Shown here one piece after another: positions 1 through 64,000 of a stretch of 64,000 bases of DNA; positions within the stretch are counted from its first letter, which is position 1, and each line of letters starts with the position of its first letter. The translations under genes were made by a program, and so were the position numbers. The stretch is from the sequence record OM362897.1; one strand, 5' to 3'. Under the pieces are notes generated by a model, which was not told the origin of the DNA, searched no databases, and worked only from the letters and a program-made list of their open reading frames with translations. The stretch comes from Escherichia phage SKA64.

Positions 1-23
1 GAAGCCATTTATAAGGAGGATTG

Positions 24-524
24 ATGGGTGTAGCAACAATAGCTATCGGAAGAAGCGGTATAGATGAGTGCTATCAAACGGGACTCGTAAAACCTAACGA
101 ATTTCGTCAAATTTGTGTAAACCATATTGAAAAAGAGATTGCTCTTACTTTAGAGAATATGACCCTCCGAGATAAGCTGGAAATGTTTAAATGTTGGTGT
201 CTAGGAGAAGATTGGCTTTTAAACCATTTTCAAGAACTTTCTGATAGTAAAGAAAGCTTGTTTGATTGTATAATAGGAATAGCTGGCTCCGATCCTAGCC
301 TTCTGCACATAACAGAAGAAGAGGCGAAGTTACTGTTCTTAAGTAATTTGTTTAATAAGAAAGCACTGCTTGTTCGTGATTGCAGTGATCTTCTTAATAA
401 CCCGCTCGCAACGTCTGATCAAATTTTTGTTGACAAAGAGACACTACGTGCGATAGAATACATCTGCAAATATGTGAATGGCGGGAAAGCGGTTCTTAAA
501 ACATTAACAGAGGAGGAAGAATAG
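24..524 (+). CDS. hypothetical protein
   Basis: ORF track 21..524; ATG at 24 after AGGAGG at 14-19; first gene of packed + block. Confidence 0.6.
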   Translation: MGVATIAIGRSGIDECYQTGLVKPNEFRQICVNHIEKEIALTLENMTLRDKLEMFKCWCLGEDWLLNHFQELSDSKESLFDCIIGIAGSDPSLLHITEEEAKLLFLSNLFNKKALLVRDCSDLLNNPLATSDQIFVDKETLRAIEYICKYVNGGKAVLKTLTEEEE

Positions 525-1216
525 TGACGACAATTATTGCAACCAAAAATAAGATTTTGAGTGACGGTAAGGTAACTTTTGGTGGACGTGTAGATTCTAT
601 TAATTTCAAAAAGGTCCGAAAAATTGGAGATTACCTTGTAGGTGGTGCTGGTCGTCTGACCTCCGTGCTTTCTTTCTTTCAATGGTTTGAACAAAATCTA
701 CAGTGCGAAGCAGCACGTGATGCTGTCCCTGGTTTGATGATTCACTCTGATCCAGACAAAGAAGATGAAGAGTTTATTGCACTTGTTGTTCATCCAGACG
801 GACGTATTTTCCTGCACGAGGGTAACAACCCAACACGTGCATATCCGATTGATGAAGAATATTATGCAGTAGGGAGTGGGTCAGACTTTGCTTTAGCTGC
901 TCTTGATGCAGGGGCAACACCAGAACAGGCTATGGAAGTAGCTAAAAAGCGAGATGCTTTTTCTGGTGGTGAAACATTTATTGAAGAACAAGACGAGATT
1001 ATTGAATTAACAGACGATGATTTAGAAAACTTCTCCAAAGAAGAATTGATCAATCTTTTGAAATTCGGTAATCCCTACGGTGAAGAAGAACCTCGTAACG
1101 TGGCAGGTAACGAGGCGGATACTGAAGAAAAATCTGTTGCAGAAAACAACTTGACTTCTAAATCTGAAAATATTAATCTCGTAAATGTGGCGGATTTCGA
1201 AGGAACCGCTATTTAA
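524..1216 (+). CDS. HslV / proteasome beta-subunit-like Ntn-hydrolase peptidase with acidic C-terminal extension
   Basis: GTG start overlapping upstream stop; N-terminus M-TTIIAT (Thr1 nucleophile position), KKVRK, GGAG, AVGSGSDFALAALDAG resemble HslV TTIV / KKVRR / GFAGG / AIGSGG blocks; about 70 aa Asp/Glu-rich tail. Confidence 0.65.
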   Translation: MTTIIATKNKILSDGKVTFGGRVDSINFKKVRKIGDYLVGGAGRLTSVLSFFQWFEQNLQCEAARDAVPGLMIHSDPDKEDEEFIALVVHPDGRIFLHEGNNPTRAYPIDEEYYAVGSGSDFALAALDAGATPEQAMEVAKKRDAFSGGETFIEEQDEIIELTDDDLENFSKEELINLLKFGNPYGEEEPRNVAGNEADTEEKSVAENNLTSKSENINLVNVADFEGTAI

Positions 1217-1261
1217 CAAACTGCCCCTTCGGGGGCATTTCTTAAACATAGGAGATTAATA

Positions 1262-1696
1262 ATGTTACAAGTTCCTGCTAAGTTTGTTGAAGGCGCTATC
1301 CACTCTTACCGTCAAACATGTAAGAGGGCAAGAAACTGTTTAGATGGTCTGGTGGCAAAAACCTATACTGTTGAAAAGAAGAAACGTTGGTTTGGCAAAG
1401 ATGTTTACGAAGTTAATATTTTTGGTGAACATAAACTAAACCACGATACTCCTGAAAACATGTTAGAAATATTTCTAAGAGATGACAAAATATCTCCTAT
1501 GGATTACCAACTTTTAAAATTTTATGATTCTTCTTTGGCTATTGATAAGTTTGTTGAAGATATTCTGTCTAGAAAAACAGATAAAAACACTTATCCTCTA
1601 GAAGCTGATCAAATAGGATTATTAAACGAGATTTCATCCTTTAAAGAGTTGGATAATATTACAAAAGAGGAGATTTTAGATGGCATTAGATTATGA
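1262..1696 (+). CDS. hypothetical protein
   Basis: ORF track; AGGAG upstream; same-strand packing. Confidence 0.55.
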   Translation: MLQVPAKFVEGAIHSYRQTCKRARNCLDGLVAKTYTVEKKKRWFGKDVYEVNIFGEHKLNHDTPENMLEIFLRDDKISPMDYQLLKFYDSSLAIDKFVEDILSRKTDKNTYPLEADQIGLLNEISSFKELDNITKEEILDGIRL

Positions 1697-2189
1697 TCGC
1701 CCAACGAGCGATTATTATCCAACACCGCAAAAAGCAATCAATAGTTTGTTTAGTGTTATAGATTTCAAAAATCTAAAGGAAGAAGGTTGGGTTTTTGCAG
1801 AACCTTGCAGAGGTGAAGCTGAAGCGATTTATCGCCATTTTCCTGAAGGTTCAGAATATTGCGAACTTGAAGAAGGTAAAGATTATTTTAGTCATGAATG
1901 GGAAAATCGTCCCGACATTATAATCACAAATCCTCCATTTAAGTTAGCAATGGAGTTCTTGGAAAAGAGCTTAAAAGAGGCGGATGTTTGTATTTATCTT
2001 CTTCGGTTGGGCTTCTTGGAGTCAAAGAAACGACGAGAGTTCCATCAAAAGAATCCACCAACAAACCTTATAGTCCTTTCAGAACGGCCTTCGTTTGTTG
2101 CAGGTGGAACAGATAAGACAGCATACGCTTGGTATGTATACGACCCAAAGAATCGTTTGGGCCTCTCTCAACCATTTTATTTTGTTTAA
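1680..2189 (+). CDS. short Rossmann-fold methyltransferase-like protein (NPPF motif; N6-adenine/amino-MTase-like)
   Basis: FAEPCRGEAEAI (motif I-like) then IIITNPPF (motif IV of amino-methyltransferases); only 169 aa. Confidence 0.45.
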   Translation: MALDYDRPTSDYYPTPQKAINSLFSVIDFKNLKEEGWVFAEPCRGEAEAIYRHFPEGSEYCELEEGKDYFSHEWENRPDIIITNPPFKLAMEFLEKSLKEADVCIYLLRLGFLESKKRREFHQKNPPTNLIVLSERPSFVAGGTDKTAYAWYVYDPKNRLGLSQPFYFV

Positions 2190-2201
2190 GGAGTGTGAAC
2201 T

Positions 2202-2438
2202 ATGGGTAAACTAATTATGACAGTGGCTATTGATTTTGATGAAGTAGATGAAAGCCTCAACCTTTCACTTTCTACTGACGTAGATGGCGAAATGGATAAT
2301 ATTGAAGCAGCTACTGCTCTTTTCTTCAAAAAAGCCATTGAAGTTTATGCCGAACATGCTGCAAATCAGGCAGTAGATTACGGTGGTATCGTGCGAGCTT
2401 TAGTTCACTCTACCGAGGGCAATGACTGGGAAGATTAA
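2202..2438 (+). CDS. hypothetical protein
   Basis: ORF track; GGAG RBS; acidic. Confidence 0.5.
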   Translation: MGKLIMTVAIDFDEVDESLNLSLSTDVDGEMDNIEAATALFFKKAIEVYAEHAANQAVDYGGIVRALVHSTEGNDWED

Positions 2439-2641
2439 TGGCTTACAATTATTACTGCATTTATGCACATGAAAAGAAAAAAGGTGACACTGGGACTAAC
2501 GTTTATGCGGAGTCCGAATCTCATGCAAAAGAGATTGGTGCTATCCTTTTATCACGCTGGACTGGAAATAATTACAGTGCAGAAGATATGTTTGCAGAAG
2601 TGGATTCTAGAATCCAAGAAGACAACATAACAACTACGTGA
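2438..2641 (+). CDS. hypothetical protein
   Basis: ORF track; ATGG overlap with upstream stop. Confidence 0.5.
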   Translation: MAYNYYCIYAHEKKKGDTGTNVYAESESHAKEIGAILLSRWTGNNYSAEDMFAEVDSRIQEDNITTT

Positions 2642-2650
2642 TATACTTAT

Positions 2651-2676
2651 ACTCCCTTTTCGGAGGGAGTATTTTA
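2651..2676 (+). terminator. rho-independent terminator
   Basis: hairpin actccctTTTCGgagggagt followed by ATTTT. Confidence 0.6.
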
Positions 2677-2686
2677 AGGAGGGATT

Positions 2687-2881
2687 ATGCAGAGCGGAGA
2701 AGAACTTTTAGAGAAACAATTCTCAACGCGTCAACAAGCTTTAAGTTATATGGTTTTTCTAAGCAATCTTGATGTGAATGAGATACTTTTACGGCGCGAA
2801 GGTAATTTCTGGAGCGTTAAATATCATGCAACAAGGTCTGTAATCTACCTGGAAGAGGCGGAATTCTCTTTGGTAGAATGA
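2687..2881 (+). CDS. hypothetical protein
   Basis: ORF track; AAGGAGGG RBS. Confidence 0.5.
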   Translation: MQSGEELLEKQFSTRQQALSYMVFLSNLDVNEILLRREGNFWSVKYHATRSVIYLEEAEFSLVE

Positions 2882-2895
2882 TCCGAGGAGTAGTT

Positions 2896-3468
2896 ATGCG
2901 TTCAACTTTCACTGGCAAAATAAATGCTGGTTTGATTTTTACAGCAGTAAGCATTCTTAGCAAAAAGTTTAAAGTTGTTAACTTACCTGTGTGTGTCGAT
3001 TTCGATCATGTTTTTGATCCTTCGAACCCCACTCGTTGCATAGTAAGGAGTAATGTTGAAAACCCAACAGAAAATCTTTTTTATGTAACAAAACCATCTC
3101 AAAGCATACTTAACCAGGTTGAGGCGAAATTGATACCTAACGGTAAATATTACTCCTTTTTACCTTGTAAGTCGGTTGAAGTAGAGAATAGCAATACTTT
3201 CGCTAATAACTTGTCTGTATTCGTTTTCTTTGTTTCACAGGAAGACGAAACAGATGAAATGGTAGCAACAGTGAGATCACTTTATGACTCTTTAGGGGTT
3301 GTTTATAGTCAACAAGTGTGCGAAAATAATAAAGCCTGTGTAGATTTCATTATCAACGGTATTTGTGTTTGTAGAGTAGAATCTTTTTGGCTGCACGATA
3401 CATATGTGACTGTAGCAGAGGTTATATCTGAACCAAGATTTAGTCATGCGGTTTCGTTAATAATTTGA
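2896..3468 (+). CDS. hypothetical protein
   Basis: ORF track 2878..3468; ATG at 2896 after GAGGAG chosen. Confidence 0.55.
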   Translation: MRSTFTGKINAGLIFTAVSILSKKFKVVNLPVCVDFDHVFDPSNPTRCIVRSNVENPTENLFYVTKPSQSILNQVEAKLIPNGKYYSFLPCKSVEVENSNTFANNLSVFVFFVSQEDETDEMVATVRSLYDSLGVVYSQQVCENNKACVDFIINGICVCRVESFWLHDTYVTVAEVISEPRFSHAVSLII

Positions 3469-3478
3469 GGAGGAAGGA

Positions 3479-3808
3479 ATGGAAATTACTACAGAACAAG
3501 CCCTTATCGATGAGGGTCGTAAAATCTTAGAAAAGTATTTAGGGGAGATTCATAAAACCCCTGGCTATTTGGGTTGGAGAATTGTTGAAGCTGTAGATTT
3601 CCTTCCTCGTAACAGTAAAAACGTCGAAATGCGATCTCTTTTCTTATTAGTAAAGGTGGATGGGGATACGCCTTTTAAAGATGCCGCAGAACATATTGAA
3701 AAAGTTGAAGAGAAAGCTTATGCAGAATTTGCCGATCTTGTTTTAGAACAAGAGATTGAAGGAAAGGTGAATATTTTTATTTTCTTAGATTTTGAGGAGG
3801 ATAAGTGA
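3479..3808 (+). CDS. hypothetical protein
   Basis: ORF track; GGAGGAAGGA RBS. Confidence 0.55.
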   Translation: MEITTEQALIDEGRKILEKYLGEIHKTPGYLGWRIVEAVDFLPRNSKNVEMRSLFLLVKVDGDTPFKDAAEHIEKVEEKAYAEFADLVLEQEIEGKVNIFIFLDFEEDK

Positions 3809-4548
3809 TCATACACAGAGAAATTACTGTTAAAAGCGATCAAGATCTTTTTATAATTGGAGATCTACACGGTTGTTATAATTTGTATGAAAAAGGAAAG
3901 GCAAAGTTAGGTATCCGAGATACAGATGTGGTTGTATCTCTAGGAGATCTTACTGACCGTGGAAAGCAAAACTTTCGTTGTGTTTTAGAATTTACTCGTA
4001 AACACAATCGCTACGCTATTCGTGGCAATCATGAAGACATGATGATTAAAGGTATGCTGGAAGGAGATCGTAGCTACTACGAGTGTTGGTATCAAAATGG
4101 AGGATATACGGTCTTTGAAGAATGTGGTGAAGAAGGAGCTACAGCCTTAGCAATGATGACAGAAGATTTACCTGTTGTTCTCATTGTTAACTACAGAGGC
4201 ATGAAACTTGCGTTTATTCATGGTGGGTATCCATCTTCTTTGGAATATCTCCCTGTAACAGATATTCCAGAATACATTTCGAAGATGACAAAAACACAGG
4301 AAAACCGTTTTGCTGAAGCACTTATGTGGGACAGAGATATGGTAGACTGTGCTAAAGAGGGAATGAAACTTCCTGTTGTGATGGGTGTGGATTATGTGTT
4401 TCATGGACACTCTTATGTAAAAACACCTATTATCAATGCGAATCGTGTTTATATGGATACTGGATCTGTGTTCAATAATAACTTAACATTTGCTTATTTC
4501 GATATGGACGGTGGTCTTCAATTTTATTCAACTCTTGAGGAGGATTAA
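3805..4548 (+). CDS. PPP-family Ser/Thr protein phosphatase / calcineurin-like metallophosphoesterase
   Basis: GDLHG, GDLTDRG and GNHE motifs in canonical order; 247 aa. Confidence 0.8.
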   Translation: MIIHREITVKSDQDLFIIGDLHGCYNLYEKGKAKLGIRDTDVVVSLGDLTDRGKQNFRCVLEFTRKHNRYAIRGNHEDMMIKGMLEGDRSYYECWYQNGGYTVFEECGEEGATALAMMTEDLPVVLIVNYRGMKLAFIHGGYPSSLEYLPVTDIPEYISKMTKTQENRFAEALMWDRDMVDCAKEGMKLPVVMGVDYVFHGHSYVKTPIINANRVYMDTGSVFNNNLTFAYFDMDGGLQFYSTLEED

Positions 4549-4856
4549 TGTATAAGATTACAATTATTCAAAGTGTAGGTAATATCCGTAAAGAAGTTAT
4601 CTTAGAAACAGAAGATGTTAATCTTGTTCGTGAGATTGTTCTTAAGGAAGATAACCTGCAAGCTGTAGAATCAGATGCACCGAATCTTATGGTGGATCAA
4701 GAATATTCTGAACTTCGTCGTATTTTTGAAGAGATTCAGAAGAAAGAAACACAACCGACCATAAAACCTTTTGGTCCTTATGATCCGAGCAATCCTAGCA
4801 GTCCTTGGATCATGAGAAATACGGAACCGTATACACCTTTTGAAATTACTTGTTGA
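4548..4856 (+). CDS. hypothetical protein
   Basis: ORF track; ATGA overlap with phosphatase stop. Confidence 0.5.
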   Translation: MYKITIIQSVGNIRKEVILETEDVNLVREIVLKEDNLQAVESDAPNLMVDQEYSELRRIFEEIQKKETQPTIKPFGPYDPSNPSSPWIMRNTEPYTPFEITC

Positions 4857-4863
4857 GGTGATT

Positions 4864-5445
4864 ATGGCAGAACTGTTCTATACGGGAGTTGGAAGTAGAG
4901 ACATATCCGAAGAAGAGTGGGCTTTGATGGTAGGCATAGGGAAATGGCTTTCAAACCTTGGGTTTAAATTAAGGTCTGGGAAGGCAGAGGGTAGTGATTC
5001 TGCTTTTGAAACAGGTGTCCAAGAGTCTGAAAATCCTACTAACAAGGAGATTTATGTTCCTTGGGAAAATTTCAAAGGTAATCAGATTCCAGGGGATGTT
5101 ATTGTTCTTGCAAAACCAGATACAATGAACTATGCTATCTCTGTGCAATGGATCAAAGATGTTCACCCAGCCTATGAAAAGCTTAAGCAGGGTGCTAGAA
5201 AATTGCACCAACGTAATGTGCATCAAGTGTTAGGTAGAGATTTGGAGAATCCTGCTCCATCATGTTTCTTGTTGGCTTGTGCTAATACTGATAAACATGG
5301 AGATGCAAAAGGTGGAACAGCTACGGCTTGGAAGATAGCTAAAGCCAATAATGTTCCTTGTTTAAATATTCGTGGGAAAACAAAACAAGAGATTTACGAT
5401 TTTCTACGACCTTTGGTAATGAGGGCAATAACAAGTGATTCCTAG
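4864..5445 (+). CDS. DprA/LOG-like (SLOG) Rossmann-fold protein
   Basis: ATG 4864 after GAGGTG; YTGVGSR...LSNLGFKLRSGKAEGSDSAFETG matches GSR...G..L.SG.A.G.D.A pattern of DprA/Smf/LOG fold. Confidence 0.45.
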   Translation: MAELFYTGVGSRDISEEEWALMVGIGKWLSNLGFKLRSGKAEGSDSAFETGVQESENPTNKEIYVPWENFKGNQIPGDVIVLAKPDTMNYAISVQWIKDVHPAYEKLKQGARKLHQRNVHQVLGRDLENPAPSCFLLACANTDKHGDAKGGTATAWKIAKANNVPCLNIRGKTKQEIYDFLRPLVMRAITSDS

Positions 5446-5947
5446 ACGTAAACGTGGTGAACAAAGAACAAACTTGGCAGAAATCTTAGATTACAACATG
5501 GTTAATGATGTGACAAAAGAAATTCTCCCTGTTGTAGAAGATATTCTTCGTAGAGGGTTACGATTCTGCTCGGATCGGGTGCATTTCATGTGGACACATA
5601 AAAGTGACTCCTCTTTGAATTTTTATCCTTTAGACTATACTCTGAACAATACGGAGATGAAAGATATCAACAAATATTTAATGGGATATAAAGATATAAC
5701 CGAAACTGTTCTTGGAGAATTGGCAGAAATCTTGGCTAATGATATCCTTAGAAATATTAATAAGGCTCTTGACAGAAGCCCAGCAGGAGTAGTAGTATCT
5801 TTTGCTGTGCCAGATATGGTTAAATATGAGTCTACAATACCTAATAAAGCTTATGCCTTTCTTCGGAGAGACGTTCGTGGAAATGTGTTGGAGATGGAGT
5901 CAAACTACAAGATTGAGGAGGTTTTATGGCAGAGTTCGGATCAGTAA
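5435..5947 (+). CDS. hypothetical protein
   Basis: ORF track; GTG start overlapping upstream stop; alternative ATG at about 5495. Confidence 0.45.
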   Translation: MIPRRKRGEQRTNLAEILDYNMVNDVTKEILPVVEDILRRGLRFCSDRVHFMWTHKSDSSLNFYPLDYTLNNTEMKDINKYLMGYKDITETVLGELAEILANDILRNINKALDRSPAGVVVSFAVPDMVKYESTIPNKAYAFLRRDVRGNVLEMESNYKIEEVLWQSSDQ

Positions 5948-6216
5948 CAAGTTTTGAAAGTAACTTCGTTACCGCTTGGGAAGCTTGGGATGAAATGGGT
6001 GTTGGGGAACTTTATTTTTACAATGTAACACTACGTCCAGAGTATGCTTACCTGGTACCAGAAGGAACAGTTCAAATTGGCATGTATTTGTCTTCTCAAG
6101 ACGGTGTTGTTCAATTTGAGTTTTATTCTAACACAACGGACAACGAATTTACATACCGCGCATTTCATGTCAACATGTCTTTAGGAGAGGAGAAATTTTA
6201 TGACGACCAAGTTTAA
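5926..6216 (+). CDS. hypothetical protein
   Basis: ORF track; GAGGAGG upstream. Confidence 0.45.
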   Translation: MAEFGSVTSFESNFVTAWEAWDEMGVGELYFYNVTLRPEYAYLVPEGTVQIGMYLSSQDGVVQFEFYSNTTDNEFTYRAFHVNMSLGEEKFYDDQV

Positions 6217-6397
6217 AACAGTAGAAGAAGCCGTAAAAGCAGCTTATGAGGCTTTAGCGGAAGCAGAACAGTTAGCAGACGAGACTGGTGAAGGTTTCAG
6301 TTTCTCCCCTGAATATGGGATGGGTGGTTATTATGATCCAGAAGATGAAAATGAGAATACTGGAACAAATTGGCATCCATCTTCTTTAAGTTGTTAA
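6200..6397 (+). CDS. small acidic protein, member of tandem family with C-terminal W-x-SS-x-SC
   Basis: ORF track; ends TNWHPSSLSC. Confidence 0.5.
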   Translation: MTTKFKTVEEAVKAAYEALAEAEQLADETGEGFSFSPEYGMGGYYDPEDENENTGTNWHPSSLSC

Positions 6398-6408
6398 TAG
6401 GAGGTAAA

Positions 6409-6678
6409 GTGGGAATCGAAGATATCAAAGGTTATAAACCGCATACCGATGACAAAATTGGTAAAGTGAATGCTATTAAAGATGCTGAAGTTCGATTAGG
6501 ATTAATCTTTGATGCTCTAATGTCTGAATTGTGGGCTGAACTGGATGATTGTGAAGATTTGGAAGAGTCTACCAATATATCCACCCGCCTTGACCAAATT
6601 TCAATAGCAAAGACTAAGTTGAAAGAAGCTTCTATGTGGGCCTGTCGTTCCGTTTTCCAACCAGAGGAGAAATACTAA
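6409..6678 (+). CDS. hypothetical protein
   Basis: in-frame GTG at 6409 after AGGAGG (6399-6404) preferred over track start 6370. Confidence 0.4.
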   Translation: MGIEDIKGYKPHTDDKIGKVNAIKDAEVRLGLIFDALMSELWAELDDCEDLEESTNISTRLDQISIAKTKLKEASMWACRSVFQPEEKY

Positions 6679-6896
6679 TGAGTTATCGTAATGTTGAAGA
6701 ATTAACTGAAAAAGCCCAAGCTATTATGGCTTTGGTGGACGAACTTACAAAAGAAGCTGAAGATGCTGGTTTTGGTCTTAGTTTAGAAGATGACGCAATC
6801 TGTTTTGAAGATTGGCAATCCTCTTCTTGTTATGGTGAAGGTGATGATGGTTTCGTTGTTAATTCTCAAGGCGTTTGGCACAGTAGTAGCTGTTAA
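6678..6896 (+). CDS. small acidic protein, tandem family member
   Basis: ATG 6678 after GAGGAG; ends QGVWHSSSC. Confidence 0.5.
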   Translation: MSYRNVEELTEKAQAIMALVDELTKEAEDAGFGLSLEDDAICFEDWQSSSCYGEGDDGFVVNSQGVWHSSSC

Positions 6897-6905
6897 GGAG
6901 AGATT

Positions 6906-7178
6906 GTGGAGTCTGAAGGTGAACTGCTGATAAAAAAGAAAGTTAAAGAGATGGAACAAGCACAAAGAAAGTTTCGTAAGGAAATTGAAGAACTTTGTGA
7001 ACAGTTTCAGGAACAAGCTTGGATAGGTGACTACGGTAACGGAGAAACTTATTACCCTACAGGAACGCCAGCCGCAGATCACTATATTGATTTCATTTGT
7101 GAAGATTATGGTGTAGAGTTGGATGAAAATGGTTTAACCACAAGAGGTGTTTGGATCTCTTCTTCCTCAATGTGTTAG
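6906..7178 (+). CDS. small acidic protein, tandem family member
   Basis: GTG 6906 after AAGGAGAG; ends RGVWISSSSMC. Confidence 0.5.
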   Translation: MESEGELLIKKKVKEMEQAQRKFRKEIEELCEQFQEQAWIGDYGNGETYYPTGTPAADHYIDFICEDYGVELDENGLTTRGVWISSSSMC

Positions 7179-7186
7179 TAAATAAT

Positions 7187-7210
7187 AACCCGCTTCGGCG
7201 GGTTTTTTAT
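7187..7210 (+). terminator. rho-independent terminator
   Basis: aacccgcttcggcgggtt hairpin followed by TTTTTT. Confidence 0.7.
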
Positions 7211-7238
7211 TGACAGGAATCTGGAAGCCTGATAAACT
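7210..7238 (+). promoter_or_regulatory. sigma70-like promoter
   Basis: TTGACA, 17 bp spacer, TAAACT, about 30 nt upstream of gene at 7269. Confidence 0.4.
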
Positions 7239-7268
7239 TAACCTATCAACCAATAGAGGAGAAATATT

Positions 7269-8210
7269 ATGGTGTTAATTGGTAGCCGTGCATTACAAAT
7301 TCATGCTATGGACATGGGAAAAGACTTGTATCGCCCTTGTGTAGATTTAGATTACCTGTGTACAGAACAAGAGTGGGAAGAATTATCAAAAATGTTCTCT
7401 CAAGACGAGTTTGTTGAACTTGTAGAACGTAAAGGGAGCAAAGGCCATGTCAAAATGATAGCTGGTGCACATTTGGAATACGATATTGCTTCTCAAGGAG
7501 ATAGCACAGAAGCTTTGATTAGTTATTGTGAAGATTCTGATGATGTTCGTCGAACTTACGCTGGACATGTTGTTGCTCCTTTAGATGTGCTCTACCTTCT
7601 TAAAATGAGTCATCGTTTTAAAAAGGATAGTCCTCACTTCTTTAAAACTATGAAAGATATTCATTTCATGCGGTCACTGGGCGCAAAGATCCCAGAAAAT
7701 CTTAAGAGTATTTATGAGTTGCGTGAGAAAGAAACATACACTTACTCTCATCCGAACTTAAACGTAAAAAGTAAAGAGTTCTTTAAAGGTGACGAGGTTC
7801 CGTATGTTTATGATCATGATTCTATCCATGAAGCAATCGCGTTAATGGATGCTCCAGCATATAAATCTTATATGAAAGATGGAAGTGAAGTTATGACCAG
7901 CAAAGAAAAGTTTTTTGCTCAACCAAAACATGTGCGGCTGTTAGGTGTTTATGAAGAAGCGTGTGTTTTGGCTTTGGAACGTTCACAAATTCCTTTCGGT
8001 GAAGAGATCGGAGGTCCAACCCCTAAGCAAAGTTTTATAATGGCTTTATCTAAAGTCTGCACATCCATCACTAGTGGTTGGTTTAGGGAATATGCTTGGG
8101 AAAACTTTTATGTTGTTATTAAGCTATATGAAAACATGGGCGAAAACGACTATGTTGAACGTTTTAAAGCTAATCAACATGTAGTAAAGCCTTTTGAAGG
8201 AGGTTATTAA
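7269..8210 (+). CDS. hypothetical protein (313 aa); weak minimal-nucleotidyltransferase-like N-terminus
   Basis: ORF track; AGAGGAG RBS; N-terminal LIGSRAL...VDLDYL loosely resembles GS...DxD NTase signature (spacing atypical). Confidence 0.55.
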   Translation: MVLIGSRALQIHAMDMGKDLYRPCVDLDYLCTEQEWEELSKMFSQDEFVELVERKGSKGHVKMIAGAHLEYDIASQGDSTEALISYCEDSDDVRRTYAGHVVAPLDVLYLLKMSHRFKKDSPHFFKTMKDIHFMRSLGAKIPENLKSIYELREKETYTYSHPNLNVKSKEFFKGDEVPYVYDHDSIHEAIALMDAPAYKSYMKDGSEVMTSKEKFFAQPKHVRLLGVYEEACVLALERSQIPFGEEIGGPTPKQSFIMALSKVCTSITSGWFREYAWENFYVVIKLYENMGENDYVERFKANQHVVKPFEGGY

Positions 8211-8211
8211 T

Positions 8212-8607
8212 ATGTGTGGATATCTTTCAGAAAGTTATTTCAAAGTGACGCATGAGGATTTAGAAAAAGCACGATTGAAACTGACAGCTATTATTGAATA
8301 CTCTAATACTGTTGAACACAGATTAAAGACTACTAAAGTATCTGTTCCTTGTTGGTTAGGTTTACGGCATAAAATAATGTCTCAACATGACCATGTTGTT
8401 CGAGAGATGCATGGTTGGTGTTGGTTTCACGATGTGGCTCTGCATTTTGGTTATATTACAGAAGAAGAGCATAGATTCTGTGAACTAACATATCGTATTC
8501 CAACCCTTCACGATTTAGATTTGTGGAAGAAAGCAAACGAGATTTTTCTTACAGAAAGTGATTGGCGTAAAGTTATGGCTTGTCTTGAATGGAGGGGTAA
8601 TGAGTAA
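8212..8607 (+). CDS. hypothetical protein
   Basis: ATG 8212 after GAAGGAGG preferred over TTG 8194. Confidence 0.55.
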   Translation: MCGYLSESYFKVTHEDLEKARLKLTAIIEYSNTVEHRLKTTKVSVPCWLGLRHKIMSQHDHVVREMHGWCWFHDVALHFGYITEEEHRFCELTYRIPTLHDLDLWKKANEIFLTESDWRKVMACLEWRGNE

Positions 8608-9283
8608 AACAGTTTTGTCTATGTTTGACGGATCTGGGATCATGGTGTTACGTTATGCCGAAGCAGGTCACAAGTGTTTTTGTGTAAACGCTGATGAAGG
8701 GGATCACGGTAAATACGAGGTTAGGATGGAGCACCCAAACATAACCTATGTGAATGCCTGGATAGATTCTACATTCAACCCTGAAGATCATGGGATACCT
8801 AAACCCGATATTATTTTTGGATTTCCACCTTGTACTATGTTAGCAGGTAGTGGTAGCAAACACGAACGTAGCACAGAGGAATTAGATGAAGCTTTAGCTA
8901 ATATTCGTGTAGTGGAAGCTTTGGGTAACAAATATAATGTTCCTTGGATGATTGAGAACCCAGTAGGTAAACTTTCAACCTTATGGCGTAAACCCGATTT
9001 TTACTTTGATCCTTATGAATATGGTGGGTATTTGTTTGAAGAGGAAGGAAGCTTTCATCCTAAAATGCCTACCCGTGATGGGTATACAAAGAAAACTTGT
9101 ATTTGGCACGGCAATGGTTTTGTTCAACCAGTGAAGAAACCAGTAGATCATATAGGCTGCTTCTGGGGTTGGAAAAGCTTAGGTGGAGCTAGTGCAAAAA
9201 CAAAACAACTTAGATCCCTAACCGCACGTGGTTTTGCTCGTGCCGTGTTTTTGTCTAACAATCTTCTAGATAAGGAGAAATAA
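8600..9283 (+). CDS. short C5-cytosine methyltransferase-like protein (catalytic core only)
   Basis: ATG 8600 after GGAGGGG; SMFDGSG (motif I-like), FGFPPCTMLAGSG (motif IV Pro-Cys-like), MIENPVGK (motif VI ENV-like); no obvious target-recognition domain at 228 aa. Confidence 0.45.
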   Translation: MSKTVLSMFDGSGIMVLRYAEAGHKCFCVNADEGDHGKYEVRMEHPNITYVNAWIDSTFNPEDHGIPKPDIIFGFPPCTMLAGSGSKHERSTEELDEALANIRVVEALGNKYNVPWMIENPVGKLSTLWRKPDFYFDPYEYGGYLFEEEGSFHPKMPTRDGYTKKTCIWHGNGFVQPVKKPVDHIGCFWGWKSLGGASAKTKQLRSLTARGFARAVFLSNNLLDKEK

Positions 9284-9933
9284 TGTCAAATTCAAAACCA
9301 GTAGTTGCTTATCAAGTAGATCGTAATGATGGTGAAGGAAGTGTTGTTATTTTCAGTACACACGGTCTTGAGGCTCGTCGAAAAGGTGCATATCGTTTAG
9401 AATGTGAGTTTGAAGACTGCACAAGCCACCGTGTGAAACAATTCGATCAATATGCTGATAAAGGCTTCGTCCCTATCAAAGCCTTACTGGAAGATGGTTG
9501 GTGGGTATATTCTGCTTTTGATGGTGTTAGACTCGACGAACCTGTAGGAGGTCTTGAGGCAGATTTTGACGAATGCGAAGATGGCTTGTATATTGAAGAG
9601 GATCTTGTATTTTCCCTTGACGAGAAAAGCGTGTGGAAGAACTGGGAAGAAATGGAACGTCACGCGCATTTTATCAACAATGCTTTGATTCGTAAAGCTT
9701 GGTTTATGGAGGCGGTGAAGGTAGCGTATCCGCAGTTCACCTTTACAGAGGTTTGGGGCGGTCCACACCACATCACCCATACAGCATTTTTCGACTTCCC
9801 TGGTTCACGTTACAAAGGTAATATAATGTGGGACTGGGATGAGAATAAAGTACCATCTGTTAAAGACTTTCGTTGTTATGTTTGCCAAGGCGATCAAGAA
9901 GCCCTTGACAAATACCTACAAAGTCTGGTATAG
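9283..9933 (+). CDS. hypothetical protein
   Basis: ORF track; ATGTCA overlap with upstream stop. Confidence 0.55.
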   Translation: MSNSKPVVAYQVDRNDGEGSVVIFSTHGLEARRKGAYRLECEFEDCTSHRVKQFDQYADKGFVPIKALLEDGWWVYSAFDGVRLDEPVGGLEADFDECEDGLYIEEDLVFSLDEKSVWKNWEEMERHAHFINNALIRKAWFMEAVKVAYPQFTFTEVWGGPHHITHTAFFDFPGSRYKGNIMWDWDENKVPSVKDFRCYVCQGDQEALDKYLQSLV

Positions 9934-9950
9934 TGCCAGCATCTGAACAA

Positions 9951-9980
9951 AGCCTCCTGTTTCAGGGGGCTTTTCTTTTA
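9951..9980 (+). terminator. rho-independent terminator
   Basis: agcctcctg-tttc-agggggct hairpin then TTTTCTTTT. Confidence 0.6.
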
Positions 9981-9991
9981 TGGGAGGAAAT

Positions 9992-10483
9992 ATGTTTCAA
10001 GTAGAAATTCATGTGCACAACAGTTGTTCAAATTGCGAGACTTGTGGTTACAATAGTTCAACCATGATCACTATTAGCGGAGACTTAGGAGATGCCAAGT
10101 TTGGCGAAGTCGCAAGCTGCTTCAGCGGAGAGGATGCAGATTGGCATGATATTGCACACTGGTTGGTGAGCAAACTAAAAGAAAAAGAGAAACCATTTCC
10201 TACTCTGCTTGATCGTTCTCTTGTGGAAGATGCAGGTAAAGCATATGCAGACTATGCGTATGCAGACGGGAAATATTTGGAAGATGATAAGGCTAACCAT
10301 TTGCTTTATGTTTACTATGAAGCTGAATCTGCCTACGATAATTATTACAGCATGTCCAACATTCTACGTTTGTTTGCGGAGTTTGATATTTACTTTGAAG
10401 TGAGTTATTCTCAAGACGAAGTGTACGATTTGGATGACGAAGATTATGATGATTATGAGGAGGAAGAATGCCAAGACGATTAA
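9992..10483 (+). CDS. hypothetical Cys-containing protein with acidic tail
   Basis: ATG 9992 after GGGAGG; track start 9980 lies in terminator T-tract. Confidence 0.55.
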   Translation: MFQVEIHVHNSCSNCETCGYNSSTMITISGDLGDAKFGEVASCFSGEDADWHDIAHWLVSKLKEKEKPFPTLLDRSLVEDAGKAYADYAYADGKYLEDDKANHLLYVYYEAESAYDNYYSMSNILRLFAEFDIYFEVSYSQDEVYDLDDEDYDDYEEEECQDD

Positions 10484-11268
10484 TAGTGATCAGCGGCGCG
10501 GGTCTAAGCGCCGATAGCGGTGTACGTACTTTCCGCACTGACACAGAAAGTGGCAAAGCTTTGTGGGATGAATACGACCTTTCTGAAGTGTGCGACATTT
10601 TCAACTTCCGTGCTGGATACCAACAAGAACAGTGTGTTCCTGGGGCTGTTGGCGGATTAGATGCAGAGGGATACAACCTCTACCGTAAAACTCATGACTT
10701 CTACAATAAACGTCGCGTAGAGATGGATAGTGTAACTCCTAACGCTGCGCATTACCAGATCGCGGAATGGTTCCAAGAGTACGGCTGTGATCGTGTTATC
10801 AACATCACGACAAACGTAGATGATCTTCTGGAACAAGCAGGTGTTGTTCATGAAGATGTTCTACATGTTCACGGCTTCCTGCCTGAAGTGATCGTAGACA
10901 ATAGAATCATCAAAGATGTTGGCTATGCTGCTATCGATGTGGATGATTACAAGTATGTGAAGCCCAATGTAGTGTTCTTTGGGGAGACTGCCCCATTGTA
11001 TAACGATATGTACCACATCTTAGACGGCTTGACGGCTCAAGATATGGTGATTGTAGTGGGTTGCTCTAATCAAGTTATCAATTTTAACTGGGAGCTTTTT
11101 CCTGCTCTTAACATCGGAACAAAAATGGTTGTAGTTAACCCTGGAGTTAATTACGAAGAAACACTTCTCTATGAAGATCGTGGAGTTTTTGTTTACCGAG
11201 AAAAAGCTGCAACAGCCTTCAGCAATGAAGGTTTCATTAAAATGGTCGAAGACCACTTAAACAAATAA
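10468..11268 (+). CDS. Sir2-family (sirtuin-like) NAD-binding protein
   Basis: GAGLSADSGVRTFR, TTNVDDL, LHVHG, VVFFGE sirtuin motifs; no Cx2C...Cx2C zinc module seen. Confidence 0.8.
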   Translation: MPRRLIVISGAGLSADSGVRTFRTDTESGKALWDEYDLSEVCDIFNFRAGYQQEQCVPGAVGGLDAEGYNLYRKTHDFYNKRRVEMDSVTPNAAHYQIAEWFQEYGCDRVINITTNVDDLLEQAGVVHEDVLHVHGFLPEVIVDNRIIKDVGYAAIDVDDYKYVKPNVVFFGETAPLYNDMYHILDGLTAQDMVIVVGCSNQVINFNWELFPALNIGTKMVVVNPGVNYEETLLYEDRGVFVYREKAATAFSNEGFIKMVEDHLNK

Positions 11269-11277
11269 ACCACTCAA

Positions 11278-11302
11278 GGGGCTTCGGCCCCTTTCTTATT
11301 AG
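11278..11302 (+). terminator. rho-independent terminator
   Basis: aaggggcttcggcccctt hairpin plus T-rich tail. Confidence 0.65.
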
Positions 11303-11311
11303 GAGAATAAA

Positions 11312-11584
11312 ATGACTGAAGAAATCCGTGATTACTACCTTGCACATTACGTTTACTACTTTGCCAATGCTACACAAAAAGGGGAAGGTAATCTTTACTT
11401 GGCAACAGGGCATGGAACAGGCGTTAGGAAATCAAATATTGATAACGCCTTGGCTCAAGTGGCTGCTGGGCTAGAAGATAAACTTCAAACACCTGTAGTT
11501 GTAGTGATGCAAAACATAAGTTACCTAGCAAGCTGTACTGAAACCGAATTTAACGCGTCTGAAACGCAATCTAACGAAGAATAA
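11312..11584 (+). CDS. hypothetical protein
   Basis: ORF track; AGGAG RBS. Confidence 0.5.
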   Translation: MTEEIRDYYLAHYVYYFANATQKGEGNLYLATGHGTGVRKSNIDNALAQVAAGLEDKLQTPVVVVMQNISYLASCTETEFNASETQSNEE

Positions 11585-11587
11585 AAC

Positions 11588-11619
11588 AAAGGCACCCAAG
11601 TGGGTGCCTTTTCTATTTT
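11588..11619. terminator. bidirectional terminator at convergent block boundary
   Basis: aaaggcacccaagtgggtgcctttt with A-run before and T-run after. Confidence 0.6.
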
Positions 11620-11653
11620 AGAGCGTCTCTGTTCGATTTAGGTGGGTTCTAGC

Positions 11654-11884
11654 TTACTTGTGCAGTGCTCTCTCGTATAACTCAATGATCAATTCATCCT
11701 CTACTGTAATACGCGCCATTTGATCCGTCTTGAGTATTGTTGGTTGGTAGTGGTGCATTTCACTATTGATACTACAATCCCATTCGTCATAACCTAAATA
11801 CTCTCCTACATGGACCTTAACCATAAAGGGAAACGGGTTATCTACCAAAAATGCCATACAACCTTCTTCGATTTTATTTAACAC
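11654..11884 (-). CDS. hypothetical protein
   Basis: ORF track. Confidence 0.5.
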   Translation of the reverse strand: MLNKIEEGCMAFLVDNPFPFMVKVHVGEYLGYDEWDCSINSEMHHYQPTILKTDQMARITVEDELIIELYERALHK

Positions 11885-11907
11885 ACGACCTCCTATTGCT
11901 ACAGATA

Positions 11908-11931
11908 TGAAAAAACCCGCCGAAGCGGGTT
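11908..11931 (-). terminator. rho-independent terminator (minus strand)
   Basis: acccgccgaagcgggt hairpin; U-run on minus strand after it. Confidence 0.6.
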
Positions 11932-11975
11932 CTATTGCTACGATAGGATCACTATCCTATAGTATTGTTTCTGTG

Positions 11976-12257
11976 TCAAGCCTTAGCGTAGAAAAACTTC
12001 TCATATTCAGATTTTGTTACGATTGTGGGGCAACCTTTTGTTCCATCCTCGATAACAGGGGCTTCTACCATTCTGGTGTTGAATAAGCAATAAGTTCCAC
12101 GCATGTAAATACCCAGTTTTGTTTCTACGATGTGCTCTTTACTTACGCTTGAAAACTTAATCTCACCATCGGAGTCTCTTATAGCAATAAGCGCATGTTC
12201 GGGCCAATCTTTTCCTTTTGCTCCTAAAGCATTATACAATTCTTGAACGAGTTCCAT
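11976..12257 (-). CDS. hypothetical protein
   Basis: ORF track; GGAGG RBS on minus strand. Confidence 0.5.
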   Translation of the reverse strand: MELVQELYNALGAKGKDWPEHALIAIRDSDGEIKFSSVSKEHIVETKLGIYMRGTYCLFNTRMVEAPVIEDGTKGCPTIVTKSEYEKFFYAKA

Positions 12258-12269
12258 ATGACCTCCTTA

Positions 12270-12443
12270 TTAAATAACAAATTTTTCTTCTTCTGGCTTA
12301 TCGTAATCTGGAGAATAAACATGTGCGGGATTAAAACCTTTAAAATTTCCGCGACCTTTACGTGGACAGTTGAATGTGCGAGCTTGATGATCCCCAAAAG
12401 ATTTCCCACAATGCATACATTTAAAATCAGTGCGTTTAGTCAT
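12270..12443 (-). CDS. small zinc-ribbon protein
   Basis: internal ATG (MTKRTD) with AAGGAG RBS preferred over track start; CMHCGK...NCPRKG cysteine pairs. Confidence 0.5.
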   Translation of the reverse strand: MTKRTDFKCMHCGKSFGDHQARTFNCPRKGRGNFKGFNPAHVYSPDYDKPEEEKFVI

Positions 12444-12495
12444 GCCATATCTCCTTTTAAAAGGCTGCACCTATTGAAGATGCAGCTTTGATAGA

Positions 12496-12597
12496 TTATT
12501 TAGATGAGTCTAAAATGTCTTTTACTTTTGCCGTGATAACGTCTTGATATTTGTTAATAAGATAGCCTACAACTACACCTACGATAAATGAAACCAT
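12496..12597 (-). CDS. 33 aa hydrophobic peptide (not in ORF track)
   Basis: ATG after AAGGAG; MVSFIVGVVVGYLINKYQDVITAKVKDILDSSK; fills gap between flanking genes. Confidence 0.35.
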   Translation of the reverse strand: MVSFIVGVVVGYLINKYQDVITAKVKDILDSSK

Positions 12598-12606
12598 TAT
12601 TTCTCC

Positions 12607-13215
12607 TTATTTAAGTGGTGAGAGAACAATCTCTCGGTTTTTTAAGAACCAAAGCATGTCATCTTGATCATAGTCTGATCCCTCTGTAGTAGAATTTTTG
12701 ATAGAATCAAAAAACCAACGAGGTATACCAAAACAACTTCCAGATGACTGCATGTCTTTCTGCGACATTTTAAATGTGATTGGAAAATCACAATTATCAA
12801 TCTCTCGTATATCTGCTGAAGATAAGATTGTAACTTCAACCAGTTCGTCGTTAGATGTAGTATCGTTGTCTTCCTGAATAATGTCAAATGCTTTTTGCAC
12901 ATCTTTTGCATCTAATGTTAAACCTGTGGCTTTCTGAAAAGCCGAAACAAAAATTAGAGCTTCTTCAGAGCAAGGGGCTTCCAGCAAATGAGCCATAATA
13001 GGTGACAAGCAAATGTTAAGATCTTTGTCATACCAACGAACAATCCACACAGGCGTTGCTCCGTTTTGTTTGTCACGAGCCAAAATTGTAACGTGCTGAC
13101 CTTCTTCTGGTATATGATACAAACCAGAAAAACCAGGGCCTGTAGTAGATTTTTTGACACGTGCTACGTGTCCCACTTCTAAAGGATCTTTACCATCCCA
13201 AATCTTCTCTTCCAT
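12607..13215 (-). CDS. hypothetical protein
   Basis: ORF track; GGAGG RBS. Confidence 0.55.
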   Translation of the reverse strand: MEEKIWDGKDPLEVGHVARVKKSTTGPGFSGLYHIPEEGQHVTILARDKQNGATPVWIVRWYDKDLNICLSPIMAHLLEAPCSEEALIFVSAFQKATGLTLDAKDVQKAFDIIQEDNDTTSNDELVEVTILSSADIREIDNCDFPITFKMSQKDMQSSGSCFGIPRWFFDSIKNSTTEGSDYDQDDMLWFLKNREIVLSPLK

Positions 13216-13223
13216 ATAACCTC

Positions 13224-13487
13224 CTAAATAACATCTTTGAAATAGTGAATCACTTCAATATTATGGTACAAAGTGCTTCGCTCTTTTGTGTACTCTGTTT
13301 TAGTAACAAACACTTTTGCAATACCGTACTTATGTGCTGGTAGGTTTGGATTGGTTTGCATAATTTCTTTCACTACACTTATAGTTTCGTGCTCGGATTC
13401 CCAATAAGTGAAGTAACCCTCACTATCAACGATTAAAGACTCGTTTTCAAGATCTACAAAACAGAAAAATATTGACGGATGGCTCAT
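13224..13487 (-). CDS. hypothetical protein
   Basis: ORF track. Confidence 0.5.
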   Translation of the reverse strand: MSHPSIFFCFVDLENESLIVDSEGYFTYWESEHETISVVKEIMQTNPNLPAHKYGIAKVFVTKTEYTKERSTLYHNIEVIHYFKDVI

Positions 13488-13651
13488 TCTTTTTCTTCAA
13501 CCTTCCTCAAAGCTTTTTGATCGAATATAGCGTGTTGCAACTCGCCGTTTTCATCAAACCAAGTTACTTTACAAGATTCACCATAACTTTCTATTACTGT
13601 CATTTGTTTGTTTGCACCTTTAAGACAAACCACATCACCTACTTGCATCAT
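13484..13651 (-). CDS. 55 aa small protein (not in ORF track)
   Basis: ATGA overlaps with both neighbours; AAAGGA RBS; MMQVGDVVCLKGANKQMTV... Confidence 0.4.
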   Translation of the reverse strand: MMQVGDVVCLKGANKQMTVIESYGESCKVTWFDENGELQHAIFDQKALRKVEEKE

Positions 13652-14097
13652 GATTGAGTTCCTTTTTGTTTTTCAATAGCTGCACGAATTTCTGCTAAAG
13701 GCTCTGCTACCAGATCTTCAACTTCTTGGATTTGTTCATTCATTACGTCACGAACCATTTGAATCCGCTCTTCAAGGGAAACAGCAAGTTCATCTGCATA
13801 AGCCATATTAAGAACGTGGTAGAAATTTTCTTGTGCACTTAAAGCACCAGATAACAAATAATCCTGATCTTCCTCTGGTAAAAGCATGTGTTGCTCATAT
13901 TCAGCAAAAGTGTTTTTGTTAATCTCAAGCAAAGCACCCATCATAACATCATACTGATAATCTTTATGACCAGGGTTGTTTAAAATAACATCTTCAAAGA
14001 TATTAAGAAGAATCTTAGTAACAAAAGCATTGTTTTCGGCACCTTCCATCTGACGGATTACCGTGATTACTTCTTTTTCTTTAGCGTTTTGGCTCAT
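13648..14097 (-). CDS. hypothetical protein
   Basis: ORF track; GAGGAG RBS. Confidence 0.55.
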   Translation of the reverse strand: MSQNAKEKEVITVIRQMEGAENNAFVTKILLNIFEDVILNNPGHKDYQYDVMMGALLEINKNTFAEYEQHMLLPEEDQDYLLSGALSAQENFYHVLNMAYADELAVSLEERIQMVRDVMNEQIQEVEDLVAEPLAEIRAAIEKQKGTQS

Positions 14098-14287
14098 AGT
14101 GTTTCTCCTCTGATTCTATTTGGATATAACCTGTGGTTTTGCACGGGTTACACTCGTAAATTTGACCTACATCCGCCATAACATATCCTGCACCACCACA
14201 ATAGGGGCAAGACATAGGAGGACAAGGTATGGACGTAGTGATTGTTACGACATTATCAATTTTCAACATTTTCGCCATTATTACCAT
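14081..14287 (-). CDS. small zinc-ribbon protein
   Basis: ORF track; CPYCGG...CNPCK. Confidence 0.5.
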   Translation of the reverse strand: MVIMAKMLKIDNVVTITTSIPCPPMSCPYCGGAGYVMADVGQIYECNPCKTTGYIQIESEEKHYEPKR

Positions 14288-14529
14288 TCCGCTATTAACG
14301 TCAAACCAAGTGCATCGTTAAAACGCTCAACATTTGAGTATAGGTATGGAGGGGTTATTTGCTCTAAAATTTGTGCTGCTTCCACTTGGTGCTCTATGTT
14401 TTGAGAAGTTCGGGCATAAACTAAGACACCCATTTTATTCAAAATAAAAACAGAATCAGACCCATCCAGCTTATCAACGGCTGCATACATTTTAGTCATA
14501 TCTTCTCCTGGATTACCATTCAGCAACAA
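14281..14529 (-). CDS. hypothetical protein
   Basis: ORF track. Confidence 0.5.
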   Translation of the reverse strand: MLLNGNPGEDMTKMYAAVDKLDGSDSVFILNKMGVLVYARTSQNIEHQVEAAQILEQITPPYLYSNVERFNDALGLTLIAEW

Positions 14530-14728
14530 GACTAGGATTCATAGCAAAAGCTTTGAAAGTTGTTATATCATGACTAACATTAAAACTAACACCTTTTACT
14601 TTCTCTAGTATTTGAACTTTCGTCTCTCCGTCCCACGGTAGGATGATAACACCATCTTCTGTGATCAACCACCAATGGTTCTCTCCATCTCGTGAATCTT
14701 TTGCTTTGTATAGAAAATTGGAACTCAT
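14513..14728 (-). CDS. hypothetical protein
   Basis: ORF track; GGAGGAAGA RBS. Confidence 0.5.
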   Translation of the reverse strand: MSSNFLYKAKDSRDGENHWWLITEDGVIILPWDGETKVQILEKVKGVSFNVSHDITTFKAFAMNPSLVAEW

Positions 14729-14929
14729 TCTTCCTCCTGTTCGGTATTATTCACTTGTGAGACACAATGTAACACAAGCTTTGTGAGTTTGTCAAGGATC
14801 TAATTACATTCTACAGAAGAAGAGGGTTAATAACTATAGGAATAGTCTTACTATAGGTGCAATACTAGTTAAGAGTTAGATTGATAGGTAAGATTTATCT
14901 TAAACAGATAATTGATAGGTGAATCAGCA

Positions 14930-14995
14930 TTGACTTTTTCAAAAAAATATGGTACCCTAAACATATGTTTACGAGCGATAGCGAGTAGTAGATTT
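14930..14995 (+). repeat. conserved about 65 bp element, copy 1
   Basis: TTGACTTTTTCAAAAAAATATGGTACCCTAAAC, 12 nt variable, GAGCGATAGCGAGTA; near-identical copy at 50073-50138. Confidence 0.45.
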
Positions 14996-15088
14996 CTATA
15001 TAATAATGTTTCATGTTACTCACGATAGTGAGGTATGAAACGTAAGTGAAGGTAGATAAACTATGATCATCTATCTACCATCTATTAA

Positions 15089-15298
15089 TCAATATAGATC
15101 TAATGTTAGACTAACAGTTATCCAACAAACAATAGCAGTCCATATAACAAGTAATGATCTACAAACTACATCCCATTCAAATACATTGTATGTTAACCAT
15201 TCTCCCATCACAACAGAAGAACCCAACCAACATCCAACAACAACTATAATCCAATAAAAGAATCCTACAGTAGAGTATACAGCAAAAGCTTTTAACAT
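15089..15298 (-). CDS. small hydrophobic membrane protein
   Basis: ORF track; GGAGGAAAG RBS; antisense + ORF 15063..15257 judged spurious. Confidence 0.45.
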   Translation of the reverse strand: MLKAFAVYSTVGFFYWIIVVVGCWLGSSVVMGEWLTYNVFEWDVVCRSLLVIWTAIVCWITVSLTLDLY

Positions 15299-15711
15299 CT
15301 TTCCTCCAGAAGTTGTTCAACAGTTTGACGAGTATGATTGTCCCAGTAAACCTTAGTGAAGTCAAGAGTTCCTTGTTCGTTTCTCTTAGTTTCGAAGAAG
15401 TATCCACCTTCTCTTTCTACTCTGTCTCTAATGTGCTCTATGAGATGCTTTTTACAAGGCGCTGATAAACAATAGTCATACTCCCCACGAAGCAATGCTA
15501 TAGCTGCAAGTCTGTTATCCCCAACTTGAGATATTGTCCAAGAAAGCATACTACCTTCTATACCTAAAGGTGTTTGTTTAATTGAATATCCACCATACCG
15601 ACTGATAGAAATTATGGCAAGTGGTTCTCCTGTTAGAGATCTTCCTAATGCACCTTCTGTTGGACTTCCTTCAACAATACGTTTGAAAAAAGCTTTGATC
15701 TTACCTAACAT
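15292..15711 (-). CDS. hypothetical protein
   Basis: ORF track. Confidence 0.55.
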   Translation of the reverse strand: MLGKIKAFFKRIVEGSPTEGALGRSLTGEPLAIISISRYGGYSIKQTPLGIEGSMLSWTISQVGDNRLAAIALLRGEYDYCLSAPCKKHLIEHIRDRVEREGGYFFETKRNEQGTLDFTKVYWDNHTRQTVEQLLEERC

Positions 15712-15728
15712 AAGTCCCCCTTAAAAAT

Positions 15729-15863
15729 TTACTTGTTTAAAGTATCTCTTACTTGTTCTGCTTGACGTTTAGTAATAAAAGTCCCAACCGAAACGTTAAA
15801 CTCATTGACTACAGAGAACGATCCATCACGGTTCTCACGAATATTAAACAATTTCTTACTCAT
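15729..15863 (-). CDS. 44 aa small protein (not in ORF track)
   Basis: ATG after AAGGAGG; MSKKLFNIRENRDGSFSVVNEF... Confidence 0.45.
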   Translation of the reverse strand: MSKKLFNIRENRDGSFSVVNEFNVSVGTFITKRQAEQVRDTLNK

Positions 15864-16059
15864 TTCTACCTCCTTCAATGCTTTGTGCCGTACCATCCCA
15901 AGCCATTAGAATGTTTTCCAATAGTTCACGAGGCTCTTTAAACCAAACTTCCATTTCATCAAGAATCTCGTCCGTGTCGTAAGTATAACCTGGAACACCA
16001 AGTTCACATTTCTTAAGATAGCTTTCTAACCAGCGGTGATAATTCTTAACCCCATTCAT
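15856..16059 (-). CDS. hypothetical protein
   Basis: ORF track. Confidence 0.5.
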   Translation of the reverse strand: MNGVKNYHRWLESYLKKCELGVPGYTYDTDEILDEMEVWFKEPRELLENILMAWDGTAQSIEGGRNE

Positions 16060-16432
16060 ACTGTGCTACCTTTTCTTTTACCCAATCTACACGATCTTTA
16101 TCATAATGTTGAGTGCCAAGGAAAAGACCATTGTGGAAACTTTCCTCACCGAAAGGATAAATTAGATCTAAACCATCTTCTTCAAACAACATTTTTAATC
16201 TGTTTGATGTAGATTTCTTAGTTTCTGAATTGTAGTTTGTGGTTATAAGCCAATCTTCCAAACAACGACACAAGCCTTGACGAGAATCCCAAGGAAAAAC
16301 ACAATCTCCGACAGGAGCTTGTTCCGCCCATTTCAACCAACCTTTAAAAAAGTTATACAATATGTAGTCTTCAGTGTAATACATTAGCGCCTCCTTTACA
16401 TATACAATAACACCCCGCAGAACGGGGTGCAA
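16046..16432 (-). CDS. paralog family A member
   Basis: shares F-x-K-x-WL, GLC-x-CL, PF and C-terminal WV-x-(D/E)-(K/R)-(I/V) blocks with five other ORFs. Confidence 0.55.
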   Translation of the reverse strand: MHPVLRGVIVYVKEALMYYTEDYILYNFFKGWLKWAEQAPVGDCVFPWDSRQGLCRCLEDWLITTNYNSETKKSTSNRLKMLFEEDGLDLIYPFGEESFHNGLFLGTQHYDKDRVDWVKEKVAQYEWG

Positions 16433-16435
16433 CTG

Positions 16436-17047
16436 TTATTTAATCTGTTTGAAAATTTCGTTTGGAACAGTACCGTTTAAAATACCTTCTACGATCTCCT
16501 GTGCAGACGTGTAAGAGAGTCCAAAAGAAGCTACGCCTAAAATTGCCTCCTTCAAAGGATCTGGCAGGGGTTCAAAGTTACCTGCAACAAAGCCACCTGC
16601 ACAAGCAGCGCCTTCATCATCCCAGAAAACAACTGCTACATCGTTACCATGCGAAGTCGTGCGATGTGCAATAACTTCAACTTCGGTGCCTTCTTTAGGA
16701 ACAGAATAAGAACTGTCCCAAGAATATCTTTCCAAATCAGGAACAAAGATAACCTTTTCACCTACTGGCGGCAGTTCACAACGATAATACCAAGAATTTT
16801 TTTCGTTCATTGTTTTATTTTCCTCCACGTCTTCAAAAGTAACGATCCAATCGTAGCCGTAAGAAAACGGATATTTTAGATCTAAAGAATAAGTTTGACC
16901 CAGATCGTCCTCAACAAGAACCATCCTATCAAAGTTTGCGATGTTAGGATTATGTTTAATGACAGGGTATGTTTCCCCTACAGTAAATTGTCCCAAATGG
17001 TAAAGTTCATCTCTCCAAGTAATTTGGATATGAGTGCATTGAATCAT
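16436..17047 (-). CDS. hypothetical protein
   Basis: ORF track. Confidence 0.55.
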   Translation of the reverse strand: MIQCTHIQITWRDELYHLGQFTVGETYPVIKHNPNIANFDRMVLVEDDLGQTYSLDLKYPFSYGYDWIVTFEDVEENKTMNEKNSWYYRCELPPVGEKVIFVPDLERYSWDSSYSVPKEGTEVEVIAHRTTSHGNDVAVVFWDDEGAACAGGFVAGNFEPLPDPLKEAILGVASFGLSYTSAQEIVEGILNGTVPNEIFKQIK

Positions 17048-17051
17048 AAAA

Positions 17052-17324
17052 TCACCCCCAAGAAATATTTATATATCTTACAATGTTTGCACTGTCTAAA
17101 GCCATGTTTGCACCACACCCACGCTCGCGCCAGTAACTAACAATACCTTCACAGATACTCTCTTGTATCTTCTTATCACTTGGCATTTCTAGTATAAGAT
17201 TTGGGTTATGGATGTTTATGTTATAATATCCTTCCTCTGCGGCTTGAGCTACCAATTTACTTACTTTTTCAAAGTACGGGGAATTAGTGGCATCTGCTAT
17301 TGTTTTTAAGGTTTGTCTATCCAT
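17052..17324 (-). CDS. hypothetical protein
   Basis: ORF track. Confidence 0.5.
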   Translation of the reverse strand: MDRQTLKTIADATNSPYFEKVSKLVAQAAEEGYYNINIHNPNLILEMPSDKKIQESICEGIVSYWRERGCGANMALDSANIVRYINISWG

Positions 17325-17722
17325 TATTCTGCCTCATCATAGAAGAAATCCAACTCTTGTTCCAGTTGTTTAACTCGATCCTTAACCCACTGTACACGTT
17401 TTTCATTAAACATGCAACGTTTTTCCTTACACTCTTGCTCAAAAGATTTTGCTGTGTTAAATGGGAAAGTTGTATCTAAGCCAGCGTTTTCAAAACTGGC
17501 TAATTGCATACCATAAACAGAATATGCTAAAGAATGCTCGGCCCGAAATTCATCACTTATATACATACGTAGACCTCGGCATAAGCCAACATCAGCGTAA
17601 CCACTTTCTCTTGGAAAGAGACGGAGGTGTTCTAACCAATTATTATAGAAATCTAAAAGAATCCTCTTACACTTCAAATCGATTGTCATAAAAAGTTTCT
17701 CCTTCATCGAACAAGTTGGCAA
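17324..17722 (-). CDS. paralog family A member
   Basis: LLDFYNNWL...GLCRGL...FPFN...VQWVKDRV. Confidence 0.55.
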   Translation of the reverse strand: MPTCSMKEKLFMTIDLKCKRILLDFYNNWLEHLRLFPRESGYADVGLCRGLRMYISDEFRAEHSLAYSVYGMQLASFENAGLDTTFPFNTAKSFEQECKEKRCMFNEKRVQWVKDRVKQLEQELDFFYDEAE

Positions 17723-18089
17723 GATTGTTCACGGCAATCTGGGTGGAAAGAAGACAACTGTTTGCAGACACATAAGCACGAGCTATTTTGTAAACATAGG
17801 CTTTCGTATTACAATTGTCTAGGATCGGAAGACTTTCGTCGATAGCATCTATAACACTAAACATCACATCTAAAACTTTAATGGTGAGTGTTGTATTTGT
17901 ATCTTCGTAACCTTTTTCAATCCGACCTGAATAGAAAGCATAGTCCTCAACAGTTCGTCGTTTAAACTGGCGCATAAAATCGGAACCATCTGTAGCAGAA
18001 TTGAACAAATTTTCAAAAAATACGTCCCATCCGGCAAAAAGGGCTGACAGCATGATTAAGTGATCTACAGATTCATTTTCTTGTTTCAT
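17667..18089 (-). CDS. hypothetical protein
   Basis: ORF track; GGAGAGGA RBS. Confidence 0.5.
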   Translation of the reverse strand: MKQENESVDHLIMLSALFAGWDVFFENLFNSATDGSDFMRQFKRRTVEDYAFYSGRIEKGYEDTNTTLTIKVLDVMFSVIDAIDESLPILDNCNTKAYVYKIARAYVSANSCLLSTQIAVNNLANLFDEGETFYDNRFEV

Positions 18090-18097
18090 ATCCTCTC

Positions 18098-18775
18098 CTA
18101 TTTAATGTTCAGTCTGGCACACAAACGAGAAACAGTTTTAGCATCCCATTTACCACCACGTGCTGTTGCTATTTTCTTACTATTGAATTTTTCAGCAATA
18201 GTTTTGTAAGGTGTATTTAAATCTCTAAGGATCTCCAAGCGTTCACGGAATGTCTCTGCAAAAGCGTCTGCTTTAACAGAGTTGTATTCCATTTTTCCTT
18301 TTCTACGTGCAGCGGCAGTTTTAGGATTAGCACTGCCTAATAAAACACCTTTGCTTTTTGCTACAGCAAGACCCTTTTTAATACGATCAGCAATACCTCT
18401 AACTTCTTGTTCAGCCAGAACAGACAGAAGCTGTATAACCATTTTATCTGCGTCTGGCATAATGGCTATCTTAACATCGATCATTTCTAGAAGAGTTGCT
18501 ACGGAGGCGTTATTACGACCCAAGCGGTCAACTTTAGCTACCAATAAAGTTGCTCCGGTAGCTTTACACATTTCAACCGCTTTAACCAGTTCCTTACGTT
18601 GCTTCCAATCGCCCTTACCCGAATAGTATTCAGAAAATTGACCAATAACTTCCGCATCAGGCACAGAGTCTAAGAAGTAACGGATATCATTCTCTTGGCT
18701 CTCCATACCATATTGTGCCTCACCTTTTTTCTGTTTAGAAAGACGACTGTAAACAACAAACTTTTTCATAACCAC
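18098..18775 (-). CDS. small serine recombinase (resolvase/invertase family)
   Basis: YSRLS catalytic-Ser context, LLVAKVDRLGRN, E-x-E...I-x-x-RIKKGL blocks; 225 aa, no large-integrase extension. Confidence 0.7.
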   Translation of the reverse strand: MVMKKFVVYSRLSKQKKGEAQYGMESQENDIRYFLDSVPDAEVIGQFSEYYSGKGDWKQRKELVKAVEMCKATGATLLVAKVDRLGRNNASVATLLEMIDVKIAIMPDADKMVIQLLSVLAEQEVRGIADRIKKGLAVAKSKGVLLGSANPKTAAARRKGKMEYNSVKADAFAETFRERLEILRDLNTPYKTIAEKFNSKKIATARGGKWDAKTVSRLCARLNIK

Positions 18776-18839
18776 TCCTAAACCATTGCTGTATTCTCAC
18801 TTTACAAAACGAATAAACACTTGTCAAGGTATTTATTAT

Positions 18840-19052
18840 TTACAGCCATTCTACTCTTAAGCAGTATTCCTCGACATGTTGTTTACGCTTGTTTTTGTCT
18901 ATGTAAGTGTATTCAACAAATGTCCCAAGATAGTCCTTGTCTACAGTGTGTGGGCTATTGATTGGACATTTAGTACGACAAACCCGTTGCCACTGACGAA
19001 GAATTACGGCTTTGTTTTTAGGATCAAATGGATGAGGGTAATGTACCTTCAT
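18840..19052 (-). CDS. hypothetical protein
   Basis: ORF track. Confidence 0.45.
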   Translation of the reverse strand: MKVHYPHPFDPKNKAVILRQWQRVCRTKCPINSPHTVDKDYLGTFVEYTYIDKNKRKQHVEEYCLRVEWL

Positions 19053-19376
19053 TCACGCCCCCTGTTTTAGTCGAAAAATATTTTGAATAACTAGAGATGT
19101 ATAGTTATCACCTAGTCCCATAAGTTCTACTTCCAAGTTTCTAATATCTTCCACCGTAGGAGGATATGTTGGTAAAAATGCTTGAGCATTGCCAGATCCA
19201 ACCTCATTGCTGTAAGCAGTTGTAAAATTGTAAGATACAAAACATGAAACACCTTTTTGTCGGTACCCGATTAATCGACGAATACACCAGATAAGAGCTA
19301 AACCTATGAGAACACCTCCTAAACCAGCTAACAAGAAGGATAAGTTCATAATAGCTTCGTTAACAACTGCTTGCAT
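19053..19376 (-). CDS. membrane-anchored protein
   Basis: ORF track; hydrophobic LSFLLAGLGGVLIGLALIW segment. Confidence 0.5.
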   Translation of the reverse strand: MQAVVNEAIMNLSFLLAGLGGVLIGLALIWCIRRLIGYRQKGVSCFVSYNFTTAYSNEVGSGNAQAFLPTYPPTVEDIRNLEVELMGLGDNYTSLVIQNIFRLKQGA

Positions 19377-19386
19377 TCTTTTCTCC

Positions 19387-19740
19387 TTAGTTATGTAAAC
19401 CCAAATGCGCTACAACTTCCCTACGATAAGATAACTGCATAGCGATTTTATAGCCAGGATGAAAACCATTTACATCAATGTCATCAAACCAAACCTCAAA
19501 CGAACCGTGCTTAAGGGTCATTAAGTTGATATACCATTCGATAGTATAATGATCGTTAGCAATACCTTCGATGTAAAACTCTCGGCAACAATGAGATAAA
19601 TCTTCACTTGTTTCACGTTTCCAGTCTTTGATAGCACCCTTCTCTTTAGCTTTATTCAGAATGTGGATCAGGTCTTCAACTTGCATATTCTCTCCTTTAG
19701 TTCCAACTAATAATGATGTGTTTGATAATCCCAAAAACAC
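19387..19740 (-). CDS. hypothetical protein
   Basis: ORF track. Confidence 0.5.
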   Translation of the reverse strand: MFLGLSNTSLLVGTKGENMQVEDLIHILNKAKEKGAIKDWKRETSEDLSHCCREFYIEGIANDHYTIEWYINLMTLKHGSFEVWFDDIDVNGFHPGYKIAMQLSYRREVVAHLGLHN

Positions 19741-20251
19741 TGTGCTCTGCGGTTGCCAATGTTACATCCAAACCTTTTGCACGTAGCATTGTAGCTACAA
19801 CATTTGCCCCTCTTTTCTGCTCACTTATCTGTTCATAAGAAGAAGGGTTATTGCACAAACCAAAACTGGAAGGTTCAAAGTATTTTTCAAACTTCCCTTG
19901 TTCCGCACAATCTTCAATCTCTAATAGAACGGCGTCTACCATTTCAGTAAAATGGGAATTTGCTTGCAGTGCTTTATTACGCAGTTTATCACGTAAACTT
20001 CCCGTAGATTCTTCCTGCTCTTCTGTCTGTCCATCTTCACAGAAAGGATGAAGTTCAGCCCAGTCCCAAGCATCTCCTTCTAAAGCAAATGGAGTGTTGT
20101 AATTGAAGAAAGTGCAGCGCGGATATTCCCCGTTGAAAGAATCTTTCAGCAGAATATATTTCTTACCGTTTGCATGGAAGAGTTCTCCTTTGATAACCTT
20201 ACCTACAAGGATATCACTGTTAGTGGAACGGGTGCAAATAAATTTTTTCAT
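19697..20251 (-). CDS. hypothetical protein
   Basis: ORF track; GAGGAGAA RBS. Confidence 0.55.
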   Translation of the reverse strand: MKKFICTRSTNSDILVGKVIKGELFHANGKKYILLKDSFNGEYPRCTFFNYNTPFALEGDAWDWAELHPFCEDGQTEEQEESTGSLRDKLRNKALQANSHFTEMVDAVLLEIEDCAEQGKFEKYFEPSSFGLCNNPSSYEQISEQKRGANVVATMLRAKGLDVTLATAEHSVFGIIKHIIISWN

Positions 20252-20313
20252 GATTTTCTCCTCTTTGTTTCGATGAGATGATTATGACAAAGACAGATCC
20301 TTCTGTCAACTAT

Positions 20314-20535
20314 TTATTTCCATTCCCCTTGGTGTTCTTTGATCTCATAAGAGTAGTATTCGAACATGCTCATACAAACCACACCAGACATTTCTAAACA
20401 AAGAGGTTTACTATTATAAAAGGCACTTATCATTCTTCCAGCTTTATCTGCTGACTCTTTAGTATCACATCCGCAAACTGTTCTCACCCAAGGATTAGGG
20501 CCATCATACTTAAGACGCACAATCCACATGATCAT
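20314..20535 (-). CDS. hypothetical protein
   Basis: ORF track. Confidence 0.45.
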   Translation of the reverse strand: MIMWIVRLKYDGPNPWVRTVCGCDTKESADKAGRMISAFYNSKPLCLEMSGVVCMSMFEYYSYEIKEHQGEWK

Positions 20536-20759
20536 TCTTCCATCTCAAACCATTCAGGGAACACTTTGCGGAAGACCCGCGTGTTTTCTAAGAGAAATTC
20601 CAACTCTTTTTCCAAATCTGCGTTCCAACCGTTTATTTTAACACGGATTGCCAATGCACTTGCACGGCGACTCAATTCTTGACAGATTGGATCACGCAGA
20701 ACTATTGAGTCATAAAACTGACAAACAGCCTCAAGTTCATACCAGTTATAATCTGACAT
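20532..20759 (-). CDS. hypothetical protein
   Basis: ORF track; ATGA overlap. Confidence 0.45.
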   Translation of the reverse strand: MSDYNWYELEAVCQFYDSIVLRDPICQELSRRASALAIRVKINGWNADLEKELEFLLENTRVFRKVFPEWFEMEE

Positions 20760-21085
20760 TATTCATCCTCCTCTGCAATACGATCTCTTACCCAATTAAT
20801 CCTGTCCACGTTCAGGTGACATACCTCTGCATCTGATTCTAAGACATATGCATCGTAGTTCTCATTGAAAGGGAGTGCTTGACTCAACCCTTTATAGTGG
20901 AACTGCGCGTGCATTTCATCTGATAAGGTCGTTATAATGGGGTTGTAATTGCCTCTGTGCACATAGTCGAATAAGTTGGCACACAAACCGCAATCCCGCC
21001 GAAAAGGTTTACCATCAGGAGCACCAACATCAATCCATGCTAGATAAATTTTATAAAACTCTATCAACCTTGCGCTTGTTTTCAT
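20759..21085 (-). CDS. paralog family A member
   Basis: FYKIYLAWI...GLCANL...PFN...INWVRDRI. Confidence 0.55.
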   Translation of the reverse strand: MKTSARLIEFYKIYLAWIDVGAPDGKPFRRDCGLCANLFDYVHRGNYNPIITTLSDEMHAQFHYKGLSQALPFNENYDAYVLESDAEVCHLNVDRINWVRDRIAEEDE

Positions 21086-21323
21086 TTAGCCACCTCGTTA
21101 GTTTTTCTTGCTCTTTGTTTGCGCGTTCTAAGCTTCTGAACTTTAAACAGAGGGAACGAGAATCCCTACCCATGCACAAGCTTTCATCTAAGCTGTGCTC
21201 CCCAACCAACCAAAGAGAGTATGTTTGAACATCTAACCCATAGTTTCTGTCTTTCCATAATCTCACCCCAAGAACATCAAAAGGAGCTTCCGTGACTAAA
21301 GAAAGAAACCGATCTTTATTCAT
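21051..21323 (-). CDS. hypothetical protein
   Basis: ORF track. Confidence 0.45.
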   Translation of the reverse strand: MNKDRFLSLVTEAPFDVLGVRLWKDRNYGLDVQTYSLWLVGEHSLDESLCMGRDSRSLCLKFRSLERANKEQEKLTRWLNENKRKVDRVL

Positions 21324-21385
21324 ATTACACCACCTTACTCACGTTGATAATGTATGTATACCATACATAAAATAAATGTCAAGGC

Positions 21386-21586
21386 TTATCGACACAGATA
21401 GTTGTAACGATCTGCTTTATCCTCTGCTTCAGCAAAGTCAGCAATCAAGGAAGTTTTAAGTTCTTCCAACTCTTTCACCCAAGAGTCGTAATCGTCCTGT
21501 GTTTCTCCAATAGTTTGGAGAAAACAATCGTCGTAGCCAATAGACATGGCTAACTCGATAATACGTTCCAGTTTTTCTTCCATCAC
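21386..21586 (-). CDS. hypothetical protein
   Basis: ORF track. Confidence 0.45.
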   Translation of the reverse strand: MMEEKLERIIELAMSIGYDDCFLQTIGETQDDYDSWVKELEELKTSLIADFAEAEDKADRYNYLCR

Positions 21587-21945
21587 TTCTCTCCTTCTAC
21601 AGACTTCTGTTTAACATAAAAGTAAGCACCACGGGCAAGATACAAATCATGTTCAATATCGCTCACAGGAAAACCATCTGGATTTTTAAAACCATCTTCT
21701 ACAGCCAAAATGAGAGATCGTAAACTGATAGCTAACAACTCCATTTGATCTTGTAGTTTTCTATTTTCTGCGTAAAGGTTTTTGCATTTTTGTTCTGCAT
21801 TTTTCCATTGTTCTAATGCATGATCATAGCGGTGCATAAGAATAGCTTTTTCTTGTTCACGCTTAAAAGTTTCTTCGCAAATGAAACCTGTGCCTAAACC
21901 AGTTTCTTCGTCTTTGACAAACACTTCAACAAAATCTTTAGACAT
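21583..21945 (-). CDS. hypothetical protein
   Basis: internal ATG (MSKDF) with AGGAGA RBS preferred so as not to overlap neighbour. Confidence 0.5.
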   Translation of the reverse strand: MSKDFVEVFVKDEETGLGTGFICEETFKREQEKAILMHRYDHALEQWKNAEQKCKNLYAENRKLQDQMELLAISLRSLILAVEDGFKNPDGFPVSDIEHDLYLARGAYFYVKQKSVEGEK

Positions 21946-21946
21946 A

Positions 21947-22210
21947 TTATCTCCTATTTGCTTTCGGATACTCCCAACCCTCTGGGAGATCTTCTTTACA
22001 CATCCACTCAAAAGGCCAGCGACAATAACTGTGCCACTTTCCATTGAGATACAAACAATCTTCATCTATTGGTCCACAAGGGTTGATAACTACAACACAC
22101 CCTTTTGCTCGCCAATATTGAACTATTTCAGGGTAAAAACAAGAAACGTCGGTCCACTCCCAAATACGTTCATCATTCAAACGGTATGCTGCTGGCAATG
22201 TCTCTTTCAT
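21947..22210 (-). CDS. Cys/Trp-rich small protein
   Basis: ORF track. Confidence 0.45.
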   Translation of the reverse strand: MKETLPAAYRLNDERIWEWTDVSCFYPEIVQYWRAKGCVVVINPCGPIDEDCLYLNGKWHSYCRWPFEWMCKEDLPEGWEYPKANRR

Positions 22211-22214
22211 ATTA

Positions 22215-22661
22215 TTAAACCTCTGTCAAAGAGAAACGCCAATCCTTACTACTACCTACGCCAAGGAAGATATAGTCTCCGGTACTAACGGAAATACGCC
22301 AAGCGGGAATCCAATCAGGAATCTCTGGCTTATGGCTGTAACCATAACGATCACCATCCGAGTCTGTTGCAATATAATTAACAAATTCAGGAACATCTAA
22401 AGTTTCACCTTGATACTCTACACGCTTGAAGCCATCTTCCACTTCTTTCTCACCTTCTACCAGACAAGCAAGAAGTTTGATGTGAGGGCAAGTGAAATCT
22501 TGTCCTGGATAACGTGAACGGATATCGGTTAACAATGCGATCACAGCATCCGATAACTCTTTATAATCCTCATATCTTACAAATGTGCCTTCTGTCGGAT
22601 CATCAGGACACAAACGCCAAGCATCGTTGCAGTTTACAGCATAATGTCTCACTTTAGTCAT
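22215..22661 (-). CDS. hypothetical protein
   Basis: ORF track. Confidence 0.5.
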   Translation of the reverse strand: MTKVRHYAVNCNDAWRLCPDDPTEGTFVRYEDYKELSDAVIALLTDIRSRYPGQDFTCPHIKLLACLVEGEKEVEDGFKRVEYQGETLDVPEFVNYIATDSDGDRYGYSHKPEIPDWIPAWRISVSTGDYIFLGVGSSKDWRFSLTEV

Positions 22662-22670
22662 AAATCCCCC

Positions 22671-23069
22671 TTATCGTTGCGTACAATCAGCTTCTAGAGT
22701 AAGAACATTCGTTATTGTTTTATCATTTTTTAGAAATGCAAACCAAGCTAAAGTGTCTCGATACTCTGTGCGCATCATCACAACTTCAGTAGTGCCAATA
22801 AACTGTTGTGAACCGTACATAGCACTACCATCTTTACTTTTTTCTCCTGTGTGTTGCAGAATGCCACTCATCAAAGCACCACCTGAATTTTTAAGGATAA
22901 AGGAGTTATCTTTATTAATGACAACAGAAGCCATTTTCTTAGGACCAGAAATAACTTCACCTTTCAGATTTTTAACAACCACATCTGACACACACTCATA
23001 AACTTGAGACGCATTTGCTGTTCCAAGTGATGCAATGAGTAACAATAAACCTACGATGATCTTTTTCAT
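22671..23069 (-). CDS. secreted protein with Sec signal peptide
   Basis: MKKIIVGLLLLIASLGTANA-SQ signal peptide; AGAGGAG RBS. Confidence 0.55.
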   Translation of the reverse strand: MKKIIVGLLLLIASLGTANASQVYECVSDVVVKNLKGEVISGPKKMASVVINKDNSFILKNSGGALMSGILQHTGEKSKDGSAMYGSQQFIGTTEVVMMRTEYRDTLAWFAFLKNDKTITNVLTLEADCTQR

Positions 23070-23164
23070 ATAAACTCTCCTCTTTATTTACCCGACGCGC
23101 CCCTGTTGGGCGGAAAGGGTTGTACGCAAAATTTTTAGCTCCAATCGTCGGGTGTCCCGACTCC

Positions 23165-23371
23165 TTACGCTTTTAATGTTTTAACAGAATGACAAGCTTT
23201 GCAAACCATAACCGGAACAAGTTCGTCTCCACTATCCGCATAAATCACTGTTTTCTTCATTCTGCCACCACATGAACAATACTCTGTATGATCCACTGGA
23301 ATATTAAATATTCCGTAATCACTTTCATACTGTTTCTTACATATGGACACTGCTTTTGTAAAACAAGACAT
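23165..23371 (-). CDS. small zinc-ribbon protein
   Basis: ORF track; C-x-C...C-x2-C. Confidence 0.5.
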   Translation of the reverse strand: MSCFTKAVSICKKQYESDYGIFNIPVDHTEYCSCGGRMKKTVIYADSGDELVPVMVCKACHSVKTLKA

Positions 23372-23373
23372 AC

Positions 23374-23595
23374 CTACTCCGAAAGAACATTCACTTCATC
23401 AGAGAAAAATACGTAATCACAACCTTCCCAAACATCTTCTTCAAACCACTCCCATCCCTCAACTTTGGACATTTCTTCTATCGTAACAAAGAATGTTGTC
23501 ATGTCATCGCTAACAAGATGTGCTTCAACAACAAAAGGAATCTGAACATTCTCAAAACCAACATAACCCAATACATCACAAACTCTAATTTTCAT
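23374..23595 (-). CDS. paralog family B member
   Basis: shares W-x-WF-x-E...EG-x-DYVFF with 26970..27200. Confidence 0.5.
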   Translation of the reverse strand: MKIRVCDVLGYVGFENVQIPFVVEAHLVSDDMTTFFVTIEEMSKVEGWEWFEEDVWEGCDYVFFSDEVNVLSE

Positions 23596-23596
23596 A

Positions 23597-23797
23597 TTAT
23601 GCTCCTTTGTAGATTATGTTGGTGCGTTCACACTCTGCTACCAGCAAGCGATTAGCAATGTTATCCATAGGAACATTAATCTCTACACTCCAGGCATTGA
23701 TACACACTTCTTCAATCTTTGCTCCCAACATTTGTGCGATCAGGGCAACAGCCCCAGCATATTCAAGTTTAATCTCAATTACCATTTTGCACCTCAA
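23597..23797 (-). CDS. hypothetical protein
   Basis: ORF track. Confidence 0.45.
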   Translation of the reverse strand: MRCKMVIEIKLEYAGAVALIAQMLGAKIEEVCINAWSVEINVPMDNIANRLLVAECERTNIIYKGA

Positions 23798-23799
23798 GG

Positions 23800-24036
23800 T
23801 TATTTATCTTGCTTGTATCTTACAAGGCGATCACACTCTAGGTCAAGAAATTTCTCCGCATTTCGTTCATGTTTGAGCACAATACATTGTTCTTTCCAGT
23901 CTGTAGCTCTTTGCTGCGCTGCTCCTGGGTCAAAATCCCAAAGCCATGCCGCGAAAAGAACAACCATAACAATCACTAAGAAACTAAACACTATTGGCAT
24001 TGCACATCCTCCTGTGTAGCATGGTCTTTTACCCAT
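23800..24036 (-). CDS. small membrane protein
   Basis: ORF track; PIVFSFLVIVMVVLFAAWLW hydrophobic helix. Confidence 0.45.
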   Translation of the reverse strand: MGKRPCYTGGCAMPIVFSFLVIVMVVLFAAWLWDFDPGAAQQRATDWKEQCIVLKHERNAEKFLDLECDRLVRYKQDK

Positions 24037-24305
24037 TTTATACGGGCAGCATTCAAATGCAATAGCCCGTTTCTTTGTGCAAAATCATATTTAAACCAGT
24101 CTCCGTCATCAAACGGGTATTCTTCAGACAATCCTGCCTCACGGAATTGCATTTGCATTTCATAATTTAGATCATCATAACCTCCAGTCCAAAGGTAGAG
24201 GCAACTACATAATCCTTTATCATGCCAGAAAGGATTATTATCTGGAGCACCAGCTAACAGCCAGTTATGATATGCTTGATAAAATTCTTTAAGTTCTTCT
24301 GACAT
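23991..24305 (-). CDS. paralog family A member
   Basis: FYQAYHNWL...GLCSCL...IKWVKDH. Confidence 0.55.
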   Translation of the reverse strand: MSEELKEFYQAYHNWLLAGAPDNNPFWHDKGLCSCLYLWTGGYDDLNYEMQMQFREAGLSEEYPFDDGDWFKYDFAQRNGLLHLNAARIKWVKDHATQEDVQCQ

Positions 24306-24482
24306 TTAACCTCCTGTGTACAGGGTTGAAAGATACACAGCAAAAGCATTCTCGGCTGTTTTCACCTCCTCTTCAAGATCTTCACGCTCTGCTGGCGTTA
24401 ATGCATTCCGCACAGCAGCGTCTGCTTCTCGGATTTTTCTTACTAAACGTGAAACATCTTTCAATTGTTGAAAAGTAGCCAT
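24306..24482 (-). CDS. 58 aa small protein (not in ORF track)
   Basis: ATG after GGAGAAAG; MATFQQLKDVSRLVRKIREADAAVRNALTPAER... Confidence 0.4.
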   Translation of the reverse strand: MATFQQLKDVSRLVRKIREADAAVRNALTPAEREDLEEEVKTAENAFAVYLSTLYTGG

Positions 24483-24497
24483 AATCTTTCTCCTGTT

Positions 24498-24782
24498 TTA
24501 GTGAGTATCACGCCATTCGGCAATCTCTTCGGCTAAACGATCACAAGAATCGAAAGCCACTTTACCTTTAGTCTGATTTTCATATCGCACTTCCTTCAAT
24601 GCGAGTAATGCATTCACCAGATTATCAACACCTTGATCATCCAGTGCGATAACATCGAAGTTAAACCCTGTGTCAGTTGGGACTTTACGTTTTATGGTGT
24701 AATAGTCCCCTTCATGACGTTCAACATACACGTATGGGTAACTGCTGTTCGGATCATGTTTTACGCGAATAGATGTTTTCAT
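24498..24782 (-). CDS. hypothetical protein
   Basis: ORF track; GGAGAACAAAAC RBS. Confidence 0.5.
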   Translation of the reverse strand: MKTSIRVKHDPNSSYPYVYVERHEGDYYTIKRKVPTDTGFNFDVIALDDQGVDNLVNALLALKEVRYENQTKGKVAFDSCDRLAEEIAEWRDTH

Positions 24783-24797
24783 GTTTTGTTCTCCTCT

Positions 24798-25049
24798 TTA
24801 GTCAAACCAGTTGTATTCAGAAGGGTAACGAGCGTAGTTTGGCTTATACCCCAACCTTTTCATCTTAACAGACATACGAGTGAAGCCAAAGGTTGTTTTG
24901 CCCTTAGACATAAACTTCTTCCCGCTCTTCATTGGCTTCTTAGGGTTTTTGATCGTCTGGTGTAACGCTCGCGCAAGCCACAAAGTGTATGCGCTCGGCA
25001 CTTGATTAACTTTCATCTTGTTACCTTTCATCATTTCACCTCGGACCAA
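24798..25049 (-). CDS. small basic protein
   Basis: ORF track; Lys/Arg rich. Confidence 0.45.
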   Translation of the reverse strand: MVRGEMMKGNKMKVNQVPSAYTLWLARALHQTIKNPKKPMKSGKKFMSKGKTTFGFTRMSVKMKRLGYKPNYARYPSEYNWFD

Positions 25050-25330
25050 TCAATAGTGATCCACTCGTATGCCCCGTTCAGATCCATTTCTTTATAAACA
25101 ATAAGCCCACGCTCACGAAGAATTGCTACTGCTTCATCCATCCACTTCACCTGATTGTAGATCTGCTCTGGGTGGGTGGGAGAATTATTCAGACCAAAAT
25201 CAGATGGCGTGAAATTTCTTGAAGAGTTTCCCGCTCGTGCTTCAGCAAAACATGTCTCGATCACTTCTTCAACAGGGAAGTTGAAGGAAGCTTCTTTTGC
25301 AATACGGCGTAACTGTTCGGTCAGATTCAT
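25031..25330 (-). CDS. hypothetical protein
   Basis: ORF track; AAGGAGAA RBS. Confidence 0.5.
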   Translation of the reverse strand: MNLTEQLRRIAKEASFNFPVEEVIETCFAEARAGNSSRNFTPSDFGLNNSPTHPEQIYNQVKWMDEAVAILRERGLIVYKEMDLNGAYEWITIDWSEVK

Positions 25331-25357
25331 CTTATTCTCCTTTCGTTGTGCGAAACA

Positions 25358-25861
25358 TTATAACAGATCTAATGCTTTCAACTCTTCTTTCAATGATTCA
25401 GGCAGGTCACATTCAATGTCAATCAGAGATAACAAGTGACCAACAATGCCTTCCAGATGTTGATACTCACTATAACTTATAAATTCAGAATTGTAAACAG
25501 AAACATCCTTAGTTTCTTTCACAACTTCCCCCGCAGACACGCACATAAAAAAGTTACGCTCTCCGCGAGCTAACAATATCTCCCAACTCCTGAACGGATA
25601 CTGTCCAGCTTCAATAATATCCCCGCTGTCCAATAAAGTCAATGAGCAAACAGACCCTGATTCACTAACATCCTCGACGCGGAAACAAGACCCTTCAATC
25701 AAAGCTGCCATTTTGAAATTTTCATCAGAGATCATAGAGAAAGCTTCACAGGCAGCTTTACTTTTGAAACAATAAACAGCATTAACTTTAAACATAACAT
25801 TCCCCTTTTTAAACAAAAGATACGCCGATGGTAGCAACAACCAAACGTTTATAAACTTCAA
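25358..25861 (-). CDS. hypothetical protein
   Basis: ORF track. Confidence 0.5.
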   Translation of the reverse strand: MKFINVWLLLPSAYLLFKKGNVMFKVNAVYCFKSKAACEAFSMISDENFKMAALIEGSCFRVEDVSESGSVCSLTLLDSGDIIEAGQYPFRSWEILLARGERNFFMCVSAGEVVKETKDVSVYNSEFISYSEYQHLEGIVGHLLSLIDIECDLPESLKEELKALDLL

Positions 25862-26267
25862 CCTCTTCTGTAGGATTAGACATTTTATGCTCTGCTGCCT
25901 CTTTCAAAGCTTCTTCATAACTTTCAAATCCAGAAATACAGGTGTCATCAGTCATTACAACATACCACTCTTCTTTTGTTGTATCAACAGGTTCTTCTTG
26001 TGGTTTTCCACGACCACCACGAACACCACCGTCAACAAAATAATCTATATGAGCAGAATTGATTATGTAACGATCCCCATCACCAGCAGTGATAATACCG
26101 TCTCTCATACCTATTACAACCATTGACAAGATATTACCATTTGCATCAGTGCTCAACACCTCGAAAAAATTCTCTCCAATGATAGCAGCAATACTGTTAT
26201 CAAAGGTAGAATATAATCGCATATAATCCTCATCCTGGAAACGGTAGACATGACCTTCTTTAAACAT
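25809..26267 (-). CDS. hypothetical protein
   Basis: ORF track. Confidence 0.5.
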   Translation of the reverse strand: MFKEGHVYRFQDEDYMRLYSTFDNSIAAIIGENFFEVLSTDANGNILSMVVIGMRDGIITAGDGDRYIINSAHIDYFVDGGVRGGRGKPQEEPVDTTKEEWYVVMTDDTCISGFESYEEALKEAAEHKMSNPTEEVEVYKRLVVATIGVSFV

Positions 26268-26721
26268 TGTTCTCTCCTCCTAACTCATCATACCATTTCA
26301 AAGCGTCTTTTGGAAGCATACCAAAATCTTCTTTTAGTTCTTTTTCAATCTCTTCTTGCATTTCCATCAGCGTTTTCAGTTGACGGACTTTTTTGTGCAT
26401 AGCCACATTCCTTTCATTAAGGTTTGTCACTACATTATTTGCACGACTCGGTGGAAATGACAAAGGTTTCACGGGAAGATAATCTTCGATATTATCTAGT
26501 GCGTTACGAAAATTATGATCCAAGAAACGCACATCTACACGATTGTAATCGGCAGCTACAACAGTGAACACTTTAAACGGCACATTGGATAAAGTATGTT
26601 GCACATAGACAGTACCCATATTGCCTTCAATTTTACTATTAACTTCCAGCAAACCTGTATGAGCACTAACATAATCGTGAACACATTGCACATAAGCTGC
26701 CAGTATAGTGAATTGTCTCAT
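26260..26721 (-). CDS. hypothetical protein
   Basis: ORF track. Confidence 0.5.
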   Translation of the reverse strand: MRQFTILAAYVQCVHDYVSAHTGLLEVNSKIEGNMGTVYVQHTLSNVPFKVFTVVAADYNRVDVRFLDHNFRNALDNIEDYLPVKPLSFPPSRANNVVTNLNERNVAMHKKVRQLKTLMEMQEEIEKELKEDFGMLPKDALKWYDELGGENNV

Positions 26722-26957
26722 TTTCTACCTCCCCATAATGCTAACATTTTATTGAAAATGGAAACGCGTCGTGCGCGAGATGCCATATCATAATTCATTC
26801 TTTCCGTCCCTGCAAGAAATTGATCTACTGTAATCAACGCTTTTGTCTTCTCTTTCAGAGTTTGCATATTCATCCATTCACATTCAGAGTACCAATTATC
26901 GAAATACAAACTATCAAGAAGATCCATTGCTGCTTCGTTCTGCTGTGGTGTGATCAT
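26718..26957 (-). CDS. hypothetical protein
   Basis: ORF track. Confidence 0.45.
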   Translation of the reverse strand: MITPQQNEAAMDLLDSLYFDNWYSECEWMNMQTLKEKTKALITVDQFLAGTERMNYDMASRARRVSIFNKMLALWGGRK

Positions 26958-26969
26958 TGCACACTACCT

Positions 26970-27200
26970 TTAATAGACAATGTTATATTCGTGAGGAAAG
27001 AAAACATAATCTTCCCCTTCTCGTGCATCTATCTCGTCCCAAAACCATTCCTGCACTTCCATCATCTTCGAGAATCGCACATGAGCAAGCCCACTGTATT
27101 CCACCGTAGCTTCCAGCACAAGTGGAAATTTTGCATGTGCCAATCCTTTATAACCACCATCATTCTCAATACGAATTTTCATGCGTTTCATATTATGCAT
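26970..27200 (-). CDS. paralog family B member
   Basis: MEVQEWFWDEIDAREGEDYVFF matches 23374..23595. Confidence 0.5.
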   Translation of the reverse strand: MHNMKRMKIRIENDGGYKGLAHAKFPLVLEATVEYSGLAHVRFSKMMEVQEWFWDEIDAREGEDYVFFPHEYNIVY

Positions 27201-27402
27201 CCTTCAAACCCTTAATAAAGTAACGACCAACCGGATTCCCTCGGAAGTATTCGTTAATGAAATCGATAACACACGTTTCACTGCCTGTCACAACGGACGG
27301 TGCGAAGTTTCGGAACTGCACGAGTACACGACTTGCGTTAGCAAGGGTGTGCACACGATCAGTGTTAGCTAAATACAAGGATACAGTTTTCATATTTGAC
27401 AT
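27193..27402 (-). CDS. hypothetical protein
   Basis: ORF track; GAGGAGA RBS. Confidence 0.45.
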   Translation of the reverse strand: MSNMKTVSLYLANTDRVHTLANASRVLVQFRNFAPSVVTGSETCVIDFINEYFRGNPVGRYFIKGLKDA

Positions 27403-27461
27403 TTCAATCTCCTCATTGGCTATCTGTTATGCGCGGTATGCAAACCACTATACAGACATTT

Positions 27462-27830
27462 TTATTCAATGCAAGCATTATTTGCATCTTCAATTCTGTC
27501 TTTCACCCATTGAAGACGTAACGTGTTGGTATGACACGCCAAGTTTATACACTCTGAAAGGTAATCCATGCAATCTGCATTGAACGGAAGATTGTAGTCC
27601 AGCCCTGCACATGTAAATTGTTTCCTCATTTCATATTTCAAGCGGTCCAACAAACTATCCCGCCATCTTCTATCTTCTTCTCTAGTTGTCTCACCAACAA
27701 AATCATTTACATAATCTACCAGACAACCACATAAGCCACTCGTTGTGCGATTCATTGCAGGATAGTTGGCAATCCATGCTTTATAGAAGCGAAGCAATGT
27801 TGCACTGCTCAACGGAATACTATTTGTCAT
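27462..27830 (-). CDS. paralog family A member
   Basis: FYKAWIANY...GLCGCL...PFN...LQWVKDRI. Confidence 0.55.
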   Translation of the reverse strand: MTNSIPLSSATLLRFYKAWIANYPAMNRTTSGLCGCLVDYVNDFVGETTREEDRRWRDSLLDRLKYEMRKQFTCAGLDYNLPFNADCMDYLSECINLACHTNTLRLQWVKDRIEDANNACIE

Positions 27831-28164
27831 TTTTCTCTCCTTCGTAATCTTGAATTCTATCTAGCACCCATTGTATACGATGTTTGTTTTTATGGCAAAT
27901 ATGTTTTTTATGTTCGAAGGTGTATTCTTCATAACCACCTTCATTAAACGGGAAATTGTAATCCAATCCTGCACCAATAAACTGTGATTTCATCTCCTGT
28001 TGTAGACGAGGTAACAGTTCATCAGGATATGTTCCCTCTACATACTTAATCAAACATATACACAAGCCACTCGTTGTGTGACCTTCTACCTCACCAGCAA
28101 GCCAAGCTTTGTAAAACTTCATTAGACGTAAACTACTCAACGGAACATTTTTACTCTCTTGCAT
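27820..28164 (-). CDS. paralog family A member
   Basis: FYKAWLAGE...GLCICL...FPFN...IQWVLDRI; adjacent to previous member. Confidence 0.55.
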   Translation of the reverse strand: MQESKNVPLSSLRLMKFYKAWLAGEVEGHTTSGLCICLIKYVEGTYPDELLPRLQQEMKSQFIGAGLDYNFPFNEGGYEEYTFEHKKHICHKNKHRIQWVLDRIQDYEGEKNDK

Positions 28165-28891
28165 GATAATCTCCTCTCATCGTTAGCCATCTTTCATGGC
28201 AATCATCAATCACCAACATCATACGATCAATCTTAGGGAATTACAATCGAATTATCATAGGGGATTCCTATCAATTATCCCATATATACCGATTATTTTT
28301 GACACCCCACTCTTGTATAAAAAGTAACCCAAAATATCTACGGGGAGAGATTATTTCGGGACACCCTGTTTCATGGCAATCATGGCAAGAATATCTAATA
28401 GAATCAATATCATATGGCAAAAATCATGGCGCATACGTAAGAAGTGCTTAACGCGAATTTTCGGGCCGTCAGGTCCACGCAGCGACAATTCCCAAATATC
28501 ATGAGAATGAGAATAATTATCATTCGTATTCAATGACTTATGCAAGGCTTATGCCAACGTAGCGACAAGGTGGGCCACTTGATTATAAATCACACAAACA
28601 CTTATTTATCAATGGTTTGGCAACCTCATCATATGACGGAACAATGTCAACTGATCCCGCTCATGACAAGCAGACTATTATTTATATGAGAATGATTATT
28701 ATTTAAACGTTTATTAGCATAAAAACTAAAATAAATCAAGAATTTTCTGATTTTATTTACGTTTAAGAGAAGATGCTCAACATATCGCTACGCGATAGTA
28801 TTCGCCCCCGAAAGATTAGCCTTTATTTTCTTGTATGTTTATACGCTATGTGCACACTATGCAACCTGTCGCTATTCGCTCATGTTGCTAC

Positions 28892-29167
28892 GTGCTAATA
28901 CTTCACCGTGCTAATGATCTTTGAGCGATAGCGATTATTTCATCTTGTAATTACCACAATGATTATTGTTATTGCGCTAATGTTATGATCTTGGTAATTA
29001 CATATAATGCTAATAATAAGCCAGCGCAATAAGTGTAAGCGTATTACGCTTGCAATTATTGCAAGCTACGCAGTAACAAGAAATAACCATCACCGATGGT
29101 TATGATTGTTGGGGTGTAGTTGGCTTATTATTAGCTCGCTATGTGTCCGGCATAGCGTGCTAATGAT
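28892..29167. repeat. iteron-like direct repeats (C)GTGCTAATGAT plus palindromes
   Basis: GTGCTAAT-type copies at about 28892, 28908, 28974, 29008, 29157; palindromes AAGCGTAtTACGCTT (about 29037-29051), TTGCAATtATTGCAA (29050-29064), AACCATCaccGATGGTT (29085-29101). Confidence 0.5.
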
Positions 29168-29684
29168 GACTCTGTGAATGATTCGTTTTGTAATGATTTC
29201 ATTTAGTCACTATTATGGCAATAGTTATTATTTTAATGGTTTCGTTTGTTATTGTTCGTTAGTTGGTTGTTTTGTCGTGTTATCGTTATCTTGCTTAGTA
29301 TTCATCATGGTTTGATTGTTTGTTGTTATCAATCATCTTGCTATTATTCCTTTGATTATGATTAGTTTGCTTATTGTTTTATGTTGTTTGTTGGTTAGTT
29401 GTTGCGAACTATTATCAACATTATAGTTATGCACTTATATTGCATAGATAAACATGGATAGATGATAATGGTTATCATTGCACTAGAAAGGAGGTAAAAG
29501 GGTGTTTTTGATGGTTTGTTGTTGGTTGTTGATCGATTTTAACCGCTTTAAATGGCTCTCTAACAGCCTGTTACCCTGGGAGGTATGGTTATTCATTTAA
29601 TGGTTGATTAGCTCGATACCGCGATCTATTCAGTTTTGTTCTGTGTCGGTTTTTCATAGGCGGAATCTATCAACATTATTCAGG

Positions 29685-29720
29685 CAAAAAGAAAGGGCGC
29701 TTAGTGCGCCCCTTGTTTTG
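29685..29720. terminator. bidirectional terminator
   Basis: GGGCGCttagtGCGCCC hairpin flanked by A-run and T-run; same hairpin recurs at about 30260 and 36052. Confidence 0.6.
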
Positions 29721-29727
29721 TTGTCAA

Positions 29728-30147
29728 TTATAACGCTTCATAGATTGAGTAGATCCGGTTCGCCAGGTCATTACGAAAGCGGAATTTTTCATCACGTTTA
29801 ATCATCAGATCCTTAAAACCGCATTCTTTCAAGGCTTCATTAACTTTACTGCGGCATACTTTCATATTGTCCTGCGCGTCACCAATAAACTTATTGCTAT
29901 GATGCATTGCTTTGATCTCTTCCTCTAATACCAGGGCAACTACACGGACCGGATCAAGCTGATATGCGGTAACATCCATGCGGCATTGTAAACGGCTTTT
30001 AACATCGTTTACCGGATATACTGCAACCTCTTCCCCGTCAACGTTCACGATAACCAATTTACCATCGATTTCGAAGCCTTTGGCGGCGCTACCGTGACAA
30101 AAAGCGTTATCGAAGGAGTAAGCTGGATTATTTGATTTAATGTTCAT
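29728..30147 (-). CDS. hypothetical protein
   Basis: ORF track; AAGGACAACATC RBS. Confidence 0.55.
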   Translation of the reverse strand: MNIKSNNPAYSFDNAFCHGSAAKGFEIDGKLVIVNVDGEEVAVYPVNDVKSRLQCRMDVTAYQLDPVRVVALVLEEEIKAMHHSNKFIGDAQDNMKVCRSKVNEALKECGFKDLMIKRDEKFRFRNDLANRIYSIYEAL

Positions 30148-30287
30148 GATGTTGTCCTTTGTTTCGTTTCGTTGTTTGCTGCCAGTGAGTTAAATATAAT
30201 ATAACGCCGATCCCCTGTCAATAGGGGATAGCGCATTATTTACATTTCTTTACGTTAAAGGGCGCTTAGTGCGCCCCTTGTATAATC

Positions 30288-30656
30288 TTACTTTGTGCGG
30301 TTGTGAACGTTATCGCGTTCAACCATCAAGGCAAGGCGGATCAGTTGATCAGTTGTATCGCGTAAATTGTCGGGCCATGTTTTACTGTTCCAGCTATCCA
30401 TGTTTGATTGTATATAGGTTTCAATGGCTTGATCCATATTATCAAACAAGTTTTCCTCCAGGCTCTCGGCTGTTTCACACTGGAAAGCATTAGCGACACT
30501 ATTAATCAATAAGCAAGCCAGTAAATCAGCATTACGCCAATTTTTACGGATAGTTTCATCTTCCAGATAAGCTACCAAATTAATATTTGCGCCAGTGGTT
30601 GACGTTGCGATCACTTCTTGCGCTTTTTCAACTGCTTTAATTGCCGATTTGCTCAT
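30288..30656 (-). CDS. hypothetical protein
   Basis: internal ATG (MSKSAIKAV) after AAAGAGGAAAAG; track N-terminal extension runs through the promoter hairpin. Confidence 0.55.
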   Translation of the reverse strand: MSKSAIKAVEKAQEVIATSTTGANINLVAYLEDETIRKNWRNADLLACLLINSVANAFQCETAESLEENLFDNMDQAIETYIQSNMDSWNSKTWPDNLRDTTDQLIRLALMVERDNVHNRTK

Positions 30657-30673
30657 CTTCTTTTCCTCTTTGT

Positions 30674-30734
30674 GGGCTTGCTGTATTGCTCGCCCTACGT
30701 GATAAATAATAATAGAAAGGTGATCCGGTGTCAA
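30674..30734 (-). promoter_or_regulatory. promoter + leader hairpin cassette (variant)
   Basis: minus strand TTGACA...TATTAT-like -10, CACGTAGGGCG then weaker hairpin; upstream of 30288..30656. Confidence 0.45.
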
Positions 30735-30864
30735 TAGGTAGAATTGTAAAGATTCGATAGTTTATCTCTTTGATGTTTTGTTGTTTGATAGGTGTTAGCT
30801 ATCAATATATAGCGGGGTCGTCCGGTGATTACCTCCCCCGTTGCCAGTGCCGCCCGTTGAATAA

Positions 30865-30905
30865 GCATAACAAAAAACAGGACAAAAGCAAGCCCTGTTT
30901 TTGTA
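30865..30905 (-). terminator. rho-independent terminator (minus strand)
   Basis: aaacagg...cctgttt hairpin with U-run on minus strand after gene ending 30910. Confidence 0.45.
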
Positions 30906-30909
30906 AAGA

Positions 30910-31113
30910 TTAGATGATTTGCATATCCTCCACGATAATTTCTAATTTCCAAACAAGATGATCTAAGCTCCCTGATAAAAATGATTCCGATACATAACCG
31001 CCATCGGACACCGTAGCAAGGATCTCGCCATTTGCTTGCTCTTTGATTTGAACATCCAGGCGGTTAGCCTTTGCTTTGTTCAGGACGGCGATCAGGCGGT
31101 TAGCTGTAGTCAT
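30910..31113 (-). CDS. hypothetical protein
   Basis: ORF track; GGAAGGA RBS. Confidence 0.55.
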   Translation of the reverse strand: MTTANRLIAVLNKAKANRLDVQIKEQANGEILATVSDGGYVSESFLSGSLDHLVWKLEIIVEDMQII

Positions 31114-31135
31114 GGTGTTTTCCTTCCAGTTGTGA

Positions 31136-31191
31136 GCGGCACCATTGCCGCCCTACGTGATACATCTTACACTATCAGATACATTGTGCAA
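31136..31191 (-). promoter_or_regulatory. promoter + leader hairpin cassette
   Basis: minus strand TTGCAC, 16-17 bp, TAAGAT, then GTAGGG + hairpin gcggcaccattgccgc. Confidence 0.5.
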
Positions 31192-31197
31192 GCTATT

Positions 31198-31389
31198 TTA
31201 GATCTCGTCACCTATATAATCAGATCTGTTCTTCTCTGTCATACGTTTAAACAATTCTTGCATATGGCTGATAGCTTGCAATGTGTCTTCTTCCAGGCTT
31301 GAATCGAGATAATCAGGATCATTCTTTACCTTGCTATGGTTGTGATACCGCAACGCTGCTAATACCTTTCTAACTTGTTCTGCATTCAT
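31198..31389 (-). CDS. hypothetical protein
   Basis: ORF track; AAGGAG RBS. Confidence 0.55.
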   Translation of the reverse strand: MNAEQVRKVLAALRYHNHSKVKNDPDYLDSSLEEDTLQAISHMQELFKRMTEKNRSDYIGDEI

Positions 31390-31401
31390 TTTTATTACTC
31401 C

Positions 31402-31536
31402 TTAAAACCAGGTGCCAACCGTTTCCAATAGGTCACTGACTACCAGAACAACATTGATTAGCACATATTTAATCAGGAAGGGGATAAGCGCCAGCGTCGC
31501 TACTATGATCCCCATTGTGATGATTACCTTTCTCAT
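31402..31536 (-). CDS. 44 aa membrane peptide (not in ORF track)
   Basis: ATG 2 nt after upstream stop; MRKVIITMGIIVATLALIPFLIKYVLINVVLVV... Confidence 0.4.
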   Translation of the reverse strand: MRKVIITMGIIVATLALIPFLIKYVLINVVLVVSDLLETVGTWF

Positions 31537-31538
31537 CG

Positions 31539-31823
31539 TTAGCGGTTTACGTAAGCTTTACCGTTTACGGTCATCGGTATGGCTTCAAGGTCTGGATCTT
31601 CCTTAAGGTCGCGTGCAAGCTCACCGCACCGGACACCCTCGAATCCGTGGTATTCTGTTTCCCCGTCCTTAAAAGTTTTAGCGGCAAGGCATAGGCGATA
31701 ATTAACACCGATCCGGTTTACTGCGTTGATATCGGTTAACGTGATCGATTCCGGCAAATCGTTAGCCATGACAGGCGCGTTAATACCAACAACCAGGGCA
31801 ACTACTGCGATCATCTTTTTCAT
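31539..31823 (-). CDS. secreted protein with Sec signal peptide
   Basis: MKKMIAVVALVVGINAPVMA-ND; GAAGAGGA RBS. Confidence 0.55.
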   Translation of the reverse strand: MKKMIAVVALVVGINAPVMANDLPESITLTDINAVNRIGVNYRLCLAAKTFKDGETEYHGFEGVRCGELARDLKEDPDLEAIPMTVNGKAYVNR

Positions 31824-31858
31824 GTGTCTATCCTCTTCCTATTGCGTTTAATGGGGCG

Positions 31859-32095
31859 TTATTGATTGATGTTATGATGAAAGTTATTTTCTTCAACGGC
31901 TTTTAAAATAAAGGCTGTTACCGCTTTCGTGTCTACTTGTTCGAACGTATCAGAATAAGCCCAATAATGATCATCCCCTACTTTCGGCGGGTAAACCTGG
32001 ACAAGGAGATCGCCACCTGGTTGATCTATAAGCTCAACATGCAAGCCGGATGATTCGGCGGTTTTAACGGCGGTTAATACTGTTGCAATACTCAT
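31859..32095 (-). CDS. hypothetical protein
   Basis: ORF track. Confidence 0.5.
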   Translation of the reverse strand: MSIATVLTAVKTAESSGLHVELIDQPGGDLLVQVYPPKVGDDHYWAYSDTFEQVDTKAVTAFILKAVEENNFHHNINQ

Positions 32096-32140
32096 AATCT
32101 TTTCCCTTCCTGATGTGGGGCGTTGCCGCCCCTTTGTTGA

Positions 32141-32440
32141 TTAGATCGCTGTTTCCAGTAGTTCGGCTAACGTCTTACCGCCTGATAGTTGGTCTAACGT
32201 TTGCTCTTCTGGCAAGAAATTAGCGGATATTAAACCGACCTGGTTCCCTTTGTGCCAGTTAGCCTGACGGGTGATTCCATCCTTCAAGGATTTTACCGCC
32301 ATTGTGCAACCATCGCCAAATGATTCATTTTTATGGTCCATCACTTCATAAGCGCCCAGCTTGCTGCTGTTAGGCACCATTAACGCAAATACATCACCAA
32401 CAACCAGTTTTTCTACGGTAACAATAGCGATAGTTTCCAT
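32141..32440 (-). CDS. hypothetical protein
   Basis: ORF track; GAGGAAAA RBS. Confidence 0.55.
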   Translation of the reverse strand: METIAIVTVEKLVVGDVFALMVPNSSKLGAYEVMDHKNESFGDGCTMAVKSLKDGITRQANWHKGNQVGLISANFLPEEQTLDQLSGGKTLAELLETAI

Positions 32441-32459
32441 TTTGTTTTCCTCATTATCG

Positions 32460-32515
32460 GCGGCACCATTGCCGCCCTACGCATTAAATATAAATTATCT
32501 AAGAGATTAGATCAA
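32460..32515 (-). promoter_or_regulatory. promoter + leader hairpin cassette
   Basis: minus strand TTGATC ... TATTTA ... GCGTAGGG + gcggcaccattgccgc. Confidence 0.45.
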
Positions 32516-32518
32516 GGA

Positions 32519-32710
32519 TTATTTTGTAAAGATTACAGCTTCATCAAAATTTTCAACATAGTAAGCAAGTTTTTCATTTGCTGCAACCAGTTGTAAAAGT
32601 TGGTCGTAAGATAATCCATTGATCCCCTCTTCGTTGTTTAAAGCCTCGATGATTTCATCAACGGGCGCAAAAAACATGTTATTCGATTCCAGGTAGGTGA
32701 TAGTTTTCAT
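32519..32710 (-). CDS. hypothetical protein
   Basis: ORF track; AAAAGGTAAAAC RBS. Confidence 0.55.
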   Translation of the reverse strand: MKTITYLESNNMFFAPVDEIIEALNNEEGINGLSYDQLLQLVAANEKLAYYVENFDEAVIFTK

Positions 32711-32732
32711 AATGTTTTACCTTTTTCGGGGA

Positions 32733-32788
32733 GCGGCACCATTGCCGCCCTACGTGGTAAATATTAGCACACTGGCGATCTGTGTCAA
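32733..32788 (-). promoter_or_regulatory. promoter + leader hairpin cassette
   Basis: minus strand TTGACA, 16 bp, TAATAT, TTACCACGTAGGG + gcggcaccattgccgc. Confidence 0.55.
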
Positions 32789-32794
32789 TACTTT

Positions 32795-33181
32795 TTATTC
32801 AATATAAATCAAATTATCTTCACCAATGTAAGCCGACACGTTCGGCATAAACTTAGCTGCATTGGTTAGGCGGTTCGCCGTGTTAGTGGTGTATATTTCA
32901 GGGCGATCCCAAAAGCCTACGCCGTGACCGTTACGGGTAAAATGTAAATCATTCCCGATCTGGTTGGCTGTTGCGCCGTCGCTCATTGCCTCAGAGATAG
33001 CGGCAAGATTAGCATTAATAAAGGCTGTTACATCCTGGGCGATCCGTTCGTCCGCGCTAGGAGAAAAATCATAATCGTCTAAGTTATCAATAAAATTACC
33101 TTCATGATCCCTTGCTGATTCAGCAAAAATAAAGGCTTCTTTATAGCCGTTGATGATTTCAATAATGATTTCTGTTTTCAT
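32795..33181 (-). CDS. hypothetical protein
   Basis: ORF track; AAGAGAGA RBS. Confidence 0.55.
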   Translation of the reverse strand: MKTEIIIEIINGYKEAFIFAESARDHEGNFIDNLDDYDFSPSADERIAQDVTAFINANLAAISEAMSDGATANQIGNDLHFTRNGHGVGFWDRPEIYTTNTANRLTNAAKFMPNVSAYIGEDNLIYIE

Positions 33182-33195
33182 GTTGTGTCTCTCTT

Positions 33196-33300
33196 TTAGC
33201 CGATACCGTGGGAAGATAGGATCATGTTAGCCATAGTTGCAACCACTCCAACCGATAACGCCAGGCCCACTACTACGACCGTGAAAATTTTCTCTAACAT
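33196..33300 (-). CDS. 34 aa hydrophobic peptide (not in ORF track)
   Basis: MLEKIFTVVVVGLALSVGVVATMANMILSSHGIG between hairpin cassette and next gene. Confidence 0.4.
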   Translation of the reverse strand: MLEKIFTVVVVGLALSVGVVATMANMILSSHGIG

Positions 33301-33318
33301 GATTCTACCCTCATTAAT

Positions 33319-33380
33319 GGGCGTTGCCTTATTGCCCCGCCCTACGAAATACATTCTACCCGATTTATAATTGTTGTCAA
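33319..33380 (-). promoter_or_regulatory. promoter + leader hairpin cassette (variant stem)
   Basis: minus strand TTGACA ... TCGTAGGGCGGGG ... GC stem. Confidence 0.45.
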
Positions 33381-33381
33381 A

Positions 33382-33651
33382 TTATTTTTTCAAGCTTGAC
33401 CACTCAAAACACGGGGCGATCTCGTTAAAACTTGTGCCCTGTAAAGCACATAATTTTTTAGCAATAGCCGCCGTGACCTGGCGCTGTACGCGCGGATCTG
33501 CTACTGATTGGAGAAAGTAGGCGGCTTTATATGTGATCATGCTTTCACCTGTTTCCTTGTTAACATGATGCACTATTTTAGCCTTATCATCTTTTACCAG
33601 GATGTAACCGGATTCGATGGCCTTGATTGCAACGTCTAATGATATTTTCAT
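33382..33651 (-). CDS. hypothetical protein
   Basis: ORF track; intergenic hairpin ggcgggggagtattccccgcc upstream without promoter. Confidence 0.55.
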   Translation of the reverse strand: MKISLDVAIKAIESGYILVKDDKAKIVHHVNKETGESMITYKAAYFLQSVADPRVQRQVTAAIAKKLCALQGTSFNEIAPCFEWSSLKK

Positions 33652-33698
33652 GATTTACCTCTTTATTGACGGCGGGGAATACTCCCCCGCCTCATTAA

Positions 33699-33869
33699 TT
33701 ATTCTTCATCGTCGCCGTTATAGTATTCAATGCCATTTTCATCGGTTACGGTGATGTTAACGCCACCGATAGCAACACGATCACGGGCAAACGTCATAGC
33801 TTCATTTAAATCTTCAGACCAAAAAATATTGTGACCTTTGCGCGATACATAAAACATAGTCGGGATCAT
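33699..33869 (-). CDS. hypothetical protein (56 aa)
   Basis: internal ATG (MIPTMFY) after AGAAGAGAAAC; track extension covers hairpin. Confidence 0.5.
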   Translation of the reverse strand: MIPTMFYVSRKGHNIFWSEDLNEAMTFARDRVAIGGVNITVTDENGIEYYNGDDEE

Positions 33870-33890
33870 GATTTGTTTCTCTTCTGTTGT

Positions 33891-33953
33891 GAGCGGTGGA
33901 CCATTCCGCCGCTCTATGTAATAAACTTTACTACGTTGTTTGCCTACTGTCAA
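33891..33953 (-). promoter_or_regulatory. promoter + leader hairpin cassette
   Basis: minus strand TTGACA, 17 bp, TAAAGT, ACATAGAGCGG + gagcggtggaccattccgccgctc. Confidence 0.5.
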
Positions 33954-33954
33954 A

Positions 33955-34239
33955 TTATTTTTTAATGTTTTGCCCTACAAAATTGATCACTTCCTTAAGC
34001 TGTCTCTCTGTCATGATCGTACCTGGTAACTCTTCTTTAATTTCTTCTGGTAAATAGATATTACCGCGCCAGGTTAACAAACAACCGTTTTGATCTTCGC
34101 AGATAGAATAAGAAAACATCCACTCGCAATCATTCTCAAGCTCCCAAAAACACAAAAAGTCTTCTTTCCCTAAGTTTTCAACGGTTAAGCATAATCCGCG
34201 ACGTGCTGCATAATTAGTTAGGCTTTTTGTAATTTTCAT
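33955..34239 (-). CDS. hypothetical protein
   Basis: internal ATG (MKITKSL) after AAGAGAGAAAAATC. Confidence 0.55.
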   Translation of the reverse strand: MKITKSLTNYAARRGLCLTVENLGKEDFLCFWELENDCEWMFSYSICEDQNGCLLTWRGNIYLPEEIKEELPGTIMTERQLKEVINFVGQNIKK

Positions 34240-34260
34240 GATTTTTCTCTCTTCTTGTGA

Positions 34261-34316
34261 GCGGCACCATTGCCGCCCTACAAGATACATATTATCAGAC
34301 TACGCGGACTTGTCAA
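34261..34316 (-). promoter_or_regulatory. promoter + leader hairpin cassette
   Basis: minus strand TTGACA, 16 bp, TAATAT, CTTGTAGGG + gcggcaccattgccgc. Confidence 0.55.
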
Positions 34317-34317
34317 A

Positions 34318-34428
34318 CTATTTTTTCTTTTTCTTTGCTTCCAACCGTCTAAGGTTACGGCTTGACTTATTGCGCAAGGCGCTTAGATCGTCGTACCCTT
34401 TCCATGCTTGCATATCTTTCGGATTCAT
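34318..34428 (-). CDS. 36 aa basic small protein
   Basis: internal ATG of track ORF 34318..34590 after GGGGGATAAC; MNPKDMQAWKGYDDLSALRNKSSRNLRRLEAKKKKK. Confidence 0.4.
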   Translation of the reverse strand: MNPKDMQAWKGYDDLSALRNKSSRNLRRLEAKKKKK

Positions 34429-34438
34429 GTTATCCCCC

Positions 34439-34717
34439 TTAACGATTATAAACATTATGGATGGCTTCAAAGGCAAGATGACCATAAGCCGCCAAATCGG
34501 GATTGATCCAAGCGTTATCCAACATCGTTTCAAGGACTGTGGAATCATCGTATAAAGCATCATAGAAATCTGCACGGATGATCGTTTCAATGTCGTCCGG
34601 TGTTAGTTTGTCGTTCAACTTGCACACTGTTTCAACGTCAACACCAATTTTCCAATTTTGTAAATTAGTGGTTAACATTGTTTTCATTTCTTCGGTTGTT
34701 AATTTAACGATGGTCAT
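34439..34717 (-). CDS. hypothetical protein
   Basis: ORF track; AGAAGAGAGAAAAAATC RBS. Confidence 0.55.
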   Translation of the reverse strand: MTIVKLTTEEMKTMLTTNLQNWKIGVDVETVCKLNDKLTPDDIETIIRADFYDALYDDSTVLETMLDNAWINPDLAAYGHLAFEAIHNVYNR

Positions 34718-34738
34718 GATTTTTTCTCTCTTCTGTTA

Positions 34739-34796
34739 GGCGGGGCGCTTGTCGCCCCTATGTGATACATCTTATCAGGTTGATTCAGCTTGTCAA
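34739..34796 (-). promoter_or_regulatory. promoter + leader hairpin cassette
   Basis: minus strand TTGACA, 16 bp, TAAGAT, CACATAGGGG + ggcggggcgcttgtcgcccc. Confidence 0.55.
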
Positions 34797-34797
34797 A

Positions 34798-34959
34798 CTA
34801 TTTGTTAGCCGGATTATATGCCAGGACCGCGCCGCTTGCTTTCACACTTTCCGCTTCATAGTTGCGCAGATCGTTTTCTGTAAGATTGAGCGCGATCACT
34901 TCCTCGACTTCAACGCCAGCGACAAGGGCGATCTCTTTGATAATGTCTGTTATTTTCAT
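34798..34959 (-). CDS. hypothetical protein (53 aa)
   Basis: internal ATG (MKITDII) after TAAGGTG. Confidence 0.5.
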   Translation of the reverse strand: MKITDIIKEIALVAGVEVEEVIALNLTENDLRNYEAESVKASGAVLAYNPANK

Positions 34960-34969
34960 GGTGTGCACC

Positions 34970-35089
34970 TTATAAGATGATTGATAAGATAGTGACAACG
35001 AAAGCGATTATACTGATGGCAAATGTCATCTTTTTACCTTCGGATACTGCCGGATTCTCTACCGTGTATTCTACTGTGTACTTGCTCAT
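34970..35089 (-). CDS. 39 aa membrane peptide (not in ORF track)
   Basis: ATG after GAGAGGA; MSKYTVEYTVENPAVSEGKKMTFAISIIAFVVTILSIIL. Confidence 0.4.
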   Translation of the reverse strand: MSKYTVEYTVENPAVSEGKKMTFAISIIAFVVTILSIIL

Positions 35090-35112
35090 CGTGTAATCCT
35101 CTCGTTTGCTTT

Positions 35113-35169
35113 GGGAACTATTCCCGCCGCCCTATGAATTAAATATACACTATCTCAAAATGATTGCAA
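35113..35169 (-). promoter_or_regulatory. promoter + leader hairpin cassette
   Basis: minus strand TTGCAA, 17 bp, TATATT, TCATAGGGCGGCGGG + gggaactattccc. Confidence 0.5.
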
Positions 35170-35186
35170 GCCTTTTTCTAAATTAT

Positions 35187-35471
35187 TTATGCAGTAAACA
35201 AACCATCATTTACAACGGCGGCGATGATCTCCCGTGCCATTGATTCAGGGAAAGGGGCGCTATAGTCCTGGCTTGTCTCATCGGTATCAGTGATCCAATG
35301 ATAAGCTAACGAGTAAAAGCCTTTACTAACTGTTTTCAGTGAGATGATGATCACTCGGTCAAGCTTATTGGTGAATGTTGCCGTTAATGTGTTACCATCC
35401 TGCGTCATGTTGGACAAGTAAGCGGGATCATTAATCAGGGAAAACATTAGCACGGTGTTAGCTTTACTCAT
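35187..35471 (-). CDS. hypothetical protein
   Basis: internal ATG (MSKANTV) after TTGAGGA. Confidence 0.55.
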   Translation of the reverse strand: MSKANTVLMFSLINDPAYLSNMTQDGNTLTATFTNKLDRVIIISLKTVSKGFYSLAYHWITDTDETSQDYSAPFPESMAREIIAAVVNDGLFTA

Positions 35472-35492
35472 GATTGCATCCTCAAAGGGGCG

Positions 35493-35546
35493 CGGCACCA
35501 TTGCCGCCCTACACGATAACTATAACACAATATAAAACAGGATCAA
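35493..35546 (-). promoter_or_regulatory. promoter + leader hairpin cassette
   Basis: minus strand TTGATC ... TATAGT ... GTGTAGGG + gcggcaccattgccgc. Confidence 0.45.
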
Positions 35547-35749
35547 CCTTTATTTTTCCACGGTGTCAGCTTGTTAATCATTGGTGATAAATAGCGTTTA
35601 CCAACGTAAAACAGCACGCCAACTGATGCAACGGCGGCGATCTCATGCATAGCCGACGGGAAACGGGTATCATAATAAGATCCAATAATAGCAATAGCGG
35701 CAACGGCTGCAACGTCGATAATGATTTTTTCTTGTTTTGCGGTGATCAT
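35543..35749 (-). CDS. small membrane protein (68 aa)
   Basis: internal ATG (MITAKQEK) after AAAAAGGTAAA; hydrophobic AAVAAIAIIGSYY. Confidence 0.5.
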   Translation of the reverse strand: MITAKQEKIIIDVAAVAAIAIIGSYYDTRFPSAMHEIAAVASVGVLFYVGKRYLSPMINKLTPWKNKG

Positions 35750-35770
35750 AATATTTACCTTTTTGTATGG

Positions 35771-35829
35771 TGGGGGAACTATTCCCCGCCTGATGTAATA
35801 CAGTTTAACAGGTCCGGTTATGGTGTCAA
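35771..35829 (-). promoter_or_regulatory. promoter + leader hairpin cassette
   Basis: minus strand TTGACA, 16 bp, TAAACT, + ggcggggaatagttccccca hairpin. Confidence 0.5.
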
Positions 35830-35835
35830 CCACTT

Positions 35836-36021
35836 TTAAAGATATTTTATACTGATAACGTTTTCCGGTTTAACCTTGTTGTGATGTGCATCAACATAGA
35901 TCAAACCATCGTCAGAAAAGCCCAGGATCACGCCCTGCGCGATAAAACCGTATTCGTCACGGTAACGCACGGCTATTTTTAATGTTGCGTTGTAGGCTGT
36001 TTTAAGCTCGTTTAAAGTCAT
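35836..36021 (-). CDS. hypothetical protein
   Basis: ORF track. Confidence 0.5.
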   Translation of the reverse strand: MTLNELKTAYNATLKIAVRYRDEYGFIAQGVILGFSDDGLIYVDAHHNKVKPENVISIKYL

Positions 36022-36039
36022 TTTTGTTTATCCTCTACA

Positions 36040-36070
36040 TGTAAAAAGAAAGGGCGCTTGGTGCGCCCTT
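36040..36070 (-). terminator. rho-independent terminator (minus strand)
   Basis: GGGCGCaccaaGCGCCC hairpin followed on minus strand by UUUCUUUUU. Confidence 0.6.
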
Positions 36071-36076
36071 GTTATG

Positions 36077-36223
36077 TTAATTCTCTAAATCCATCCAATT
36101 ATATTTGTCACTCTTCCCGCGCTTTGTTTTATTGCGCTTGTCGCCTTTGCGGATCACTTCCTCATTCCAGGCCTTGCGGATCTTGGAAGATTGAATTTTT
36201 TCTGCACGATTAGATGTATTCAT
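36077..36223 (-). CDS. 48 aa basic small protein (not in ORF track)
   Basis: ATG after AAAGAGGAAAC; MNTSNRAEKIQSSKIRKAWNEEVIRKGDKRNKTKRGKSDKYNWMDLEN. Confidence 0.45.
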   Translation of the reverse strand: MNTSNRAEKIQSSKIRKAWNEEVIRKGDKRNKTKRGKSDKYNWMDLEN

Positions 36224-36243
36224 TTTGTTTCCTCTTTATATGA

Positions 36244-36296
36244 GCGGCACCATTGCCGCTATATTATTAATTTAAACTGTTTTGTAAAATTGTCAA
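36244..36296 (-). promoter_or_regulatory. promoter + leader hairpin cassette
   Basis: minus strand TTGACA ... TAAATT ... gcggcaatggtgccgc. Confidence 0.5.
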
Positions 36297-36302
36297 GGTT
36301 TA

Positions 36303-36656
36303 TCATTCATAAGAGCAAGCAAGGATCACGCCTGCAATATAAAGCCAATAATTTTCCCTTTCTCGTTGGATTTTATCATCGCTGCTATTCTCTTTAATGT
36401 ATCCCCAGGATGTTAACAAGCGATCAATTTCCCAATATTCGAAAGCGATATTAATATCTGATGGCAAACCTTGTAACCATGATGCTATTGCTCTGATAAT
36501 GTTATGATCGTAACGTTTTTGGTTATCGGTATACCAATACTCGGATTTAAAACAGCGCATCAATTCCGCGATCTTCTCTTTATCTTCTGTGATGCCATAC
36601 TTGCTATAATCAATTGAGGCCAGAATATAAAGTTTAATTGCATTTTGTGCTTTCAT
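36303..36656 (-). CDS. hypothetical protein
   Basis: ORF track; AGAGAGACACC RBS. Confidence 0.55.
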   Translation of the reverse strand: MKAQNAIKLYILASIDYSKYGITEDKEKIAELMRCFKSEYWYTDNQKRYDHNIIRAIASWLQGLPSDINIAFEYWEIDRLLTSWGYIKENSSDDKIQRERENYWLYIAGVILACSYE

Positions 36657-36676
36657 GGTGTCTCTCTTCTGTTGTT

Positions 36677-36733
36677 GGCGGCACCATTGCCGCCCTACTT
36701 GTTACATCTTACTGGATTTTTAAAACTTGTCAA
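36677..36733 (-). promoter_or_regulatory. promoter + leader hairpin cassette
   Basis: minus strand TTGACA, 16 bp, TAAGAT, AACAAGTAGGG + ggcggcaatggtgccgcc. Confidence 0.55.
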
Positions 36734-36955
36734 TCATTTTTCTACTATCATTTGATACCCTGTTTCAACGTTAGAAAACACTGTTATCCCGTCCTGGCGT
36801 TCACTCATTAACATACAAGGCGCTAACATCCTTTCTACTGCCTTGCACTCGTTGTAAACGGCGGTTATATCTCCTGCTGCCTTGTCTTCTGTAGTAAATG
36901 TCTCATTTACGTAAACTTGACCAGCGACAACGGCGACAATAGCGAAAGTGATCAT
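36734..36955 (-). CDS. hypothetical protein
   Basis: ORF track; AAGGAAAC RBS; shares first codons ATGATCACTTTCGCTA with gene starting 37196. Confidence 0.55.
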   Translation of the reverse strand: MITFAIVAVVAGQVYVNETFTTEDKAAGDITAVYNECKAVERMLAPCMLMSERQDGITVFSNVETGYQMIVEK

Positions 36956-36989
36956 GATGTTTCCTTGTTAGTAGTGGTTTCTCTTCTCT

Positions 36990-37025
36990 ATAGCGCCCAT
37001 TATAGGCGCTATAACGAAAAGTCAA
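36990..37025 (-). promoter_or_regulatory. promoter + hairpin cassette (variant; -10 inside stem)
   Basis: minus strand TTGACT then atagcgccTATAATgggcgctat palindrome. Confidence 0.4.
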
Positions 37026-37028
37026 CTA

Positions 37029-37196
37029 TTATTTTTTAAGGCTTAAAGTGCCTAGCTTATCAGCGTGACGCAGACCAGGGAAGATCCATTTTCCTGATTC
37101 ATCTTTCACCGGGGCTTTAAAAGTAGCGCCCAGGTTGGCGGCGTTAACTTTACGTGCAACGTTGCGAGCGGCTTCACGGGTAGCGAAAGTGATCAT
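37029..37196 (-). CDS. 55 aa small protein (not in ORF track)
   Basis: ATG after GAGGAAAATATC; MITFATREAARNVARKVNAANLGATFKAPVKDESGKW... Confidence 0.45.
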   Translation of the reverse strand: MITFATREAARNVARKVNAANLGATFKAPVKDESGKWIFPGLRHADKLGTLSLKK

Positions 37197-37220
37197 GATA
37201 TTTTCCTCTTCTCTTTGTTA

Positions 37221-37282
37221 GGCGGTGGACCATTCCGCCGCCTTGATGTAATACAGTTTACTTTATTTTTGCAGTATTGCAA
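37221..37282 (-). promoter_or_regulatory. promoter + leader hairpin cassette
   Basis: minus strand TTGCAA ... hairpin ggcggcggaatggtccaccgcc. Confidence 0.4.
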
Positions 37283-37288
37283 GCGGTT

Positions 37289-37504
37289 TTATGAAATAAA
37301 TGTCAAAGTAAAATCATAATCTTTTGACAGTTTATATTGCACCTTGTTACCGTATATGTCACCTTTACGTAAAGATCCACGGATACCGATAACATCCTTC
37401 ACGTCTTTTAAATTTTTCACGCCTGTAATGTCTTTGTTGAAATACTCGTCATCTGAAAATAAAACTTGCTTTGCATTTTTTAACAAGGTGCGGATATTAG
37501 CCAT
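37289..37504 (-). CDS. hypothetical protein
   Basis: internal ATG (MANIRTLL) after AAGAGAGATTATC. Confidence 0.5.
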   Translation of the reverse strand: MANIRTLLKNAKQVLFSDDEYFNKDITGVKNLKDVKDVIGIRGSLRKGDIYGNKVQYKLSKDYDFTLTFIS

Positions 37505-37526
37505 TTTGATAATCTCTCTTACTAGG

Positions 37527-37584
37527 GGCGGCAATAGTGCCGCCCTATGAATTACATTTTACTAATTTTAGTTGTCTTGTCAAT
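37527..37584 (-). promoter_or_regulatory. promoter + leader hairpin cassette
   Basis: minus strand TTGACA, 16 bp, TAAAAT, TCATAGGG + ggcggcactattgccgcc. Confidence 0.55.
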
Positions 37585-37591
37585 ATTATTT

Positions 37592-37819
37592 TTAGTTTAA
37601 TTGATCCAGGCATAACAGACGATCAACGTTGAGATCGGTCAGGCTAATCGTTGGCACCTGGTAGGATTCGATGTACTCAACGCTCGACCATTGCCCAAAG
37701 TTAGCGACCGCCCAGCTATTCAATGAGGAGTGAAGATCATCCCCTTTCTTCTCGGTGATAACTGCTACTACCTGGGAGATTCCAACCGTGCCGGATACGC
37801 GAACAATAACGATAGCCAT
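37592..37819 (-). CDS. hypothetical protein
   Basis: ORF track; AAAGAAAGGTTATC RBS. Confidence 0.5.
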   Translation of the reverse strand: MAIVIVRVSGTVGISQVVAVITEKKGDDLHSSLNSWAVANFGQWSSVEYIESYQVPTISLTDLNVDRLLCLDQLN

Positions 37820-37841
37820 AATGATAACCTTTCTTTGATTT

Positions 37842-37902
37842 GGCGGGAAACCATTTCCCGCCCTATGCGATAAACTACACCAGATTAAAAAACGTTGTCA
37901 AC
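37842..37902 (-). promoter_or_regulatory. promoter + leader hairpin cassette
   Basis: minus strand TTGACA ... GCATAGGG + ggcgggaaatggtttcccgcc. Confidence 0.5.
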
Positions 37903-37910
37903 TGCTTTTA

Positions 37911-38150
37911 TTACATTCCTACCATAGCGGCACGGATTGCAGTTTTACTATACTTGAAACCATCAGGTGTATGAGTGATTCCATCCTGTTTTAATCTGTA
38001 GCACATCAGATCCGCCGCTTTATCTTTATTGCCGCACTCATTTATTAAACCTACAGCGTATAAGTATAACGATTCATCATTATTAATCCAAAGGCTTACA
38101 TTCCAATGAGTTTTATTTTTGTGACCGTTGTACATTTTAGATTTAGCCAT
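37911..38150 (-). CDS. hypothetical protein
   Basis: ORF track; AAAGAGATTAAC RBS. Confidence 0.5.
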   Translation of the reverse strand: MAKSKMYNGHKNKTHWNVSLWINNDESLYLYAVGLINECGNKDKAADLMCYRLKQDGITHTPDGFKYSKTAIRAAMVGM

Positions 38151-38174
38151 GATGTTAATCTCTTTTTCAGTGAG

Positions 38175-38232
38175 GCGGGAACTATTCCCGCTCTCGATAT
38201 AAGTATTATATGCTTTTTATTCGTGCTGTCAA
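38175..38232 (-). promoter_or_regulatory. promoter + leader hairpin cassette
   Basis: minus strand TTGACA ... TAATAC ... gcgggaatagttcccgc. Confidence 0.5.
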
Positions 38233-38238
38233 TGCTTT

Positions 38239-38604
38239 TTATAAATCTTTTTTACGTTTTACATCGCTTGCATGACTGTATACAGCGATCCCATTATCAC
38301 GGCAAAAGCGGGAAAGGTAGGCATAATTTGAAAACTCTTTACCTTCCAGGTTGATAACCTTGCTAAACTCTTCTAGGGCGACGGTATCAAAATGATCACC
38401 ATAGCCATATTGAAACGGAACGTTAACCACCTCGATCAGTTTACCGCCGATCTCAACGTCAACCATTAAAGAAAAATATGTATTACCGTAGGACCGTTGA
38501 AACCAGCGACGGGCGCTAATATGCACCGCCTCAATGCTGGATAATTCAATTTTAGCCGTGTTAGCCAGGGTAGCATAAGCGGAAACATTAATATTAATAG
38601 CCAT
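38239..38604 (-). CDS. hypothetical protein
   Basis: internal ATG (MAININ) preferred. Confidence 0.5.
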   Translation of the reverse strand: MAININVSAYATLANTAKIELSSIEAVHISARRWFQRSYGNTYFSLMVDVEIGGKLIEVVNVPFQYGYGDHFDTVALEEFSKVINLEGKEFSNYAYLSRFCRDNGIAVYSHASDVKRKKDL

Positions 38605-38636
38605 GATGATAACCTTTTTCATTGTTGGCGGGAAAC

Positions 38637-38696
38637 CACTTCCCGCCCTATGTGGTAAACTATACTAGAATTTTAAACAATGTCAACCGTTTTTAT
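38637..38696 (-). promoter_or_regulatory. promoter + leader hairpin cassette
   Basis: minus strand TTGACA ... TAGTTT ... CACATAGGG + ggcgggaagtggtttcccgcc. Confidence 0.5.
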
Positions 38697-39055
38697 TCGT
38701 AAATTTTACCGCTTTCAGCCCATACCATAACGCGGCGCATACTATCCCAAGTGTTTTGATCCAGGTTTAAGCCGTGCAACTCTTCGGTACTTTCCAGACC
38801 AGGTACCGCCTTGTTGTAAGTCGCATATAAGCGCCCTTGATACTCATACGCCAGAGTAAGATCCGTTTGAATCATCTTTTTAAGCATAGCATTAAGCATC
38901 ATATTAGCGGCATGTTGATCACGTTTTAGCGGTAACATATCAATAAAGGCGCGATAAGCTGAAACATGAATATCAACCGTTTCACGTGGTAAATTTTTCA
39001 TGTCATCGCGGAAAGATACCAGATTAAACATGATAGTATTGATTTGCTTGCTCAT
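38693..39055 (-). CDS. hypothetical protein
   Basis: internal ATG (MSKQINTI) preferred; track extension covers hairpin. Confidence 0.5.
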   Translation of the reverse strand: MSKQINTIMFNLVSFRDDMKNLPRETVDIHVSAYRAFIDMLPLKRDQHAANMMLNAMLKKMIQTDLTLAYEYQGRLYATYNKAVPGLESTEELHGLNLDQNTWDSMRRVMVWAESGKIYE

Positions 39056-39076
39056 TGTGTTACCCTTTTTTGTTTT

Positions 39077-39138
39077 GGCGGGGAAGTATTCCACCGCCCT
39101 ATGTGTTACATCTTATCAGATTAAAAAACGTTGTCAAG
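39077..39138 (-). promoter_or_regulatory. promoter + leader hairpin cassette
   Basis: minus strand TTGACA, 16-17 bp, TAAGAT, ACACATAGGG + ggcggtggaatacttccccgcc. Confidence 0.55.
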
Positions 39139-39155
39139 AATATTTTTAGATAATT

Positions 39156-39437
39156 TTAACTGTATGATCCACATCGTTCGCAGTAGTGATCATCGTCGTC
39201 ATCAGCTACCTGGCTGATAAAGTGATCTACTTTTGCTTTTAGGTTATTATAATTATTTTCTACTTCCTTTAATCGCTCCTGATAGTATCCCAGGGCTTCA
39301 ATATACGCCGCCTCTTCTGTTTTTTCACGCATGGCTAAATTCATGCCGCGCGTATCATCATACAGCCAAAAACCATCGGTGCACTCACTCATTGAAAGGG
39401 TAGGGCTTAACTCTTTATGATTAATTACCTTGCTCAT
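39156..39437 (-). CDS. hypothetical protein
   Basis: internal ATG (MSKVINHK); C-terminal CERCGS. Confidence 0.5.
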   Translation of the reverse strand: MSKVINHKELSPTLSMSECTDGFWLYDDTRGMNLAMREKTEEAAYIEALGYYQERLKEVENNYNNLKAKVDHFISQVADDDDDHYCERCGSYS

Positions 39438-39447
39438 AGTGTGCGCC

Positions 39448-39552
39448 TTATAGAATGATTGAAACAACAATTGCTACAGTGATCCACACTGGAACGGCTA
39501 ACAAAATAGCGTTAATCGTTCCAACCGTCAAACTATTTTCTTTATTAATCAT
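39448..39552 (-). CDS. 34 aa membrane peptide (not in ORF track)
   Basis: MINKENSLTVGTINAILLAVPVWITVAIVVSIIL directly downstream of a cassette. Confidence 0.4.
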   Translation of the reverse strand: MINKENSLTVGTINAILLAVPVWITVAIVVSIIL

Positions 39553-39581
39553 TGTAAGCCTCTTGCATAATTTCACTATGA

Positions 39582-39638
39582 GCGGCACCATTGCCGCCCT
39601 ACGTGGTAAATATTATGCCAGTGGCGGCGATATGTCAA
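39582..39638 (-). promoter_or_regulatory. promoter + leader hairpin cassette
   Basis: minus strand TTGACA ... TAATAT, TTACCACGTAGGG + gcggcaatggtgccgc. Confidence 0.55.
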
Positions 39639-40201
39639 AGACTATTTTCAAAGTTTTCTAGTGCGATCCTTTTTTCTTCCTCTGTTGGCTGATAATCAGG
39701 AAAAGCATCAACACACAACAACGGCGGGATCTCTTCGTACTCTTCCTCTTCCGTTGTCTCCTCGTCTTCCTCCTGGGCTATGGCTGCAATTTTGGCTAAT
39801 TTTCTTTCAGCTTGAATCAATTTACCATCAAGTACGTTTTTTGCCATATTGTAAGCGGTCCAGGTTATGCGCTTACTTTCTAATGCTTCCTCAAGCGCCG
39901 CTATCTTGCTGGGGTATTCATCCAGGACACGAAAAGCCGGATCAACTTTGTACAAAGGATTATCTTTCGCGCCGTCGCTCGCATCTTCCGCACTGGATAA
40001 ATCAGCGTTACCATTTGCCAGCCAGCCAGGGCGCACATAACGCGCTTTTACGTTGCCGTTACTACGTGCTAATCTGTTACCTATTTGCTCACCGCTATAT
40101 CCCGTGGATTCATCGATAAGATGATCGGTAATGATGCGCGGATCATCTGCTTCATGTTTTACCCAAGACTGGATCACATATTCGCGGCCCATATTAACCA
40201 C
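39635..40201 (-). CDS. hypothetical protein with acidic C-terminal region
   Basis: ORF track; AAAAGGTGG RBS. Confidence 0.55.
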   Translation of the reverse strand: MVNMGREYVIQSWVKHEADDPRIITDHLIDESTGYSGEQIGNRLARSNGNVKARYVRPGWLANGNADLSSAEDASDGAKDNPLYKVDPAFRVLDEYPSKIAALEEALESKRITWTAYNMAKNVLDGKLIQAERKLAKIAAIAQEEDEETTEEEEYEEIPPLLCVDAFPDYQPTEEEKRIALENFENSL

Positions 40202-40451
40202 CTTTTTTCAACAATTGGCATACTTTAAAAAGACTTGCTGAATCCTTGCAAGGGTAGAAAGATGTACGATAGTCACGTACGCCAACCTTGCGGATCTCGA
40301 TGTTCTCGCATGTTGTTTGATCAAAGATATTTATTTCATCATGCCCCCTTATATAAACATAGTGGGGATGTATTAACGCATATTTTGCTAATCTGTAAAA
40401 AGCGTTATCTTTGAACGCGATCACGTGACCTTTTAATTTGATGTAAAACAT
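40194..40451 (-). CDS. hypothetical protein
   Basis: ORF track; AAGGTGG RBS. Confidence 0.5.
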   Translation of the reverse strand: MFYIKLKGHVIAFKDNAFYRLAKYALIHPHYVYIRGHDEINIFDQTTCENIEIRKVGVRDYRTSFYPCKDSASLFKVCQLLKKGG

Positions 40452-40468
40452 TCTACCACCTTACAAAT

Positions 40469-40523
40469 AGCGGGAACTATTCCCGCTTTATGTAACATAT
40501 TAACAAATTATTCGTTAATGTCA
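40469..40523 (-). promoter_or_regulatory. promoter + leader hairpin cassette
   Basis: minus strand TTGACA ... TAATAT ... gcgggaatagttcccgc. Confidence 0.5.
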
Positions 40524-40527
40524 AGCC

Positions 40528-40800
40528 TTAAAGCAAAAACGCTACATCTTGCGCTTTTAGTGTAGTATCAACCATTTTCGGGCTTTTATAATCAACAAAG
40601 CGCGCGGTTTTTTCAATAGCGAAACCGAGATAATCTTGTTTATTGAATTTACATTCTTTCTTAAATGTTTCCCGCGCCACGGTGATCGCTGCGTCCAGGG
40701 ATAAACGCCCGTCAATGTTGATATTTGCGAAAGATCCGCCACCGCTCATAGGTTTACCAGTGGTGCCAGTTACGATCATTGTTGCGCTATATGATGCCAT
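40528..40800 (-). CDS. hypothetical protein
   Basis: ORF track; AGAAGAGAGAAATC RBS. Confidence 0.55.
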   Translation of the reverse strand: MASYSATMIVTGTTGKPMSGGGSFANINIDGRLSLDAAITVARETFKKECKFNKQDYLGFAIEKTARFVDYKSPKMVDTTLKAQDVAFLL

Positions 40801-40821
40801 GATGATTTCTCTCTTCTGTTA

Positions 40822-40879
40822 GGCGGGGCGCTTGTCGCCCCTATGTGATACATCTTATCAGGTTGTGGCTTGTTGTCAA
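40822..40879 (-). promoter_or_regulatory. promoter + leader hairpin cassette
   Basis: minus strand TTGACA ... TAAGAT, CACATAGGGG + ggggcgacaagcgccccgcc. Confidence 0.55.
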
Positions 40880-40884
40880 GACTT

Positions 40885-41082
40885 TTATTCTATTCCTGCA
40901 ATCTGCTTAACGCGCTTGCATTTTGCAGTATGCTGATCTTCTGTAATTACTCCCATTTCTAACAGTGAATCAATGAAAGATAAAACCGTTTCATGATCAT
41001 CTTGGGGATGACTGAACTCAGTAAAACCGTTTACTATTACGTTGATTTGTCCAGCTTTCGCCACAATGTGCAATGTTGCCAT
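40885..41082 (-). CDS. hypothetical protein (65 aa)
   Basis: internal ATG (MATLHIV) after GGAG. Confidence 0.5.
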   Translation of the reverse strand: MATLHIVAKAGQINVIVNGFTEFSHPQDDHETVLSFIDSLLEMGVITEDQHTAKCKRVKQIAGIE

Positions 41083-41103
41083 GATCTTAACTCCAAATAG
41101 TGA

Positions 41104-41160
41104 GCGGCACCATTGCCGCCCTACGTGGTAAATATTATGCCGCCACCTGGCGAACGTCAA
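41104..41160 (-). promoter_or_regulatory. promoter + leader hairpin cassette
   Basis: minus strand TTGACG ... TAATAT, TTACCACGTAGGG + gcggcaatggtgccgc. Confidence 0.5.
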
Positions 41161-41268
41161 CCACTTTTTCAATCTTTTTATTTTCTTTTTGCTTGCTATA
41201 TATAAAGGAAAGGGCTATCATCTTTCTACCGCGCCAACCAGGGCGCACAACAAAGAAAGGGCGACACC

Positions 41269-41535
41269 ATGACAAATACTACATTACACCTTATGCACTC
41301 ATTGGGCTGGCAAGGCGGCACGGTGCACCAGGTAGCAAGCGCAACGGGCTTAAAGGTTGAAACCGTTCTCAACCTATCAGATTATAAGGTCGAGGATAGT
41401 TATCAATTACAAAGTTACACGGGCGGTTTTACCTGGGCGCGTGAAGGTGGGAAAGAAAGCAATATACCACATTGGGGAAAAGGTGATATTCATTTTTGGC
41501 TAGGTGTCCTGACCTGGCAAGAAAACAAAAAATAA
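41269..41535 (+). CDS. hypothetical protein (lone + strand gene inside - block)
   Basis: ORF track; AAAGGG upstream; no clear promoter assigned. Confidence 0.45.
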   Translation: MTNTTLHLMHSLGWQGGTVHQVASATGLKVETVLNLSDYKVEDSYQLQSYTGGFTWAREGGKESNIPHWGKGDIHFWLGVLTWQENKK

Positions 41536-41537
41536 TC

Positions 41538-41566
41538 TTGACAAGCCCAGGGATCGGGCTTATACT
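41538..41566 (+). promoter_or_regulatory. sigma70-like promoter (alternatively part of a weak terminator)
   Basis: TTGACA, 17 bp, TATACT; spacer itself is a small hairpin agccc...gggct. Confidence 0.35.
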
Positions 41567-41572
41567 GTTTTA

Positions 41573-41680
41573 CATACAGAAGAGGAAGCGCCACCCCACG
41601 GCGTAAAGGCGGGGCTAACATACCAGGGGCACTGGTTGGAAGGTTGATCGCCGGTAGGCTGGGCGCTATATATTTGTAAA
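41573..41680 (+). ncRNA. candidate structured small RNA
   Basis: GC-rich non-coding segment after promoter; closing stem AGCGCC (about 41587-41592) with GGCGCT (about 41662-41667), internal CCCC/GGGG and CCAG/CTGG stems, then AUAUAUUUG. Confidence 0.3.
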
Positions 41681-41785
41681 GAAATGTAAAGATAAAATAA
41701 TCGCTTGCTTTCCTGGGTGGATCTGTTATTCTTATTACATGGCGAGGGGACACGGGAGCGCGAGACAAACACCGCCCCTGCGCGT

Positions 41786-41903
41786 CATTCTCTAAATGAG
41801 AATGATTATCATTTACCTTATCAAATAAGAATCAATCTCATTTATAAACCTAAATGCGAATCATTATCATTTGCATTTCCATATGAGAACTCTTCTCATT
41901 CCC
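41786..41903. promoter_or_regulatory. cluster of Fur-box-like AT-rich operator motifs
   Basis: GAGAATGATTATCATTTAC (41798-41816; 15 of 19 matches to GATAATGATAATCATTATC), GCGAATCATTATCATTTGC (41856-41874), palindromes CATTCTCtaaatGAGAATG and ATGAGAActcTTCTCAT. Confidence 0.35.
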
Positions 41904-41921
41904 ATCTGCATAAATTTTTGT

Positions 41922-42098
41922 AAACTTTAAATTTTGCTTTTGTACTTTCATTTTTGTAAAAGCAAAAAAACTTTAAATACTGTGGGCGCGCAAAATTTTT
42001 AAAATTTTCCTTGATTTTTGAGTTTTGTTTTGTATCTGACATTTTAAGATAATTTTCCTAAACTTTAAATTTTGGTTTTCAACTTTCACTTTTGTAAA
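41922..42098. repeat. AT-rich 39 bp direct repeat pair
   Basis: AAACTTTAAATTTTGCTTTTGTACTTTCATTTTTGTAAA (41922-41960) vs AAACTTTAAATTTTGGTTTTCAACTTTCACTTTTGTAAA (42060-42098). Confidence 0.5.
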
Positions 42099-42261
42099 TT
42101 CTTAAAAAGTTTAAATAATTTGAGGGATTTTTGAGATAATAGGTAATGGGAATTTGAGATAACCTTTAATCTTATTGGCAGACCTTCAGGAACCCACTCA
42201 GATCGAATCCTAGTGATGCAAACTGAAAAAGACAAGGGTTTGTATAGGACAAAATAATAGG

Positions 42262-42290
42262 CTCTCTACGGTGCTGTAGGAGCCTTATTT
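42262..42290 (-). terminator. rho-independent terminator (bidirectional-capable)
   Basis: ggctctctacggtgctgtaggagcc hairpin with T/U-rich tracts on both sides; downstream of minus gene ending 42341. Confidence 0.55.
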
Positions 42291-42340
42291 CTGTGCTACA
42301 AAGTGACGCCTTTGTTCTAAAAATGAAAAAAGTTAAAATA

Positions 42341-42883
42341 TCACAAATATCGTCTTTGCGGTATTTTGTCTGGGAAAAGTATTTCGATCAGTTTGTTATG
42401 ATATTTACCTAAAAGATTTTGCCCTTTCCAGTTGACCGGATTTAGCACCCCTGGTTCATACATTCCCATTCCAATACCGTAAACCTTATCGTAAGGACTT
42501 GCTTCAACAAACGTTTTGTATTGGTAAAGGTGTAAGTCTGCATACAAATCTGGATTCTGTACATATTTCAAGCATAAACCTCGCATAACAATACGCTCAC
42601 GGTTCTCTTCCCATACATTGTTATCAAAATCCGACACTGCCCTACCCATACGTTTGTAATAAGCCTGGATCTTCTCATCTTTCCGTATCAAACTATGAGT
42701 CAGAATAGCCTGTGCAGTGTTGTGATCATTAAAAAGCAAAGCTTTACGCCACATCATGTATTGTTCGACACAATTAAATGTCTGATTGTAACCTGGTTCG
42801 GTTTCTGTAAAGGGTGCAATATACCAATTACTAAAAACATCTTTATGTGAAAAGAAGAATACATAATCATCAGTTATTCGCAT
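42341..42883 (-). CDS. NADAR (YbiA-like) domain protein
   Basis: FFFSHKDVFSNWYIAPF, VEQYMMWRKAL, LCLKYVQNPDLYADLHLY, FVEASPYDKVYGIGMG match YbiA/NADAR blocks. Confidence 0.8.
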   Translation of the reverse strand: MRITDDYVFFFSHKDVFSNWYIAPFTETEPGYNQTFNCVEQYMMWRKALLFNDHNTAQAILTHSLIRKDEKIQAYYKRMGRAVSDFDNNVWEENRERIVMRGLCLKYVQNPDLYADLHLYQYKTFVEASPYDKVYGIGMGMYEPGVLNPVNWKGQNLLGKYHNKLIEILFPDKIPQRRYL

Positions 42884-43094
42884 TTTTCATACTCTCCAAA
42901 ATTTCACGTTGCCCTTGCTGATAGGCTTTCATCAGAACTACTTTAAGGTTTGTCTCCAAGAGGTCTTCATTGTAATTATACCGCTCCACAACATATGTCA
43001 ATTCATCATAAAGATCAAGAACGGGGTAGAATACAGGGTTATCTGCTAAACGTGCCATAGTTTCTCCTTTGTTAATCCATCCACCAGTAGCCAT
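42870..43094 (-). CDS. hypothetical protein
   Basis: ORF track. Confidence 0.5.
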   Translation of the reverse strand: MATGGWINKGETMARLADNPVFYPVLDLYDELTYVVERYNYNEDLLETNLKVVLMKAYQQGQREILESMKNANN

Positions 43095-43437
43095 AAACTG
43101 CGTCTGCGTCGATGAGTTTGTGTTTGTTGTTCCGCATGTAGTCTAAGATAAGTAGACGTTTATTGTATCTGGAGAGATTATGACCCTCTTTTCCGCCATA
43201 GTCAAAATATTTTGCAAGATCTTTGCACTCAAACAAAATTAGTTCGGGAGTTTCTTCACACTGGTCTGTCTGGTACACTTGACGAATGATCATGTATACA
43301 TCATCGTCTTCCGCTAAATGCTCTACTGGTCCACATCCAGCAGGAACAAATTCATAGTCCCATCTGATCAGATGTTTCTCTACTGCTTCAAAGAAGTCCA
43401 TTCTTTCGTTGCGCATAATTTGAACGTCAACTAACAT
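43072..43437 (-). CDS. hypothetical protein
   Basis: ORF track. Confidence 0.5.
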   Translation of the reverse strand: MLVDVQIMRNERMDFFEAVEKHLIRWDYEFVPAGCGPVEHLAEDDDVYMIIRQVYQTDQCEETPELILFECKDLAKYFDYGGKEGHNLSRYNKRLLILDYMRNNKHKLIDADAVYGYWWMD

Positions 43438-44411
43438 GTTTCCTCCTGTAATATTCCACCATAAAGTTTATAAATGTTTTGTATTGATGCCATGCAAGAT
43501 AACTCTACTGTTTCTGTGTAGCCATCTGGCATAGCATATTTGCTCACTGCTTCCGTATCAAGAATACGCTTACAACGACTCTCTGCATCTTTGCACTGCT
43601 TAACAGTAGGGAAGTGCCACACTTGGTGTTGTTTCATAGTTAACACATTATGGCTATTTTGTTCTTTAATACGCCTATCGCTATCTTTAGTAATGCCAAA
43701 TTTCAAGGCACAGAGAACACCTTGTTCATCATAGACATAGTTAATGTAACATTGCTGTTGATTTTTGTTAGCACAATGCGGACAACCTTGACCCAGGTTT
43801 AATAAGCTATTAGCACTCCCTATATGCTCCCCGTGATCCTTACACCCATATTTAAACTTCCCTATTGATGAGGGTTTACTGATCCACTCTATCCAGATAT
43901 ATCCTTTACTTTCTAAACCTTTTCTCACTTTGTAGGTGATTTGTTCGTCTGTATAATGATAATTTTTAGAACAACGGCAAGGGAGACTCCCTCTTTTAAG
44001 GTTATTCCCTTGTGCATAAAACCTGCCATCACAGACGTGAGCTTGCACATATTCATCATGGGAACATTTAGGACATTCAACCATCCAGATAATACTCTTC
44101 CCTTTACGTTTGCCTGTATTGGTGAAGATAGTTCCAGGCTTAAACTTCCCTGTACTTATGAAATTTTGTATGTGCTGATTGTCTGGAATAGCTTTTGCTT
44201 TACTTATTTTATCATACACACAGGTAGGGCAACCAGTACCCCGTTTAAAGTTATAAAAACAGCATGTATTCCATTCATGACCATGACTACAACGTAGGAT
44301 CATCTTCGTATGCGCACCTTTAAACGGCTCTACGATACCTATAATGGTAATCCCCTTAGTTTCCGCTATTGGTTTACATTCTTCCATGTACTGTTCTAAC
44401 GTCTTTGCCAT
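43431..44411 (-). CDS. multi-zinc-ribbon protein
   Basis: three C-x-H/C...C-x2-C modules (CSHGHEW...CPTC; CPKCSHDEY; CKDHGEH...CPHCANKN). Confidence 0.55.
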   Translation of the reverse strand: MAKTLEQYMEECKPIAETKGITIIGIVEPFKGAHTKMILRCSHGHEWNTCCFYNFKRGTGCPTCVYDKISKAKAIPDNQHIQNFISTGKFKPGTIFTNTGKRKGKSIIWMVECPKCSHDEYVQAHVCDGRFYAQGNNLKRGSLPCRCSKNYHYTDEQITYKVRKGLESKGYIWIEWISKPSSIGKFKYGCKDHGEHIGSANSLLNLGQGCPHCANKNQQQCYINYVYDEQGVLCALKFGITKDSDRRIKEQNSHNVLTMKQHQVWHFPTVKQCKDAESRCKRILDTEAVSKYAMPDGYTETVELSCMASIQNIYKLYGGILQEETC

Positions 44412-44439
44412 CTCTAACGATCCTCTCTCTCTATTAAAC

Positions 44440-44475
44440 TAAAATCAATATAACAAAACCCGCCGAAGCGGGTTT
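44440..44475 (-). terminator. rho-independent terminator (minus strand)
   Basis: aaacccgccgaagcgggttt hairpin with U-rich tail on minus strand. Confidence 0.55.
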
Positions 44476-44491
44476 AATAAATCTCAACTTA

Positions 44492-45631
44492 TTAGAACAC
44501 GCTACCTAATGTGGTGGAACGTTGTGTTACAGGCTCCAGCACCACTCGCAGAGTGTTTCCTGGTGTAGTGCTCATCACCAGAATCTTACCACCTTCAATC
44601 AGATCACAAGTTAGACCATCAGCAGTTGCACATAGATCAATATGTGGATCACCATCTTCATCCAGGATAACATAACTGTTGGTTTCCATTGCTTCCACTT
44701 CATCATCTTTCAAACTTTGTAGATAGATGTTCAGGGAACAAGCACCCGACAAAAACTTAGTAGGGGTGAAGTCGTGCCAGTTATTGATCCAATTCACCTT
44801 CAAGGTTTTGCCATTAGCTACGATAGAAGCCACATTCCATTTAGCATCGTTCCCTAAAGAAATACCCATCATTTCAAGACATTCTTTAAAAGTCATTTTT
44901 GGATAGAAATTCAATTCTTCTACAATGCCTTGAATAACATCGAAAGACAACTCTGTGCTAACATCCCATAAACGTTGGAAGTTATCTACGTGCTTTTTAT
45001 TTACCAAGTTCTTATCCAAGTAATCTAACATAGTTTCACTAGACAGTTTATCGTAATTGAAACTGTAGTAGATACGACTAGGACGGTTTACAAAATATTC
45101 CGAGATATAGCCACTATTTTTAGTGAGGATGTAAAGTTTATTTCCACTTCCTGTTCCATCCAACAAGGTCAACAGTGCTTCCTGATCTTCTTTCTTAGCG
45201 TACACTTTATCAAACTCGTCAAATAAAACAACAGCACGATCTGTAATTTTACTCATAAATTCTAAGAATCCAGCGTCTGTGTAAGGCTGTGTCACCAAAA
45301 TGGTTGGAATACCTAAACCTTCTGTGGACATTAGGGACATGCTAATCAGTTTAGCTAACATCGTCTTACCACTGCCCTTTGTCCCTGTCAGTAACACCCC
45401 AGTATTTTTACCTTCTTTACTACGACGAGCAAATGTTTTAATAACATGTGCGGCGCGGTCTTTAGTTTCCCCATAAAGAGTGTTCGGAAGAGAGAAACTT
45501 TCGCCACGCACTAAAGAGTAGTTACCGTGCGGATCGCAGTTGACAACCCAAACTCCAGCAGGAAGTTTATTAGCTTCAACACCATATTCCTTATTTACAA
45601 CAGCCACATCTCCAAAAATAGTGTATTTCAT
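44492..45631 (-). CDS. AAA+ family ATPase
   Basis: Walker A GTKGSGKT, Walker B VVLFDEFD. Confidence 0.7.
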   Translation of the reverse strand: MKYTIFGDVAVVNKEYGVEANKLPAGVWVVNCDPHGNYSLVRGESFSLPNTLYGETKDRAAHVIKTFARRSKEGKNTGVLLTGTKGSGKTMLAKLISMSLMSTEGLGIPTILVTQPYTDAGFLEFMSKITDRAVVLFDEFDKVYAKKEDQEALLTLLDGTGSGNKLYILTKNSGYISEYFVNRPSRIYYSFNYDKLSSETMLDYLDKNLVNKKHVDNFQRLWDVSTELSFDVIQGIVEELNFYPKMTFKECLEMMGISLGNDAKWNVASIVANGKTLKVNWINNWHDFTPTKFLSGACSLNIYLQSLKDDEVEAMETNSYVILDEDGDPHIDLCATADGLTCDLIEGGKILVMSTTPGNTLRVVLEPVTQRSTTLGSVF

Positions 45632-45987
45632 TAGAACGTTTCTCCTTTTAAAATAATTACTGTAAACTTTGCAGTTTTTTCACTCTTAATATTCTTGATT
45701 AATAAGTACTCTCCTCCAGGTGCATCTTTGTATTGTTTAATAGCTACTATTTCATTTTTGCAAGTAGCTATAATCGAATAAAAAGGACGTTCCGTGTTAT
45801 CTTCTTTTCCTGTATATGCCTCAACATCTTTGCACTCTTCTAGAACACCATTCCCAGGTGTATAGTAAAACTTGTTGCCTGTGATCACAACATCTTTACC
45901 AATATCCGTTTTAACTGCTACAAATTTTTGAGCATAAGTGGTGAAGCTTACGGTAGCCAGCAATGTGGCTAAGATTAATTTTTTCAT
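45631..45987 (-). CDS. secreted protein with Sec signal peptide
   Basis: internal ATG (MKKLILATLLATVSFTTYA-QK) after AGGAGGGAAG. Confidence 0.55.
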   Translation of the reverse strand: MKKLILATLLATVSFTTYAQKFVAVKTDIGKDVVITGNKFYYTPGNGVLEECKDVEAYTGKEDNTERPFYSIIATCKNEIVAIKQYKDAPGGEYLLIKNIKSEKTAKFTVIILKGETF

Positions 45988-45998
45988 AAACTTCCCTC

Positions 45999-46163
45999 CT
46001 ATTCCCACAACATACAAATCGCAGCGACAAACATATTAGCAATAGCCGCACCAAGAACTATAAACATCGCCAGTTCAGAACAATATTCACCAACCAGAGG
46101 GGATACTATTGCACAGAGTAATCCCAATGTCAAACACAAGTTGATGATGAAGTTTAAAATCAT
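45999..46163 (-). CDS. 54 aa membrane protein (not in ORF track)
   Basis: ATG after TAAGGAGAGAAT; MILNFIINLCLTLGLLCAIVSPLVGEYCSELAMFIVLGAAIANMFVAAICMLWE. Confidence 0.4.
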   Translation of the reverse strand: MILNFIINLCLTLGLLCAIVSPLVGEYCSELAMFIVLGAAIANMFVAAICMLWE

Positions 46164-46172
46164 ATTCTCTCC

Positions 46173-46364
46173 TTACAACCAACCTTTTGCCTGATAGCCT
46201 TTAGAAAATCCATCTTCCCATTCTTCGAATTCCTTTTTGTGTGTCATTGGACAATATGGATTTACTTTATTAAACATACCAAACTTGAACCCTGCGGTAT
46301 ACCCCTTCTTAAAAGCTATTGATTCTAAAGAGATCATATTCTTTCTCCTCTTAGAACTCGACAA
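46173..46364 (-). CDS. hypothetical protein
   Basis: ORF track; GAGGAGAAAG RBS. Confidence 0.5.
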   Translation of the reverse strand: MSSSKRRKNMISLESIAFKKGYTAGFKFGMFNKVNPYCPMTHKKEFEEWEDGFSKGYQAKGWL

Positions 46365-46602
46365 TGATTTTGTCTAAGTGTTCTGCTTCAACTTGGGATA
46401 ATGTTAACACCTGCACCAAACCTCTGTCAATACCAATTTTAATGACTTGCAAATAATTACCAAAAAGATCTGATAAAGAAATAGCATGTTCCGTAACTAC
46501 AATAACTTCATTACCTTTAGTGTATTCTTTCCACACCCGACCACATTTATAAATGTAATCTTTTTGATCTTCAGTAATCATTTTAGGTTTGATACTTAAC
46601 AT
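46351..46602 (-). CDS. hypothetical protein
   Basis: ORF track. Confidence 0.5.
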   Translation of the reverse strand: MLSIKPKMITEDQKDYIYKCGRVWKEYTKGNEVIVVTEHAISLSDLFGNYLQVIKIGIDRGLVQVLTLSQVEAEHLDKIIVEF

Positions 46603-46958
46603 TACATACTCCCGTATTCTGGTTCAATATTATGTTTACGACAAATGGTATCCCAACGTTCATTACCAAAACTTCTTCCATGTAGAGCGTTAAATGCGAA
46701 ATGCTCTGCCAACCACAATACTACATCATCAGGATCTGTGTCAAGAGGAATTCTAAACTCTCGATCATAACGCATACGCAGAATAAAATCCTTATCATCT
46801 TCAAGGAGATACATGTGACTTTTAGCCCGTGATGCCAAATCAAAGAAAGGAGGCTCATCTTTCCAAATGTGACGCTCAACTTCAACACCATGATCAACTA
46901 CCAGAGTAGCGATCACCTCTCTCATTTCTTTACTAAACATATTACCTCCATTAACCAA
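46602..46958 (-). CDS. hypothetical protein
   Basis: ORF track; GGAGG RBS. Confidence 0.5.
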   Translation of the reverse strand: MVNGGNMFSKEMREVIATLVVDHGVEVERHIWKDEPPFFDLASRAKSHMYLLEDDKDFILRMRYDREFRIPLDTDPDDVVLWLAEHFAFNALHGRSFGNERWDTICRKHNIEPEYGSM

Positions 46959-47139
46959 TTAGTTCAACCGATTTGCAAATGTAAATCCAAACTGGAGTGA
47001 GCATAAGAGCTATACCGAATACACAATTCCACTTAATTCCCATTTCCTCTATTAGAGACATGATTAAGCCAACAGCACTAATAATCAGATAGATCCCTAA
47101 GAAAGCCATTGTGAAGAATTCAGACATATTTAGCTCCAA
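46951..47139 (-). CDS. small membrane protein
   Basis: ORF track; two hydrophobic helices. Confidence 0.5.
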   Translation of the reverse strand: MELNMSEFFTMAFLGIYLIISAVGLIMSLIEEMGIKWNCVFGIALMLTPVWIYICKSVELIG

Positions 47140-47486
47140 AGATTATCAAAATAACTAGCGAATAAAAGACGGCCCTCTAATCGTGCCTTCCTTTGATCTT
47201 CAGCATACACGATTTCTGGATTACCACTATCAATAAAAGCATTCTCCATCTTTTCTAAAATATTTAACCACTCTCTTCTACCTGTCTCCTCTTCTTCATC
47301 TGTATACGGCGCACTTCTATTTGGATACAAAACACGCATCAGTTTAGTGGGGATCATGACAAACGTGCTATTGTTTGCCTTCTCACGGAAGGCTTTAATT
47401 CCTGCATAGATTACCTTCCCCAAAGCTGCATCCAAATCCATCAGGTCACTTTCTTCTATTTGAATTTCATCGTGTACAATTTTCAT
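47130..47486 (-). CDS. hypothetical protein
   Basis: ORF track. Confidence 0.5.
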   Translation of the reverse strand: MKIVHDEIQIEESDLMDLDAALGKVIYAGIKAFREKANNSTFVMIPTKLMRVLYPNRSAPYTDEEEETGRREWLNILEKMENAFIDSGNPEIVYAEDQRKARLEGRLLFASYFDNLWS

Positions 47487-47869
47487 CGTGCCTTCTCCCG
47501 ATCTGCATCTAATTTCAACAAGAAAGCTGTATACTCTTCCGAACCTTGGTGTAAAAACATGCGATAAGAGCTTACCAGTTTCTTGGTCGTTGTATAACGT
47601 TCCATTTCCCCAACAACACCTCCACCTAGTGTGTAGAGCACAATACCTTCAACTCCAACATGGGTTACTACTTCAACCAAGTCTGTGTTATCCCAATGAT
47701 AGTTAGGTGACACAATAAGATCGCCAACTGCCAGTTTAATGTTTGCTACTTCATTTTGTGAATAATACATTTGGTCCTCCTCTCTTAATTGATGGAAGTA
47801 GTATACCTTACCACATAATCTCGCGCAACTCTTTTTCTTCTTTAAAATTACGTAAGTTTTCCAGTGCAC
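47483..47869 (-). CDS. hypothetical protein
   Basis: ORF track. Confidence 0.5.
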   Translation of the reverse strand: MHWKTYVILKKKKSCARLCGKVYYFHQLREEDQMYYSQNEVANIKLAVGDLIVSPNYHWDNTDLVEVVTHVGVEGIVLYTLGGGVVGEMERYTTTKKLVSSYRMFLHQGSEEYTAFLLKLDADREKAR

Positions 47870-48299
47870 GATTTAGGTCTTCTTCCGTCTCTGCTTTCTG
47901 GACTTTTTCCATCATTTTCGCAACAATATTTTTCTTAACTTGCAAATCTGGAACAGGTATACGTTTTTCCATTTCATAAGCTTCTCGTTTATGACGTTCC
48001 TCCATCTCTGCTTTTTCTTTCACCCAATCCGCCTCGTCCATTGCACCTTTGCAGACACAAGTGTAACCTTTAATAGTATAATCACCATGTTCAATACCAG
48101 GTTGAAGAGCTAAGGCTTCATTACCACAATACGCGCACAACGGACGACCTGGCATTTTCAAAGTTTTGGTAGCCTTAGCGCCACATTGACTATCCCAGCT
48201 TGTTTTATAACTGGAACCGTTGTCTCCGTGAGAACGACCAACCAAGAAGTTACGGAAGAAACCCATAGCACGTTCGTCAATGTAATCAGGGTAAGCCAT
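47808..48299 (-). CDS. hypothetical Cys-containing protein
   Basis: ORF track; CAYCGN...CVCKG. Confidence 0.5.
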   Translation of the reverse strand: MAYPDYIDERAMGFFRNFLVGRSHGDNGSSYKTSWDSQCGAKATKTLKMPGRPLCAYCGNEALALQPGIEHGDYTIKGYTCVCKGAMDEADWVKEKAEMEERHKREAYEMEKRIPVPDLQVKKNIVAKMMEKVQKAETEEDLNRALENLRNFKEEKELREIMW

Positions 48300-48311
48300 T
48301 ATATTCTCCTT

Positions 48312-48605
48312 TCACATTAAGACACGTTTTGTGTCGATGGGTGCATTATCAAACATGTTAAGAACATTGTCAAGCAGTTTTACTAATTCATTTGTAATTT
48401 GTTCTTTTGAACGGGAGGAAGTGAGCACTTTGCTTTCACCAACGATATGCATAACTTTTATAGGAGCGTCTAAAATGATGTTGTGTTGACGATCCTCTTC
48501 AAAAGAAGCCAACCATTTCTCATTGTTACCGTGCAAGGCTACAATCACACCAAAACCGTTAATTGTTTCAGAAATATTCTTAGTTGCTAAAGTAATGTTC
48601 ATCAT
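48312..48605 (-). CDS. hypothetical protein
   Basis: ORF track; first gene of - block after divergent region. Confidence 0.5.
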   Translation of the reverse strand: MMNITLATKNISETINGFGVIVALHGNNEKWLASFEEDRQHNIILDAPIKVMHIVGESKVLTSSRSKEQITNELVKLLDNVLNMFDNAPIDTKRVLM

Positions 48606-48661
48606 CTACCTCTCTTGTTAATGTTCATACATGATACCTGAAAATAATTTCAGATCAAGTG

Positions 48662-48689
48662 TTGACATGCTTTTTAGTCCTGTTAAGAT
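48662..48689 (+). promoter_or_regulatory. sigma70-like promoter in divergent region
   Basis: TTGACA, 16 bp, TAAGAT, about 30 nt upstream of ATG 48720. Confidence 0.5.
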
Positions 48690-48719
48690 CAACTCATACA
48701 AAACGAGAGGAGAAAACAA

Positions 48720-49148
48720 ATGCAAAACATGACTTGGACCGAAGCTAAAGAAGCGATGCAGAATGGCAAACGTGTGAAGCACGAATACTTCTGTAGTGAT
48801 GAGTGGTTTGAGATGCAATACGGTGTTATTCTGGATGAGCATGGCTACAATATGTCAAACTGGTTCCGAGGGGAAGCTTGGCAAGAACAGGGTTGGTTTG
48901 TAATTGAAAAAGAAGACAGTAAGGAAGAAGGCGTGTTGTCTAATGTAGAACGCGAGATGAGGGAAACAAAGATACCTGCTTTGGATTTTGTATACCTGGA
49001 AGAACTTGTGGCAGCATCTTTTGTAGCAGGAAACCTTTGGAATACACCTGTTAGCCGACTGGAGAACCAAAATAACCCGTCTGCTCGTAATCACAAGCTT
49101 TATAAGGGTAAAGGTCACAACAAATTAAAGAAAGGAAAGAAGAAATGA
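48720..49148 (+). CDS. hypothetical protein
   Basis: ORF track; GAGAGGAGAAAAC RBS. Confidence 0.55.
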   Translation: MQNMTWTEAKEAMQNGKRVKHEYFCSDEWFEMQYGVILDEHGYNMSNWFRGEAWQEQGWFVIEKEDSKEEGVLSNVEREMRETKIPALDFVYLEELVAASFVAGNLWNTPVSRLENQNNPSARNHKLYKGKGHNKLKKGKKK

Positions 49149-49294
49149 TCTACAAAAACAAGTTCACTGGTTGTCTCCGTAAATTTATCGATAAGAAAGG
49201 GTTTGTTTCTCTTGACAAGGGTGTTACGTGGGTGCAAAATGGCACTTCAGAACAACTGATCAAGGCTTTACCTTACTATGAGGAGGTTTTATGA
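49145..49294 (+). CDS. 49 aa small protein (not in ORF track)
   Basis: ATGA overlaps on both ends; MIYKNKFTGCLRKFIDKKGFVSLDKG... Confidence 0.4.
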   Translation: MIYKNKFTGCLRKFIDKKGFVSLDKGVTWVQNGTSEQLIKALPYYEEVL

Positions 49295-49551
49295 CACTTT
49301 ATCACGTAACTACAGAAGGCGACTGTGAAGGCCGCACTACAAAAGATTTGGGGTATGTTGAAGCAGATTCACCTGAACATGCTATCAAATACCTGCATTC
49401 CATCGGGAAGTATGCGGGTTATGAGTATACTATCTACGAGGTTGAAATTATTAACCTTATACAAGTGGCAACTCCTATGGCAGAGTTGAAACATCTTAAG
49501 GCAAAAGTAAGACCTGGTGTAGTGTCCGATTACAAAGGGGAAGTAAAGTGA
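49291..49551 (+). CDS. hypothetical protein
   Basis: ORF track; GAGGAGG RBS. Confidence 0.5.
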   Translation: MTLYHVTTEGDCEGRTTKDLGYVEADSPEHAIKYLHSIGKYAGYEYTIYEVEIINLIQVATPMAELKHLKAKVRPGVVSDYKGEVK

Positions 49552-49760
49552 GTGGATGGATTAAAGTATCTGGTACCGAGAATGTTCCTATCGGAGAGTG
49601 GCTTGTAATCATGGCAAACGGCAAGAAGGGATTCTGTGAAGTTAACAAAACACGCAATGGCACGATAGCTGTTATCAATGGTCATTTTTATTTTGACTTG
49701 GCACCTGTGATCGCATACCATGCACTACCAACATATGAAGAGGAGATTAACAATGGCTAA
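49548..49760 (+). CDS. hypothetical protein
   Basis: ORF track. Confidence 0.5.
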   Translation: MSGWIKVSGTENVPIGEWLVIMANGKKGFCEVNKTRNGTIAVINGHFYFDLAPVIAYHALPTYEEEINNG

Positions 49761-50076
49761 CAAAGAACCACACGTATATACTGCACTGGTAAAGCACTTG
49801 AACAAAGAACGTAACAGGATCATTGCAGATTATCGTAAATTTAAACGTAGTAGTCTAAATCGTAAATACATGCCACATGCAGCTTTTGACGCTACACGTG
49901 CAGTATTTCGTGCAAAGATTGCGGAAATGGATAATCTGCTTAAGCTTGCACGATTATCTATTCAGGCATCCAAAGTAACAGGGGTCACTCACTTCTTTGA
50001 CTTCGATACTAAAGCACTATATGCACCAGAAGCAGGTGAACAATTGATTTATCTACTTACCAAAAATAAGTGTTGA
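49753..50076 (+). CDS. hypothetical basic protein
   Basis: ATG 49753 after AGGAG preferred over track start 49720. Confidence 0.5.
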   Translation: MANKEPHVYTALVKHLNKERNRIIADYRKFKRSSLNRKYMPHAAFDATRAVFRAKIAEMDNLLKLARLSIQASKVTGVTHFFDFDTKALYAPEAGEQLIYLLTKNKC

Positions 50077-50138
50077 CTTTTTTCAAAAAATATGCTACCC
50101 TAACCCCGAAGGGTCGAGCGATAGCGAGTATAGATTAT
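50073..50138 (+). repeat. conserved about 65 bp element, copy 2
   Basis: TTGACTTTTTTCAAAAAATATGCTACCCTAAC, 12 nt variable (ccccgaagggtc hairpin), GAGCGATAGCGAGTA; same spacing as copy 1. Confidence 0.45.
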
Positions 50139-50245
50139 GTAATAGATTAATCTCTATCGTTAGATGTTCGAAGAATAGAGATTTAAGTACTTGTTCTTAT
50201 CGGTAGATGATCGTAAGATCAAGAACAATAATAGGAGAGTATGTT

Positions 50246-50443
50246 ATGTTAGTCAGTGAAATACTACCTGACTCTAATGGTAATCAGATCACTGTTGATT
50301 GGTTTCCTGGTACTGGTACACTAGATCTAACTGCTGAATGGTCTGGTGATATTTATGGAGAAGGTGTATTATCATTGTCTACAGAACAAATGATCATCCT
50401 TCGTGACTTCTTAATTAGTTTAGATCTAGGAGAAAACAAATGA
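50246..50443 (+). CDS. hypothetical protein
   Basis: ATG 50246 after AGGAGAG preferred over track start 50207. Confidence 0.5.
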   Translation: MLVSEILPDSNGNQITVDWFPGTGTLDLTAEWSGDIYGEGVLSLSTEQMIILRDFLISLDLGENK

Positions 50444-50709
50444 GTAAAACTTCTGTTGAGTTTATCGAGAAATCCCCTGTTCCAAAGTTATACCGTTTAT
50501 CTGAAATTGAACCTATGTCTGTTTTCTACTACTACGATTCAGAAGTAAGTGAACAAGAACGGGACTACTACTTAGCTACAGATACAGGTGCAGTGTGCTT
50601 AACAGGTTCTCGTGCAGGAGAATACATTGTGACTAGTCGTTTTAATGAAGCAGATTACTGTTGGGCTAAGGTTGAAACTAAGATTGTCATCAACATCACT
50701 AATCATTAA
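50440..50709 (+). CDS. hypothetical protein
   Basis: ORF track; ATGA overlap. Confidence 0.5.
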   Translation: MSKTSVEFIEKSPVPKLYRLSEIEPMSVFYYYDSEVSEQERDYYLATDTGAVCLTGSRAGEYIVTSRFNEADYCWAKVETKIVINITNH

Positions 50710-50791
50710 GACTAATCTGACAAAGAGTTACTTGACATGTGCAAAGCTCTTTGTGTAGAATAAAGATTCACTTACTAAGGAGATTTTATAA

Positions 50792-50989
50792 ATGGCTACA
50801 AAGAAACAGAAAATGAAATGTCTTACTCTCACTGAACTGGGTCAAGCTTCCAACTGCGTTACTGTTGGTAAGATTTATTCTACAGTTCTTGATAAAGACA
50901 ACAACAGTTTTACTTTCAAAGATGATAACGGAAACCCTCAAGTTGGAATCTACCCTTCCTGTGCTTTTGGTACTTGGGAAAAAGTGTAA
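50792..50989 (+). CDS. hypothetical protein
   Basis: ORF track; AAGGAGAT RBS. Confidence 0.5.
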   Translation: MATKKQKMKCLTLTELGQASNCVTVGKIYSTVLDKDNNSFTFKDDNGNPQVGIYPSCAFGTWEKV

Positions 50990-51032
50990 CTAATTAGAGG
51001 GTATACTTGTAAACAAGATTAAGGAGGCATTT

Positions 51033-51206
51033 ATGGGAGATAAACAAAGTAACATCCGTTACGCGCTTTATGGAAGAATGGGTGCAGATTGTGAATGGAT
51101 GCTTCTGTCGCAACGTATACCCTCTTACAAAGAGGCTCTTGAAAAAAGAGACTATTATAAACAAACATGGCGTTTTGTCATTTGTAAACACTATTTGGAG
51201 GCGTGA
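51033..51206 (+). CDS. 57 aa small protein (not in ORF track)
   Basis: ATG after AAGGAGG; MGDKQSNIRYALYGRMGADCEWMLLSQ...; track ORF 51070..51294 is alternate frame. Confidence 0.4.
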   Translation: MGDKQSNIRYALYGRMGADCEWMLLSQRIPSYKEALEKRDYYKQTWRFVICKHYLEA

Positions 51207-51514
51207 TGAGTACATTATCATTAGCAGTTACGGTGCACCAGTATTACGAAGAAGCTGTAAAAGATTCAGAAAACCCATCTACATTAGTATTTGAAGATCG
51301 GACTGGTCTTAAATGGGTAGAATATGGGGATGAACTCTACTTTTGGTATCCACAAGGTTGCACAAGTAATTCTAATTTGTATAGTTATGAACTGGAGTAT
51401 CGTGCGCCTGTAGACGAAGATGACAATTACATCATGTATTATGTTAATAATGGTTGCGGTGAAACGTTTAATGTAGTATTCTCTAAAGCCTTGAAGTCCG
51501 ACGAGGAGATGTAA
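51203..51514 (+). CDS. tandem paralog 1
   Basis: TLSLAV..H..Y...VKD...P...F, YELEYRAPVDEDDNYIMYYV shared with next gene. Confidence 0.5.
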   Translation: MMSTLSLAVTVHQYYEEAVKDSENPSTLVFEDRTGLKWVEYGDELYFWYPQGCTSNSNLYSYELEYRAPVDEDDNYIMYYVNNGCGETFNVVFSKALKSDEEM

Positions 51515-51819
51515 TGCAGCACAATACGACTTTAAGTTTGGCAGTTGCAGCCCACATGCTGTACAATGATTCTGTGAAGGATGAGTTGTCGCCTGTGAGT
51601 TTAGCTTTCTATCTGATAGACAGGGATTGGATGTTCTCTGGTGAGGATGAAATCTACTACGTAAATTCACGCGGTTTTATTGAAAGTTTTGAACTTGAAC
51701 ATCGTGCACCAACAGCAGAAGATGATCGTTTTATTATGTTTTGTGTAAAAGATGGTTACGGAGAGGTATATGACGTAGTATTCTTCAAAAACCGACAGAA
51801 GACTGAAGAGGAATTCTAA
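51514..51819 (+). CDS. tandem paralog 2
   Basis: TLSLAVAAHMLYNDSVKDE, FELEHRAPTAEDDRFIMFCV. Confidence 0.5.
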   Translation: MQHNTTLSLAVAAHMLYNDSVKDELSPVSLAFYLIDRDWMFSGEDEIYYVNSRGFIESFELEHRAPTAEDDRFIMFCVKDGYGEVYDVVFFKNRQKTEEEF

Positions 51820-52182
51820 ATGAAAAGGCTACTTTGTGTCCTGATGTTGATGATTGCCACCAATGCTACAGCCGCCCGTGATGGTTTCAAGATTGGGGTG
51901 GAAGGTAGCCAATTCTTCACTTGGTATGGTGGTGAAGCTGTCTACCAAGTGGATGATAAAAAGTATAACTGCAAGTTTGATCGTATAGATCGTGGAGTGG
52001 ATAATTGGGGTGACGCTTACAAAGCCACAGGTTTCTATTGCACAAAAGATTTATATATTACAGTCAAAGAACCACAAGACAATAGAAAGGTGTTGTTCAT
52101 TGTGGTAAACCCTGCTAAATTTGAAGAACGTAAAGCTTACTATGCAGATATGTTCATTGAATACAAAAAGGAGGAAAAATGA
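51820..52182 (+). CDS. secreted protein with Sec signal peptide
   Basis: MKRLLCVLMLMIATNATA-AR. Confidence 0.55.
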   Translation: MKRLLCVLMLMIATNATAARDGFKIGVEGSQFFTWYGGEAVYQVDDKKYNCKFDRIDRGVDNWGDAYKATGFYCTKDLYITVKEPQDNRKVLFIVVNPAKFEERKAYYADMFIEYKKEEK

Positions 52183-52541
52183 GAGAAACAATCGTAGATG
52201 TTGTTATTAATGGTCAACGTTATGTGCCTGTTGTAGAGAAAGCTGAACCAGATGCTTTAGATGTTGTTTTTGAAGACGATGATCTTGGCACTGTTACTGT
52301 ACGTGAATATTTCAGACGACTGCTCTCTACGCTTTGGGAAGAAGAAGATAGTTTCAGTGGAAAACGCCCTTTCGGTAACTCTTGCTGGCAGTTCGATTTG
52401 ATTATTGGTTTGATCGATGCTGGGTACCTGGAAGGTAAAGTTTATCGTGACGAAGATGGTGGTATAGAAGATACCGACTATGATCGTGAAGAAGCAGATA
52501 AGCTCATCCAGGGTCTGATCGCACGTATGTGTTTAGGTTAA
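52179..52541 (+). CDS. hypothetical protein
   Basis: ORF track; AAGGAGGAAAA RBS. Confidence 0.5.
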   Translation: MRETIVDVVINGQRYVPVVEKAEPDALDVVFEDDDLGTVTVREYFRRLLSTLWEEEDSFSGKRPFGNSCWQFDLIIGLIDAGYLEGKVYRDEDGGIEDTDYDREEADKLIQGLIARMCLG

Positions 52542-52542
52542 T

Positions 52543-52911
52543 ATGAAGGTATTAAACTTTTACCATTTAGGCAAAACAATCCCAGAAGGTGCTGTTTATA
52601 TTGGTAGAGCAATGCCACACATGGGGCTAAAAGCCTCCAAGTTTGCAAACCCTTTTAAGTTAAAAGATGATGAACCACGAGGATCAACTATACAAAGGTA
52701 TAAAGAGTGGTTGTGGGAGCAAATTCGTTGTGGTAAGATCACTCTTGAAGATTTATTAGAGTTAGAAGGGAAAGATTTAGTTTGCTTCTGCTCACCTCAA
52801 CCTTGTCATGGAGATGTATTGGTAGCAGCCGTAGCTTGGGCTAGAAAAGAGTGGGACAAAAGGCATCCTACTTATGTAGACAATTATTGGATTTGGGAGG
52901 AGAATTTTTGA
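52543..52911 (+). CDS. DUF4326-like protein (conserved FANPF and C-x-C...CHGD motifs)
   Basis: GRAMPHMGLKASKFANPF...LVCFCSPQPCHGDVL; family assignment from memory of the CHG signature. Confidence 0.45.
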   Translation: MKVLNFYHLGKTIPEGAVYIGRAMPHMGLKASKFANPFKLKDDEPRGSTIQRYKEWLWEQIRCGKITLEDLLELEGKDLVCFCSPQPCHGDVLVAAVAWARKEWDKRHPTYVDNYWIWEENF

Positions 52912-53261
52912 AAAATATTATTGATGTGGATGTGTTTGGTATCACAACACTACAAGACAAACAAGCAACATTGTATTATCATAAAAAAGAGGACCAAGCT
53001 TACATCTACATCGGGGCAGAAAAGTTTGGTGTCGGAGATATGGTTTTAAATGTTGAAGGAGATCTTCCTTTAGAACAAAAGTTGAAAGTTTTTCGTTTCA
53101 CAGGAGATGTTAAACTAGACGGCGTTATCGCAATCCTACAAGAAGACCATTATTATATGGTAACTTTCGTTACTCCTGCTTTCTCTGGCCTTAATGGAGA
53201 AGAAGCTCTTAATGATGTTATTATCTTAAAGATTGGTAATGCTTTAAACGATGTAAACTAA
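52851..53261 (+). CDS. hypothetical protein (start uncertain)
   Basis: ORF track; 5' end overlaps upstream gene, real start may be TTG near 52909. Confidence 0.4.
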   Translation: MGQKASYLCRQLLDLGGEFLKNIIDVDVFGITTLQDKQATLYYHKKEDQAYIYIGAEKFGVGDMVLNVEGDLPLEQKLKVFRFTGDVKLDGVIAILQEDHYYMVTFVTPAFSGLNGEEALNDVIILKIGNALNDVN

Positions 53262-53269
53262 AGGAGGGA

Positions 53270-53785
53270 GTGAGTATGTTCTTTGATGCAAATTCTCTTT
53301 TTGTATCTACAGCAGGGCAGTCTGCTGTTAATGCAGAATTTGAGGAAAGAGAAGAATGGATTGATAATCACAACTACGATCCAAGTAATTTAAACTGGTG
53401 CAGTTTGGATGTTGGTAATCTTAGTAGAGATAATGCACTTAGAGCATACTACTCTGTATATACTGTTGACAATCTTTATCAATACTACGTGTTTCGTAGT
53501 CTTATTGTTAATCTTAATTTAGCTGGACGTTTAAAGAACAATAAGGCATTCACATTGGGACATTATATTCCCTTCCGTAAAGGTGGTGTGCATTTCCCAT
53601 GTAATTGGATTATTCAAACACGAAAAGAAAACAGTTTAGCAGGAGACACCATGCCAAGATTTAAAGATAAGTGGACATGGGAAAAACAAATGGGGTACAT
53701 TAATGCACATTTGCCACCTAATCTAAAAGAACCTTACGCCAGCAGAGCTAAGGAAATGATGAGGATTGTCAAGAGTTTTTATTAA
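53270..53785 (+). CDS. hypothetical protein; weak HNH-like motif
   Basis: GHYIPFRKGGVHFPCNWIIQTRKEN resembles H-N-N core of HNH nucleases. Confidence 0.45.
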   Translation: MSMFFDANSLFVSTAGQSAVNAEFEEREEWIDNHNYDPSNLNWCSLDVGNLSRDNALRAYYSVYTVDNLYQYYVFRSLIVNLNLAGRLKNNKAFTLGHYIPFRKGGVHFPCNWIIQTRKENSLAGDTMPRFKDKWTWEKQMGYINAHLPPNLKEPYASRAKEMMRIVKSFY

Positions 53786-53799
53786 GAGAGGAGAAATAC

Positions 53800-55392
53800 G
53801 TGTCTACACAATTGAGTTTTACACCTACTGATGAACAATACGCTATTGAAAGCGGGTATAAAGAAAATCGTTTCGTTACAATTCAAGCTAAATCTGGATC
53901 AGGTAAAACGTCAACACTGTATATGTTGGCTAATGGCACAAATGATAGTATTCTATATTTGGCATTTAACAAAAGTATGGCAGAGGAAGCTCGACGTAAA
54001 ATGCCACCCAATGTTATGTGCCGAACGCTACATTCTATCTGTTACCAACGTCTTCCACAAAACCTTCGACACAAATTGTCTCGTCCAGAAGGTCAATATG
54101 TTAACGTAGCTGGAACTGGTAGCGAGATTGCCAAAAAATTCAAGATTCAGAACTTGATTGATAAGAATGGTAAAGTGCTACTGACTCGTGCAATGATCGG
54201 GTTAATGGTAAAACAAACTTTAGCTAAATATGAGTTTTCTGACGATGAACATATTGGACATAAACATTTTCCTAAAGTGCATATGTCAGATCTTAAACGT
54301 AAGAACATCAACGAACAAAAACTTATTAACGAAGTTGTTAAATATGCGAAGCAACTTTGGCGTGAGCGTATCGATCCTAAATCAGAAACCATTATGACTC
54401 ATGACACCTATGTGAAACTCTTTGAATTGAGCAAAGAAGACTTAGGATACGATATTATTTTTGGAGATGAATTCCAAGATGTTAACCCTGCATTCCTGTC
54501 TATCCTTCGCAATGCTAAATCGGCTAAACGTATTGTTGTTGTGGGTGATGAATTTCAGAGTATTTATCAGTTCCGTGGAAGCCAGAACATGATGAAGCAA
54601 ACGGCTACATATGGGGTTGAGTTGCCTCTGACAGCTTGTTTTCGCTTTGGTCCTAAAGTTGCGGACATTGCTAATGCGATCCTTTCTGATCGTTCACCTC
54701 TGAAGCATCCGCTGGTAGGCAAAGGTTATGATACTGTCACTGGAAGTTTTCATTCTGATGTGGTAGATTATAGTAAACCTTACACCATTATTTTCCGTAA
54801 GAATTTGACTCTGTTGCTCGAAGCTATGGACCGAATCGCTAACGGAGAAGAGATTATTATTAACGTAGATACCAAAGATTTCATTTCTATGGTTGATAGT
54901 GTTAATGCTTTACGTAGAGGCGATTTGGACAAAGTTAAGCATGAGACAGTTCTCCCTTACACTTCTTGGGAAGAATTTGTAGAGTGTGCAGAATCAGATC
55001 CTGATGCAAAAAGACTTTTAAACATTGTTGTTTCTGGTAAAGCTAATAATATTGCATACACTTTACGTATGCACCGTAACTCTCCAACAGCTAAAGTTAC
55101 TTTAACTACAGCCCACAAATCAAAAGGTTTGGAGTGGGATCAGGTTATTGTTGCAAATGACTTCCCTTCCAATTATGATAAGAAGGGTGAGTGGGTAGGT
55201 CTTGAAGAATCAGAACGAAATCTTCTGTATGTTGCACATACACGTTGTATTAAATGTCTGCAATGGAACCGGACTGTTCAAGAGATTTTAGACATGCATC
55301 GTTTAGGTAAGAGCACGGCTCCTGTATCCGAAGAAGATAAGCTTATAGCTGCCCTTGCTCGTAAGATTAATCAAATCAGAGAGGATCGTTAA
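53800..55392 (+). CDS. UvrD/Rep-like superfamily 1 DNA helicase
   Basis: GTG start after GAGAGGAG; Walker A QAKSGSGKTS, motif II FGDEFQD, motif III VVVGDEFQSIYQFRG, motif VI TAHKSKGLEWDQVIV. Confidence 0.8.
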   Translation: MSTQLSFTPTDEQYAIESGYKENRFVTIQAKSGSGKTSTLYMLANGTNDSILYLAFNKSMAEEARRKMPPNVMCRTLHSICYQRLPQNLRHKLSRPEGQYVNVAGTGSEIAKKFKIQNLIDKNGKVLLTRAMIGLMVKQTLAKYEFSDDEHIGHKHFPKVHMSDLKRKNINEQKLINEVVKYAKQLWRERIDPKSETIMTHDTYVKLFELSKEDLGYDIIFGDEFQDVNPAFLSILRNAKSAKRIVVVGDEFQSIYQFRGSQNMMKQTATYGVELPLTACFRFGPKVADIANAILSDRSPLKHPLVGKGYDTVTGSFHSDVVDYSKPYTIIFRKNLTLLLEAMDRIANGEEIIINVDTKDFISMVDSVNALRRGDLDKVKHETVLPYTSWEEFVECAESDPDAKRLLNIVVSGKANNIAYTLRMHRNSPTAKVTLTTAHKSKGLEWDQVIVANDFPSNYDKKGEWVGLEESERNLLYVAHTRCIKCLQWNRTVQEILDMHRLGKSTAPVSEEDKLIAALARKINQIREDR

Positions 55393-55644
55393 ATGGCGGG
55401 GTATCACATAACAGACATTAAGAAACAACCTTATGGCAGCATAGAAAAGATTAAAGAGGAAGTAGAAGAACTTTTTGATGCTGTTGAGCAGGATTGCAAA
55501 ATAATGCAACTTGTTGAATTGTCAGATATTATAGGTGCTGTCGAGGGAGTTTTAGAACAACAGTTCCCAGATATGACTTTACAAGATTTAATCATTATGT
55601 CCAACATTACTAAACGTGCGTTTCGCACAGGAGGAAGGTCATGA
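55393..55644 (+). CDS. small acidic helical protein (possibly MazG-like NTP pyrophosphohydrolase)
   Basis: EKIKEEVEELFDAVEQD...ELSDIIGAVEGVLEQ Glu-rich helical pattern; weak. Confidence 0.3.
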   Translation: MAGYHITDIKKQPYGSIEKIKEEVEELFDAVEQDCKIMQLVELSDIIGAVEGVLEQQFPDMTLQDLIIMSNITKRAFRTGGRS

Positions 55645-56198
55645 ATACAGGTGTGATTGCCGAAGCCATCCAGAGTTATGGACGCTTTGCTGAAATGTTA
55701 GATGTTCCTTATTTAGTGGATGCAGATATTTTGGCATTCACACTGCCACCTGGCAAAGAAGATGCTCCTTTGGGGCATCCTAATGGGAAGTTTTATGTTG
55801 CCAGTGCCGAGCAATCATTCTTGCAAATGGAAAAGGATGGCTACGAGTTTATCGCTGGTCATCCCTACATGGCCCTGACACCATGTTACCGCACAGAGGA
55901 AGTGTTGGATGATTTTCACTTCAACATCTTCTTGAAGCTGGAGTTGATTGAGTTCTATCCCAGCTTTGGTGAAGTGAAAGAGTATGCCGAAGAAATGCGA
56001 TACTTCTTCTGGACCTACTACAAAGTCCAAACAAGAATTGTAGAAACAGAAATAGGGCTTGACGTGGAAGACATGAATGGTTTAGAATTAGGGTCATTCG
56101 GAACAAGATTGTCCCCACAAGGTCATCCATATATTTATGCAACAGCCATAGCCGAACCTCGTGCATCTATGGCAATTAACAGGAGGAATCATGATTAA
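55641..56198 (+). CDS. hypothetical protein with three GHP motifs
   Basis: ORF track; LGHPNGKFY, AGHPYMALT, QGHPYIYAT. Confidence 0.5.
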   Translation: MNTGVIAEAIQSYGRFAEMLDVPYLVDADILAFTLPPGKEDAPLGHPNGKFYVASAEQSFLQMEKDGYEFIAGHPYMALTPCYRTEEVLDDFHFNIFLKLELIEFYPSFGEVKEYAEEMRYFFWTYYKVQTRIVETEIGLDVEDMNGLELGSFGTRLSPQGHPYIYATAIAEPRASMAINRRNHD

Positions 56199-57579
56199 TA
56201 AATTTGCCCGTAAACAGGAAGTTGCTGAAGCAGCACGTCGCGCTGGTGTGTATGACAAATTGTGTGAAGGTATTGTGAAGGTGTATGGCTGGGAGGGAGA
56301 AGATGATCCAACCTGTTCAGGTGATTTTGCAATGAACGATATGACCTTCCCATATATTTCCTACAATGCCTCCACTGGTGAAATAAACGGTGTAACCAGC
56401 ACCAGTGTTGATCGTTATCCAGACGCAGAACAAACCACAGGAGGTTACATGTTAGATCTGATTCTTAAGAAATCAGGGTTATTGGGAATCGAAGACGTTT
56501 TCGTAGATGCAGATAGTTTATCATTAGGAGATGTTGTTAAACTACTGGTAGACTTTAGATTTGCAACAGGTAAAAGCTTCTGGAAGCCAGAAGATGCTGA
56601 ACGTTTGAAGACAATCGATCCAAGTATGTATGAACTGCCACAATATAAAGATAAACAATTCCGCAAGGTTATCTTCTTTGATCGTCAAGCAGGCTTAGAT
56701 GCAATGCATATTGAAGTTGGGGATTTACCACGCCCACACTCTGCTGCTACTGGTGATCGCGGCCTTGTAGAAGTCACGGCTCAAGAATTTAAAAATATGT
56801 TTGCTGCGAAATACGATGAAGCTGCGCCTGTGCCAAGTATTGAGGAGCAAGAGGAAGAACAGTTTGTAGCGGAAGATACTGCATTTGAATATCTGCCGAA
56901 CACAGGTGTTATGCCTTCAGAAGATTTCGTGCAGGTTCGCTTCAACAATGGTCAAACAGATGTTGCTAAGGGAACAGTATTCACTTGGAATATCGACAAT
57001 CTGGAAGAGTGGGCGATTAAAGAATACTTCATTCTCCCGCGCACGGCAAAATACAACTATAATAATGGTGGACACCGCCCTTGTGGTGGTCACGTAGAAG
57101 TTCTCTTTCGTGACGGAACTACGGATAGTGGATCGGCTACGCATTTCACTTGGGGTCATGTTGGATATGATCGGGATATTGTTGGTTGGCTTCCAACTAA
57201 CAACCCTAAACCACGTTACCGTAAGCCTCGTAAGAAGCCTCCGGTAGGTAAGAAGAGTGTCGTTCGTGTCCTCTACACTACACAACAGACATACACATTT
57301 AAAAATGTGGTTGATGTGCAAGTAACCGAGGAGCGGGTTTATATTCAATATGATCGTGAAGTTACAGAGGGTATCAAAGAATCGGTTACTACCGAAATTG
57401 AAAATAAGCTTGTTATGGCTATCATTGTGGAAGAAAGTAAAGTAGAGAACGGTAAAGCCTATACTGTTCGTGATAGCTTCTTGCGTAATATCGATGGAAC
57501 TTGGGATTATAATGGACACGATGGGACCGCTGTAAAGAACGGTAAGATCATGGGAAGACAATTCCTCTCCAAACGATAA
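56191..57579 (+). CDS. hypothetical protein (462 aa)
   Basis: ATG 56191 after AGGAGG preferred over track start 56161. Confidence 0.55.
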   Translation: MINKFARKQEVAEAARRAGVYDKLCEGIVKVYGWEGEDDPTCSGDFAMNDMTFPYISYNASTGEINGVTSTSVDRYPDAEQTTGGYMLDLILKKSGLLGIEDVFVDADSLSLGDVVKLLVDFRFATGKSFWKPEDAERLKTIDPSMYELPQYKDKQFRKVIFFDRQAGLDAMHIEVGDLPRPHSAATGDRGLVEVTAQEFKNMFAAKYDEAAPVPSIEEQEEEQFVAEDTAFEYLPNTGVMPSEDFVQVRFNNGQTDVAKGTVFTWNIDNLEEWAIKEYFILPRTAKYNYNNGGHRPCGGHVEVLFRDGTTDSGSATHFTWGHVGYDRDIVGWLPTNNPKPRYRKPRKKPPVGKKSVVRVLYTTQQTYTFKNVVDVQVTEERVYIQYDREVTEGIKESVTTEIENKLVMAIIVEESKVENGKAYTVRDSFLRNIDGTWDYNGHDGTAVKNGKIMGRQFLSKR

Positions 57580-57587
57580 AACTTAAA

Positions 57588-57609
57588 GGCGCACTTTGCG
57601 CCTTTTTTG
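57588..57609 (+). terminator. rho-independent terminator
   Basis: GGCGCA-ctt-TGCGCC hairpin followed by TTTTTT. Confidence 0.75.
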
Positions 57610-57679
57610 ATTTTCCTCAAAGCTTTTTTCGGTTGGAAGAGGTAGAATAATAGTTCTACTCACAAAATAAGGATTAATA

Positions 57680-59494
57680 ATGAAAGATTTGTACCAAGAT
57701 GTTTTTTCTTTTTTAGATCGCACTTCAGAAACATACACTAGAGAGAATGCAAACAAACCTTCCCACCTCGTTAACACACATAGGGATCTCTTGGCGGGGA
57801 TTTTAAGCAAACATATGGCAATGACACAGATACTGCCAAAAAACTTGTCAGAATGGCATACAGAAGGTTTTGGACATATTCACGACTTGGATTATCTGCT
57901 CTCTCCTCTTACAAACTGTTGTCTTGTTAATTATCAAGATATGTTAGAAAATGGTTTTAAGATCGGTGCCGCACAAATAGAAAAACCAAAATCTATTGGA
58001 GTAGCTACCACAGTGCTAACTCAAATCATCCAAGCTGTTGCCTCCAGTCAGTATGGAGGTCAGACGTGTGCGCACATTGATAAAGGTCTTAGTCCTTATG
58101 TTGAAGCTAGTTTCCTTAAAAACATGGAGATAACCAAACGTCGCTACGGTTGTTATGCAAGGAAAGAAGCCCTAGAAATGACCGAACAAGATGTATACGA
58201 TGCTATGCAAACTCTCTTGTATCAGGTTAATACTTTAATGAGTGTTAATGGACAATCTCCTTTTATTACAATCAGTATGGGTCTGGATACCTCTGTTTTT
58301 GGCAGAATGATCACAGCTAACTATCTTAAAGTGCATAGTAATGGTCTAGGCAAAGATCATGTAACGCCTGTATTCCCTAAAGTTATTTTCTTTTTACAAG
58401 AAGGTGTTAACATGAAACCTAGTGATCCTAACTATGACCTTAAGCAACAAGCTTTGGCATGTTGTGCTGATCGTATTTATCCAGATTTTATTTCTGTTCC
58501 TTTGAACAAAGAAGTTACGGGATCAGCAGATGGCACTGTTACGAGTATGGGTTGTCGTTCCTTTTTGTCGTACTATGCCACCGAACAAGGAGAAAAATAC
58601 GATGGACGATTCAACCTTGGAGTAGTTTCTATCAACTTACCTCTGATCGCTGCGGAAGCGAGAAGTAAAGGAGAATCTTTCACCGATCTTCTTAATAAAC
58701 ATATGGAGATAGCCTACGATGCTCACATGCTACGTGTAAACCGTATCAGACATACCAAAGCATCTGAAAACCCTATTCTTTTCATGGAAGGGGCTTTAGC
58801 TCGTTTAAATGCCAACGATGAAATTGGTGTTTTGTTTGAAGGTGGTTATGCTTCTATTAGTATTGGTTATGTAGGTCTTGCCGAAGCTTTGGAAATCCTT
58901 TATCCAGAAGAAAAAGATAAAAAGGAACTTGGTAAAAACATTCTGCAACATATGAAAGATGTGTGTGCTGTGTTTAAAGAACGATCTAATTTGGCGTTTA
59001 GTCTCTATGGAACTCCAGCAGAATCTTTGTGCTATAAGTTTGCAACAGCTTTAAATGAAAAATACCCAGGTTTGGTAGAAAGAGACTATCTTACTAACTC
59101 TTTTCATCAACCTGTGTGGTTGGTAACAAACCCTTTTGAAAAATGGGATTATGAAGCAGGTTTTGCACAGATTAGTAATGGTGGTAACATAAGTTATGTC
59201 GAAACACCAAACTTAAAGAATAACTTAGAAGCTTTGGAGACTTTAGTAGACTACGCTTATGAACATATTCACTATTTTGGTATTAATCAGCCCGTGGATC
59301 AATGCTTTAAGTGTGGTTTTCATGGGGAATTTAAGGCAACGGCTAAAGGGTTTGAGTGTCCTGATTGTGGCAACCATGAAGAAGAAACTATTTCTGTAGT
59401 TAGACGTGTGTCAGGGTATCTTTCTGCCCCTAACTCACGCCCTTACAACAAAGGTAAAATGCAGGAAGTTTTGCAAAGGGAGAAACATCTTTGA
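57680..59494 (+). CDS. nrdD: anaerobic ribonucleoside-triphosphate reductase (class III) NrdD
   Basis: 604 aa; C-terminal glycyl-radical motif RVSGYLSAPNSRPYNKGK; AAQIEKPKSIGVAT...QYGGQT blocks. Confidence 0.9.
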   Translation: MKDLYQDVFSFLDRTSETYTRENANKPSHLVNTHRDLLAGILSKHMAMTQILPKNLSEWHTEGFGHIHDLDYLLSPLTNCCLVNYQDMLENGFKIGAAQIEKPKSIGVATTVLTQIIQAVASSQYGGQTCAHIDKGLSPYVEASFLKNMEITKRRYGCYARKEALEMTEQDVYDAMQTLLYQVNTLMSVNGQSPFITISMGLDTSVFGRMITANYLKVHSNGLGKDHVTPVFPKVIFFLQEGVNMKPSDPNYDLKQQALACCADRIYPDFISVPLNKEVTGSADGTVTSMGCRSFLSYYATEQGEKYDGRFNLGVVSINLPLIAAEARSKGESFTDLLNKHMEIAYDAHMLRVNRIRHTKASENPILFMEGALARLNANDEIGVLFEGGYASISIGYVGLAEALEILYPEEKDKKELGKNILQHMKDVCAVFKERSNLAFSLYGTPAESLCYKFATALNEKYPGLVERDYLTNSFHQPVWLVTNPFEKWDYEAGFAQISNGGNISYVETPNLKNNLEALETLVDYAYEHIHYFGINQPVDQCFKCGFHGEFKATAKGFECPDCGNHEEETISVVRRVSGYLSAPNSRPYNKGKMQEVLQREKHL

Positions 59495-59961
59495 ATTTTG
59501 CAGGATATGAACCTGTAGATCTTATTAATGGCGAGGGAGTTAGGTGCTCCCTCTGGGTTAGTGGTTGTAGCCACGGTTGTCGTGGCTGTTTTAACCAAAA
59601 AGCCTGGTCTTATTCTTATGGGAAACCGTTCACTCACGAAAATGTAGAGCAAGTTTTAAAAGATTTGTCAAGACCGTTTGTAAAAGGTTTAACAATTTTA
59701 GGAGGAGAGCCATTAGATCCACAGAATATTTACAATGTTAAAAACCTTATAGAAAAGGTTAGAGACGTTTATGGGTCAAGCAAAGATATAATGGTGTATA
59801 CAGGGTATACTTTTGAGGAAGTGCCTTTGTATATTAAAAATCTTGTTGACATTATTGTAGACGGAAAGTATGAAATAAACAATCCAACTACAAAACCTTT
59901 CAGAGGGTCAGATAATCAAAGATTATGGACCAAAACGGCAAGTGGTTGGCAATCAGATTAA
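59491..59961 (+). CDS. nrdG: anaerobic RNR activating protein NrdG (radical SAM)
   Basis: TTGA overlap with nrdD stop; CSHGCRGC C-x3-C-x2-C cluster; 156 aa. Confidence 0.8.
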   Translation: MNFAGYEPVDLINGEGVRCSLWVSGCSHGCRGCFNQKAWSYSYGKPFTHENVEQVLKDLSRPFVKGLTILGGEPLDPQNIYNVKNLIEKVRDVYGSSKDIMVYTGYTFEEVPLYIKNLVDIIVDGKYEINNPTTKPFRGSDNQRLWTKTASGWQSD

Positions 59962-59974
59962 CTTAGGAGGTTTC

Positions 59975-60166
59975 ATGGTTACATATTTTGCTGTAGGAGA
60001 TAGAGTAGGGACGGCAGGAGAACTTTTGAAGAACAGTGATCGGGACGTTAAGGACATTCTTGCAACCCTTGTGGATATTTTACAAAGAAAAGAGTTGCTT
60101 TCTGATCGAGATGTTGCTAAATTACTTGATATCGGAGGAGATGAACTTCAAAGACTTCCATTTTAA
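59975..60166 (+). CDS. hypothetical protein (64 aa)
   Basis: ATG 59975 after TAGGAGG preferred over track start 59942. Confidence 0.5.
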   Translation: MVTYFAVGDRVGTAGELLKNSDRDVKDILATLVDILQRKELLSDRDVAKLLDIGGDELQRLPF

Positions 60167-60181
60167 GTGAGGAGATAAGTA

Positions 60182-60787
60182 ATGCAACATAGTGTAGTAG
60201 TCAACATGCCGAATAGTGGGGATAAATCTTTTGGTGTCCCTGCTAAAAAAGTGTGGAAAGCCCATTTTCATCTTACTTTATCTAACGTTAGTTCTGAAGA
60301 GTTGATGAAAGCAGCTAAGATTATTGGTGCCAAATGCACAACAATTGATTTACATCGGGATACAAAGTCTCAACGTGATCGTATGTTAACAAAGTATCAA
60401 AGCGATCTCGACACTACTTTAATGTTGCAGTGTGTAGAAAAACTTGAGAATGCAGGTTTCAATGTTGTTCGTTACAAACTGGAACGAATGTTTAAACATG
60501 TTGCCTGTGTTCTTTTCATGGATCTAAGTAAAGAAAATTACGGAGAAGTTCACATTAAGACTTCAGCAAGTGATCCCGAAGTAGAAACAAACTTCTTCCG
60601 TATTTCTTCTAATGCTGAAGAAATTGATTACCGATTTTATAATGCTCGCTTATATTCCGCAGAAGATAAGTTGCGTTTCAATGAAGCGTATGATATGCTC
60701 TTGAACAGTGGGATACAGATAAAAGGCTACCACATAGAACAAGTGGTAGTGGACAGTAATCTTAACTTAGACGCATGGTGGGCTTAA
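60182..60787 (+). CDS. hypothetical protein
   Basis: ORF track; GAGGAGATAAG RBS. Confidence 0.55.
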   Translation: MQHSVVVNMPNSGDKSFGVPAKKVWKAHFHLTLSNVSSEELMKAAKIIGAKCTTIDLHRDTKSQRDRMLTKYQSDLDTTLMLQCVEKLENAGFNVVRYKLERMFKHVACVLFMDLSKENYGEVHIKTSASDPEVETNFFRISSNAEEIDYRFYNARLYSAEDKLRFNEAYDMLLNSGIQIKGYHIEQVVVDSNLNLDAWWA

Positions 60788-60788
60788 T

Positions 60789-61445
60789 ATGACTATTAAA
60801 CATATCTCTTTTGATGTATGGAACACACTGATCACAGCAAACTCCAATTACGCAGACATGCGAGCCTGGACTATCGCAAAATATGGAGATATTACGGAAG
60901 TTGAAGCAAGAGCAGCTTATAAAAAGATCAAAAAGGAACTGGATAATGCAGCACTTCAAGGCAAAGCCGAGTGTGCAGCATACGCCTGGGAAAGACTTGG
61001 TTCTGAACTTGGGATAACGCCTTGGAAGTCTGCAAAGCTTCGTTTCGAGTGTGAACAGTGGTTCCTTAAGTTTCCACCACACGTAGCCGTAGATCTGCCG
61101 ATGTACTTGCTGTATCTTTCTGGGCGTTATGATTTGAGTATTAAGAGCAATACCAACTTCATATCAGGGGATATTCTGCGTCGTGCTTGTAAGTTTGATA
61201 GTTGGAATTGTTTTGAGTTCACCCATTTCTCGGATGAAGCTTTACTTTGTAAACCAGATCCGCGATTCTTTGCTCGCACGCTCACGTATTCTCCGATCCC
61301 TCTGTTAGGGCACGAAGTGTTGCACGTAGGCGATAGTGAAGAATATGATGGAAAATGTGTTGACTTAGGGTTTAACTTCTGTCATATTAAGAACCCTAAC
61401 GACTTACTAGAGAAACTTAAAAGAGGAGAAATTGTAAATGCGTAA
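60789..61445 (+). CDS. HAD-superfamily hydrolase-like protein
   Basis: ISFDVWNTLI (motif I with Asp nucleophile position), SIKSNTN, HVGDSEEYDGK (motif IV-like). Confidence 0.6.
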   Translation: MTIKHISFDVWNTLITANSNYADMRAWTIAKYGDITEVEARAAYKKIKKELDNAALQGKAECAAYAWERLGSELGITPWKSAKLRFECEQWFLKFPPHVAVDLPMYLLYLSGRYDLSIKSNTNFISGDILRRACKFDSWNCFEFTHFSDEALLCKPDPRFFARTLTYSPIPLLGHEVLHVGDSEEYDGKCVDLGFNFCHIKNPNDLLEKLKRGEIVNA

Positions 61446-62265
61446 TCAAACTCAAATTTTTGCAAATAAATTTGATGACCTGGAAACTGCTACTTTTGAT
61501 ATCCAAGATTATTCAAAATTGAAATTTGGTAGTAACCAAGCTGCGCGTCGTATGGGTAAAGAATTGGCACTTCAGTTTTTTGCTCAAGTGGCAATGAAAC
61601 ATATTGGGGAACAATTTGTTATCATTCCTTCTCCTTACAACCATGTGCATAATGCTGCAACAATGATGACAGATCATTTTATTAATTACTTCAATATGTT
61701 GCAAGCACAATATGATCAAGGTCGTTCAGCAGAACTGGACATTATTCATCGTAAAGTTAGCTATATCAACGATTATGGTTTCTTGGATAAAGCTAGTCGT
61801 AAGAAACTTATTGATGGGGATACATTCTACTGTAACAAAGAATTCTGGGGTGATAAGAAGCTTGTGTTTATTGATGATGTAAATATCACTGGAACTCATG
61901 AAGACAAACTGATTGAGATCCTTGATGAAAATCAAGTTAAAAATGATGTTTACTTCTTGTATTTTGCAAAATACGAAGGTAATCAAGCAGATACCGAAGC
62001 TAAACTGAATTTTAATTATATTAATACACCAGAAGCGTTTGTTAAAATGATTAATGAAGAACGTGATGCACAGTGTCTTGTTCGTCCTATTAAGTATCTT
62101 ATGGGCCAAAATCACGAAGACTTCAAAATCATTCTTAGCCAATTACCACACTACTATGTAGAGCAACTTTTCTTCGGATGTTTGGGAGAAGGTTACAACC
62201 GAATTTCAAAGTATGCCGAAAACTTTGAATTCTTGGATCGTTACACAAAACAACACATTCTGTAA
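61438..62265 (+). CDS. type I phosphoribosyltransferase-fold protein
   Basis: KLVFIDDVNITGTHE matches PRPP-binding loop; overlaps HAD gene stop. Confidence 0.6.
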   Translation: MRNQTQIFANKFDDLETATFDIQDYSKLKFGSNQAARRMGKELALQFFAQVAMKHIGEQFVIIPSPYNHVHNAATMMTDHFINYFNMLQAQYDQGRSAELDIIHRKVSYINDYGFLDKASRKKLIDGDTFYCNKEFWGDKKLVFIDDVNITGTHEDKLIEILDENQVKNDVYFLYFAKYEGNQADTEAKLNFNYINTPEAFVKMINEERDAQCLVRPIKYLMGQNHEDFKIILSQLPHYYVEQLFFGCLGEGYNRISKYAENFEFLDRYTKQHIL

Positions 62266-62278
62266 TAAGGAGCTAAAA

Positions 62279-62752
62279 ATGCTTAAAATGAAAACAGGTA
62301 ATCTTATTGATGCCGCTAAAGCAGGTGAAGTAACTGTTATTGCTCATTGTTGCAATTGTATGTGTAATATGGGGGCAGGTATTGCCCCACAAATCAAACG
62401 AGCATTTCCTTACGCATATGCAGCAGACTTAGACACAATGGCTGGTGATCAAAGTAAACTAGGTTGTTTTAGTTTAGGGGTGCCAGACGAACAATCAGAT
62501 CCTTTGGTATATAATCTATACGGGCAGTATCGTTATGGATACAATGCTAAAGGTCGTCAGTTGGACTATGATGCACTTTACGATGCACTAATAGCTATGG
62601 CTAACGATTTGCTTCTCCGTGACCAAAAATGTAAGATCGGCTTACCTATGATTGGCGCTGGATATGCTGGAGGTAATTGGGCTATCATCCAAGTGATGAT
62701 TGAAGAAACTTTAGTAAAAACAGGTCACGATGTGACTATTTATAAACTTTAA
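62279..62752 (+). CDS. macro domain protein
   Basis: ATG after TAAGGAG; VTVIAHCCNCMCNMGAGIAPQI and IGLPMIGAGYAGGNW macro-like blocks. Confidence 0.7.
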   Translation: MLKMKTGNLIDAAKAGEVTVIAHCCNCMCNMGAGIAPQIKRAFPYAYAADLDTMAGDQSKLGCFSLGVPDEQSDPLVYNLYGQYRYGYNAKGRQLDYDALYDALIAMANDLLLRDQKCKIGLPMIGAGYAGGNWAIIQVMIEETLVKTGHDVTIYKL

Positions 62753-62764
62753 GAGGAGATTAGT

Positions 62765-62986
62765 ATGGGTGTTTTTGCAGGTATTGTTGCAGTGGTAAGC
62801 TTTTTTGTTATTGCTTTTATGCTTAGTTTGATTCCAGCTTGGTTACTGTTGCTGGCTTACAACTATGTTGCTGAAGTTATGGGTCATGCAGATATCACTG
62901 TCCCAGTAACCTTCTGGACCGTGGTTTGTGTTTCGTTTATTCTGGCTGTATTACGAGGAATCTTTTCCTCTCATTCAACAAAATAA
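62765..62986 (+). CDS. small membrane protein
   Basis: ORF track; GAGGAGATTAGT RBS; two hydrophobic helices. Confidence 0.5.
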   Translation: MGVFAGIVAVVSFFVIAFMLSLIPAWLLLLAYNYVAEVMGHADITVPVTFWTVVCVSFILAVLRGIFSSHSTK

Positions 62987-62989
62987 GTG

Positions 62990-63048
62990 TTGACATAGTT
63001 CTTAAAAAGAGTAAGATATATCACATGAAGCGGGGAATAGTTCCCCGC
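62990..63048 (+). promoter_or_regulatory. promoter + leader hairpin cassette (only + strand copy)
   Basis: TTGACA, 16 bp, TAAGAT, then gcggggaatagttccccgc hairpin, then GAGAGGAGAAAAG RBS and ATG 63066. Confidence 0.55.
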
Positions 63049-63065
63049 AAAGAGAGGAGAAAAGA

Positions 63066-64000
63066 ATGCAACTTGGTTTCCCCATTATTGATGTAGTTGT
63101 TTTAGTTGGTATTTTAGCATTGTCTATTGGTATCGATTTCTTTGGTCACAAAGAAAATAAAGAAATTTCATTCAAATCCGCAGTTGATTGGTCGATCTTT
63201 TGGATTGGTGTATCATTAGCTTATTATGGTTTTGTATACTTCCAACATGGTGCCGATTTTGCTAACTTGTTTTTAAGTGGATATGTGTTGGAAAAATCTT
63301 TGTCGGTAGATAACTTAGTAGTATTTGTAGCAGTATTCGCAAGTTTTGGTATTAAAAGCACACACTTGCAGCACAAGATTCTACTTTGGGGTATTGCAGG
63401 TGCGATTGTCTTCCGAGGTGTGTTTGTAGCAGTAGGCACTTACTTGTTAAGTTTGGGCTGGTATGTTAATATCTTCTTCGGTGCGGTCATCCTTTTCTGT
63501 GCAGCTAAAATGGTATTTGCTGGAGATAATGACGCAGAAGTTGATTACTCTAAACACTGGGCTACCCGTATTGTTCGTAAACTGTTCCCTGTATCTAATA
63601 AAATGGATGGGGAGAAGTTCTTCACAATCGAAAATGGTGTTCGTGTAGCAACTCCAGCTTTGGTTTGCGTATTCGTGATGGAAATGGTGGATGTAATCTT
63701 TGCAGTAGATTCGGTTCCAGCGGTGATCGCAGTGACACAAGAACCCCTACTTGTATTCTCTTCGATGTTATGTGCAATCTTAGGTCTACGTGCTCTGTTC
63801 TTTGTTCTTAGTGTCGCACTGAAGTATCTGGTTCACTTGGAGAAAGCAGTTATTGTGGTTCTGGTGTTTGTAGGCGTTAAACTGATGTATCACCCGTTTG
63901 CAGAAACATTGCATGAGAAAATGAGTTTCCTGCCAGCACATATTGATCCAACTATTAGTATGTATATCGTGCTTGGTACTTTGGCCCTTGGTGTTATTGC
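63066..64000 (+). CDS. TerC-family integral membrane protein (partial, runs off window end)
   Basis: open frame from ATG 63066 with no stop to 64000 (absent from track because incomplete); EKSLSVDNL and DVIFAVDSVPAVIAV motifs; multiple TM helices. Confidence 0.75.
   Translation, partial: MQLGFPIIDVVVLVGILALSIGIDFFGHKENKEISFKSAVDWSIFWIGVSLAYYGFVYFQHGADFANLFLSGYVLEKSLSVDNLVVFVAVFASFGIKSTHLQHKILLWGIAGAIVFRGVFVAVGTYLLSLGWYVNIFFGAVILFCAAKMVFAGDNDAEVDYSKHWATRIVRKLFPVSNKMDGEKFFTIENGVRVATPALVCVFVMEMVDVIFAVDSVPAVIAVTQEPLLVFSSMLCAILGLRALFFVLSVALKYLVHLEKAVIVVLVFVGVKLMYHPFAETLHEKMSFLPAHIDPTISMYIVLGTLALGVI

Follow-up and report, generated by a model that had tools for sequence, protein, structure and literature searches.

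A conserved promoter and mini-hairpin module in phAPEC8-like phages: a candidate single-strand initiation signal, possibly exposed by transcription

Why should a large lytic phage keep the same short element at distant places of its genome, once ahead of genes and once pointing against them? The question is raised by the window analysed here, a stretch of 64,000 nucleotides from a phAPEC8-like Phapecoctavirus (Escherichia phage SKA64, OM362897.1), in which a first-pass annotation had noticed a 65 bp element in two copies and had suggested a promoter/operator module or a site-specific recognition sequence. The two-copy element is real and lies at 14930-14995 (copy 1, site A) and 50073-50138 (copy 2, site B). 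The identical spacing and orientation described for it were also recovered, both copies being on the + strand with 42 nt from TTGACT to a shared box. In the pairwise alignment the promoter part is near-identical, differing by a shift of one base in the T/A runs and by a single G/C substitution; it is followed by a wholly different 12-nt inverted repeat and then by 15 shared bases (GAGCGATAGCGAGTA). The sequence flanking copy 1 is unrelated to that flanking copy 2. The parts of the two copies are the following.

14930..14935, + strand: copy 1, -35-like hexamer TTGACT (5/6 match to TTGACA)
14950..14958, + strand: copy 1, TGG and -10-like TACCCT, 17-nt spacer from the -35
14958..14971, + strand: copy 1, short inverted repeat TAAACATATGTTTA across the predicted start; enrichment modest (P=0.11 vs shuffles)
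14964..14965, + strand: copy 1, predicted transcription start T-1/A+1, at the 7th base after TACCCT
14969..14988, + strand: copy 1, box hairpin TTA-C-GA-GC-GATA-GC-GA-G-TAG, with covariation; 30.1 bits with the hairpin model
14972-14985, + strand: copy 1, core box CGAGCGATAGCGAG, with the mini-hairpin motif GCGATAGC at 14975-14982
50073..50078, + strand: copy 2, -35-like hexamer TTGACT, which shares bases with the stop codon TGA (50074-50076) of the + strand open reading frame 49720-50076
50093..50101, + strand: copy 2, TGC and TACCCT, 17-nt spacer
50103..50114, + strand: copy 2, inverted repeat ACCC-CGAA-GGGT (ACCCCGAAGGGT) across the predicted start (P=0.018 vs shuffles)
50107..50108, + strand: copy 2, predicted transcription start C-1/G+1
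50115..50128, + strand: copy 2, box CGAGCGATAGCGAG, core hairpin only, its flanks being unpaired here; 29.0 bits
50187..50242, + strand: copy 2, leader hairpin directly before the ribosome-binding site AGGAGAG and the ATG at 50246; annotated as 'terminator' in phage ASO2A

A third copy (site C) was found beyond the window, which brings the number to exactly three per genome, and the hairpin model run across the whole genome of roughly 150 kb returned only these three promoter-linked copies. The module is kept across the genera of the Stephanstirmvirinae and all three sites stand at positions conserved across those genera. It is also present in satellite-like chromosomal islands of other Enterobacteriaceae, among them Scandinavium and Buttiauxella. 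No proteins common to the islands and the phage were found, and the presence of the full module in islands without phage-shared proteins speaks for a logic based on a host factor. A search of the island leader against complete E. coli genomes gave no match. The 12-nt core GAGCGATAGCGA occurs three times in the window (14973, 28923 and 50116) against 0.10 expected, a count that 0/100 shuffles reach. The occurrence within a 1.2-kb non-coding locus (28923..28934, + strand), listed earlier as a further instance, does match the core; nevertheless it lacks the closing C-G pair, the flanking stem and a promoter, and it was rejected as a member of the family on its hairpin-model score (12.6 bits, E=0.24). 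This core is one arm of a local inverted repeat, in which 28868-28882 pairs with 28922-28934.

The anatomy of the module was drawn from 30 distinct variants, and 20 variants from at least five phage lineages plus the islands were aligned for the promoter. It consists of TTGACT, a variable spacer of 17-18 bp ending in TGn, an invariant TACCCT and then the box CGAGC-G(N)NA-GCGAG. The -35 is TTGACT in 15/20 of the aligned variants, TTTACT in three, and TTGACA and TTGATT in one each; at site A it is kept as TTGACT, TTTACT or TTGATT across five lineages. Spacer length is 17 (n=13) or 18 (n=7) and its sequence drifts, while TG and TACCCT are present in 20/20, an invariance that is partly by construction in the scan-derived variants, since these were chosen by patterns fixing TTGACT, TG, TACCCTA and CGAGCG (or GAGCG...AGCGAG). 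The 10 variants derived from BLAST are free of that constraint and carry the same invariant bases. Moreover, 41 of the 43 strict promoter-pattern matches bear the 3' half of the box, which the pattern did not force. A pyrimidine-purine pair stands at the expected start in most variants. TACCCT agrees with TATAAT at only 3/6 positions, but -12T, -11A and -7T are present. That low agreement is the reason why a built-in promoter scan of the window did not list the element, a miss that we do not count against the promoter given the TGn extension and the pattern of conservation. TTGACT-N17/18-TGn-TACCCT is therefore a well supported prediction of a host-type sigma-70 extended -10 promoter, and the promoter half of the earlier proposal stands on the conserved -35/TGn/-10, the drifting spacer, the pyrimidine-purine start and the genes that lie ahead of sites B and C and of the island copies; the duplex operator half does not.

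The box that follows is the tip of a hairpin, in which about three covarying pairs carry a C-G pair, then tandem G·A/A·G and GC/CG, closed by a loop of GNA or GNNA. Judged by its sequence, the core is the published 'mini-hairpin DNA' motif GCGNAGC/GCGNNAGC, which is known for its exceptional stability. The rule GC-G(N)NA-GC is obeyed by 29/30 variants, with only the N positions free, and the loops are GAA (12), GATA (8), GCA (5), GTAA (2), GAAA, GGGA and GAAT (one each). The lone exception to the rule, GCGAATGC, is itself listed as stable (Tm 70.0 C) in PMC13037366. The same paper gives melting temperatures of 70-76.5 C as DNA for most of these loops including GAAT, and 71.0 C for the motif of the window copies, GCGATAGC; the stability of the GCA loop is described in PMC3201870. 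PMC13037366 further states that mini-hairpins are poorly bound by SSB and are found at the primase origins of G4, St-1 and alpha3, in ssiA of RSF1010 and in N4 promoters. The module resembles this mini-hairpin DNA of Hirao and colleagues (G4, St-1, alpha3, RSF1010 ssiA, N4) in obeying the rule, in varying at N only and in using a GAAT loop documented as stable. It differs from plain mini-hairpin DNA in adding the invariant tandem G·A, the C-G pair and the covarying pairs, and in its strict coupling, in a phage with double-stranded DNA, to a sigma-70-type promoter.

The three flanking pairs change on both sides and about 90% of their cells are paired (89.5-90.8%), against 78% in shuffles, none of which reached as high (0/500), and 26-52% in slid registers. 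Flank pairs 1-3 contain 23 G·T cells and no A·C cell, which indicates that the + strand is the one that folds. The strand-specific wobbles and the published stability are indirect signs that the hairpin may form in single-stranded DNA in vivo.

These properties bear directly on the idea that the core GAGCGATAGCGA is a duplex site for a regulator, that is, that the box is an operator built on the direct repeat AGCGA-N-AGCGA and the palindrome a second operator. Its position at +8 to +25 is a classic one for a repressor, the box is indeed a direct repeat, and its invariance suggests recognition by a protein. Nevertheless the loops are of 3 or 4 nt, so that the spacing of the half-sites varies by one base, and this, together with flanks that covary as pairs and wobbles confined to one strand, argues for a folded single strand and not for a duplex operator. 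No regulator common to phages and islands was found either, and no two sites have the same palindrome, site C having none; we consider this reading quite improbable. The variable palindromic insert pointed out in the first-pass annotation is present as an inverted repeat at both window copies, but its enrichment is only modestly above chance, with individual P values of 0.01-0.2, a hand-computed Fisher combination of about 2e-4 over nine site A and B variants, and none at site C. Inverted repeats spanning -6 to -1, including those of PD06 site C and Tr1 site B, cannot sit inside the module's own transcript, a point in favour of a DNA structure, and TAAACATATGTTTA of copy 1 would fall partly outside a transcript begun at 14965.

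Where the same fold occurs elsewhere gives an indication of what it may do. The 13-nt core CGAGCG(C/T)AGCGAG of the module is identical (13/13) to a sequence of the ColE1 region: the box of site C, CGAGCGCAGCGAG, is located on the RNA II-sense (displaced) strand some 130 nt beyond the RNA/DNA switch of ColE1, and it is present in 3,644 plasmid records. According to PMC3167613, ssiA (an n' pas) lies downstream of the switch and is kept in pUC-type vectors. A natural ColE1-type plasmid has AGCGATAGCG another 150 nt or so along, on the opposite strand. A plasmid element of roughly 75 nt recurs alone in IncX1, IncX4 and IncF plasmids, with the closing pair flipped from C-G to G-C and the flanks re-paired. 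The shared ColE1 hairpin may lie inside the functional PAS, a placement which we take from PMC3167613 together with the structure of the vectors. The ColE1/pMB1 ssiA and the IncX/IncF element are like the module in the closing pair, tandem G·A, GC/CG and GNA loop, in their covarying closing pairs and in their enterobacterial hosts. They are unlike it in that they are not fused to a promoter and, in ColE1, lie about 130 nt past the RNA/DNA switch; the larger fork-like hairpin of the plasmid element (outer stems, AAGCGG) was looked for in the phage module and is absent. In phiX174 the best match to the model (CAAGCGAAGCGCG) has the same hairpin architecture and lies on the viral strand within the F-G intergenic region of 110 nt, but it is weak (8.2 bits, E=0.65). 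A literature search for the exact box strings returned vector or primer sequences only. A loose pattern (TACCCTA...GAGCG...AGCGAG) run against IMG/VR gave 56 loci, and by our own rough estimate the chance expectation is of the same order; the unrelated IMG/VR families were left out as evidence on account of this chance-level count. The families so set aside are L007 (a marine inverted repeat with its own TAGAAT -10), L012 (beside a tRNA), L016, L021, L028 and L045, and some of the families left out score 18-25 bits with the hairpin model.

One 13-nt hairpin, then, links large lytic phages, satellite-like islands, ColE1/IncX/IncF plasmids and, through the weak match above, phiX174. That four kinds of replicon share it points to a host partner common to all of them or, alternatively, to convergence on the most stable small fold that DNA can adopt. 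The reading that we favour, to which we give a probability of about 0.4, is that transcription exposes the non-template hairpin as a candidate single-strand initiation or primosome-loading signal. RNA polymerase would fire from the TTGACT/TGn/TACCCT promoter, and once the bubble or an R-loop has displaced the non-template strand, this strand would snap into a hairpin that SSB binds poorly. This hairpin would then act as a single-strand initiation signal for the loading of a primosome or helicase-primase, a host PriA-type system being the simplest guess, and a replication fork or lagging-strand priming would start co-directionally with transcription.

The setting of the copies has to be considered at this point, as it bears on this reading and on its main competitor. 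That copy 1 is antisense to its neighbours was borne out: it sits in a 360-bp gap between the - strand genes 14513-14728 and 15089-15298 and points against both, as site A does in all five lineages. Copy 2 is, as had been described, ahead of + strand genes, the next ATG (50246) being 138 nt from the predicted start. Site C heads a tRNA and structural block, and sites B and C and the island copies all face downstream genes, whereas site A is antisense in every lineage. Around copy 1 three further features were recorded.

14766..14795, - strand: divergent sigma-70-like promoter TTGACA-18-TACATT with TG, serving gene 14513-14728, back-to-back with copy 1
15006..15043, + strand: downstream hairpin GTTTCATG...ATGAAAC around CTCAC-GATA-GTGAG, in a 121-nt + strand fold (z=-3.33)
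15051..15079, strand not assigned: hairpin GGTAGATA...TATCTACC, a - strand terminator according to the ASO2A annotation

At the last of these a short + strand transcript started at copy 1 may end. A related ...CATG/CATG... hairpin is found 3' of site A in other genera also, and in the islands. Fold stability cannot assign the strand in the site A region, as both strands are equally stable there (z about -3.3 to -3.4).

The main competing reading is that the hairpin acts as RNA. Transcripts would begin 0-6 nt before a 5' stem-loop that is read by RNA polymerase or by a host or phage protein, for terminator read-through, transcript stabilisation or regulatory marking, and site A would give a small non-coding RNA. 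The whole covarying hairpin follows the predicted +1 at an almost constant distance and is promoter-proximal and within the predicted transcript, and sites B and C and the islands have long gene blocks ahead of them. Phage ASO2A is annotated with 55 terminators against 9 promoters, several of the terminators lying inside the site B and C blocks, and conserved multi-hairpin folds follow site A (z=-3.3) and the island copies (3 island sequences show 4 compensatory pairs between them). In RNA, too, tandem G·A within C-GA-G is stable, and the GAAA, GTAA and GGGA loops are GNRA tetraloops. On the other hand, 17/30 variants have 3-nt loops, GATA and GAAT are not GNRA, and the loop bases vary, whereas RNA-binding proteins usually read the loop. 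As RNA, r(GCGAAAGC) melts at 39 C, against 76.5 C as DNA (PMC13037366), and the identical 13-mer occurs in a plasmid region of single-strand DNA initiation. The antisense orientation of site A and the unpaired flanks of copy 2 also fit poorly. Searches of the window and the islands against Rfam gave no match at the gathering threshold and only chance-level ones at E up to 10, a tRNA/tmRNA scan gave nothing relevant, and there is no boxA. No NusG/RfaH-like ORF was detected in phage or islands by phmmer, a search that small N-like proteins could escape. The known leader RNA hairpins that reprogram RNA polymerase (nut boxB of lambda, put of HK022, the LoaP hairpin and HIV TAR) are likewise small conserved stem-loops after a promoter, in few copies and before long operons with internal terminators. 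In the module, unlike these, the loop bases are the least conserved, many loops are of 3 nt, neither boxA nor a cognate protein was found and one copy is antisense. We regard an RNA role as possible and worth keeping in view, though we lean against it.

The hairpin could also work as ops does, recruiting a NusG-family or other elongation factor (as ops does RfaH) and so making the polymerase resistant to termination over long operons. The ops element of RfaH and plasmid PrfaH (GGCGGTAGCGTG) is likewise a mini-hairpin, GCGGTAGC, carried by the non-template strand close to a promoter, and it functions in Enterobacteriaceae; the window box AGCGATAGCGAG matches it at 9/12 positions, including C3, G4, T6, A7 and G8, and site A holds GATA, with its T, in all five lineages. 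However, G5 and T6, which RfaH reads, are not conserved in the family, G5 being absent from the window copies and T6 missing in 17/30 loops, and the pause base T11 is A in the module. The covarying fold of 20-26 nt is moreover longer than the transcription bubble, for which 10-11 nt is quoted in PMC5995543. As no RfaH/NusG-like ORF was found either, we find this reading unlikely.

Returning to the exposed hairpin as a primosome-loading signal, site C would be the best candidate for a true origin, since no tract within its 45 kb is more AT-rich than the one at +120 to +240 from it and since it stands at the head of the tRNA and structural block; sites A and B would be additional loading sites. 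The 60-nt segment of lowest GC in L063 (0.10) is at +180 from site C, the values in other genera being 0.03-0.17; an AT-rich tract accompanies site C in all genera, and otherwise only site A of FKP3, and is missing at both window copies. Transcription-activated origins are well known: oriF and oriG of T4 combine a promoter with an unwinding element, and ColE1 RNA II and the R-loop/PriA-dependent stable DNA replication belong to the same kind. Site C fits their arrangement of a promoter followed by a structure-prone or AT-rich region, whereas sites A and B are without the AT tract; the T4 origins, for their part, use a MotA-dependent middle promoter and have no mini-hairpin. Several points count against the loading model. 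The phage encodes its own primase/helicase and DNA polymerase, so the need for a host primosome is not obvious. The placement of the hairpin at a near-fixed distance after +1 is also to be expected of a 5' RNA hairpin, and a fork from site A would run head-on into early transcription. The motif may also be shared through convergence on the small DNA hairpin of greatest stability, with no protein partner in common. What the sequences themselves show is how the promoter is laid out and conserved, that the hairpin covaries and on which strand it folds, which motif it is, how many copies there are and where they occur; that the module is transcribed, that the hairpin extrudes in vivo and which protein would be loaded is what we infer.

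A hairpin exposed as DNA might instead be the start signal of an enzyme of the phage itself, an N4-virion-RNA-polymerase-like protein or a primase, the sigma-70-like part being incidental. N4 virion RNA polymerase promoters are indeed GCGGAGC or GAA-loop mini-hairpins, and G4-type primase origins carry GCGAAAGC. Nevertheless, no RNA polymerase is among the ASO2A products seen, the N4 stems have 5-7 Watson-Crick pairs without the tandem G·A that marks the module stem, the islands have a different primase with the same module, and the conservation of the -35/TGn/-10 is too specific to be incidental. This reading is hardly credible.

It can finally be asked if the element is an ordinary strong promoter with a leader kept by descent or recombination, a mobile cassette of the PeSL type, or a site-specific recombination site. 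The PeSL of T4-type phages are, like the module, repeated composites of a sigma-70-like promoter and a stem-loop in large myoviruses, and the module is portable, being shared by phages and islands. In PeSL, however, a stem-loop with terminator function precedes the promoter, an invariant box is lacking, and dozens of copies occur in hyperplastic regions, whereas here there are three copies at fixed positions. Eleven invariant bases amid unalignable flanks, together with structural covariation, also argue against simple descent. The site-specific recognition sequence first suggested finds no support, as no recombinase is associated with the module in the phage and the three sites hold their positions across genera. 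We judge these explanations very improbable.

A wider proposal goes beyond the loading signal as such. The module would be a portable promoter with a primosome-loading mini-hairpin, serving as the replication-initiation or fork-loading sites of the whole phage subfamily through host PriA-type machinery, as in ColE1 and phiX174. The islands carry it before their own replication genes, and together these cases would form an unrecognised class of transcription-fired origin across phages, islands and plasmids. We put this forward as doubtful, though not far-fetched.

The phAPEC8/phi92-like phages (Stephanstirmvirinae) are widely isolated for phage therapy, and to our knowledge neither their replication origins nor their regulatory signals have been described; our search of the literature on promoters and transcripts of this phage family returned generic predictions only, and no transcriptome or transcription start data were found. 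The module gives three precise candidate sites per genome. A DNA role for the hairpin would make the module a natural example of a promoter constructed so as to expose a signal in the non-template strand; with an RNA role it would be a new leader motif that Rfam does not contain. Whichever holds, the invariant atypical -10 (TACCCT) coupled with the box is a small part that might be used for the timing of expression or replication in infected cells, and the presence of the module in the islands hints that satellites may copy the control signals of their helper phages.

The 65 bp element which the first-pass annotation described as duplicated 35 kb apart is real and wider than was seen there, being a promoter-plus-hairpin module present in three copies and conserved across the subfamily. 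A sequence check and alignment agree exactly with the description of both window copies, including their identical spacing (the box, the hairpin tip CGAGC-G(N)NA-GCGAG, lies 42 nt from TTGACT), and the 12-mer core occurs three times in the window against 0.1 expected. The closest kin of the window are the phAPEC8-like phages (~99% identity), that is Phapecoctavirus of the Stephanstirmvirinae, E. coli myoviruses of roughly 150 kb; its orientation is reversed relative to the annotated relative ASO2A (MZ726793). Four transcription blocks were drawn from the ORF map of the window and the ASO2A annotation.

Module copies and transcription blocks (window coordinates unless stated)
Copy 1, + strand (site A, antisense within the early block): TTGACT 14930-14935; TGG-TACCCT 14950-14958; inverted repeat 14958-14971; box CGAGCGATAGCGAG 14972-14985
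Copy 2, + strand (site B, within the replication block): TTGACT 50073-50078; TGC-TACCCT 50093-50101; inverted repeat ACCCCGAAGGGT 50103-50114; box 50115-50128
Site C, outside the window in this genus: ASO2A MZ726793 59,870-59,930 (24870-24935 of comparison locus L063); divergent junction at the head of the tRNA, terminase and structural block
Block 1, 11.6 to 48.6 kb, - strand: small early genes, 37 kb, broken by a 1.2-kb non-coding gap at 28.5-29.7 kb
Block 2: nucleotide metabolism
Block 3: tRNA plus structural genes
Block 4, from 48.7 kb, + strand: replication

ORF positions bear out that copy 1 is antisense to - strand genes and that copy 2 lies ahead of a + strand gene. Copy 1 sits in a gap of 360 bp between - strand genes and runs against both; a - strand promoter at 14795-14766 is placed back-to-back with it. 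The stop codon of the preceding + strand gene falls within copy 2, and the next + strand gene has its ATG at 50246. Relatives have a 39-aa ORF annotated over copy 1 (phAPEC8_0059 / ASO2A_058; window 14895-15014, -), which is probably spurious. Downstream of copy 1, a 64-aa ORF (15063-15257, +) looks spurious and an ORF at 15089-15298 (-) is a plausible small membrane protein. Just upstream (14880-14920), two ATTGATAGGT copies (14880-14889 and 14911-14920) bracket TTATCT...AGATAA, and in other genera CCTAT(C/T)...(G/A)ATAGG palindromes occupy the same position, -55 to -38 of site A. These repeats may serve site A as an operator of its own or mark the end of the divergent unit.

Across 20 aligned variants the -35 reads TTGACT or, less often, TTGACA, TTTACT or TTGATT, the sequence of the spacer (17 or 18 bp) varies, and the TG at -15/-14, the -10 TACCCT and the following A are invariant; in most variants a pyrimidine-purine step falls at positions 6 and 7 after TACCCT. 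Such constancy of the hexamers around a changing spacer marks a sigma-70 promoter, in favour of the earlier promoter reading, and transcription from it is predicted from the sequence. A simple promoter scan misses the element because its -10 matches TATAAT at only 3/6 positions, the TGn extension compensating. Sites B and C and the copies in bacterial islands face downstream genes. A literature search turned up no transcriptome for these phages. The variable palindromic insert noticed at first is present in both copies, but its enrichment over chance is modest, with none at site C; it spans the predicted start point and is thus excluded from the module's own transcript. We regard a recombination cassette like PeSL, the promoter cassette of T4-type phages, as unlikely.

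The expected conservation in related genomes was found by BLAST in 133 phage records across the Stephanstirmvirinae, whose loci fall into three positional classes, sites A, B and C. The antisense orientation of site A is kept in Phapecoctavirus, phiWec179-like phages, Justusliebigvirus PD06, Klebsiella FKP3/KP13-26 and Citrobacter Tr1. A genome-wide search for further copies with a hairpin covariance model added site C and nothing else. Its sequence is TTGACT-N18-TGC-TACCCT...TTAA-CGAGCGCAGCGAG-TTAA, followed 3' by an AT tract of ~80 bp and a second sigma-70-like promoter. The core noted at 28923 is present as a 12-mer (GAGCGATAGCGA, 12.6 bits), but it has no closing pair, flanking stem or promoter and was rejected as a module copy; it pairs with an inverted copy at 28868-28882. 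Its low chance probability (estimated at about 0.01) makes distant kinship through the mini-hairpin motif possible. The surrounding 28500-29760 is a separate non-coding, repeat-rich and AT-rich locus of 1.2 kb within the early block, with the lowest-GC 60-nt stretch of the entire window (0.13 at 28676). Many short repeats are scattered through it, among them four like ATGAGAATAATTATCATT and two of CGTGCTAATGAT, along with a number of inverted repeats and recurring CGCTAT/ATAGCG motifs, and the locus may itself have a regulatory or replicative role.

A strict pattern (TTGACT, TGn, TACCCTA and CGAGCG required, the 3' half of the box left free) also matched chromosomal contigs of Scandinavium and Buttiauxella and one IMG/VR contig, and the unforced 3' half was present in 41/43 matches. 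The islands are satellite-like (integrases, endonuclease VII, D5/DUF5906 primase-helicase, XRE regulator), and comparison found no proteins common to them and the phage. A metagenome scan brought the distinct variants to 30. One metagenome contig (L108, coverage ~4x) is the sole member with an altered invariant base (CGAGCGAAGCGAT, last G to T); either a sequencing error or natural loss of the pair could account for it. Separately, L007 (2018-2167) and about 25 similar IMG/VR contigs, unrelated and perhaps marine, carry two inverted TAGAATGAATCTATACCCTATCCCCCCCAACGAGCGAAGCGAGTGGG copies between divergent genes, scoring 21.6 and 14.8 bits with the hairpin model in L007, a likeness that may be due to convergence or to kinship. 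The module is absent from Rfam, and no published description was found in the literature search.

The hairpin itself is supported by covariation. With the 30 variants anchored on the box before flank pairing was tested, the three bases on either side pair with compensatory changes: pair 1 is A-T in 12/30 and C-G in 14/30, and pair 3 is paired in 29/30 with five pair types. Paired cells amount to 89.5-90.8%; shuffles reach 78% (0/500) and slid registers 26-52%. Such counts are somewhat inflated as alignment and structure derive from the same sequences, but the slid controls, like the plasmid variants, speak for a real signal. The flank pairs contain 23 G·T and no A·C, which identifies the + strand as the folding strand; a duplex operator is an unlikely account of such an element. 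Inside the flanks, C-G, G·A, A·G, G-C and C-G are invariant, closing on loops of GAA (12), GATA (8), GCA (5), GTAA (2), GAAA, GGGA and GAAT (1 each), so that the core is GCGNAGC or GCGNNAGC with only N varying.

This rule is the definition of 'mini-hairpin DNA' in the review by Kimoto and Hirao (PMC13037366), which describes a sheared G·A pair, nuclease resistance and weak SSB binding. It gives a Tm of 70-76.5 C for most loops found here, GCA and GGGA apart (70.0 C for the exceptional GCGAATGC), and just 39 C for the RNA counterpart r(GCGAAAGC); GCA triloop stability is the topic of PMC3201870. The review also places mini-hairpins at the primase origins of G4, St-1 and alpha3, in RSF1010 ssiA and in N4 virion-RNA-polymerase promoters (PMC13037366). 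We consider an N4-like hairpin promoter unlikely here.

Plasmids carry the hairpin too. A literature string search found GAGCGCAGCGAG in common vectors, and the vector sequence turned up in 3,644 plasmid records. CGAGCGCAGCGAG, identical to the phage site C box, is present in a natural ColE1-type plasmid, where it occupies the displaced (RNA II-sense) strand ~130 nt past the RNA/DNA switch (13.5 bits, E=0.015). About 150 nt beyond, on the opposite strand, is GTAGCGATAGCGGAG, which has the window's AGCGATAGCG in common. Downstream of this switch, Pol I extension exposes the primosome assembly signal (PAS; n' pas / ssiA) for the lagging strand, which is kept in pUC-type vectors (PMC3167613). The surrounding element of ~75 nt occurs on its own in IncX1 (where the replication initiator gene is about 700 bp away), IncX4 and IncF plasmids, where it covaries, the closing pair changing from C-G to G-C and the flanks re-pairing. 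IncX4 has more hairpins of the class, C-GA-GC-GCAA-GC-GA-G and T-GA-GC-GTCA-GC-GA-A. In IncX4 plasmid LC663732 (L082, 1036-1553) four of them (TCC-GCGTAAGC-GGA, CGAGCGCAAGCGAG, TGAGCGTCAGCGAA and CAG-GAGCGTAGCGA-CTG) cluster on one strand upstream of the ColE1-ssiA-like element, an arrangement suggesting that single-strand DNA signals form a wider family among the plasmids of enterobacteria. The best phiX174 match is weak (8.2 bits; viral strand, 2349-2373, ACC-AA-GC-GAA-GC-GC-GGT) and falls in the 110-nt F-G intergenic region, the region of the n' (PriA) recognition site. We infer that the shared hairpin lies inside a functional PAS.

We tentatively favour, with a probability of about 0.4, a signal acting as DNA. 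RNA polymerase would fire from the module promoter, an SSB-resistant hairpin would form in the non-template strand once the bubble or an R-loop had displaced it, and this hairpin would serve as a single-strand initiation or primosome-loading signal, replication or priming at module sites thus being activated by transcription. The loop rule, the DNA versus RNA stability contrast and the identity with the plasmid element fit it. So does the presence of the module in phages and islands that have no proteins in common, a pattern that speaks for a partner from the host, such as PriA. The context of site C fits as well: the lowest-GC 60-nt stretch of its 45 kb (0.10; 0.03-0.17 in other genera) lies at +180, and promoter, structure and unwinding tract together are the layout of transcription-activated origins. 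Forks diverging from site C would put all three hairpins on the lagging-strand template, a weak argument of our own from three sites. However, the phage module lacks the outer stems and AAGCGG of the plasmid element, sites A and B lack the AT tract, the phage encodes its own primase/helicase and polymerase, and the sequence identity might reflect convergence on the small DNA hairpin of greatest stability, with no protein in common.

The hairpin could also act in RNA, as a 5' leader structure of the nut, put, LoaP or TAR kind, a viable though less likely reading and the main rival. The covarying hairpin lies entirely downstream of the predicted +1, starting 0-6 nt from it, the transcripts predicted from the promoter are structured (z=-3.3 for the site A region, both strands scoring alike), and many annotated terminators lie inside the blocks headed by sites B and C. 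Moreover, in three island loci (L035 4748-4920; L071 5165-5354, -; L075 2774-2963, -) a conserved non-coding stretch of ~170 nt with multiple hairpins comes after the module, showing four compensatory pairs among the three sequences, ahead of endonuclease VII / primase genes and with no match in Rfam. P4-type elements use leader-RNA control, which this layout recalls. Yet in a protein-read RNA element the loop is expected to be the conserved part, and here it is the sole variable one. Site B leaders carry a large hairpin directly 5' of the ribosome-binding site (about +60 to +125 after TACCCT in L023/L068; window 50187-50242), followed in L023 and KP2025 by the intrinsic-terminator-like TTTTCTTTT, the window copy having no U-run; it may be an attenuator differing between genera. 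The phiWec179 site B leader (L004 1560-1600) has a second TACCCT and its complement (TTACCCTCCCGTTAGGGTAGAGGGTAG), a possible hairpin ~35 nt past the box.

Recognition of the non-template hairpin by an elongation factor, as with ops, is improbable: the window box is identical to ops (GCGGTAGC) at 9/12 positions, but the bases read by RfaH are not conserved, the folded unit exceeds the length of the transcription bubble, and a search found no NusG-like ORF.

The module is rated as allied to known kinds, namely the mini-hairpin or ssi signals found where replication and transcription start; bacterial islands hold relatives of it, and plasmid initiation regions share its hairpin. Its main interest is that the origins and control points of these phages, which matter for therapy, become directly testable through it.

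Follow-up and report, generated by a model that had tools for sequence, protein, structure and literature searches.

The stretch of DNA analysed here (the window) comprises 64,000 nt of Escherichia phage SKA64 [OM362897.1], a phAPEC8-like E. coli myovirus (Phapecoctavirus). It carries six related genes on the minus strand, labelled A to F from left to right. They belong to a long operon of small unannotated genes, read leftward and situated at the genome's left physical end. The first two genes of this operon are F and then E, and their orthologues in phage Schickermooser (gp001 and gp002) adjoin a 329-bp terminal repeat. Direct terminal repeats end the genomes of Stephanstirmvirinae (PMC12695924), and in NC_048196.1 the first and last 329 bp are 100% identical, both mapping to 28449..28777 of the window. 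This equivalent of the Schickermooser direct repeat, located by sequence mapping and without strand, therefore places the physical left end of the genome ~610 nt upstream of F. The leader between the repeat and F (28165..28448, minus strand) was characterised by promoter scan, repeats and sequence; it contains putative sigma-70-like promoters recognised by consensus matches (e.g. TTGTAA-17-TATGAT at 28246-28218) and a 20-nt element present twice, 177 nt apart. Searches of the whole 64,000-nt window returned no Rfam families and no tRNAs.

Gene F (27820..28164, 114 aa) begins with ATG behind the Shine-Dalgarno sequence GAGAGGAG and matches the protein family PHROG 2510 with E = 5.6e-26; its orthologue is gene 1 of the packaged Schickermooser genome (HOV53_gp001). 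Gene E (27462..27830, 122 aa, E = 1.5e-25) shares its first 11 nt with the end of F, has an insertion of 10–15 residues between helices 2 and 3 of the predicted fold and is the most widely conserved member. Gene D (23991..24305, 104 aa, E = 8e-29) encodes the most acidic protein (pI 4.5, net charge about -10) and is the most constrained, while C (20759..21085, 108 aa, E = 6.7e-31) is nearest to the family consensus and supplies the residue numbering used here. The remaining two are divergent: B (17324..17689, 121 aa, E = 2.9e-26) is without Glu57, Gln61 and His90, and A (16046..16384, 112 aa, E = 1.4e-26, Shine-Dalgarno AAGGAGG) is without Glu57 and Gln61 and has Asp at position 92, while retaining Cys35, His90 and Arg95. 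All six stop codons lie where the sequence-only reading had placed them, but its starts for A (16432) and B (17722), taken from the longest open reading frames, are too far upstream. The most likely starts are the ATG codons at 16384 and 17689, which give the lengths annotated in relatives (339 nt for A, 366 nt for B); the extension of A to the TTG at 16432 runs into a hairpin with a T-run (16430-16410). With these starts a Shine-Dalgarno site lies 5–10 nt upstream of all six genes.

The six are genuine genes, each conserved in its own right, and belong to a single protein family (PHROG 2510 / pVOG VOG7392, N4 gp3-like). Six diverged paralogues with a conserved core and variable stretches between had been proposed from the sequence, and this was borne out by alignment, BLASTP and PHROG 2510. 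Alignment of the six proteins gives 15 invariant columns, among which the blocks named earlier were recovered (L..F[YF], GLC, F..(A/G)GL, PF and R..WV), although the motif given as GLC-x-CL is found only in A, D, E and F, the family consensus being GLCxNL. All 15 paralogue pairs are significant in BLASTP (23–45% identity, E 2e-4 to 4e-32). PHROG 2510 matches every one of them over its full length (E 1.5e-25 to 6.7e-31, profile positions about 5–113), and as this model was built without sequences from the window, the similarity is not a compositional coincidence. Searching all six frames of the window with a family HMM recovered exactly six members (the next open reading frame scored E = 0.88), as did a search of the whole genome of ESCO25, a close relative. 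When the proteins of the window were all compared with one another by BLASTP, no other paralogue family had more than two members. The family had not been recognised from the sequence. It has entries as PHROG 2510 and pVOG VOG7392, with gp3 of phage N4 among its members, and the resources searched attach no function to it. Members are deposited as 'hypothetical protein' in > 100 phage genomes, with orthologues in phage nepoznato annotated as VOG7392. The genes and the family were thus already catalogued and no new sequence has been discovered; membership of PHROG 2510 / VOG7392 supplies a name, not a mechanism.

The proposal that the set arose by repeated duplication within this lineage holds for the adjacent E/F pair and fails for A, B, C and D. 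E and F are mutually nearest paralogues (45% identity) and are the only members that, judged by sequence, look like a local tandem duplication; for each of the other four, dozens of proteins known from metagenomes or other phages are nearer than its genome-mates are, and no nucleotide similarity is left between any of the six copies. The set is therefore best described as an assembly of ancient subfamilies. Every copy is under purifying selection and is conserved rather than fast-evolving, with gene-wide pN/pS among six close relatives of 0.11 (A), 0.07 (B), 0.28 (C), 0.02 (D), 0.24 (E) and 0.11 (F), within the range of neighbouring genes (0–0.36). The E protein is 89–98% identical across three genera, with dN/dS of about 0.2 at dS of about 0.2. 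The diversifying selection suggested earlier was thus not seen in these gene-wide values. The same gene-wide estimates give no positive selection among orthologues of the kind associated with an arms race, an observation that weighs against a host-directed role. Metagenomes contain many E-clade variants at 60–93% identity, and positive selection limited to the insertion between helices 2 and 3 could escape such gene-wide values.

Beyond SKA64 the family is large. At 50% identity it comprises 1,767 clusters (E <= 1e-3), and many of these consist of tandem proteins with two or three domains. Members occur in 257 phage records, and all of these phages infect Proteobacteria. The gene for N4 gp3 (ABK54374.1; family HMM E = 7e-20) is found 1.2 kb into the 70-kb genome, with gp2 on one side and the RNAPII genes on the other. 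The family gene is likewise near the leading genome end in other virulent phages of Proteobacteria, at 2–5 kb in N4-like Achromobacter, Erwinia and Delftia phages and at 2–4 kb in T7-like Rhizobium and Ralstonia phages. The N4 protein and the PHROG 2510 / VOG7392 group resemble the SKA64 proteins in their motifs (L..FY, GLC, E...QF..AGL, PF, N..R..WV), in length (~105 aa) and in being encoded by early or leading-end genes; they differ in copy number, since N4 and most podoviruses have one copy each whereas SKA64 has six old subfamilies. Number also varies among relatives, as a count across related phages established: five copies in nepoznato, six in most, seven in 10C3 and nine in phiWec181. 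In nepoznato a single F/E hybrid stands in place of E and F, and frameshifted copies of B and E occur in isolates, including the B copy (P0020) of phage BI-EHEC; viable isolates differ by gain, loss, fusion and frameshift of members. In N4-like phages gp3 is outside their 14 core genes (PMC4193335).

Only one match was found in 72,556 plasmids. Two scans of 185,579 bacterial species genomes and one of IMG/VR, all three with narrower queries, gave no relative; as these three scans were motif-limited, absence is weak evidence. A second word-indexed protein search with a broad profile made few additions. The extra domains of longer homologues are DUF551 or further copies of the family domain and nothing else, and the neighbourhoods on metagenomic contigs are more arrays of small unannotated genes. 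In genomic pattern these multi-copy, diversified small proteins with tandem-domain fusions are reminiscent of polymorphic-toxin immunity arrays (SUKH, Imm); unlike those, none of 114 diverse members has a Pfam match to either group and none was found in bacterial chromosomes by the motif-limited scans.

The domain has ~105 residues and is cytoplasmic and mostly acidic. Conservation was scored in the 114 diverse members (<= 50% mutual identity): Cys35, Pro72, Phe73, Arg95 and Trp98 are invariant in all 114, and conservation is 90% or higher for Glu57, Gln61 and Asn92 and 75% for His90. All six SKA64 paralogues have Phe10, Cys35, Pro72, Phe73, Arg95 and Trp98. Members C, D, E and F also have the full set of Glu57, Gln61, His90 and Asn92; for A and B the alignment is less certain in helix 3. 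Nearly all two-domain family proteins retain the Cys in both halves. A pure 'variable binder' would need fewer conserved polar residues than the dozen present among 105, a number that suits an enzyme or ligand pocket just as well.

Structure prediction and a fold search, both proposed at the outset, gave a confident result without a solved relative. The AlphaFold2 model of C (pLDDT 94.1, pTM 0.86) has five helices, and the prediction of a compact five-helix domain is a confident one; this fold has no neighbour among solved structures. Cys35 would lie in the opening turn of helix 2 and Arg95 where helix 5 begins. For P0046, a member with two domains, a rigid pseudo-dimer is predicted (pLDDT 92, pTM 0.79). 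Given this model and the common natural two- and three-domain fusions, we infer that the working unit is dimeric.

Database searches attach no function to any of these features. No Pfam or NCBIfam family matched the six proteins or the 114 diverse members; PDB sequence searches with two profiles gave nothing below E = 0.8, and the fold search found no solved anti-defence protein. Structural matches in BFVD are to uncharacterised phage proteins only, and the related PHROGs 6418, 27059 and 2176 are likewise without assigned function. PADLOC gave no family for the six proteins and returned three single-member, chance-level matches among the 114 members (E 0.005–0.009), and on that basis a known anti-phage defence component was rejected. 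A HEPN domain, which has an R-x(4-6)-H motif within a bundle of four helices, was considered for the His/Asn/Arg cluster that starts the last helix and was rejected as the order of the motif is reversed. The literature on N4 gp3, PHROG 2510, Phapecoctavirus early genes, CRISPRi-ART and BASEL phages Bas60-63 yielded no functional study of the family.

We propose, at a probability of roughly 0.45, that these are dispensable, early, host-directed proteins of counter-defence or host takeover, built on a conserved Cys/Arg scaffold and probably dimeric. The proteins would be made in the first minutes of infection, to judge from gene position and the N4 early region, and would act on the host rather than on phage development, either countering defence or assisting takeover. 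The conserved scaffold would present one putative polar site, made up of the Cys of helix 2 and the Arg of helix 5, both invariant, and usually also of Glu57, Gln61, His90 and Asn92, while the choice of partner of each paralogue may be set by variable loops (between helices 1 and 2, between helices 2 and 3, and in the helix 4 region). Carrying six old, separately maintained subfamilies, probably working as dimers, may allow the phage to cope with more host targets or strains. An accessory role is supported by the copy numbers of 5, 6, 7 and 9, the F/E hybrid, the frameshifts, the non-core status of gp3, the near-absence from plasmids and, in the motif-limited scans, the absence from species genomes. 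Against a host-directed role, no annotation ties any member to a host target or defence system. The leading-end anti-restriction products of T7-like phages and plasmids, Ocr (T7 gene 0.3) and ArdA, are small, acidic and dispensable in permissive hosts, and their genes are among the first to enter the cell and be expressed. By analogy the SKA64 genes may be comparable, being leading-end genes for small acidic proteins. A DNA-mimic anti-restriction protein of the Ocr or ArdA kind was itself rejected, as the negative charge is too low for an elongated DNA-like surface and the Ocr or ArdA fold is absent.

The conserved residues also suggest a small thiol-dependent enzyme or covalent modifier, with paralogues differing in substrate, which we consider unlikely. 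Here the Cys at the N-terminus of helix 2 would have its pKa lowered by the helix dipole and serve as nucleophile or redox centre, acting together with Arg, which is invariant, and with Glu, Gln, His and Asn, which are conserved. This is consistent with the complete conservation of Cys35 and Arg95 and the high conservation of Glu57, Gln61 and Asn92 (His90 less so), with the retention of the Cys by each half of almost every two-domain protein, and with its predicted place in the first turn of a helix. However, A and B are under strongly purifying selection while lacking Glu57 and Gln61 (and, in B, His90), so the full polar 'site' is not required, and an invariant small buried Cys can be structural alone. 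Six enzymes of the same type in one phage would be unusual, the fold has no neighbour, and we know of no all-helical Cys enzyme of 100 residues of such a kind.

It is quite unlikely, in our assessment, that the proteins are phage-directed factors (RNA, tRNA or DNA binders, or cofactors of transcription or replication) serving the phage's own early programme. The position of the N4 gene beside gp1 and gp2 favours this, as those two are cofactors of N4 RNAPII (PMC4496689). Yet the family spans unlike transcription strategies (the N4 virion RNAP, T7-type RNAP and large myoviruses dependent on host RNAP), is non-core in N4-like phages and varies from one to nine copies, with members lost from viable isolates; the proteins are also acidic.

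The proteins might also be oligomers that soak up or bind a small molecule, such as a CBASS, Thoeris or Pycsar nucleotide signal, with a pocket between protomers and a different signal for each paralogue; this 'sponge' reading, too, strikes us as quite unlikely. Small size, early expression, tandem fusion and dimer-like form are described as typical of viral sponges (bioRxiv 10.1101/2025.07.12.664507). The SKA64 family resembles Tad1, Tad2, Acb2, Acb4 and Sequestin (PF21825) in being small, probably early, often tandem or fused and expected to oligomerise; Arg, His and aromatic side chains that are conserved could form the lining of a pocket, and the rigid two-domain model predicted for P0046 would be compatible with dimerisation while silent on a pocket. 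The comparison goes no further: homology to a known nucleotide-signal sponge family was absent in sequence, Pfam and fold, there being no similarity to Tad1, Tad2, Acb2 or other solved sponges and no match to PF21825, the family proteins are net acidic, and their fusion partners are only copies of their own domain or DUF551, never known sponges. Finally, the reading in which the shared blocks are coincidental or the open reading frames are not genes is already refuted by the independent family model (E <= 1e-25), pN/pS of 0.02–0.28 in relatives and the Shine-Dalgarno sites, and the high-confidence predicted fold also speaks against it.

What makes the family worth noting is its size of about 1,800 clusters with no Pfam model, a confidently predicted fold without a solved relative, an invariant Cys/Arg pair and a consistent place among the genes that enter the cell first, a profile that matches the phage 'dark matter' that has lately yielded anti-defence proteins. 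We regard it as possible, though doubtful, that the domain represents a new fold and a new, very widespread class of leading-end effectors of counter-defence or host takeover in virulent phages of Proteobacteria, acting via a reactive Cys/Arg site (by covalent or redox chemistry or by capturing a host molecule). If so, the 6–9-copy arrays of Stephanstirmvirinae would each constitute a 'counter-defence island' in which every old subfamily is directed against a different host system. Tractable model phages carry the family (N4 gp3 and gene bas61_0145 of BASEL phage Bas61), and the six separately conserved subfamilies in one genome provide a natural panel for target specificity.

The six ORFs picked out in the sequence-only reading lie where it placed them, on the minus strand, and belong to one family: A (16046-16384), B (17324-17689), C (20759-21085), D (23991-24305), E (27462-27830) and F (27820-28164), each with a Shine-Dalgarno sequence upstream. 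The starts of A and B are corrected here, giving lengths that agree with the annotation in relatives; that of A was moved to 16384 because the TTG extension overlaps a hairpin and T-run at 16430-16410. This GC-rich 9-bp hairpin and the T-rich tract after it (16410-16430, minus strand) lie between member A and the gene 16436-17047 and could serve to terminate or attenuate transcription inside the operon. The shared blocks named in the earlier reading are among the 15 invariant columns of a six-way alignment, all 15 paralogue pairs are significant by BLASTP (23-45% identity, E 2e-4 to 4e-32), and the PHROG 2510 profile, constructed independently of the window, matches all six end to end (E 1e-25 to 1e-31). 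This is genuine and striking paralogy: a search with the family HMM gives six copies and no more in the window, whose other paralogue families stop at two members, and again six and no more, all in one operon, across the complete genome of the relative ESCO25. More than 50 phAPEC8-like E. coli myoviruses (~150 kb; Phapecoctavirus, Stephanstirmvirinae) match the 12-kb stretch at 96-98% identity, and in their records all six orthologues carry the label 'hypothetical protein'.

The family is already catalogued, with its function uncharacterised, and one relative's annotation carries the pVOG label VOG7392 on its family genes. Exhaustive searching of 1.84 billion representatives with a profile gave 1,767 clusters at 50% identity with E <= 1e-3, of which 797 also pass E <= 1e-10; two- or three-copy domain proteins are frequent among the clusters of this N4 gp3-like family. 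Members were found by tblastn in 257 phage records, including gp3 of coliphage N4 (E 7e-20 against the family HMM). Only one of 72,556 plasmids had a match, and none of 185,579 species genomes did in two scans, both motif-limited. The family thus appears confined to virulent phages of Proteobacteria, although the genome scans are weak evidence for this. Among 114 diverse members there were no matches to Pfam or NCBIfam, PADLOC gave nothing meaningful, and no PDB chain matched the family in sequence. Three records labelled 'Campylobacter phage' (B15, A110a and A145; MG065650.1, MG065689.1 and MG065645.1) are near-identical to E. coli Stephanstirmvirinae phages over the region, and their host labels look doubtful.

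The evolutionary interpretation first offered, repeated duplication under diversifying selection, was partly right. Duplication holds only for E and F, which are each other's nearest relatives; for each of A, B, C and D, dozens of homologues outside the genome (in other phages or metagenomes) are closer than the copies within it, and the copies no longer resemble one another in nucleotide sequence. Diversifying selection is not borne out, since pN/pS among orthologues in six close relatives (A 0.11, B 0.07, C 0.28, D 0.02, E 0.24, F 0.11) lies within the spread of neighbouring genes (0 to 0.36). E retains 89-98% protein identity across Phapecoctavirus, Justusliebigvirus (including the BASEL phage Bas61) and the proposed 'Wecvirus', with dN/dS ~0.2 and dS of only ~0.2, yet the flanks no longer align; in Justusliebigvirus phages and phiWec181, nucleotide identity persists (83-92%) only over 27211-27831 (E plus ORF 27193-27402). 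This suggests a cassette that was recently exchanged or is unusually constrained.

Copy number does vary among related phages. The phage nepoznato has five copies, including a single 124-aa gene (11698-12072 of its record) that joins an F-type N-terminus to the body of E and stands in place of the F and E pair (window 27462-28164), apparently a deletion by recombination between tandem paralogues; the cluster of this hybrid protein represents 198 member sequences. Phage 10C3 has seven copies, one without a counterpart in the window (4510-4830 of its record), and phiWec181 has nine, also with extra members (e.g. 14766-15086 of its record) and with three at the operon head versus two in the window, while an unrelated metagenomic phage contig carries seven domains on six genes within 11.6 kb. 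B and E are frameshifted in some isolates, and the 14-gene core set of N4-like phages does not include N4 gp3 (PMC4193335). Together with the closer outside homologues and the pN/pS values, these observations point to an accessory family of old subfamilies, each under purifying selection and none indispensable by itself, rather than to recent duplication under diversifying selection.

In the record of phage Schickermooser, a direct terminal repeat of 329 bp, identical at both ends, maps to 28449-28777, and such repeats have been reported at Stephanstirmvirinae genome ends (PMC12695924). The physical end of the genome thus falls inside the window: the left end is close to 28777, and F and E are the first two genes of the packaged DNA. 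A 1.5-kb non-coding stretch (28165-29727) holds the terminus, promoter-like sites and short repeats. Counted from the left end, gp3 is third in the gene order of N4, with gp2 on one side and the RNAPII genes, which are early, on the other (PMC4496689), and N4-like and T7-like phages of other hosts have a member at 1-6 kb from a genome terminus. Placement at the leading end is consistent across the family, and from it we infer early expression in this phage.

The operon headed by F and E comprises ~16 kb of small genes. Among ten of its larger proteins scanned, one had a Pfam domain, a serine recombinase (resolvase; 18098-18769, minus strand; PF00239, E 5e-18), labelled in relatives as DNA invertase, resolvase or, wrongly, 'methionine ABC transporter ATP-binding protein'. 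Two minus-strand genes without a Pfam match (25358-25795 and 25809-26267) have orthologues in phAPEC8_ev052 annotated 'RNA metabolism moderator of RB51' and 'goF mRNA metabolism modulator of RB69', and a 132-aa ORF among the early genes (22671-23069, minus strand) has a signal-peptide-like start, MKKIIVGLLLLIASLGTANA, and may encode a secreted or envelope protein. Small duplicated genes without known function are abundant in the early region; four further two-member pairs (33-43% identity) are 19697-20251/25031-25330, 23374-23595/26970-27200, 51206-51514/51514-51819 and 33617-33754/35645-35839.

The best-supported reading, to which we give a probability of roughly 45%, takes the six for accessory proteins that are expressed early and act on the host, in counter-defence or host takeover. 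A conserved scaffold would bear a likewise conserved Cys/Arg site and variable loops, the proteins would probably be dimeric, and six old subfamilies could provide a broader range of host targets. An AlphaFold2 model of C (pLDDT 94, pTM 0.86) has five helices, with Cys35 and Arg95 (numbering of C) in the first turns of predicted helices 2 and 5. Across 114 members of at most ~50% mutual identity, Phe10, Cys35, Pro72, Phe73, Arg95 and Trp98 are invariant, Leu7, Tyr11, Gly33, Leu34, Glu57, Gln61, Phe62, Leu67, Asn92 and Val99 are at least 90% conserved, and His90, Tyr80, Glu83 and Asn74 are 70-85% conserved; Ser4, Asn92 and possibly Asn74 occupy what we read in the model as typical helix-cap positions. 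The helical domain that binds the anticodon in GluRS and class I LysRS also recurs among sub-threshold matches, as do Cmr5/Csm2; we take these similarities as a lead only.

That the family is a thiol-dependent enzyme is doubtful; the whole polar set is kept in C, D, E and F, while Glu57 and Gln61 are lost in A and B, and His90 also in B, both of which are still constrained. A phage-directed nucleic-acid-binding or regulatory factor comes next and is unlikely. A sponge for a small molecule or immune signal would fit the traits set out in bioRxiv 10.1101/2025.07.12.664507 (small size, oligomers, fusions), but homology to known sponges is lacking and the charge is wrong (the family is mostly acidic, with a median pI of 5.3 and 4.5 to 6.2 for A-F), leaving this improbable. 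Chance similarity can practically be set aside. The finding is not in itself surprising; with N4 gp3 and Bas61 as handles, the family is a good candidate for functional work.

Follow-up and report, generated by a model that had tools for sequence, protein, structure and literature searches.

The stretch of DNA analysed here, hereafter called the window, comprises 64,000 nucleotides from Escherichia phage SKA64 (sequence record OM362897.1) and belongs to a Phapecoctavirus (phAPEC8-like, Stephanstirmvirinae), a lytic E. coli myovirus with a genome of about 150 kb; about 64 phages of the phAPEC8-like group match the region at 96-99% identity. On the minus strand, the list of open reading frames gives an ORF at 18098..18775, which counts 225 aa from a GTG codon and encodes a small serine recombinase. 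The following features were placed at this locus.

18098..18769, minus strand: coding sequence of the serine recombinase, 223 aa, with the ATG at 18769-18767 and the stop codon TAG at 18100-18098
18335..18769, minus strand: catalytic domain and helix E, residues 1-145, from PF00239, the family alignment, the AF2 model and Foldseek
18101..18334, minus strand: linker and predicted C-terminal four-helix DNA-binding domain, residues 146-223, from the AF2 model and a sub-threshold PF07508 match
18775..18779, minus strand: Shine-Dalgarno sequence AGGAG, 5 nt 5' of the ATG, read from the sequence
18799..18827, minus strand: sigma-70-type promoter, TTGACA-17 nt-TAAAGT, immediately 5' of the recombinase gene

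Because the GTG at 18775-18773 falls inside the Shine-Dalgarno sequence (18779-18775), translation most likely starts at the ATG at 18769, and this likely start agrees with the relatives, in which the same 672-nt CDS is annotated. Thus the ORF of 225 aa on which the original prediction was based is real, but its product is most likely 223 aa long. The promoter shows 10/12 matches with a perfect -35 box, ranks second within 6 kb in a promoter scan, and shares its class with the early promoters of the adjoining small-gene array; its sequence suggests that the gene is expressed early from a host-type promoter. The intergenic space upstream of the gene is only about 64 bp and is filled by the promoter and the ribosome-binding site, while the next gene downstream begins 8 nt past the stop codon. 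The neighbours are small early phage genes, in keeping with the lytic-type gene block that had been recognized originally. The genomes of phAPEC8-like phages end in short direct terminal repeats (PMC6563267, PMC12695924). A terminal repeat of 329 bp was confirmed in phage Schickermooser and maps to 28449-28777 of the window, so that the recombinase gene, whose transcription runs inward, is located about 10 kb in from one end of the genome.

Judged by its sequence, the protein is a genuine small serine recombinase, in a clade remote from every characterised subfamily. This assignment, which had also been made originally, was borne out by matches to PF00239 (Resolvase; residues 7-144 when counted from the GTG, E = 5.4e-18, with 65.9 bits where the cutoff is 23.3) and to PHROG 125, named 'DNA invertase' (1e-32), and by the catalytic residues, all of which are kept. 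The nucleophile Ser11 lies within the motif YSRLS, and the rest of the catalytic set consists of Arg9, Gln25, Arg58, Asp81-Arg82, Arg85 and Glu120/Glu122. In an alignment of 32 family sequences, with identity down to about 30%, there is no variation in the columns Y7, R9, S11, G21, Q25, R58, D81, R82 and R85, and conservation reaches at least 90% at E120 and E122; alignment to Tn3 / gamma-delta resolvase puts the DRLGR of the recombinase in register. The AF2 model (pLDDT 89.5) contains strands at residues 2-10, 39-48, 74-77 and 99-101 and helix E at 109-139, followed by C-terminal helices at 149-172, 175-183, 188-197 and 210-219. With 223 aa, and with its catalytic domain at the N-terminus followed by one small C-terminal domain, the protein has the architecture of a small serine recombinase. 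The C-terminal domain weakly resembles the beginning of the 'recombinase domain' of large serine recombinases (PF07508 on residues 189-218, 18.2 bits, under the cutoff of 21.1), and the Pfam search reported no match to HTH_7 for the protein.

Foldseek matched the model with a probability of 1.00 to Sin, gamma-delta, TP901-1, Bxb1 and PhiC31, at an identity of just 15-28%. In structure, the catalytic domain is matched best by two resolvases, Sin (3pkz: E = 9e-7, TM 0.69-0.73 on the target) and gamma-delta. In sequence, Tn3 resolvase matched with E = 3e-6, the resolvase matches span E = 3e-6 to 2e-4, and the match to Gin (4m6f, E = 6e-3, 19.7 bits) is weaker than those to the resolvases. The NCBIfam models YneB, XisF, Mpi and CcrB all scored far under their cutoffs. 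Fold and residues together predict a catalytically competent enzyme, and site-specific recombination through a phosphoseryl intermediate would be expected from them.

At least 21 listed genomes, and most of the roughly 64 relatives, encode exactly the same recombinase protein (100% identity), and 62 records show at least 99% identity, although the DNA identity of those genomes is 97.3-99.7%. Compared with phage Ro121c4YLVW, the gene shows 13 nucleotide differences and 0 amino-acid differences, whereas random changes would be synonymous in 22% of cases. A protein that stays invariant despite a DNA divergence of up to about 3% implies strong purifying selection on the recombinase, and the suggestion that the gene might be a degenerate mobile-element remnant is contradicted by this protein identity, by the 13 versus 0 differences and by the invariant catalytic residues. 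The gene occupies a fixed position in about 64 sequenced relatives, 10 independent assemblies share its immediate neighbours, and its near-universal presence contrasts with the sporadic homing endonucleases of Phapecoctavirus genomes. In Schickermooser, six small deletions (1, 1, 7, 1, 2 and 7 nt) within the initial 230 nt have put the gene out of frame; provided that they are not artefacts of sequencing, the phage can do without this gene under laboratory conditions.

Beyond the genus, the recombinase family spans several lineages of virulent myoviruses with genomes of 127-154 kb. Protein identity to the window is 74% for the homolog in the phiWec genus, 57% for that in the phi92-like Justusliebigvirus, 51-55% for Klebsiella phage homologs, 35-38% for Vibrio and Shewanella myovirus homologs, and 30% for ICP1, where the gene occurs in a few isolates inside an isolate-specific block. 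The two domains are conserved to very different degrees: homolog P0005 is 95% identical in the catalytic domain versus 37% in the C-terminal domain, homolog P0006 85% versus 36%, and the former pair of values also describes the relation between Phapecoctavirus and the phiWec genus. At the DNA level, the recombinase locus can still be aligned with phiWec186 of this sister genus only at 18336-18837 (81%), that is, over the catalytic part and the promoter, and the genes flanking the recombinase have diverged from phiWec186 as much as the C-terminal domain has. Outside the phages, a 43%-identical homolog is present in an element that resembles a satellite and also encodes a tail protein, a baseplate hub and a large serine integrase. 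The relatives in bacterial chromosomes are at most 41% identical, nearly all of them are alphaproteobacterial with 0 in Enterobacteriaceae, and they occupy mobile islands beside integrases, restriction-modification genes and transposases.

The position of the gene differs between genera. In phi92 and in L008, a 51%-identical metagenomic relative, the recombinase lies between a methyltransferase cluster and gp051, while in the window the homologs of the phi92 flanking genes are adjacent at 2438-3459 and the recombinase is missing there. By tblastn of phi92 proteins against the window, together with the gene orders of phi92 and L008, we located the corresponding place.

2630..2895, plus strand: 'empty' ancestral locus, the gap between the gp054 homolog (2438-2629) and the gp051 homolog (2896-3459)

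These different loci imply that the gene moved by about 15.5 kb as a promoter-plus-ORF unit; the phi92 and L008 homologs each have a TTGACT/TTGACA promoter of their own, and the change of position brought no flanking non-coding DNA along. No conserved partner gene was found, the flanking genes not being common to phi92, L008, ICP1 and the window.

We next consider where the recombinase might act. No res-like site was found adjoining the phage gene. A dyad over the -35 box (AATAAATACCTTGACAAGTGTTTATT) was rejected as a site, for it pairs at 9/13 and is equalled by 25% of random 130-bp tiles. The 19-bp palindrome AATGAGAATnATTCTCATT, the only one in excess near the genome ends, is strongly over-represented (6 matches versus 0.09 expected). 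Its copies occur solely in the terminal repeat (28506, 28685) and in another non-coding region (41795-41900), where four of them lie 29 bp apart. It was also rejected as a crossover site: it is odd-centred, on a single base pair, and resembles the Fur box of E. coli, and it is unchanged in phiWec186 even though the DNA-binding domain of the recombinase there is 37% identical. The promoter/hairpin cassettes of the early array, considered as integron-like sites, were likewise set aside, as the breakpoints of the mosaicism against three relatives do not coincide with them but spread from -402 to +464 nt, counted from the promoter landmark; the hairpin stems of this array vary with compensatory changes. 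The contexts of two distant homologs (P0071 and P0089), used as site templates, yielded no usable inverted repeats. A word-index search for a donor of the phiWec-type C-terminal domain returned 0 candidates and was uninformative.

One proposed role was that of a DNA invertase for a distant switch, which would act on the genome through short, weakly similar crossover sites hidden among chance matches. The name of PHROG 125 and several GenBank labels say 'DNA invertase', the master-invertase model Mpi, whose namesake acts on distant sites, matches weakly (E = 7e-5, far under its cutoff), and 26-bp sites with scattered mismatches would evade repeat searches. The genome itself gave no support to this role. 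No flanking inverted repeats had been found by eye, and the computation agrees: neither in the window nor in a complete 148-kb relative, put together from four pieces, did inverted-repeat pairs rise above shuffled controls, and apart from one terminator the window contains no strong even-centred long dyad. (Terminator hairpins alone stood above chance in the inverted-repeat searches.) The tail-fibre and spike genes all lie on one strand, more than 50 kb from the recombinase gene. No inversion of the tail module was found, all genomes being colinear (about 65 close genomes; 178 records, 185 places), and no inversion was seen among about 65-180 relatives, all represented by consensus assemblies, in the early region, the tail module, the window or the 10 assemblies. 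The whole window is colinear with the complete relative, and the hypervariable early region shows gene replacement and no inversion across relatives. Hin, Gin, Cin and Pin belong to the same superfamily and are also phage-borne (Mu Gin, P1 Cin), but the recombinase described here has no inverted crossover sites and lies in the early region, not beside tail fibres, and in sequence Gin is a poorer match than the resolvases. Minority inversion isoforms and weakly similar 26-bp sites are possible, yet we consider an invertase improbable. It seems about as improbable that the gene is selfish or hitch-hiking, a cassette of no use to the phage, be it a moron-like gene or a decaying self-mobilising element. 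Its different loci in phi92-type and phAPEC8-type genomes, its own promoter, its accessory status in ICP1 and its disruption in Schickermooser would suit such a cassette, but within Phapecoctavirus it sits at a fixed locus in essentially every genome and is under extreme purifying selection. Neither a transposase nor terminal inverted repeats were found by the gene, its neighbours being small phage genes, and its flanks are not conserved. Moreover, the self-mobile IS607 type has an N-terminal MerR-like helix-turn-helix followed by the catalytic domain, an order that is reversed in the phage recombinase. An integrase or excisionase serving a hidden lysogenic or plasmid-like state is close to refuted. 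The protein shares its superfamily with the serine integrases and has the weak 'Recombinase' domain match described above, but large serine recombinases exceed 400 aa and possess a zinc ribbon and a coiled coil, whereas the phage protein of 223 aa is without both and without most of the recombinase domain. Furthermore, searches in near and distant mode detected no integrated or plasmid copy of the 3-kb region or of the gene in any of the 20,395 records of 5,426 complete E. coli genomes, and the phage group is described as strictly lytic.

A recombinase aimed at foreign DNA, namely a satellite, a plasmid, a prophage or the host chromosome, is the main rival of the reading favoured below, although we regard it as doubtful. 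Such an enzyme would be made right after infection and would recombine or break its target for the phage's benefit, with its DNA-binding domain retargeted as the opponents change, analogous to Odn and Adi of ICP1. The gene indeed lies among early genes of the host-takeover type with its own sigma-70 promoter, it stands alone with no linked site at a position that differs between genera, it is apparently dispensable in one isolate and accessory in ICP1, and between sister genera its catalytic domain is conserved far better than its DNA-binding domain (95% versus 37%). Nucleases that this phage subfamily directs against satellites have been reported to show the same modularity (PMC10055350). Barth et al. 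reported 224 putative PLE-like E. coli satellites of this subfamily, some with a serine recombinase and att sites, and found that the DNA-binding domains of the phage nucleases track the predicted satellites (PMC10055350). Odn and Adi of ICP1, which act on satellite origins and attachment sites, and the Odn-like nucleases of Inny, Muut and Mt1B1_P17 all act on sites in satellite DNA (PMC9638900, PMC10055350). These countermeasures resemble the recombinase in being early or accessory, in having a DNA-binding part that can change beside a catalytic part that is conserved, and in coming from the same phage subfamily, but the protein families differ, the Odn type being T5orf172 nucleases and Adi a small non-nuclease; Adi (gp97.1), considered as the ICP1 counterpart of the recombinase, is a different protein. 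The nuclease in the present genome is of the CapR/T5orf172 type, not of the RepA_N type. The 43%-identical homolog in the satellite-like element and the bacterial relatives in mobile islands would also fit an action on foreign DNA. On the other hand, no target was found, none of 5,426 E. coli genomes showed a related sequence even when the DNA stringency was relaxed, and the capsid genes and the recombinase gene, with which we sought satellites, gave no DNA match in E. coli genomes. The complete lack of variation in the protein within Phapecoctavirus speaks against an arms race now under way in the genus, and the protein matches no PADLOC or anti-defence family. We know of no phage small serine recombinase that has been shown to act against foreign DNA. 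Because the flanking genes are equally diverged, the apparent swap of the C-terminal domain may be mere relaxed constraint. The fuller proposal, that a virulent phage keeps an early recombinase against other DNA (PLE-like satellites, plasmids, prophages or a host locus) and that its DNA-binding module is exchanged between lineages, seems quite unlikely to us.

The closest full-length relatives outside the phages are found on plasmids. Full-length homologs, 35-40% identical over 95-99% of the protein including the C-terminal domain, occur in 110 plasmid records, and 92 of these 110 plasmids are non-mobilizable; some of the carriers are replicons of 5.8-6.4 kb with Rep (and Par) and the recombinase. 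There the homolog is the sole recombinase and adjoins the Rep and Par genes, and it is directly preceded by a non-coding stretch of about 650 bp that contains dyad sites; in a Klebsiella plasmid, a 34-bp palindrome with a 2-bp centre, hence even-centred, is located just upstream of the homolog. This setting is that of a classic multimer-resolution system, a role which, judged from context and general knowledge, the plasmid homologs probably fulfil.

We tentatively favour a resolvase-type action on the phage's own DNA, to which we assign a probability of roughly 0.35. Among the three roles offered in the original prediction, the resolution of replication concatemers seems the most plausible, mainly by analogy with the plasmid homologs; both a resolvase-type (deletion) directionality and the phage genome as the substrate are presumed. 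According to this reading, the gene, which stands alone and is conserved in phAPEC8-like phages and related large virulent myoviruses, would be expressed soon after infection from a host-type promoter of its own and would yield an active recombinase. The enzyme would work like the multimer-resolution resolvases of small plasmids. Its dimers would bind one specific putative site in the phage genome, and two copies of this site would come to lie in direct repeat on one molecule, for example in replication dimers or concatemers or at both ends of the incoming genome. The site-bound dimers would then synapse, Ser11 would cut the four strands with a 2-bp stagger, half of the complex would rotate by 180 degrees, and the ends would be rejoined, presumably giving unit-length or circular DNA. 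A single site in each genome copy suffices for a resolvase, and the absence of repeated sites is compatible with this reading. The sole published remark on the gene likewise guesses at a resolvase acting on concatemers (PMC10282059).

Several observations count against a resolvase that acts on the phage genome. No res-like site adjoins the gene, and the upstream dyad is at the level of chance. In transposons and plasmids, a resolvase and its res site are tightly linked, whereas the phage gene moved between loci without flanking non-coding DNA. It is not obvious that a linear genome with 329-bp direct terminal repeats needs dimer resolution, immediate-early expression is unexpected for the late processing of concatemers, and the gene is disrupted in the viable Schickermooser and accessory in ICP1.

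Comparison with known systems places the recombinase near the resolvases in form. Gamma-delta/Tn3 and Sin, which come from transposons and staphylococcal plasmids, have the same order of parts, with an N-terminal catalytic domain, helix E and a C-terminal DNA-binding domain, and the same catalytic residues, but the phage protein is only about 20-28% identical to them, has a shorter loop between strand 4 and helix E, and ends in a predicted four-helix module unlike HTH_7, whereas theirs is a C-terminal helix-turn-helix. Unlike gamma-delta/Tn3, the phage gene is accompanied by neither an adjoining res nor a transposase, and its carrier is a virulent phage. Small plasmids (Klebsiella pIIIF7SW-P1_2, Marinovum pMaD11, Synechococcus, Paracoccus) carry full-length relatives that stand alone as the phage gene does, but these are preceded by the upstream non-coding DNA with dyads that the phage gene does not have. 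A functional model for resolvase-type action on the phage's own DNA would be Cre/loxP of P1, which is dispensable for lytic growth, cyclises terminally redundant incoming DNA and resolves dimers. However, Cre is a tyrosine recombinase with unrelated chemistry, and P1 is temperate and plasmid-forming with a known lox near cre, whereas the phage considered here is virulent.

If the target is formed by the phage ends or concatemers, the recombinase would add an extra step to the replication cycle of this group; if it is a satellite or a host element, the protein would represent a new type of countermeasure, and no small serine recombinase would have been shown before it to act in the conflict of a phage with a satellite or host. 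Either way, it is puzzling that several lineages of large virulent myoviruses preserve, under strong selection, a site-specific recombinase whose activity is predicted from sequence. The finding also has a practical side, as recombinase genes are routine red flags for lysogeny in therapy screening and phAPEC8-like phages are popular candidates; a stand-alone small recombinase with no integration in thousands of E. coli genomes helps to interpret such a flag. The gene itself is intact, ordinary in kind and already annotated in public records, and the exact 223-aa protein is indexed in 884 public assembly blocks. Its public labels include serine recombinase, resolvase and invertase, as well as 'gin' and 'DNA invertase', and many GenBank records mislabel it as an ABC-transporter ATPase.

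The 329-bp direct terminal repeat of Schickermooser, a relative of SKA64, aligns to window positions 28449-28777, and 28449/28450 is also the start or end point of several records; the physical genome end maps to 28449-28777. Around the terminal repeat lies ~1.5 kb of DNA that has no credible ORF, shows an unusual AT skew and is 79% conserved against phiWec186, a member of the sister genus, and an Rfam search of this gene-free stretch returned no family match. The repeat also holds two copies of a 19-bp palindrome, AATGAGAATnATTCTCATT, of which four further copies stand in a second non-coding region:

~28165-29727: gene-free stretch enclosing the terminal repeat 28449-28777
28506-28524, 28685-28703: palindrome, the two terminal-repeat copies
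41795-41813, 41824-41842, 41853-41871, 41882-41900: palindrome, the four copies of the second non-coding region
~41900-42100: AT-rich non-coding stretch with direct repeats, directly after the four phased palindromes

These six copies compare with 0.09 expected, and the four in the second region are arranged in tandem with a spacing of exactly 29 bp. The palindrome closely matches the Fur box of E. coli (7-1-7 core TGAGAATnATTATCA) and is kept in phiWec186 as well as in tuntematon, iGC_PHA_EC001 and Schickermooser. It could serve in iron-responsive control, as an origin or as a packaging signal. The direct repeats in the AT-rich stretch are of the type AAACTTTAAATTTTGsTTTTnnACTTTCAnTTTTGTAAA, and the equivalent stretch of tuntematon is annotated only as "repeat_region"; the stretch looks like a possible replication-origin-type architecture.

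Between the two non-coding regions, about 20 small early genes each have a conserved cassette in front of them, in which a promoter of the type TTGACA-17-TAAGAT is followed by a GC-rich 5' stem-loop (for example GCGGCACCATTGCCGC, GCGGGAACTATTCCCGC and GGGGCGCTTGTCGCCCC) whose stem varies by compensatory changes:

~30190-41140 (-): array of about 20 small early genes

We take these cassettes to be reminiscent of those known in T4-type phages as "promoter-early stem-loop" cassettes. No part of the genome is more mosaic than this array, with a coverage in the relatives of only 30-89%. A different element is reused elsewhere, namely an identical terminator hairpin, AACCCGCTTCGGCGGGTTTT(TT), which occurs at three places and in both orientations, and is the sole above-chance "inverted repeat" within the window:

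7187-7208, 11910-11931, 44455-44474: terminator hairpin copies

The early block surrounding the recombinase gene contains, dispersed through it, at least six paralogous small proteins of PHROG 2510, with a mutual identity of 27-40%:

16046-16432, 17324-17722, 20759-21085, 24006-24302, 27486-27809, 27841-28137 (all -): PHROG 2510 paralogs

Downstream of the recombinase, at a distance of about 7-9.5 kb, relatives (L019-L028, assemblies with the recombinase gene) carry a SIR2-family gene, and at least one assembly carries in the same area, near the switch of transcription direction, a gene of the Acb2/Tad1-hairpin family, an anti-defence nucleotide sponge family. Examples of this downstream area in one of them are:

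L028, 14669-15484 and 19272-19547

The area corresponds to window ~9000-11100, and these two gene families in the relatives are consistent with a region rich in host-interaction genes. Another gene, next to an ATPase, is by its CapR-type zinc fingers and weak nuclease domain a homing-endonuclease-like gene of the family studied in the phage ICP1; its product is 326, 335 or 402 aa long among the relatives:

43431-44411 (-): 326-aa protein; CapR-type zinc finger repeated three times, weak T5orf172/MUG113 nuclease domain
44492-45631: adjoining 379-aa ATPase

A small serine recombinase with 43% identity to that of the phage was found in an integrated element, which also encodes a tail protein (PHROG 350) and a baseplate hub (PHROG 150), and has at its edge a 448-aa large serine integrase adjoining bacterial housekeeping genes:

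L006, 1-9200: integrated element on a contig of Logan ERR14228542, also present in GCA_049170095.1

Satellites carrying a baseplate hub have been predicted for the phage subfamily of SKA64 (PMC10055350), and the element fits their description.

In Schickermooser (MK373788.1), the recombinase gene has six clustered small deletions (1, 1, 7, 1, 2 and 7 nt) at 11296-11568, equivalent to window ~18540-18775, all of them in the catalytic N-terminal third, while the other 440 nt match the window exactly. The annotation there is limited to a C-terminal 128-aa ORF, and the isolate is viable. Either the deletions make this gene a true natural knockout, or they reflect a local fault in sequencing or assembly. 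In many public records, the recombinase (18098-18769) is labelled "methionine ABC transporter ATP-binding protein" or "hypothetical protein", and in others DNA invertase, resolvase, gin or integrase (GenBank OR352955/6, OR062524/9, NC_052662, LR597654 and others).
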